Assembly: GCA_041611735.1 (NCBI GenBank)
Contig: JBFIML010000055.1
Span: 1 to 21,746 of the forward strand
Length of the DNA stretch: 21,746 bases
Direction: 5' to 3'
Origin: Myxococcota bacterium
Lineage (GTDB): Bacteria > Myxococcota_A > UBA9160 > PR03
In this document: positions 1 through 21,746 of the stretch, in pieces
How positions within the stretch are numbered: position 1 is the first letter of the stretch
Layout: each line of letters opens with the position of its first letter
The notes under the pieces: generated by a model
What the model saw: only the letters and a program-made list of their open reading frames with translations
The model's database searches: none
What the model was told of the DNA's origin: nothing
Made by a program: the position numbers and the translations under genes

Positions 1-751
1 ACTCGGGCAAGGGTCGCCCCCCGCACGACCTGGAGCGGATGCTGCGGATCTACTTCCTGCAGCAGTGGTTCAACCTGTCGGACCCGCAGGCGGAGGACGC
101 CATCTACGACAGCGAGTCGATGCGGCGCTTCGCCCGCGTCGAGCTGGGCGACGACAAAATCCCGGACGAGTCGACGATCCTGCGCTTCCGCCACCTGCTC
201 GGGAAGCACGGGCTCACGGAGGTGATCTTCGAGGCGGTGAACGACCTGTTGGCGGAGCATCGGCTGACGCTGCGGGCCGGGACGATCGTGGATGCGACGA
301 TCATCGCGGCCCCGAGCTCGACGAAGAACGCCACAGGGACGCGGGATCCGGAGATGAAGCAGACCCGCAAGGGCAAGAGCTGGCACTTCGGGATGAAACT
401 TCACATCGGGACGGATCGGCGCGGGATCGTTCACAGCCTGACGGCCACGCACGCCGCGGAGTCCGACCTCAAGCAGCTCCCGCACCTGCTCCACGGGGAG
501 GAGAGCGCGCTCTACGGCGACCAGGCGTACTGGAAGGAGCCCGATCGGCAGGCCTTCGAGGAGCGCGGCGGGCGCTACCGGGTCAAGCGGCGCGCTCCCG
601 GAGGCAATCGCAACCTGAGCGAGAGGCGTCCTGTGACCAGCCGAGCACGGCGAAGGTCCCGACGAACGCCCGGCCAGGGCGACGAAGGGGCCTTCCTCCT
701 CAGCCCTCGCTCCGCCAGCGGCCGCCACGAAGCCGCATGTGCAGAGCTTCC
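1..751 (+). mobile_element. IS5-family (IS5 subgroup) insertion sequence, right-hand part; left end outside the window, internal deletion in tnp
   Basis: IS5-type transposase sequence followed by TGTGCAGAGCTTCC (738-751; reverse complement GGAAGCTCTGCACA, resembling IS5-subgroup terminal inverted repeats) and then CTAG (752-755), the typical IS5-subgroup target tetramer. Confidence 0.85.
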
Positions 752-755
752 CTAG
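3..755 (+). pseudogene. IS5-family DDE transposase, 5' end outside the window, C-terminally truncated
   Basis: GRPP..LERMLRIYFLQQWFNLSDP, PDESTILRFRHLL, IVDATII (first Asp), HFGMKLHIG and YGDQAY (second Asp) are present. Similarity stops after NLSER (~627); I found no R.RVEH.F motif (catalytic Glu) or VRYRG motif. The frame runs on to the TAG inside CTAG. Confidence 0.88.
738..755 (+). repeat. Right terminal inverted repeat of the IS plus CTAG target site
   Basis: tgtgcagagcttcc|ctag. The partner left IR and duplicate CTAG are outside the window, so pairing cannot be confirmed. Confidence 0.7.
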
Positions 756-764
756 GTCGGCCCC

Positions 765-1313
765 CTACGGCAGAGCCGACGCCCGCTCCACGTGCTCGAG
801 CACGGGGACGCCCTCGATCGAGAGGCGCTCGATCAGGGCCCGGCCCTGGTGCACCCGGATCTCCGCCCAGCCGTTGCGGCCCGCTGCCGCCTGCCAGGCG
901 CGCTCCACCGCCAGCGCCTTCCGCTCGGGGAGGTAGAGCCGGTCCACGGGGAAGCGGATGCGCACCCGCTCGTCGTCGATCGCCTCCACCCTGGTGTCGA
1001 AGTAGGTGCCGCCCTCGGGCCGGCGGGCCGTCACGCCCGAGATGCGGGCGAAGCCTTCCGCGTCCTCCTCCAGGAGCACGTGGGCGCGCTGGCCCGGAAG
1101 CAAGGAAGCCGGCCCCACCCGGGGCCCCTCCACCGCCTCGAAGCGCAGCGCCACGTAGCGGCCGCGCACCAGGTCCGCCGGGTCCACCGGAGCGGTGCGG
1201 AAGCGCAGCAGGCGTCCCTCGGCGAGCACGCGCTCCGCCTGCCAGATGCTCGAGGCCGGCACCGCGAGCTGCGCCGCGCACAGCAGCCCGAAGACGAGCA
1301 CGCGTCCCCTCAC
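765..1313 (-). CDS. GDYXXLXY domain-containing membrane-anchored protein
   Basis: N-terminal hydrophobic anchor, then RTAPVDPADLVRGRYVALRF (variant of PVDPR.L.RGDY..L.Y) and R.Y.PE. The GTG start overlaps the upstream DUF2157 stop (GTGA). Confidence 0.88.
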   Translation of the reverse strand: MRGRVLVFGLLCAAQLAVPASSIWQAERVLAEGRLLRFRTAPVDPADLVRGRYVALRFEAVEGPRVGPASLLPGQRAHVLLEEDAEGFARISGVTARRPEGGTYFDTRVEAIDDERVRIRFPVDRLYLPERKALAVERAWQAAAGRNGWAEIRVHQGRALIERLSIEGVPVLEHVERASALP

Positions 1314-2617
1314 GGCCGCTTCCTACGGGCCAGGCGCAGGTTCAGCAGCAGGAACACGACGCCCAGGGCGATGAAGACGAGTCCGCGTACCCGGTAGCTC
1401 AAGGCCAGGTCCGCGAAGCGCGCCAGCACCAGGGCGCCCAGCAGGAGCAGGCCCTGGTTGGCCAGGCGCAGCCGGCCCTCGCGCAGCCCGAGCAGCACCA
1501 GGCCGATGCCGAGGGCGAGCCCGTAGGCGTTGGCGAGCGCCGCGCCCGGGTAGCGGGTCTCGAAGGCGTGCACAGCCAGGATGCCGGCGCCCACCACCAG
1601 CGGGAAGGCCGCCAGGAGCGCCCGCGGCCAGGCGCCGCGCGCGAGCTCCTGCCAGAGGCCTCGCCCTGCCAGCACGGCGAAGGCCAAGCCCACCGTCAGC
1701 GCCCCCGCCGCATCCAGCGCACCCGGCGGCCGCCCGCGGGCCGGCAGCATCTCGCCCACGAAGCGCCAGACGTCCACGTAGCCCAGGGCGAAGGTGGCGG
1801 CCGCGATGGCGAGGCCGCCCAGCCTTTCGGCCGGGGCCGCGTAGAAGGGAGCCCCCGCGGCACGCGCGCGCGCCGTGGCCCCCAGCGCGTAGGTGCCGGC
1901 CAGCACCGTGGCGGCCAGGAGCACCAAGGCGTCGAGCCGCACGATGCGGTAGATCGCCAGCGCGCCGAAGGCCAGCACGGGCACCGCCACCCAGCCCAGG
2001 AAGGCGTCCCGGGCCGAGGCCTCGTGGCGGGCCCGCAGCACCAGGAAGGGCAGGGCCGCCAGCAGGAAGAGCGCCGCCAGGGAGGCGGGGTCCCCCGCTG
2101 CGAGGCTCGCCGCCAGCCACTGCCAGGCGCCCAGCAGGTAGAGGGCCGCCGCAGCCCGGGCGTCGAACAGGTAGGGCACCGGTGCGGCCAGCAGGAGCCA
2201 GCTGGTCAGGAAGCTGCGCAGGTCCCCGGCCACGTGATAGGTCTGGCCCACCAGGGCGATGGCCGCCCCGCTCGCCAGCACCAGGGCCAGGGCGGCGCCC
2301 TCGCTCCAGGCCACCGAGGGGCGCCGGGCCAGCAGGGCCCAGCCGGCCAGGCCCTGGGCCGCCAGCAGCAGGGCGAAGCAGAGGCCGGCCCGGGTCGCTC
2401 GGGAGAGCGTCTCCCAGTTCACGGCCAGCAGCAGAATCACCCCGAGGCCCACCAGGGCCACTCCCAGGATGGCGAGCAGCGGCACCGCCGCGCGACGCGC
2501 CTCCGGCACGCCGTAGTGGCGGCGCAGGCGCTCGGCGATCTCGGGCGGCAGGAGGCCGGCCTCGACCAGGCGGTTAAGCTCCGTCTGGAGCCAGCGGCGC
2601 TGCCACCAGGTGGCCAC
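1310..2617 (-). CDS. DUF2157 family polytopic membrane protein
   Basis: N-terminal WL..EL..LVE.GLL...AE.L..HY, then LG..L.GLG.ILL.A.NW and GAAIALVGQTYH motifs; many TM helices; usual pairing with a GDYXXLXY gene. Confidence 0.88.
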   Translation of the reverse strand: MATWWQRRWLQTELNRLVEAGLLPPEIAERLRRHYGVPEARRAAVPLLAILGVALVGLGVILLLAVNWETLSRATRAGLCFALLLAAQGLAGWALLARRPSVAWSEGAALALVLASGAAIALVGQTYHVAGDLRSFLTSWLLLAAPVPYLFDARAAAALYLLGAWQWLAASLAAGDPASLAALFLLAALPFLVLRARHEASARDAFLGWVAVPVLAFGALAIYRIVRLDALVLLAATVLAGTYALGATARARAAGAPFYAAPAERLGGLAIAAATFALGYVDVWRFVGEMLPARGRPPGALDAAGALTVGLAFAVLAGRGLWQELARGAWPRALLAAFPLVVGAGILAVHAFETRYPGAALANAYGLALGIGLVLLGLREGRLRLANQGLLLLGALVLARFADLALSYRVRGLVFIALGVVFLLLNLRLARRKRP

Positions 2618-2624
2618 GGGCCCG

Positions 2625-2630
2625 ACACTA
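2625..2630 (-). promoter_or_regulatory. Putative -10 hexamer (TAGTGT) of a leaderless transcript for the DUF2157 gene
   Basis: TANNNT 7 nt before the GTG at 2617; no Shine-Dalgarno. Confidence 0.45.
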
Positions 2631-2679
2631 CGGGCCGCGGATCCGGGCCGCCAGCGGGATCGGACGGAGGACGACGAGC

Positions 2680-2883
2680 ATGCGAGGCGCGCGCGAGCCC
2701 AAGGGCATCTTCGGCATGGGAGCGGCCCTGCTGGTGGCCGGCTTCGTGATTGCGGTCTTCGTCTGGGTGCAGCCCCAGCTGATCAACGAGGCCGAGAGCC
2801 TGCTCCGGCAGTTCGTGAACTGGGTCTCCCGGGGCATCGAGGGCTCGAACTTCTGGATCGCCGAGCCTCCCCGCCGCGGCTGA
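2680..2883 (+). CDS. Small single-pass membrane protein (67 aa), unknown function
   Basis: GGAGG upstream of the ATG, strongly GC3-biased codons, one TM helix (GIFGMGAALLVAGFVIAVFVWV) followed by an amphipathic helix. Confidence 0.7.
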   Translation: MRGAREPKGIFGMGAALLVAGFVIAVFVWVQPQLINEAESLLRQFVNWVSRGIEGSNFWIAEPPRRG

Positions 2884-2933
2884 CGCCGCGGCCCTCACCG
2901 CCGTTCAATCGCGTGGATCAGCCGAGCCAGGCG

Positions 2934-2939
2934 TACAAT
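2934..2939 (+). promoter_or_regulatory. Putative -10 hexamer (TACAAT) for the ECF sigma gene, leaderless-type spacing
   Basis: TACAAT 8 nt before ATG 2948, no SD; it lies inside the second copy of an 11-nt direct repeat. Confidence 0.45.
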
Positions 2940-2947
2940 CGCTTCCG

Positions 2948-3363
2948 ATGTCCGACGACCGACCCGGCATCACGGAGCTCCTGAACATCCCGCAGAAAGG
3001 TGACCCCGACGAGCTCTGGGCCAGGGTCCATCCCGAACTCCGCCGACGAGCGAGAAACCTGCTGCGCGGCGAACGCTCCGACCATACGCTGACCCCCACC
3101 GCCGTGGTCCACGAGGCCTATCTAAGACTGGCGACGCGCGGCGCTCGCGACTGGCAGGACCGCTCGCACTTCTATGCGACCGCATCGGGCATCATGCGCC
3201 ACGTCCTGATCGACTACGCGAGGGCGCGCACGACCGACAAGCGCGGGGGCGGCCGTCGAGTCGAGTTCGTCGACGATCGTCGTGTCGCCAGACCGGGTGC
3301 CGATGCGAGGTCTTCCTCGGTTGCACTGAAGCCAGTGCTCCGCCGTATCGGAGATCGACCGCA
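2948..3363 (+). pseudogene. ECF sigma factor of the kinase-associated TIGR02999-like type; sigma2 intact, sigma4 lost
   Basis: ITELL...GD..EL...V..ELRR.A...LRGER.DHTL.PTAVVHEAYLRL....W.DR.HF.A.A...MR..LID.AR.....KRGGG is typical of this ECF type. After ~3280 the sequence decays (LH-EA, LRR and EID appear in shifting frames) and no sigma4 HTH follows. The 2948-3595 ORF merely runs antisense into the kinase gene. Confidence 0.85.
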
Positions 3364-6300
3364 TCAGGTTCCGCTGGAGCCGAGCGACGCGCGGAAGGCG
3401 TCCGCGAAGCTCCCGCAGGACGGGAAGCGGGCGTCCGGGTCGCGCTGCAAGGTGCGCATCACCGCCGTGCACAACGGCTCGGGAAGCTCCTCGGCCCGGT
3501 CGACGAGCGGCGTGGGCTCGTCGCTCACCTTCGCGAGCAGGAGCTCGCCTGGGGCCAGCTCCTCGAAGGGGAGGCGACCCGACAGCGCCTCGTAGACCAC
3601 AACGCCGAGCCCGTACTGGTCGTACGCCGGTGCGAACTCGCGGTCGAGGGCTTCGGGCGGCGTGTAGTTCGCGGCCCCGAGCAGGAGACCGGGCCGGGTG
3701 AGATCCGTTTCGGCCTCCGTCGCCTTCGGCTCGGCACGCGGCCACGGCTCGCTCTCTCCGAGCGCCGTGGCAATGCCGAGGTCGGAGAGATAGGCGTGCC
3801 CGTCGTCGTCGAAGAGCACGTTGTCGGGCTTCACGTCCCGGTGCACGAACCCCGTGGCATGGAGGTGGTCGAGCGCAGAGGCCACCTGAGCGAGCCACTC
3901 GACCAGCTGGGTCGGCGAGATGCGTCCTCCGGCCGCCTCCAGACGCTGGCGCAGGTCGCCCCCGCCGAGGTGCTGAACCACGGCGTAGGGGACGCCCTGC
4001 TCCTCGCCCACGTCGTGGATCTTCACCACGTGGGGATGCTCCAGGCGGGTCAGGTTTCGCACCTCGGCGGCGAAGCGCTCCCGGAAGCCGGGACGCAGCA
4101 GCAGCTCCTCGTGTGGCACCTTGATCACGACGGGACGCTCCAGCCTTCGGTCCGTCGCCCGATAGACCGCAGCCATGCCTCCCGACCCGAGGACCGCGTC
4201 GATCCGGTAGCGGCCCGCGAGCACGAGCCCTGTCCAGTCCGCACCCGCCGCGTCGGCCGGGCCTGGCGGGTGTGCCTCGAGCGGGAGAACGTAGACGTCG
4301 TGGCTCTCCCGGCGCCCACGGATGGCGACGTCCGAGCGGCAATCGAACTCCGCGGCCACGGCGCCGCAGCGCTCCCAGGTGGCGGGGTCGATCACCATGG
4401 CGGCGTCGAGCTGGCGGGTGAGCCCCTGCAGGCGCGCGGCCAGGATCGTGGTATTGCCGATCACGCTCCAGATCAGGCGGTCCACGGCGCGGATGTTGCC
4501 CACGAAGCCGGGCCCCGTGGCGATGCCCACGCCGACGGCCAGGGGCGCAGCGGCGCCGCCCTCCGCATCCAGATCCGCCACCGCCGCCACGATGGCGCGC
4601 CCGGCCTCCACCGCCGCGCGCTCCTTGGCGCCCAGCGCGCGCGGCGCCCCGAACACCGCCATCAGGCCATCGCCGTTGAACTCCACCACGCTACCCCCGT
4701 GCTCGCGCACGAGATGCGAGACGGTCTCCGTGTAGCGGTTCACGGTGGAGAAGATCTCCTGGGCGCGCCGGCTCTCGGCGAAGCTCGTGTAGCCGCGGAT
4801 GTCCACAAAGAGCACCGTCACGTCGCGCTCGCCGGCCTCCAGGTCGAGGTCGTCGCCCGCGGCCAGGGTGTCCGCCACGGCCCCGGGCACGTAGCGGCGC
4901 AGGGACTCCTGCATGGCCTGGGCCTGGCGCAGCACCTCGGCCTGGTCGAAGCGCTCCAGCTGACCGGAGACCTTGTCCGCCACGGCCGCCAGGAGCGTGC
5001 GGTCCGTGGCGGTGTAGACGTCGCCGGAGCGCTTGGGGCCCAGGCACAGCAGGGCGAAGAGCTCGTCGCCCCGCCAGATCGGGACCAGCAGCGGGACGCC
5101 GAGAGCGTCCAGGGTGGCGCGGTCGAAGTCGCTGAGCGCCTGCGCGCGGCGCCCGCGCGGCCAGTCCTCGCTGGCCAGCGGGCCGCGGCGCTCCGCCAGC
5201 AACGCGGCCAGGGAGCTGCGCGCGGGCAGCGCCGGGGGCAGGGCGCGGCCCCGGGCGAAGACCGGCCGCAGGGTCTCCGCCTCGCGCACGTAGAGGGCGC
5301 AGCCCTCCGGGCGCAGCAGGGCGTCGAGGCGCTCCGCCACCCGCGCCAGCAGGGCCTGGGGGCTCGGTGAGCTGGAGACCTCGCGCAGGAGCTCGCCGAT
5401 GCGCTGCTCGAGAGCGTGGCGCTCGGCGAAGAAGACGCGCTCCAGACGCGGCCGCAGGCGCCGGTGGGCCGGGACGGCCACCGCCGCCAGGGCCAGGGAG
5501 AGTGCGACCTGCCCGGTGGTGCGGTCCACGCCGAGCATCTCCGAGGCGGCCTCCGCCGCGCGCGGCACCGCCACCAGCCCGCCCCCCACCAGCAGCACAC
5601 CGAGCACGTTGTAGGAGGCGGTGGCGCTGATCAGGCGGTCCACGTCGAACAGGTTGTAGCGGGCGATGGCGATCAGGAAGCAGATCGGGAGCGCCACCAC
5701 GGCGCTCATCAGGATCTCGTGGATCCACCAGCGGCCCGGGGTGACCGCGGGCACCAGGCTCCCCACCGCCACCGGCAGCACCCCCACCCAGAAGCCGTAG
5801 ACGATCCACTTGAGCTGGCGGCGCCCGAGCGGCTCCGCGTGCACGAAGCGCTGGGTGAGGAGCACGATCATGACGAGGGGTGCCAGGGCGTTCAGGGCGC
5901 CCGCCACCCGAACGCCCGCCTCGGCAGAGACGGGCACGCCGAACACCCAGCCGAGGGCGCCCAGGCCGTAGGCGGCGAAGAGCCAGGTCCAGGCCCGCGT
6001 TCCCCGCCCGGCGGGCGGACCGCCCTCCGGAAAGGCGAGCACCGCCCGGAGCGCCAGCGGGAAGATCAGGAAGGCGGTGCTCGCGAAGAACGCGAACCAC
6101 AGCCACGTCTGCCCGGGCGGGCCCCCGAAGAAGAAGGTCCAGTGCAGGGCGTAGCAGAGCGTCGCCGCAAAGAAGGCCCGCCCGGCGCGAGATCCGGAGC
6201 GCCGCCAGAGCACCAGGAAGCCGGGCACGGCGAAGCCCAGGGAGAGCAGCGGGAGCCGCCAGCTCATGCCCACCGGGCGCAGGGCGAAGGCGGCCTCGCG

Positions 6301-6642
6301 CCGCACGCCCTCGCGCTCCAGCCGCACGGGCACGCGCAGCGTCTCGTCCGCCGCCGGGTAGACCTCCGCCACGAAGCCGAAGGGGCCCCGGCCGGCCAGA
6401 ACCCGCTCGCCCACCCGCAGCAGCCGGTCGCCGACCCGCAGCTCCTCGACGGCCGCCCCGGCGTCGGGCCAGAAGCCCGAGACGGTCGGATGGCCCTCGG
6501 GCGTCGGCGGCGCCGCCACCGTGACCGGCACCCAGGCCAGCGTTCCGCGCGCCAGCTCGCGCAGGTGGAGCCCGAAGCAGAGTGCCCAGAGCGGCACGAA
6601 GACGGCGAGGAGCGCCAGATCCAGGCGCTGGGGCCGCGTCAA
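3364..6642 (-). CDS. Membrane receptor fusion: TM - PDZ-like - multi-TM - GAF - class III nucleotide cyclase - Hanks-type Ser/Thr kinase (1092 aa)
   Basis: TTG start behind GGAGGAGG. PDZ-like LRVGDRLLRVG; about 8-9 further hydrophobic helices; GAF (LLVPI...L...LCLGPKRSGDVYT..DR.LL); cyclase (VLFVDIRGYT, VEFNGDGLMAVFG, GIATG, VIGNTTILAARL); kinase (LGSGGMAAVY, VVIK, HRDVKPDN, DLG, YTPPE, DQYGLG). Confidence 0.93.
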   Translation of the reverse strand: MTRPQRLDLALLAVFVPLWALCFGLHLRELARGTLAWVPVTVAAPPTPEGHPTVSGFWPDAGAAVEELRVGDRLLRVGERVLAGRGPFGFVAEVYPAADETLRVPVRLEREGVRREAAFALRPVGMSWRLPLLSLGFAVPGFLVLWRRSGSRAGRAFFAATLCYALHWTFFFGGPPGQTWLWFAFFASTAFLIFPLALRAVLAFPEGGPPAGRGTRAWTWLFAAYGLGALGWVFGVPVSAEAGVRVAGALNALAPLVMIVLLTQRFVHAEPLGRRQLKWIVYGFWVGVLPVAVGSLVPAVTPGRWWIHEILMSAVVALPICFLIAIARYNLFDVDRLISATASYNVLGVLLVGGGLVAVPRAAEAASEMLGVDRTTGQVALSLALAAVAVPAHRRLRPRLERVFFAERHALEQRIGELLREVSSSPSPQALLARVAERLDALLRPEGCALYVREAETLRPVFARGRALPPALPARSSLAALLAERRGPLASEDWPRGRRAQALSDFDRATLDALGVPLLVPIWRGDELFALLCLGPKRSGDVYTATDRTLLAAVADKVSGQLERFDQAEVLRQAQAMQESLRRYVPGAVADTLAAGDDLDLEAGERDVTVLFVDIRGYTSFAESRRAQEIFSTVNRYTETVSHLVREHGGSVVEFNGDGLMAVFGAPRALGAKERAAVEAGRAIVAAVADLDAEGGAAAPLAVGVGIATGPGFVGNIRAVDRLIWSVIGNTTILAARLQGLTRQLDAAMVIDPATWERCGAVAAEFDCRSDVAIRGRRESHDVYVLPLEAHPPGPADAAGADWTGLVLAGRYRIDAVLGSGGMAAVYRATDRRLERPVVIKVPHEELLLRPGFRERFAAEVRNLTRLEHPHVVKIHDVGEEQGVPYAVVQHLGGGDLRQRLEAAGGRISPTQLVEWLAQVASALDHLHATGFVHRDVKPDNVLFDDDGHAYLSDLGIATALGESEPWPRAEPKATEAETDLTRPGLLLGAANYTPPEALDREFAPAYDQYGLGVVVYEALSGRLPFEELAPGELLLAKVSDEPTPLVDRAEELPEPLCTAVMRTLQRDPDARFPSCGSFADAFRASLGSSGT

Positions 6643-6675
6643 GCGCCTCCTCCGCCCGTCTCGACCGCCCGGGTC

Positions 6676-7350
6676 TCAGGGCGTCAGGAACTTGATCTCG
6701 ATCCGGAAGCGGGCCACCTGGCCGAGGTTCGCGCTGTTGTACTGGTCGATCGCCTGCCCGACCCCCGGCTCCGGACGCAGATCGAAGATCACCGGGAGGG
6801 TGCCCGAGGTGGGCAAACGGCGCCCGAAGATCTGCGCCGCCGCCTCCTGGAGCGCCGCGCCGAAGGGCCCCAGAGCCTCCACGGGGGTCTGGAACACGAA
6901 CGACGTCGCCAGCTGGTCGATCTCGTCCTCGCTGAGGGGCGGGAACCAGTTGCCCACTTCCGGGAAGTCGCCGAAGTTGGCGCTCTGGAAGGTCTCCGCG
7001 AAGAAGAAGGTGCGGCTCCCGTCCCGCACCTCCAGCAGCAGGGTCAGGGTCGGGTTGCCGCCCGCCGCGTTGTTGTCGCCCACCTCCTCGTCGGCCACCA
7101 CCGTGAGGGTGCCGCGCAGGGTCGGGTTGACCGGGAAGTCCACCACGCACGCGAAGGGCACGCCCGTGGGTCGTGCGCCGCAGGGATCCAGCTCGGTCGG
7201 GTCGCAGTCCTGGCCCGACAGCGGCCCCCCCGCGCACACGTTCGGGAGCGCCGCCTGGCGGTTGTCGGAACCGGGCGCTCCGGCCCACGCCGCCCCTGCC
7301 ACCAGCATCCCCAGCATCAGCGCCAGTCCCCTCAGCTCGCTTCCACGCAT
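6676..7350 (-). CDS. Secreted hypothetical protein (224 aa) with an N-terminal four-Cys motif
   Basis: Strong SD AAAGGAGGAG before ATG 7350 (the ORF-track start at 7830 lies inside lnt). Sec-type signal MRGSELRGLALMLGMLVAGAAWA, then CAGGPLSGQDCDPTELDPC...C. Confidence 0.85.
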   Translation of the reverse strand: MRGSELRGLALMLGMLVAGAAWAGAPGSDNRQAALPNVCAGGPLSGQDCDPTELDPCGARPTGVPFACVVDFPVNPTLRGTLTVVADEEVGDNNAAGGNPTLTLLLEVRDGSRTFFFAETFQSANFGDFPEVGNWFPPLSEDEIDQLATSFVFQTPVEALGPFGAALQEAAAQIFGRRLPTSGTLPVIFDLRPEPGVGQAIDQYNSANLGQVARFRIEIKFLTP

Positions 7351-8855
7351 CTCGTTCTCCTCCTTTGCAGCCGCCCTCGCCAGGCGGGCGGTACGAACGT
7401 CGCGGCCAGGGTCGTGGCCGCCAAGAGCGCGCACGGCACGTCGCCCGCGCGCTGATAGAGCGTGACCGTGTCCGAGGGCCGGACGGAGCCCACCAGCACC
7501 TCCGCCCGTCCGAAGTCCCCGAGCTGGGTGACGCGGCCCTGCGGGTCCACGATGGCCGACCAGCCACTGGGGGTGGTGCGCAGGAGCGGACGCCGGTTCT
7601 CCACCGCCCGCACGGCCGCCGTGTGCAGCTCCAGGCGCGCCGGGCCGGGCCCGCCGAGCCAGTCGTCGTTGGAGGGGTTCGCCAGCACCCGGGCTCCGTT
7701 GCGCGCGAGCCGCCGCACCAGCGCCGGGTCCATGGCCTCCGAGCACAGGAAGGCGCCCACCGGCGCCGCGCGGGCCGGCAGCGGCTGCGCCCGTTCGCCG
7801 GCGGAGTAGTGCACCTCGCGGGGCAGCCACGCCTGGAGCGGGTTGCTCTCGGCGAAGGGTAGCGGGCGAAGCTTGTCGTAGCGTCCGCCGAAGCGTCCCT
7901 CACGGATCAGGAAGACCGAGTTGTAGTAGCGGGGCGGCGAGGGGCGCGGCCGGTAGTGGGGCCCTCCCAGCAGGAGATCGGTCCGGCTCTCCCGCAGCGC
8001 GGTCAGGAGCCGCTCCCGATGCGGCGACGCCTCGCGCAGGTAGAAGTCCACGGCGTACTCGGGCCACACGACGAGGTCCGGCTGCCGGGCGGCCGCCGCC
8101 CGGGTGAGCGCCAGATAGCGGGCGAGGTTCGCGTCGCGGTGCTCGGCGCGGCCGCGCGCGTCGCCCTCGGCCCCCTGAACGAGCGCCACCCTGAATGACT
8201 CACCGCTCCCGAAGCTCTGGGCGAGGCGTAGCTCCCCGTAGGCGAGCGCGGCCGCCAGCGCGGCGGCCACGGCCCAAGCGGTGCGCCGTCCCGCACCGCG
8301 CAGGCGCGGCTCGAGCCCGCAGGCGACGGCAAAGCCCACGGCGGCCAGCAGCATGCCCGGCAGGTAGACGCCGCCGAGGTCCGCGCTCTGGATCAGGCGT
8401 CCGCCCGGGAGCTGGGAGGTGGCGAGCAGCGCCCACCCGCCGGGCGGTCCGAAGCTCGTGCGCAGGAGCTCACAGGCGCCCCAGCCGGCGGCGGCGTGGA
8501 GCGGCGTCGCCTCGCGGCGTTGGGCGAGGCGTGCGAGCCAGGCGCAGTACGAACCGTAGAGCGGCGCGATGGGCGCGAGCACGCCGGCGAAGGCCACCCA
8601 GCCGAGGACGGTCGGCACGTCGAAGAAGGCGGCGAGGGTTCCCGGCACGAAGCCGGCCACGCCGATGGCGGTCGCCCCGGTCCAGACGACGCCGAGCCCG
8701 AAGGCGCGCGCTGGGCCGACGCGCGCCGTCGCGGCGTAGAGCGGAGCAAGCGCCACCCATGCCAGTGGCCAGGCGGCAACCGGGGGAAAGCTCAGGGCGT
8801 AGAGCGTCGCCGAGAGCAGGACGAGCATCAGGGCCAGGTTGCACGGGCTCCGCAT
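7332..8855 (-). CDS. lnt: Apolipoprotein N-acyltransferase (Lnt) family protein
   Basis: N-terminal TM bundle (LSFPP..AW.LAWVAL), W..LA.SQ, VALVQG, nitrilase triad motifs WPE / YDK / LCSE, YYNSV, SNDDW, RAVENRR and SAIVDP.G. The start could be 8855 or 8828; TAGAAT lies at 8882-8877 on the minus strand. Confidence 0.93.
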   Translation of the reverse strand: MRSPCNLALMLVLLSATLYALSFPPVAAWPLAWVALAPLYAATARVGPARAFGLGVVWTGATAIGVAGFVPGTLAAFFDVPTVLGWVAFAGVLAPIAPLYGSYCAWLARLAQRREATPLHAAAGWGACELLRTSFGPPGGWALLATSQLPGGRLIQSADLGGVYLPGMLLAAVGFAVACGLEPRLRGAGRRTAWAVAAALAAALAYGELRLAQSFGSGESFRVALVQGAEGDARGRAEHRDANLARYLALTRAAAARQPDLVVWPEYAVDFYLREASPHRERLLTALRESRTDLLLGGPHYRPRPSPPRYYNSVFLIREGRFGGRYDKLRPLPFAESNPLQAWLPREVHYSAGERAQPLPARAAPVGAFLCSEAMDPALVRRLARNGARVLANPSNDDWLGGPGPARLELHTAAVRAVENRRPLLRTTPSGWSAIVDPQGRVTQLGDFGRAEVLVGSVRPSDTVTLYQRAGDVPCALLAATTLAATFVPPAWRGRLQRRRTRCVEAS

Positions 8856-8991
8856 CGGCTTCGGCTTCGACGCGCCATTCTACGCGTTCCGGGCCCGCCA
8901 CGGGGAGACCGACGGAGCGCCCCCGACGGGCCGGGGCCCGGAAGCTGGTATCCCTATGCGCGACGGCCCCTTCCGGGCCGCGGGAGCTGCC

Positions 8992-9852
8992 ATGACCTCA
9001 CCTGCCGTCCATCCCCTGGTCGCCGCCGGCCGCCTGGTGGTGATCCCGGGCGTCTGGGACGCCCTCTCGGCCCGGGTCGCCGAGCAGGCCGGCTTCCCGG
9101 CCCTGGTGCTCACCGGCTACGGCGTCTCCGCCAGCCATCTGGGCGAGCCGGACCTGGGCCTGCTCACCCAGAGCGAGCTCCTGGACGTGGCCCGGCGCGT
9201 GGTGGCCGCGACCCGCGCCGCCCTGGTGGTGGACGGCGACACCGGCCACGGCGGGCCGCTCAACGTGCAGCGCCTGGTGCGCGAGCTGGTTGCCCTCGGT
9301 GCGCGCGGCGTGATCCTCGAGGACCAGCGCTGGCCCAAGCGCTGTGGCCACATGGCGGGCAAGGAGGTGATCGAGGCCGAGGAGCACGCCGCGAAGATCC
9401 GCGCCGCCGTGGAGGCGCGCGGCGAGCACCCCTTCGTGATCACCGCCCGCACCGACTCCCTCGCCACCCACGGCCTGGAGGAGGCCCTGCGCCGCGCCCG
9501 GCTCTACAAGCAGGCCGGCGCCGACGTGCTCTTCGTGGAGGGGCCGCGCTCCCGGGCGGAGCTCGAGCGCGTGGGGCGCGAGCTCCCGAAGCCCCTGGCC
9601 GTGAACCTGATCGAGGGCGGAACGACGCCGCTGCTGCCGCTGGAGGAGCTGGCGGAGCTCGGCTTCTTCAGCGTGGGCTTCGTCCTGTCCGGCCTCTACG
9701 CCGCGGTGCACGCCTTGCAGGAGACCTACCGGGAGATCCGCCGCGCCGGCGCCACCGACGCGCTCCGCGCACGCATGCTCGACTTCGAGGCCTTCAACGC
9801 CCTGATCGGCGCGCCGCGACGCCTGGCGGACGACGAGCGCTTCCGCGCCTGA
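8992..9852 (+). CDS. Isocitrate lyase/PEP mutase superfamily enzyme (methylisocitrate lyase / CPEP mutase-like)
   Basis: PGVWDALSAR, GEPDLGL, VDGDTGHG, LEDQ..PKRCGH, ARTD, AGAD.LFVEG; GGGAG before ATG 8992. The substrate cannot be assigned and there are no prpC/prpD neighbours. Confidence 0.9.
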   Translation: MTSPAVHPLVAAGRLVVIPGVWDALSARVAEQAGFPALVLTGYGVSASHLGEPDLGLLTQSELLDVARRVVAATRAALVVDGDTGHGGPLNVQRLVRELVALGARGVILEDQRWPKRCGHMAGKEVIEAEEHAAKIRAAVEARGEHPFVITARTDSLATHGLEEALRRARLYKQAGADVLFVEGPRSRAELERVGRELPKPLAVNLIEGGTTPLLPLEELAELGFFSVGFVLSGLYAAVHALQETYREIRRAGATDALRARMLDFEAFNALIGAPRRLADDERFRA

Positions 9853-9859
9853 GCGCCGG

Positions 9860-11419
9860 TCAGGCTCCCACGAGGGTGAGATGCACGACCGCCTCCCGGC
9901 GGCCGTCGAGGCCGAGCAGCGCGTTCAGGTCGTCGTCCCAGAAGGCGGCCAGGTTGCGGGCGCGCAGCCGCGCCGCGTTTGCCGCCAGGTAGATGCGCTC
10001 GCCCACCGCCCCCGCTTCCACCAGGAGATCCCGGTAGCTGCGCTCGCCCGCCCGCGCCGCGGTTTCGGCGAGGCGTCCCACCCCGAAGCAGGCCAGCGCC
10101 GCGCTCCCGGCCTTGTCCTGTCCCAGGCAGGCGTCCACCAGGGCCTCGCGCAGGTCGCCGCGCCGCACCGCAACGAGCCGGTTCCCCTGGGCCTGGTAGC
10201 GATGCAGGCCCGCCTCGAGACCCTGCACCCGGTGCACGGCCAGCAGGAGCTCCACGCCGGGCGCGCGCGCCAGGGCCTGGTGTCCCGCCGCCATCTCGAG
10301 CACGAAGCCGAGCTCGCCTGCCGAGAGCGCCCGCGGTCCGAAACGCGCCGCGGAGCAGCGCCGCTCGATCGTGGTCTGCACGCTGCGGGTCGGGGGCGGG
10401 TCGAGCGCCGGGAGGGCGACGCCCGTCGCGTCTGCTGCGGGCGCCGGGCCCGACGCACTCTCGCGCACCTCCGCTGCCGCTCCGGACGTGCCGGGTCCGA
10501 GCGCCGTCGCCGCGTGGTAGCGCTCCGGGACCGGCGCGTCCGGGTCGCCGGCGCGTCCCCGCTCCACCCAGCGCCGCCGCGGGAGCTCCGGGTCCGAGGC
10601 GCCGCGCCGCCCCACGGCGTGCACCGCGCACACGGCCTCGGCGCGGCCGTCCACGCCGAGAAGGGCGTTCAGTCGCGCGTCCTCGAAGCGCAGCGACGCC
10701 GTCTCGCCCAGGCCCATCGCCACCGCCGCCAGGCGCAGGTTCTCGCCGATGTGCCCGGTGTCCAGCAGCGCGTAGCGGTAGGCCCGGTCGCCGTAGCGGC
10801 CGGCGTAGCGACCGAAGACGTTGGTGAGCAGGATCGCCGCCGCGGCGCCGCGTACGGCGGCGGGCTGCTCCAGGGCGTTGGTCACCGCGTCCAGCTGGGG
10901 CGCGGCGCGCAGCCGCACCAGGGCGTGCTTTGGCGCGTGGTAGCGATACACGCCCGGCGGGAGCCCGCGCACCCGCTCCGCCACCAGGTAGACCTCCCCC
11001 GCGTAGAGGGCGCCCGCCGAGGGGGCGGCCCGGTGGTCGTGGGCGCGTTTCGCCCGGGCGCTGCGCCCCGTCGGGCCGTTGGTGAGGAAGAGGAGGCGCG
11101 CCAGCTCGGCGAGCGGGAGCGGCGCGCCCGAGAAGCCGGGCGTCGCGGTGTAGCCGCGCACCGCCTCGACGAGACGAAGCCCCGTGTCGCCCGCGGGCTC
11201 GGGCAGCGCCAGCGTCGGCCCCGCCGCGTGCTGCACGCCCTCCGGCGACGCGCCCAGCACGCGGGACAGCCGCTCGCGCGCCGCGCCGAGCCGCGTGTTG
11301 CGCGTGGCCCGGTGCACCGCCACTGCACCGGGGGCCGCCGGGCGGGCCGACGACCCCGTGGAGAGCAGCGCCAGCGCGCCGGCGGCCAGACGCAGGAAGC
11401 CGCGCCGGTCCGTGGGCAT
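9860..11419 (-). CDS. SagB/ThcOx-type nitroreductase-fold flavoprotein, two tandem domains, with a twin-arginine signal
   Basis: MPTDRRGFLRLAAGALALLS (Tat-like). Domain 1: RAAPSAGALY..EVYLV, GVYRY, RYGDRAYRYALLDTGHIGENL. Domain 2: ERSYR..LVEAG..GERIYLAA, FWDDDLN.LLGLDG. Start re-assigned to ATG 11419. Confidence 0.88.
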   Translation of the reverse strand: MPTDRRGFLRLAAGALALLSTGSSARPAAPGAVAVHRATRNTRLGAARERLSRVLGASPEGVQHAAGPTLALPEPAGDTGLRLVEAVRGYTATPGFSGAPLPLAELARLLFLTNGPTGRSARAKRAHDHRAAPSAGALYAGEVYLVAERVRGLPPGVYRYHAPKHALVRLRAAPQLDAVTNALEQPAAVRGAAAAILLTNVFGRYAGRYGDRAYRYALLDTGHIGENLRLAAVAMGLGETASLRFEDARLNALLGVDGRAEAVCAVHAVGRRGASDPELPRRRWVERGRAGDPDAPVPERYHAATALGPGTSGAAAEVRESASGPAPAADATGVALPALDPPPTRSVQTTIERRCSAARFGPRALSAGELGFVLEMAAGHQALARAPGVELLLAVHRVQGLEAGLHRYQAQGNRLVAVRRGDLREALVDACLGQDKAGSAALACFGVGRLAETAARAGERSYRDLLVEAGAVGERIYLAANAARLRARNLAAFWDDDLNALLGLDGRREAVVHLTLVGA

Positions 11420-11425
11420 GGGGCA

Positions 11426-11448
11426 AGGGTAGGGGATGGGCCTATGCT
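11426..11448. promoter_or_regulatory. Back-to-back -10-like hexamers of a compact divergent promoter
   Basis: Minus strand TACCCT (11431-11426) is 6 nt before ATG 11419; plus strand TATGCT (11443-11448) precedes GGGGGA and ATG 11472. Confidence 0.45.
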
Positions 11449-11471
11449 GTCGGGACACGGCTGGGGGATCG

Positions 11472-12254
11472 ATGCTCGGCTGGCTCAAGGGGACCCCGGG
11501 ACTGCTGCTCCGCACCCTGAAGGACGCGGAGTGGAAGCCGCTGCTCGACTTCGTGACACCCGCCTTCTTCGAGGTCATGCCCGCGCGGGCGCTGCTCGGC
11601 CAGGGCCGGGAGCTGGTGGGCAACGCCCGCGACCGCAAGCGCTTCGCCACGGTGAGGCGTCGCATGCAACAGGGCCTCGACGAGCTCGGCGTTCCGGTCC
11701 GGCTCGGGCCGCCCGGAGCGGGCTCCCCGCCGCCCGGTCTCGGCGAGCTCGCCGAGCCCGAGCGGAGGGCTCGCGGCCAGCGCGTGCTCGAGCTCTACTT
11801 CGCGCAGCTGCTGGCCGGGGACGTGGCGATCCTCGACCTGCGTCCGGACCGTTTCGCGGCGCTCGGGGAGGGCGGTCTCGCCTGGCATCCGGGACCGTAC
11901 TACGTGGACTGGGACCCCGGCTTCGTGGACGCCGTGCGCCGGCTCTACCGCGGCTTCTACCGCGACGACGAGGGCAGCTTCCAGGAGGCACTGGCGGATC
12001 TCGAGCTCCAGGCCGCCGGGGACCTCTTCATCCGCCACTTCGGCGAAGGAGACCAGCGCGCTGTGCGCTTCGACCGCCGCACCTTCCAGCGCTCCTTCCA
12101 CGACATCTTCGTCCGCTGCCGCGACACCGGCGCCTCCCTGCACCCGAACTTCCTGGCCCTGGGCGTCTATCTGGCCACCCTGTACGACCACCTGGCCGAG
12201 CTCCAGGTGCCCCTGGACGTGCGCGCGGCCTTCGACCGCGTGGCCGACGGCTGA
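11472..12254 (+). CDS. Hypothetical protein, resembling a degenerate C-lobe of UbiB/ABC1 (AarF) atypical kinases
   Basis: Clear GC3 coding bias and a GGGGGA SD. GQRVLELYFAQLLAGDVAILDLRPDRF...GGLAWHPG parallels G..L...Y..Q....G..HADPHPGNF...G.L..LDFG. The CDS is well supported; the family is tentative. Confidence 0.75.
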   Translation: MLGWLKGTPGLLLRTLKDAEWKPLLDFVTPAFFEVMPARALLGQGRELVGNARDRKRFATVRRRMQQGLDELGVPVRLGPPGAGSPPPGLGELAEPERRARGQRVLELYFAQLLAGDVAILDLRPDRFAALGEGGLAWHPGPYYVDWDPGFVDAVRRLYRGFYRDDEGSFQEALADLELQAAGDLFIRHFGEGDQRAVRFDRRTFQRSFHDIFVRCRDTGASLHPNFLALGVYLATLYDHLAELQVPLDVRAAFDRVADG

Positions 12255-12354
12255 GCGGGACGGCGTCGAAGCCGGCCCTTGCCTGGGCCCGGGCATCCGT
12301 GCAAGATGCGAGGGGACGACGGCCCATCCACGTCGGGTCGTGGAGGACGAGGCC

Positions 12355-12900
12355 ATGCCGACGCCCGACGAATCCCGGCCGCTCGCCCGAGGTGAAGCGG
12401 CCCCGCAGCCCGGGGGCGAGCTCACGGCCGACGCCGCTCCGTGGGTCTTCTACGGTAGCGTCGCCGGCGTGCTGGGTGCGGCCCTCGTCGCCCTCTTCTT
12501 CTTCGTGGTGGACCTGCGCGAGGGGGCGCCCCTCGCCACCCCCGCCGCCCTCGGCTCGGGTCTGTTCCGCGGCCAGCCCCTCGCGGCCGGCGCGCCCGCC
12601 GAGCCCATCCTGGTGCTCGGCTACACCGCCATCCACGGCGGCGTCTTCCTGGCGGTGGGCTTGACGGCGGCCTTCGCCCTGATGGGCTCCACCCGCCGCC
12701 GGGGCGCCGCCACCGCAGCCGGTCTGGCCGTCGCCTTCTTTGCCTTCTTCGAGCTCTTCTTCCTGGGCTTCGCCTTCCTGATGCAGCCCGGCCTGGTGGG
12801 CGACCTGGGCGCCGGACGCGTGGCACTGGCCAACCTGCTGGCCGCCGTGGCCATGGCCCTCTACCTGCTGCGCGCGCCCCTGCAAGCGCCAGCGGACTGA
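12355..12900 (+). CDS. Hypothetical 4-TM membrane protein
   Basis: GGAGG SD before ATG 12355; four hydrophobic helices; G..AG..GA..VA.FF...D...G.P..TPA.LG pattern. Confidence 0.82.
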   Translation: MPTPDESRPLARGEAAPQPGGELTADAAPWVFYGSVAGVLGAALVALFFFVVDLREGAPLATPAALGSGLFRGQPLAAGAPAEPILVLGYTAIHGGVFLAVGLTAAFALMGSTRRRGAATAAGLAVAFFAFFELFFLGFAFLMQPGLVGDLGAGRVALANLLAAVAMALYLLRAPLQAPAD

Positions 12901-14513
12901 CGGGCACTGCCACGGGCCGCACCTCCTGGCGCGATCGGGCGCTCCTCGGGGTCGCCGGCCTGGTGCTGTGCTGGCCCGCCTTCTTCAACGGCTATCCGCT
13001 GCTCTACCCGGATTCCACGGGCTATCTGACCAGCGGGCCTTCCGTCATGCGGGCGTTGCTGCTGGGCGAGTACGGCGGCGGGTACGGGAACCGGTCGCTC
13101 CTCTACGGCCTGACGATCCTGCCGCTGCACGTCGCGGGAACACCCTGGCCGATCGTGGGCTTCCACGCGGTGCTCACGGTCTACGTGCTCCGGTTGACCC
13201 TGCAGCGCGTGGCGAGGGTGGCCGACGTCGCCGTCCTGGCGGTGGCCCTGGTCCTGGCGGTCGCCACGGGTGTCGGCTGGTTCGTGGGCGCCGTCATGCC
13301 GGACATCCTCGCACCGCTCACCATCCTGTGTGTCTTCCTGCTGGGTATCGAGTGGCATGCCCTCGAGACGGGCCAGCGCTGGCTGGTGGCCGGGATCGCA
13401 TTGCTGGCGGTCGCCGCCCACCTCTCCCACCTGCTGTTGGCCTGCGGCTTGACGCTCGGGGTTGCCTCGCTCGCGCTGCTCGCGCGCCGGCGAGTGTGGG
13501 GCGCGGTCGGCCGCCTGGCGATGATCCTGGCTCTGGCCACCGCGGGCCAGATCGCCCTCAATGCTCATCTGCTCGGCCAGCCGTCGCTGACCGGGCAGCG
13601 ACCCCCCTTCCTGCTCGCCCGGGTGATCGCCGACGGGCCGGGCCGATGGTACCTGCAACGCCACTGCGACCGCCTGTCCTGGGCGATCTGCGCGTACGCC
13701 GATCGGCTGCCCGACGACGTCCGCGGCGTCCTCTGGGCACCGGACGGCATCTGGCGTCCGGCCAGCCCCGCCCTGCGGCGCCGTCTGCTCCAGGAGGAGT
13801 GGCCGGTCGTCTGGGGGGCCGTGGGCGCCTACCCTGCTGAGCAGCTCCGGGCCTCGCTGCGCAACGCCTGGGCCCAGCTGGGCAAGTTCGGCGTGTGGCT
13901 CTACGACCCGAATCCCTACATCGGCGCCACCATCGGCACGGCGCTGCCCGGGGCCGAGCGTCGCTACGCGAGCACCCGACAGGCTCGGCGGCAGCTCCAC
14001 GAGGGGCTCTTCACGGGGATCCAGGACGTGACGGTGAAGGGATCGCTGCTGGCGATCGCACTGCTGGCCTTCCTGCTCCGGCGCCGATGGACGCATCCGC
14101 TGGGGGCCCTGGCCGTCCTGGTCCTCTCCGGGGTGGTCGGCAACGCGGTGATCGCCGGGGCGCTTGCCAACGTGGAGGATCGCTATCAGGCGCGCGTGAT
14201 CTGGCTGCTGCCGTTCCTGGCCTGCGCCCTCGTCCTGGCGCTGGGCCCGCCTGCTCCGCGGTCTGCTCCCGGGCCGGACGCCGGGGCGGGAGCAGGAGGC
14301 GTGCGAGAGCGATGGCGTCCTCGAACTGCTCGCACAGGACGAGCATCCCCTCTTCGCTGCGCACCAGCCCGCGCGCTCCAGCAGCCGGGCGGGCTGCGGC
14401 TGCACGCCGCCCGGGATCACCCTCGCGCGGCGGGCCAGCAGGCGCCGCAGCGTGGATTCCAGGTTGACGAGGCCCTTCCATGTGGCGAGCACGCTTTCTC
14501 TCGTTGGTCGTAG
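12897..14513 (+). CDS. Polytopic membrane protein, possibly GT-C fold glycosyltransferase-like; start uncertain, C-terminal tail probably read-through
   Basis: WPAFFNGYPLLYPDSTGYL after TM1, MPDI, H.SH, a large extracytoplasmic loop and RYQARVIWL near the last TM. The first standard start (GTG 12963) falls within TM1; an in-frame CTG at 12897 overlaps the upstream TGA. After ~14250 the translation is low-complexity and antisense to a STAS relic. Confidence 0.78.
   Translation: MTGTATGRTSWRDRALLGVAGLVLCWPAFFNGYPLLYPDSTGYLTSGPSVMRALLLGEYGGGYGNRSLLYGLTILPLHVAGTPWPIVGFHAVLTVYVLRLTLQRVARVADVAVLAVALVLAVATGVGWFVGAVMPDILAPLTILCVFLLGIEWHALETGQRWLVAGIALLAVAAHLSHLLLACGLTLGVASLALLARRRVWGAVGRLAMILALATAGQIALNAHLLGQPSLTGQRPPFLLARVIADGPGRWYLQRHCDRLSWAICAYADRLPDDVRGVLWAPDGIWRPASPALRRRLLQEEWPVVWGAVGAYPAEQLRASLRNAWAQLGKFGVWLYDPNPYIGATIGTALPGAERRYASTRQARRQLHEGLFTGIQDVTVKGSLLAIALLAFLLRRRWTHPLGALAVLVLSGVVGNAVIAGALANVEDRYQARVIWLLPFLACALVLALGPPAPRSAPGPDAGAGAGGVRERWRPRTARTGRASPLRCAPARALQQPGGLRLHAARDHPRAAGQQAPQRGFQVDEALPCGEHAFSRWS
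14287..14474 (-). pseudogene. Relic of the C-terminal STAS domain of a SulP/DauA-type anion transporter
   Basis: Minus strand reads GLVNLESTLRRLLARRARVIPGGVQPQPARLLERAG, then after a 1-nt frameshift at ~14368 LVRSEEGMLVLCEQFEDAIALARLLLP. This matches the end of SulP STAS domains (DATGL..LE.......V.L.GV..QP...L.RAG). Confidence 0.7.
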
Positions 14514-14803
14514 CCGGCGCCCTGGCCTGCACCCGGGGCGACGCCGTCGTCGAGAGGATGTCCCCCGCCCAGCGCGACTTCTTCGAGACCCGGGTGCTGG
14601 CGCTCCAGAAGGGCATGACCTCCGACGCCGTGGTGGCCGTCCTGGGCGAGCCCACGCGCGGCGCCGGCAGCCCGCGGCCCTGCTGGTACGCCCCGGAACA
14701 GGGCGCCTGGGGTCAGGTCTGCGCCTACTTCAGCGGGGGCCGTCTGTTCCAGGTGCGCTGGCTCAGCCTCTGGCCGCCCTGGGCCTGGGAGCGGCGCTTC
14801 TAG
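14480..14803 (+). CDS. Small lipoprotein with a SmpA/OmlA (BamE)-like motif
   Basis: Lipobox-like GALAC after a basic and hydrophobic signal; LQKGMTSDAVVAVLGEP motif; GAGG upstream. Confidence 0.75.
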   Translation: MWRARFLSLVVAGALACTRGDAVVERMSPAQRDFFETRVLALQKGMTSDAVVAVLGEPTRGAGSPRPCWYAPEQGAWGQVCAYFSGGRLFQVRWLSLWPPWAWERRF

Positions 14804-14873
14804 CTTGCAGGGGGCGCGGGCTCGCCCGCTCCGCAGAATGCCCGCGAATCACCCCCGAGGGGCAATCCGGGTC

Positions 14874-14903
14874 TTGATCGCCCCATTTACATGCATCTAC
14901 AAT
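14874..14903 (+). promoter_or_regulatory. Sigma70-type promoter TTGATC-N18-TACAAT
   Basis: Near-consensus -35 (14874-14879) and -10 (14898-14903) in an AT-rich patch upstream of GGGAGG and GTG 14946. Confidence 0.65.
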
Positions 14904-14945
14904 GCCGCGGGGTGGAAGGGGGGCCGCCCAAGGGAGGCCCCTGCC

Positions 14946-15533
14946 GTGAGGAAGCCGGAGATTCTCGAGCGGGCCGAGTCCGTCGGCCTTCCCGCACACC
15001 CGTCGCCGGACCCGGGCGGCAACGGAGCGCAGGAAGAGCTGGCCAAGGTCCGCGACATCCTGCTCGGCACCTACACGCTCGAGTTCGAACGCAAGCTCGC
15101 CCAGTTGCATCAGCAGACGGAGGCGAAGGTCGCCGACCTGCGCGCGGACCTGCAGCGCCAGGTCGGGCTCCTGGAGCGCCAGCTCCAGAACGAGGCGAAC
15201 GTTCTCACCGAGCAGCTGCGGAGCGAGCGGCAGCAGCGTGAGGCGGGCGGCGAAGAGGCGCTCGGCAAGCTCTCGCAGCTTCGCAGCGAGCTGGAAGAGC
15301 GCATGCGGCGCGCCGACGCGCAGGGAGAGCAGGCCCACCGGGATCTTCGCGACCAGATCCTGTCCCAGACCAACCTGCTGGCGGCAGCTCTGGAAAAGCG
15401 CCACCAGGAGGCCACGCGGATGATCTCGGAGGGATTGCTGGAGCTGCGCTCTTCCAAGACCGACGGCGCGACCTTGTCCAGCCTGCTTACGGAGCTCGCA
15501 AATCGCTTGCAGGAAGCCCCGCGGTCGGACTGA
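14946..15533 (+). CDS. Conserved coiled-coil hypothetical protein (195 aa)
   Basis: GGGAGG before GTG 14946; L.KVRDIL.G....EFE.K and K.D...L..LL.E.A.RL motifs enclosing a long E/Q/R/L-rich heptad region. Confidence 0.82.
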   Translation: MRKPEILERAESVGLPAHPSPDPGGNGAQEELAKVRDILLGTYTLEFERKLAQLHQQTEAKVADLRADLQRQVGLLERQLQNEANVLTEQLRSERQQREAGGEEALGKLSQLRSELEERMRRADAQGEQAHRDLRDQILSQTNLLAAALEKRHQEATRMISEGLLELRSSKTDGATLSSLLTELANRLQEAPRSD

Positions 15534-15578
15534 CGTCCCGCCGGCGCGCGACCTGCTGCTGTAGCCGCGGAGAACGCC

Positions 15579-16427
15579 GTGTACGAATCCTTCTTCGGTC
15601 TCGCCCGGGAGCCCTTCTCCATGGCTCCGGATCCTCGTTTCCTGTGGCTCTCCGAGACCCACCACGAGGGTCTGGCCGTGATCCACTACGGCCTGCTGCG
15701 TCGCAAGCCCTTCGTGCTGCTCACGGGCGAGGCGGGCAGCGGCAAGACGACGCTCCTGCGCAGCGCCCTGGCGCGGCTCCCGGCGGAGCTGGAGGCGGCC
15801 GTCATCCTGAACACCGCCGACGCGACGCCCGTCACGCTGCTCGCGCTCCTCGCCGAGCAGTTCGGGCTGTCGGTGGTCTCGGATGCGAAGGTGGACTACG
15901 TGATCGCCATCACCCGACACCTGGTGGATCGACTGCGCAGCGACCGGCACGCCGTCCTCGTCGTCGACGAGGCGCAGAATCTCGGGATGCCGGCGCTGGA
16001 AGAGCTGCGGCTCCTCTCGAATCTGACCACCGACACGGAGACCGTGCTTCCCATCGTGCTGGCCGGCCAGCCGGAGCTGCGCCGCAAGCTGGCCGCGCAC
16101 AGCTTGCGCTCGCTGCGGCAGCGCATCGCGATCGAGCACCACGTGGAGCCGCTGCGCTCCCACGAGATCGAGTCCTATCTCTCCCATCGCATCCGGGCGG
16201 CGGGGGGGCGTTACGAGGACACCTTCGTTCCTGGTGTCGAGGACGCCTTCTTCACCTTCTCCGGCGGCACTCCCCGCCTCGTCAATCTGCTGGCCGATCG
16301 GGTCTTGCTGGCAGGCTTCGTCGAACATGCGCGTCCCATCCCCCGCGTGCTGGTGGAGAGGAAGGCCAAGGAGCTCGACGCCGCGCGGGGCGAGGAACGG
16401 CCGGAGCCCGACGAGATGGATTCCTGA
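15579..16427 (+). CDS. ExeA/GspA-like AAA+ ATPase (AAA_22 type), ATPase domain only
   Basis: MYESFFGL..EPF...PDPRF, Walker A GEAGSGKT, Walker B VVDEAQNL, LEELRLLSN, LAGQPEL, LRQRI, SGGTPRL.N. Confidence 0.92.
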   Translation: MYESFFGLAREPFSMAPDPRFLWLSETHHEGLAVIHYGLLRRKPFVLLTGEAGSGKTTLLRSALARLPAELEAAVILNTADATPVTLLALLAEQFGLSVVSDAKVDYVIAITRHLVDRLRSDRHAVLVVDEAQNLGMPALEELRLLSNLTTDTETVLPIVLAGQPELRRKLAAHSLRSLRQRIAIEHHVEPLRSHEIESYLSHRIRAAGGRYEDTFVPGVEDAFFTFSGGTPRLVNLLADRVLLAGFVEHARPIPRVLVERKAKELDAARGEERPEPDEMDS

Positions 16428-16428
16428 G

Positions 16429-17241
16429 GTGGGCGAGGTCGCCGACGCGCTGCGCCGGGCCCGCCTGGATCTCGAGCTGCCCGCCCGGTCAGGGGCTGCG
16501 GCGCGGGCCTTGGTGGCTCTCCCGCAGCCCTCCCGTCCGGAGCCGGAGTCCGAGCCGGAGGCGACGGAGCGCGCGGAGCTCCAGCTCGTCGAGGTCCTGA
16601 GCCCGGAGCCCGCGCCTGCCGCAGCCAGGGCTCTTCCGGAGTGGCTGCAACGCCTGCTCGATCGCCTGCGGGCCCGGGCGCTCCGCATGGGGTTCGCCTT
16701 CCTGGTGATGCTGTTCTGGGCGGTGCTCCTCTTCAGCGTCTTCGCGCCGCAGGAGCGGGCCAGAGCCACCGTCTGGCTGCCCCGGGCGCAGACGGCCGGG
16801 CCGGCCCTGCTTCCCTTCGAGCAGCTCGAGACAGCGGTGGCGGAGGTGCTGGCTCCCGGGCGCCTGTCCGAGATCGTGCAGCGCTACGAGCTCTACCCGG
16901 CCCTGCGCGACGAGGCCCCGGCGAAGGCCGCGGCCCGCCTGCGCGCCGACCTCGAGCTGGAGCCCCAGCTCGGAGCCGACCCGCAGACCGGTGCCGAGAC
17001 CTGGCTGCTCGCGGTCGGCTATCGCGCCGAGGAACCCGAGCTTGCCCAAGCGGTGCTTCGAGACGTGGCGGATCTCTTCACGACGCCCGGGCTGCGCTTC
17101 CAGAGCCAGCTCGAGGCCCCCGCCGACGCGGGGCCGTCGCGCACCCGACGCCTGGCCCTCGGCCTGGCCCTGGCTCTCGGCGTGGCTGCCCTGGTGGGGC
17201 TGCGCCCGGAGAAGCGCCCGAGCCCCATGCCGGGCGCGTAG
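16429..17241 (+). CDS. Two-TM protein resembling a shortened Wzz/GumC polysaccharide co-polymerase
   Basis: GTG 1 nt after the ATPase stop. N-terminal MGEVADALRRA, Pro/Glu linker, TM1, periplasmic VL...RL.EIV.RYELYP and VGY....PELA..V...A.LF, then TM2 and a basic tail. Confidence 0.7.
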   Translation: MGEVADALRRARLDLELPARSGAAARALVALPQPSRPEPESEPEATERAELQLVEVLSPEPAPAAARALPEWLQRLLDRLRARALRMGFAFLVMLFWAVLLFSVFAPQERARATVWLPRAQTAGPALLPFEQLETAVAEVLAPGRLSEIVQRYELYPALRDEAPAKAAARLRADLELEPQLGADPQTGAETWLLAVGYRAEEPELAQAVLRDVADLFTTPGLRFQSQLEAPADAGPSRTRRLALGLALALGVAALVGLRPEKRPSPMPGA

Positions 17242-17276
17242 CGCCGTCGCTCCAGTCCATCGTGGGTGGACCGAGG

Positions 17277-17729
17277 CTACCGGTCCGTCGGGATGCCGAG
17301 CTTCTTCCCGTGCGCCGCCAGGTAGGCGGCCATCTCCTTCTTCATGGCCGGTTCGTAGTGATCCTCCAGCAGGCGGATCCGGTCGCCCTCGAAGAAAGCC
17401 GTCTCCTCGAGCTCGAGCACGAACTCCGGAGCCCCCGGCGCCCGGTATACGGCGCGTCCCCGGATCCAGACCGAGTCTTCCCGCTCGCGCGGCCCCTCCA
17501 GGAGCGACGGCTCGCGGCTCTCGAAGCGGCGGTCGAATTGGTTCACCACGTCCTTGAAGTAGGCCAGGATGGCCGCCCGGCCCTCGAAGCGACCACCCAG
17601 CGGCGGGTCCAGCGGGATCTCGTACACCGCGTCCTCGGTGAAGAACGGCTCCACCATCGACCAGTCGTCGCTGGCATAGGCCTTCTCGAAGGCCGCTGCG
17701 TAGGCAAAGAAGCGCTGGGTGATGGACAT
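17277..17729 (-). CDS. NTF2/SnoaL-like domain protein
   Basis: GGGAGG SD; DW......FTEDAVYE, GR.AI..YF, F.GDRI..LEDHY. Confidence 0.88.
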   Translation of the reverse strand: MSITQRFFAYAAAFEKAYASDDWSMVEPFFTEDAVYEIPLDPPLGGRFEGRAAILAYFKDVVNQFDRRFESREPSLLEGPREREDSVWIRGRAVYRAPGAPEFVLELEETAFFEGDRIRLLEDHYEPAMKKEMAAYLAAHGKKLGIPTDR

Positions 17730-17837
17730 GGACCCTCCCGGGCGCGCGGGTTCAAGACGAAGCGTAGCTCAGGCCGGAGCCCGCGGGCGCCGTGTCAGCT
17801 CCATTCCCGGTACGAGCACGGCGACCGATCGCGGGGC

Positions 17838-19214
17838 TCAGTGGTTCACCCCGTTGCGCAGGCTCGCGTCGTTCCAGCAGCGGCGCATGGTCGGATCCGC
17901 AGAGGCGTCGAAGGCCGCATCCAGCCGCTCCCACACGTTGCTCCGGTTCCAGCCGCTGGTGCCCGCCACCACGTCCGTCATGGCGTCGTAGGCGCTGGCC
18001 TCTTTGTGCGAGGAGGTGGCGGCCAGGCAGCTGGCCGTCTGCCAGAAGGTCCGACCCCAGTCCATCTCGTTGCCGAGCCCGTTGAAGCCCCGGTCGGTGA
18101 AGTCGGCGCACTGGAGCTCCATGAAGGGAATCGAGGCCTCGAAGGTCTTCGTGCCGTGGAAGCGGCCCGAGGGCGCATCGAAGTCGACCCGCATGGAGGA
18201 GTAGGAGAGCGTGGCATCGCTCGCGTCGTTCATCCGGTTCCACACGCGCACCGAGTACGCGTGGGCGAAGCCCTCGTAGACCGCAGCGCCCACGTGCTCG
18301 ACGGAGTAGAGCTTGTGACCGCTGCCGCCCTGGCAGTTGGCCGACGCGGAGCCGGCCCCGTAGTCCTGGTAGCCGTCCGGTGACTTCTTGCGCCACAGGA
18401 CGTGCCCGAACTCGTGGGTGATGTAGGTCTTGCTGTCGCCCACGTCCTCCTGGGAGAGGCGGATGCAGTCCCAGCCGGCGTAGCGGGAGGGGAGGGGCTT
18501 GTCGCCGCAGCTCGACCGGGCGACACCGGTCCCCGGGACGATCCGCACCAGCACGTTGCCGGACTCCACCCCGAGGCGCTCCCGAGCCACGGCGAAGGCC
18601 ACCGCGTTCGCCGCCTGGGCCACGTAGCGCCTGCGCACGCGTGCCGTATCCGAGTCGGTGGGGTAGGCGCCCACGAAGAAGAGCATGCGGAGGGTGTTGC
18701 TGCCCGTGGCGCCGCTCACCTCGCGCTGGAACTCCTGGTACTTGGTCTCGTAGTCCTCGTCGACGCCGCGGATCTCCCAGCCGCGCACCCGGTGCCGCGC
18801 CCAGACTCGGAAGTAGTAGGTCCCGTTGGCCGTGCTGACCGGGCGCCGCGGCATGCAGCCGACGGCGTTCCCCGAGCCGTCGTCCAGGAAGCCTTCGAAG
18901 ACGGGCTCCCCCTTCACGCTGTTCCCCCGGTACACCTCGACGTAGCCGCCGCGGAAGGGCTCGAAGCGGCCGGCGTCCGGGGATCCGGGGTCCGGGCTCG
19001 GGGGGGCGGGGTAGGGGTTCGTCGCCAGCCGGTAGGTCCAGTAGTCCTCGGTCACCCCGCTCGACCCGCCCCCGGGCAACGAGTAGGCGAGCCCCGCATC
19101 CCGGTACTCCGCATTGATCTCGAAGCAGAAGCGGATCGATTCCGCCGCCAGCGCGCCCTCGGCGAGCACGAGCCCCGCCAGGACCGCGATCGAGCTGCCG
19201 AGGATCCGATGCAC
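17838..19214 (-). CDS. Secreted zinc metallopeptidase-like protein (gluzincin-type motif), 458 aa
   Basis: GTG 19214 with AGGGGG upstream; signal peptide ending GALA-AE; HEFGH at 18416-18402 and a downstream EGFAH helix; several Cys. Confidence 0.8.
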   Translation of the reverse strand: MHRILGSSIAVLAGLVLAEGALAAESIRFCFEINAEYRDAGLAYSLPGGGSSGVTEDYWTYRLATNPYPAPPSPDPGSPDAGRFEPFRGGYVEVYRGNSVKGEPVFEGFLDDGSGNAVGCMPRRPVSTANGTYYFRVWARHRVRGWEIRGVDEDYETKYQEFQREVSGATGSNTLRMLFFVGAYPTDSDTARVRRRYVAQAANAVAFAVARERLGVESGNVLVRIVPGTGVARSSCGDKPLPSRYAGWDCIRLSQEDVGDSKTYITHEFGHVLWRKKSPDGYQDYGAGSASANCQGGSGHKLYSVEHVGAAVYEGFAHAYSVRVWNRMNDASDATLSYSSMRVDFDAPSGRFHGTKTFEASIPFMELQCADFTDRGFNGLGNEMDWGRTFWQTASCLAATSSHKEASAYDAMTDVVAGTSGWNRSNVWERLDAAFDASADPTMRRCWNDASLRNGVNH

Positions 19215-19372
19215 CGCGCTTCCCCCTGTGGTCGGTCGCCCCGGGCCGATCTTCCGACCGACGGGAGGCGGGGTCAAGGCTACCGTGCCGGGTCAGCGCT
19301 TCGGGCGGGGGCGCTGGCGCCGCCGCGCCGGAGCGCCCATCCTCCCTGCTCCCTACCAGGAGCCCGGTGCCC

Positions 19373-20809
19373 ATGCCTTCCCCGGGTCTGCGACCCCGCA
19401 AGACCAAGATCGTCGCCACCATCGGGCCCGCCTGCAACGACCCGGAAACGCTGGCCGCGCTGATTCGCGCCGGCATGAACGTGGCGCGTCTCAACTTCTC
19501 TCACGGCACGCGGGAGCAGCATCTCAAGTACCTCGAAGCCGTGCGTGCTGCCTCCGAGACGGTGGGCGTGCCGGTAGCGGTGATGCTCGACACGCGCGGT
19601 GTCAAGATCCGCACCGGTCTCGTCGAAGCCGGCGCGGTGACGCTCGCCGCCGGCGAGCCCTTCGCGCTCTACGCGGACTCCCGGGTGGGCGACGCCTCGG
19701 GCGTCTCCGTCTCCGACGATGCGCTCGCCGAGGAGCTCCGGCCCGGCTCGCAGGTGCTCGTCGACGACGGCGAGATCGAGCTGCGGGTGGTCGAGGTGCG
19801 GAGCGGACAGATCCACTGCGAGGTCGTGCGCGGCGGGACGCTGCGGGACAACAAGGGCGTCAACCTGCCGGGCGTCGACCTGCTTGGCAAGTCGCTCGGC
19901 GAGGAGTCGGCCGAGGACCTCGCCTTCGCGGCGCAGTACGACGTCGACTACATCGCGGCCTCGTTCGTCCGCAACCGGGAGGACGTGCTCGAGCTGCGCC
20001 AGCTCCTGGCCGACCACGGCGCCCGGATCCCGATCATCGCCAAGATCGAGAACGCCTCGGCGGTGGCGCATCTTGACGCGATCGTCGCGGTCGCCGACGG
20101 CACCATGGTCGCGCGCGGAGACCTCGGCGTGGAGGTGCCGCTCGAGGAGCTGCCGCTGCTCCAGAAGCGCATCATCCGGACCACGGTGATGAACGGCCGG
20201 CCGGTCATCACTGCCACCCAGATGCTCGACTCGATGCAGCGCAACCCGACGCCGACCCGCGCGGAGGCGAGCGATGTCGCCAATGCAATCTTCGACGGCA
20301 CCTCTGCCGTCATGCTCTCCGGCGAGACGGCGGTGGGGGCGTACCCCGTGGAGGCGGTGCGCACGATGGCGAGCCTGGCGCGCAAGGCCGAGAGCTCGCT
20401 CGACGAGTACGGCTACCTCCAGCACGTGGAGCCCGAGGCGGCGGCGGTCGTCACCGAGGCGGTGGGACAGGCGGCCATCACCATGGCTCATCACCTGCGG
20501 GCCGCCGCCATCCTCACGCTCACCGAGACGGGCCGCACCTCGCGCGCCATCTCGAAGTTCCGACCGCGCTGTCCGATCCTGGCCGTGACCTCACGGACCC
20601 AGGTGGTGCGGCAGCTCACGCTCAACTGGGGTGTCACCCCCGTGCAGTGCGAGAGCCGCAGCTCGAACGAAGAGCTGATCCAGGTCGGCCTGCGCCGGGG
20701 CCGCGAGATGGGCTACCTGGCGGCGGGCGACGTGGTGGTGGTGACGGCCGGCATCTCGCGCGAGTCCGGCAGCACCAACATGATCCGGGTGCTCACTGTG
20801 GAGGGCTGA
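19373..20809 (+). CDS. pyk: Pyruvate kinase
   Basis: RKTKIVATIGPA, GMNVARLNFSHG, IIAKIEN, MVARGDLGVE, ITATQMLDSM, PTRAEASDVANAIFDG, MLSGETA.G.YP; AGGAG SD (GTG 19367 is an alternative start). Confidence 0.98.
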   Translation: MPSPGLRPRKTKIVATIGPACNDPETLAALIRAGMNVARLNFSHGTREQHLKYLEAVRAASETVGVPVAVMLDTRGVKIRTGLVEAGAVTLAAGEPFALYADSRVGDASGVSVSDDALAEELRPGSQVLVDDGEIELRVVEVRSGQIHCEVVRGGTLRDNKGVNLPGVDLLGKSLGEESAEDLAFAAQYDVDYIAASFVRNREDVLELRQLLADHGARIPIIAKIENASAVAHLDAIVAVADGTMVARGDLGVEVPLEELPLLQKRIIRTTVMNGRPVITATQMLDSMQRNPTPTRAEASDVANAIFDGTSAVMLSGETAVGAYPVEAVRTMASLARKAESSLDEYGYLQHVEPEAAAVVTEAVGQAAITMAHHLRAAAILTLTETGRTSRAISKFRPRCPILAVTSRTQVVRQLTLNWGVTPVQCESRSSNEELIQVGLRRGREMGYLAAGDVVVVTAGISRESGSTNMIRVLTVEG

Positions 20810-21114
20810 GGCGGGCGCTCAGGTCGGCGAACGAACCCTGCAAACCGGGCCTGCCGATCCCACGGCCACTCCACCCGCGCCGTCCCGGAGCTCTCGTCGT
20901 TGCTTCTGGCACGGATGGGCCTTGCCGGCCTCGCAGCGTGGAATCCGGAGCGATTCTCCACCCGCGGGGTGAGACACGGCGCCGTGCTCCGTGCCGACTG
21001 GGAGACCCCCTCGGGGCCAAGCGCGGCTCGATCCTAAGGGGGGGCGCCAGGAGAACTTGCCAAGAAAAGGTGGCCACCGGCATCCGAGTTCCCATTCAAG
21101 CTCGGGCTGGAGCT

Positions 21115-21746
21115 ATGATCGTCGGTTCGAGGGGAGGAGGGGACGGGCAGCGCGAGCGGCTCGTGGTAGCTGAGCGGCGCCTGCAGGATCTGATCGACTG
21201 CGCGTGGGAGGCGGTGGGCAGCCGCAAAGGCTGGATCGCCTTCGTCGAACGCTTCGAAGCGGTGCTGCCCGGCTCCGCTGTCATCCTCGCCCTCCCGTTA
21301 CCCGAGCACGACCACCCGGGCCAGTTGGTCGCTGCTTCGCTCGACCCCGGATTCCTCAAGACTTATCAGAGCCAATACGTTTCTGCCGACCCGCTGCTCC
21401 CCTACCTCGAGCGGATGCCAGCCGGCCTGTTCGAGTGCAGCCGCAGCCTCGTGGACGACGCCCAGCTCGAGGCGACGCCGTTCTACCGCGAGTGGATGGA
21501 GCCCCAGGCCCTGCTGCCCGGTCCCAGCTTCCTCGGGCTCATCGACCGCGACTGGGAGCACGGTCCCTGCGCCATTCTGGTGCACAGGCGCCGAGGTTCG
21601 CGCGCCGACCCCGCCGCTCATCAGGAGCTGGGCCAGTGGCTCATGCCCCACCTCCAGCGCGCGGTGCGCATCCACTTCCAGCTGCTTCAGCTCCACGCAG
21701 ACCAGATGGCGCTGACCGACGTCCTGGATCGCTTCCAGGTCGGCCT
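21115..21746 (+). CDS. N-terminal part of a probable LuxR-type HTH regulator (GAF-like/PAS-like N-terminus), runs off the window
   Basis: Open frame from ATG 21115 to the window end, absent from the ORF track because it has no stop: LQDLIDCAWEA...W..F, Y...Y...DP, TPFYREWMEPQ, LMPHLQRAVRIH, L.DVLDRFQVG. The HTH itself is not visible and the start is uncertain. Confidence 0.75.
   Translation, partial: MIVGSRGGGDGQRERLVVAERRLQDLIDCAWEAVGSRKGWIAFVERFEAVLPGSAVILALPLPEHDHPGQLVAASLDPGFLKTYQSQYVSADPLLPYLERMPAGLFECSRSLVDDAQLEATPFYREWMEPQALLPGPSFLGLIDRDWEHGPCAILVHRRRGSRADPAAHQELGQWLMPHLQRAVRIHFQLLQLHADQMALTDVLDRFQVG

Follow-up and report, generated by a model that had tools for sequence, protein, structure and literature searches.

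The question raised by this locus is what a homologue of Lnt, usually viewed as serving the housekeeping task of lipoprotein maturation and nothing else, is doing beside the genes for a secreted protein and a receptor-type nucleotide cyclase. The window (the whole stretch of 21,746 nucleotides that was analysed) carries the three genes and their translation signals as follows.

7332-8855, minus strand: lnt, the Lnt homologue, 507 aa.
7359-7364, minus strand: AGGAGG, ribosome-binding site for the secreted protein, within the lnt coding sequence and 8 nt upstream of its ATG at 7350.
6676-7350, minus strand: secreted-protein gene, 224 aa, with ATG at 7350 and stop at 6676-6678.
6646-6653, minus strand: GGAGGAGG, ribosome-binding site of the receptor TTG, by sequence reading.
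3364-6642, minus strand: receptor gene, 1092 aa, with a TTG start at 6642.

By direct reading of the sequence, the lnt stop (TGA, 7334-7332) and the ATG at 7350 give a 19-nt overlap, and 33 nt (6676 to 6642) separate the secreted-protein gene from the receptor TTG. These values agree with the initial annotation, which had described three co-oriented genes with a 19-nt overlap, a Shine-Dalgarno sequence inside lnt and a 33-nt gap. The N-terminus read from the TTG start, MTRPQRLD, is common to the orthologue in genome G003. The GC3 of the three chosen frames was 0.91-0.94, and all three have homologues elsewhere. Many spurious open reading frames overlap the three genes, the DNA being high-GC.

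The neighbourhood was compared in 401 genomes of the phylum, searched with a profile (A5) of the secreted protein, and in a separate sample of relatives. The profile matched in 11 of the 401 genomes; Lnt adjoined a full-length match in 10/10, and in nine of these ten the order was Lnt, secreted protein, sensor. In G151 the sensor follows Lnt on the opposite strand. The relatives sample added two further loci with the common order, in G006 and G037. The nine top-scoring sensors among the 401 genomes all had both genes upstream (9/9), while lower-scoring sensor paralogues, including G000:C16, had neither. Each of the 14 Lnts in the clade of the window Lnt adjoins an orthologous sensor-cyclase; the three genes are tightly packed in the same order in 11 of the 14 genomes, rearranged in one, and accompanied by a larger secreted protein in two. 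Junctions in the other genomes are also tight, ranging between an overlap of 19 nt and a gap of about 50 nt, and the 14 genomes span at least six families, including f13 (same class but another order, per the classification used in the search). The trio makes up a conserved Myxococcota cassette for envelope signalling, very probably a functional one with a dedicated Lnt paralogue. That the genes form a module had been proposed in the initial annotation and was borne out by their co-occurrence in these other genomes. The annotation also knew of no described system with this trio, and no published description was found in a literature search.

Membership of the Lnt family was judged by LNT_N (PF20154) followed by CN_hydrolase (PF00795), with a score above the curated TIGR00546 cut-off. 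The window protein matched LNT_N at 6.8e-18 (65.8 bits) and CN_hydrolase at 2.7e-24 (86.4 bits), and scored 207.9 bits against a TIGR00546 cut-off of 132.9. An annotation pipeline would call it apolipoprotein N-acyltransferase, in line with the notion that it is the sole housekeeping lnt of its genome, with accidental neighbours. This is scarcely credible and was rejected, given two further Lnt genes in the genome and neighbours conserved in all 14 genomes across the families noted above. The profile search of the genome itself returned three LNT_N matches, the window Lnt and two others, and one of the latter, on contig C9, is flanked by phoH-like and prfB-like genes and retains CYE and PFGE, motifs of the housekeeping type. 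A search for a separate housekeeping lnt, suggested earlier, was thereby answered, and neither of the outcomes that would have told against a module (neighbours failing to co-occur, or a sole housekeeping lnt) applies. In trees of 31 and 35 Lnts the sensor-linked proteins formed a single clade (SH-aLRT 98 and 97, the latter for 14 rows), set apart from the phoH-linked copies, which have short branches and canonical motifs. The window Lnt is not orthologous to housekeeping lnt.

Active-site residues were located by alignment to PDB 6nwr and 5n6m. The predicted catalytic residues are E266, K328 and C371, for which the E. coli triad is E267-K335-C387 (PMC5500890, available part), and the E-K-C triad is kept in 14/14 sensor-linked Lnts. 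Beside the catalytic Cys, S372 stands at the place of E. coli Y388; the residue there is S, G or A in all 14 sensor-linked Lnts versus Y in the housekeeping clade. A335 occupies the place of G342 (A or S in 13/14), W237 of E. coli aligns with an Arg in a pairwise alignment, and E336 and E373 retain the equivalents of E343 and E389. The portions of the literature available describe W237, E343, Y388 and E389 (PMC3850990), and likewise G342 (PMC5500890), as essential in E. coli Lnt; with the Y388, G342 and W237 equivalents changed, the full set of these further residues is not kept in the window Lnt. According to the same part of PMC5500890, Y388A fails to rescue an lnt deletion in E. coli while Y388W still makes the acyl-enzyme, so Y388 serves the second, acceptor step.

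These residues bear on another reading, in which ordinary lipobox lipoproteins have two N-acyltransferases, the paralogue being the second and condition-specific one, and its link to the receptor amounts to no more than shared regulation, for instance in envelope stress or development. The score above the TIGR00546 cut-off and the intact triad fit it, as do the four to eight full-scoring Lnt homologues that these Myxococcota genomes each carry, and second Lnt homologues of unclear role occur in Streptomyces and mycobacteria (PMC3850990, available part). It is nevertheless improbable, because the Tyr388 and Gly342 equivalents needed in E. coli are lost, the gene is strictly co-inherited with the sensor in 14 genomes of one clade, and its overlap with the gene of a non-lipobox protein is of the kind seen in translational coupling.

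The receptor was divided into domains by profile matches, hydropathy and conserved columns.

6253-6642, minus strand: residues 1-130, a transmembrane helix (9-27) and an extracytoplasmic PDZ-like region, by hydropathy and invariant columns.
5443-6252, minus strand: residues 131-400, polytopic membrane region, with six segments flagged by hydropathy between 184 and 359.
4951-5364, minus strand: residues 427-564, GAF domain (Pfam GAF_3, 1.4e-10).
4288-4827, minus strand: residues 606-785, class III cyclase domain (Pfam Guanylate_cyc, PF00211, 52.3 bits versus 21.9).
3424-4209, minus strand: residues 812-1073, Ser/Thr protein kinase domain (Pkinase, PF00069, 1.2e-36, 127 bits).

The PDZ-like region is probably periplasmic, since it lies between the first transmembrane helix and the polytopic part by hydropathy. 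Conserved within it are a GFW stretch, including P52 and W58, and G71-D72. The PDZ-like label given to it in the initial annotation stood in part: among 60 receptor homologues PF00595 matched 12, PF17820 ten and PF13180 two (best 2.1e-05), whereas the window protein itself had no match to these three profiles at E <= 0.1 over extracytoplasmic residues 30-125. HisKA_7TM matched two of the 60 homologues. The sensor module (transmembrane helix, PDZ-like region and polytopic membrane part) recurs in combination with cyclase, histidine kinase and TIR outputs. VIK, HRDVKPDN and DLG, taken here to be the catalytic motifs of a Hanks-type kinase, were read in the kinase translation. The kinase domain was seen only in the receptor of the window genome, being absent from 5/5 aligned orthologues and 59/60 homologues, and contigs from three runs, belonging to two studies, span the cyclase-kinase junction.

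In the cyclase, D614 and D658, presumably the metal-binding Asp residues of a class III enzyme, are invariant in six orthologues and at least 90% conserved in the 60 homologues. The Asn-Arg pair, assumed here to supply the transition-state residues, is incomplete: Arg737 is kept, and Ile733 replaces the Asn in the window and G003, the Asn being present in four of six orthologues and in Cya2 of Synechocystis. The window cyclase may for this reason be a weak enzyme, a point against the mechanism proposed below. The best PDB sequence match of the domain was Cya2 (2w01, 4.4e-20). E654, at least 90% conserved across the 60 homologues, falls at the Cya2 E488 position, where the engineered adenylate cyclase 6fht has Lys in place of Glu; Ser726 is its partner position in purine specification. 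Lys at E488 turns the guanylate cyclase Cya2 into an adenylate cyclase, Lys specifying ATP and Glu GTP (PMC5995499, available part), and with Glu654 in the receptor the cyclic nucleotide is probably cGMP.

The secreted protein has a signal peptide of residues 1-23, ending AWA/GAPGS. Its first Cys, residue 39, comes directly after P-N-V, and Val occupies the -1 position of the first Cys in 77 of 104 family members. A lipobox ([LVI][ASTVI][GAS]C, as given in the available part of PMC12462473) was looked for at the signal-peptide end and not found, which upholds the earlier view that the protein is not a classical Lnt substrate. It consists of a tether (24-35), a four-Cys module (36-70; C39, C49, C57, C68) and an alpha/beta domain (70-224). 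Profile searches gave no Pfam or NCBIfam match; the family, with 209 representatives, is uncharacterised and without a solved structural relative. The AlphaFold2 model had a pLDDT of 88.5, with about 58-62 for residues 24-35 beside a domain above 90. Pro stands at +3 after the AxA site in 93/104 members, plus five further genomes read by eye. In the model this conserved motif on a low-confidence tether looks like a processing or modification site.

The other end of the protein was also considered. The initial annotation had suggested that the C-terminus (IKFLTP) may engage the PDZ-like domain. This would parallel the C-termini of outer-membrane proteins as ligands of DegS, and the conserved terminal segment (R214 in 74, F221 in 83 and a terminal Pro in 81 of 104 members), the probable periplasmic position of the PDZ-like region and its retained GFW, P52, W58 and G71-D72 residues would suit such a contact. 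The suggestion gained no support and is considered quite improbable. Residues 211-222 of the 224 are modelled with high confidence as an integral beta-strand, leaving a two-residue tail; a terminal Pro is atypical and uncommon among PDZ ligands; and the third-gene products of G256 and G022, which are larger, match the family over the four-Cys N-terminal module only (hhalign probability 87.5% and 62%, weak). The C-terminal end of the G022 protein differs, while that of G256 lies outside the locus.

The explanation preferred here, tentatively, is that the paralogue acylates the co-encoded secreted protein and that this is coupled to cyclic-nucleotide signalling. The Lnt paralogue would make the usual thioester acyl-enzyme from membrane phospholipid at the periplasmic face and, without the Tyr beside its catalytic Cys, might acylate something other than diacylglyceryl-cysteine. 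The likeliest acceptor would be the free alpha-amino group left on the secreted protein by signal peptidase I. Once acylated, the protein would remain at the inner membrane, on its outer face, and would serve the receptor there as a co-receptor or ligand of its periplasmic PDZ-like region and membrane part. The receptor would then set cyclic nucleotide synthesis, probably of cGMP, and in the window genome the fused Ser/Thr kinase may provide a second output. Several points count against acylation of the partner. Canonical Lnt draws its acceptor from the membrane, and cleavage by signal peptidase I leaves a protein soluble. The mature +1 residue of the family is variable (G, S, F, T, I, L), the G256 and G022 products share only the N-terminal module, and that of G022 has Gln at +3. 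In a sister clade of Lnt paralogues, 3/4 loci have the lnt gene immediately downstream of one for a cytoplasmic Guanylate_cyc+AAA_16 protein, and no gene for a similar secreted protein was found at the four sister-clade loci examined; a link between Lnt and cyclase can thus exist without the secreted family.

The sister clade speaks for a scheme in which the paralogue acts on a lipid or other envelope component, or frees lysophospholipid, with the polytopic region of the receptor sensing the product or the membrane state and the secreted protein assisting the receptor in the periplasm, as an accessory or binding protein, instead of being a substrate. This is possible, if somewhat doubtful. Lnt-sensor adjacency is broader than the full-length secreted family (14 pairs, 12 with the 224-aa family), and the HisKA_7TM-like membrane region in two of 60 homologues is in keeping with it. 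The main domain of the secreted protein, a sheet-plus-helices sandwich, has as its best structural match a GAF domain, a shape often used to bind small ligands, but that match (Z 5.0, rmsd 3.8, 86 aligned) is weak and below the usual noise level. The scheme also leaves unexplained the conserved AxA/x-x-Pro tether motif and the retention of the N-terminal module as the sole shared part in G256 and G022. Acylation of the partner, still preferred, can be extended to a lipobox-independent lipidation in which the paralogue N-acylates the N-terminus made by signal peptidase I via the x-x-Pro tether, the lipid-anchored product is co-receptor of a guanylate cyclase with PDZ and polytopic membrane parts, and two Myxococcota Lnt paralogue clades have been recruited to cyclic-nucleotide signalling; as a whole this extended form is unlikely.

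An Lnt paralogue clade is defined here by its fixed gene partners, a cyclase receptor and a secreted protein, and by a change beside the catalytic Cys, and this pair of features gives a concrete, testable hypothesis for the role of a second Lnt. Acylation of a non-lipobox protein, if true, would make a new kind of bacterial lipoprotein; action on lipids, if true, would tie cGMP or cAMP signalling to the turnover of membrane lipids. The analysis also provides a reusable sensor module and a protein family (209 representatives) that is confidently modelled and lacks a solved relative.

Among known systems, the Lnts of E. coli and P. aeruginosa (PDB 6nwr, 5xhq, 5n6h, 5n6m) share with the window protein the eight-helix LNT_N, the periplasmic nitrilase-type domain, Glu-Lys-Cys and the E343/E389 equivalents, and presumably the same thioester acyl-enzyme chemistry. 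The window Lnt, matching the solved enzymes at about 89 bits only, differs in its separate paralogue clade, in Ser for Y388, Ala for G342 and Arg for W237, and in a co-encoded partner without a lipobox. Additional copies of Lnt, not substituting for the main enzyme, are also described for Streptomyces scabies (Lnt2) and M. bovis BCG (BCG_2279c); BCG_2279c has Ser for the catalytic Cys, which the window clade keeps, and the available part of PMC3850990 makes no mention of linkage of these actinobacterial second Lnts to a cyclase receptor or dedicated secreted protein. LnsAB of S. aureus and Lit are likewise alternative enzymes altering N-terminal acylation of envelope proteins, but are not Lnt homologues, act on lipobox lipoproteins and, in the accounts available in part, have no signalling partner described. 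In DegS and RseP a periplasmic PDZ domain on a membrane protein reports on envelope proteins; the receptor differs in having no protease domain and a nucleotide cyclase as output, its PDZ identity coming from 12/60 homologues only. Cya2 of Synechocystis resembles the receptor in joining an extracytoplasmic sensor and a membrane part to a class III cyclase with Glu at the E488 position. Its sensor is CHASE2 and it carries no kinase fusion, whereas the window receptor has Ile for the Asn of the Cya2 VN(L)..R motif and combines a PDZ-like region, a polytopic membrane part and a GAF domain.

Three adjoining minus-strand genes encode an Lnt paralogue, a secreted protein and a receptor (sensor) with a cyclase domain. 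The main features of the window, which has a G+C content of about 73% and comes from a genome of 4.09 Mb (118 contigs, 95% complete), were as follows.

3364-6642, minus strand: receptor, 1092 aa; a membrane part of about 400 residues, then GAF, class III cyclase and protein kinase
6676-7350, minus strand: secreted protein, 224 aa; no match in Pfam or NCBIfam
7332-8855, minus strand: Lnt homologue, 507 aa; LNT_N and CN_hydrolase, TIGR00546 207.9 bits (cut-off 132.9)
8839-9852, plus strand: PEP-mutase/isocitrate-lyase family gene, divergent from lnt
9860-11665, minus strand: nitroreductase-family ORF, 601 aa
15579-16427, plus strand: AAA_22/STAND-like ATPase
19367-20809, plus strand: pyruvate kinase

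The cassette is tightly spaced. Direct reading of the DNA agreed with the initial annotation in giving a 19-nt overlap of lnt with the secreted-protein gene, with AGGAGG lying within lnt, and a 33-nt spacer before the receptor gene, the TTG start of which is preceded by GGAGGAGG. The secreted protein ends in IKFLTP and carries no lipobox at the end of its signal peptide (AWA, cleaved before GAPGS), its earliest Cys being residue 39; both features had likewise been described. Elsewhere in the window, an IS-type transposase fragment (DUF772 and DDE_Tnp_1; 3-755, plus strand) is cut by the left end of the contig, the gene for a GDYXXLXY protein (765-1319, minus strand) overlaps that for a DUF2157 membrane protein (1310-2779, minus strand), and none of the ORFs in the approximately 3 kb at 12254-15534 had a family match.

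Co-occurrence was determined by profile searches of 401 sampled genomes of the phylum, mostly MAGs, in which related genomes are not independent. A profile of 104 secreted-family members matched in 11 genomes. One match (G280) was partial and weak, with no Lnt or sensor gene within 1.5 kb; in all ten others an Lnt paralogue adjoined the match, and in nine the gene order was Lnt, secreted protein, sensor. In the tenth, G151, like G022 a single-contig genome, Lnt and sensor share a strand and two tandem secreted-protein genes are divergent from them; this sensor was passed over by the GC3 gene filter and recovered by profile search. The tandem genes of G151 are followed by a family 2 glycosyltransferase and two YbjQ-family genes (locus L022, 9792-11415, plus strand). 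Two further co-linear trios were found in the relatives sample (G006 and G037), so that the partners proposed in the initial annotation as a modifier-ligand-receptor module do recur together in other genomes. The trio genomes belong to families f1, f7, f10, f11 and f12 of one order and to f13, filed under the same class. The genes are thus co-inherited, and those flanking the cassette were unlike in the window and in G003, the two compared.

The apparent extreme rarity of the secreted family was an artefact of a narrow profile built from eight close relatives, which matched in 5 of 401 genomes and overlooked five trio loci later recovered with the 104-member profile. Scanning genome contigs with the narrow profile gave one locus, in the relative G003, and a scan of metagenome contigs gave two, both weak (L014 and L015). 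The first 420 residues of the sensor matched in 37 of the 401 genomes. Lnt and secreted-protein genes lay upstream of all nine top-scoring sensors; lower-scoring paralogues had neither, including one on contig C16 of the window's own genome (11794-13059; locus L092, 6081-9230).

The window's genome has three LNT_N matches (contigs C39, C9 and C55), the window's copy on C55 scoring lowest. In a tree of 31 rows from seven genomes, the Lnt copies adjoining a secreted-protein gene formed one clade (SH-aLRT 98), and on enlargement by seven (35 rows) all 14 sensor-linked copies fell in one clade (SH-aLRT 97); both trees were quick searches without bootstraps. The C9 copy lay in a short-branched clade to which five of the seven genomes contribute a single member each and a sixth contributes two fragments cut by contig ends; no member was picked up from G037, of which only the trio locus had been taken in. 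It retains the canonical ICYE and PFGE motifs and is flanked by phoH-like and RF-family (prfB-like) genes; phoH in this position agrees with the classical E. coli lnt neighbourhood. The case that the initial annotation had set against its own proposal, in which the window's copy is the sole housekeeping lnt, is excluded by the two further Lnt genes, one canonical and phoH-linked, and by the place of the window's copy in the separate sensor-linked clade. Five related genomes (G001, G003, G006, G151 and G392) had 4 to 8 matches each above the TIGR00546 cut-off, and the paralogue expansion splits into several well-supported clades.

Alignment to solved Lnts predicted the triad E266, K328 and C371. 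Glu, Lys and Cys are retained in 14 of 14 sensor-linked Lnts, and the acceptor-side residue is altered: the Cys is followed by Ser, Gly or Ala in all 14 and by Tyr in the housekeeping clade and in E. coli. The Gly of PFGE is replaced by Ala or Ser in 13 of the 14. In PMC5500890, neither Y388A nor G342A rescued an E. coli lnt deletion, and Y388W retained acyl-enzyme formation, which places the role of Y388 at the acceptor step; PMC3850990 lists W237, E343, Y388 and E389 as essential. Taken with these mutants, the kept triad and the replaced Tyr and Gly suggest that the sensor-linked clade actively forms the acyl-enzyme and differs in the second step. That the paralogue is a plain second lipoprotein Lnt appears unlikely, its LNT_N and CN_hydrolase domains and TIGR00546 score standing beside these replacements and a partner that has no lipobox.

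When all 1.84 billion representatives were scanned with a profile of 14 secreted-protein sequences, 209 matched at E <= 0.001, of which 121 reached E <= 1e-10; most are 210-280 residues long. Conservation among the 104 aligned members was high at C39 (97), C49 (100), C57 (99), C68 (all 104), D87 (99) and E141 (98). At the signal-peptidase site, Ala is found at -3 in 87 and at -1 in 89, and Pro at +3 in 93. AlphaFold2 with the 104-member alignment gave a model with pLDDT 88.5 and pTM 0.80, mostly above 90 apart from the signal peptide and residues 24-35 (about 58-62); the conserved post-cleavage motif thus stands on a tether of low confidence. A first model from 14 sequences had reached pLDDT 63.7 and a best Z of 4.4 in a fold search. 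With the better model, Foldseek found nothing in the PDB at E <= 0.001 (best 0.064, TM below 0.2), and the best VIA-align result among 48,161 chains was GAF B of PDE2A (Z 5.0, rmsd 3.8, 86 aligned), under the noise level of the tool. The ESM Atlas gave no usable match, and a Pfam scan of the 104 members gave scattered weak matches to Cys-rich peptide families, each in at most 4. The modelled protein thus matched no solved fold convincingly, which does not imply a new fold.

Six orthologous receptors, the window's among them, can be aligned from residue one through the whole cyclase domain, with identities of 41-83%; in this set the kinase domain occurs in the window's protein only. Contigs from three runs of two studies span the cyclase-kinase junction, and one of them (1513 bases, 2900-4412) belongs to a study that is not the likely source, so an assembly error is unlikely. 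An ECF sigma-factor ORF (2948-3595, plus strand) matches only positions 4-132 of a 185-position profile and therefore lacks region 4; its last 232 nt overlap, convergently, the 3' end of the kinase-coding part. It is possibly a truncated remnant of the event that added the kinase domain.

The N-terminal 420 residues are common to at least 132 protein clusters at E <= 0.001, counted among the 8000 candidates sharing most words. They are mostly fused to cyclases of about 790 residues, and also occur with histidine kinase and receiver (P0112, P0114, P0117 and P0125) or TIR (P0118); judged by these fusions, the module appears to behave as a portable sensor. Hydropathy at one threshold provisionally marked residues 9-27 as the first helix and flagged six further segments in the stretch 184-359. 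Weaker segments seen by eye (near 131-148, 156-176 and 378-395) and basic loops (148-156, 263-278 and 396-411) would make the PDZ-like region extracytoplasmic and the GAF domain cytoplasmic, a reading by eye and not from a topology predictor. PDZ models matched 12, 10 and 2 of 60 homologues and HisKA_7TM matched 2; the window's receptor matched neither at E <= 0.1.

It had been suggested at the outset that the secreted protein may bind this PDZ-like domain by its C-terminus. The family does share a C-terminal segment, approximately R-(F/Y/L)-(K/R)-V-x-I-R-F, then a variable pair of residues and a final Pro (the Pro in 81 of 104); in the model, residues 211-222 form the last strand. We regard such binding as very improbable. 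When the mature protein was modelled in complex with receptor residues 1-420, using alignments A5 (104 members) and A6, the score was 0.00 in each of two runs made without controls, which tells neither for nor against binding.

The cyclase is of the Glu type. Its closest solved relative is Cya2, and Glu654, at least 90% conserved in 60 homologues, aligns with the Glu that has been exchanged for Lys in the engineered adenylate-cyclase Cya2; Ile733 occupies the position of an Asn in Cya2 and in four of six orthologues. Cya2 is described in PMC5995499 as a guanylate cyclase whose substrate is switched by a single exchange, E488K.

Our tentative reading, possible rather than probable, is that the Lnt paralogue would move an acyl chain onto the N-terminus newly exposed on the secreted protein, and that the lipidated protein and the PDZ-like/membrane sensor would jointly set cyclic-nucleotide synthesis. 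The main rival, which we consider only slightly less likely, has the paralogue acting on a lipid or other envelope molecule, with the secreted protein as a receptor accessory. It is favoured by a sister Lnt-paralogue clade (31-row tree, SH-aLRT 84; unresolved in the 35-row tree). In three of its four loci the Lnt lies directly downstream of homologous 1167-1607-aa Guanylate_cyc+AAA_16 proteins (G006 contig C117, L089 6865-11936; G001 contig C65, L090 5824-12023; G006 contig C121, L091 7013-13443); at the fourth, the contig stops 1 kb upstream. Class III cyclases are thus linked to at least two groups of these genomes' Lnt paralogues. At L089 a HEAT + cNMP-binding protein follows the Lnt. A second point in favour of this rival is that G256 and G022, whose Lnts nest within the sensor-linked clade, have reduced partners. 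There the order is Lnt, sensor and a far larger secreted protein, with family similarity confined to a four-Cys N-terminal module (hhalign probability 87.5% and 62%). At its end the large G022 protein (L085 1792-3690, minus strand) carries a motif with Cys-Gly, then a hydrophobic stretch and a basic tail, an arrangement that recalls C-terminal sorting signals of the MYXO-CTERM kind.

Within the library and terms searched, no paper was found in which an Lnt homologue is connected with either a cyclase receptor or a partner lacking a lipobox. The components of the cassette, the secreted protein excepted, belong to known families, and only a demonstration of lipobox-independent N-acylation would make the system categorically new.
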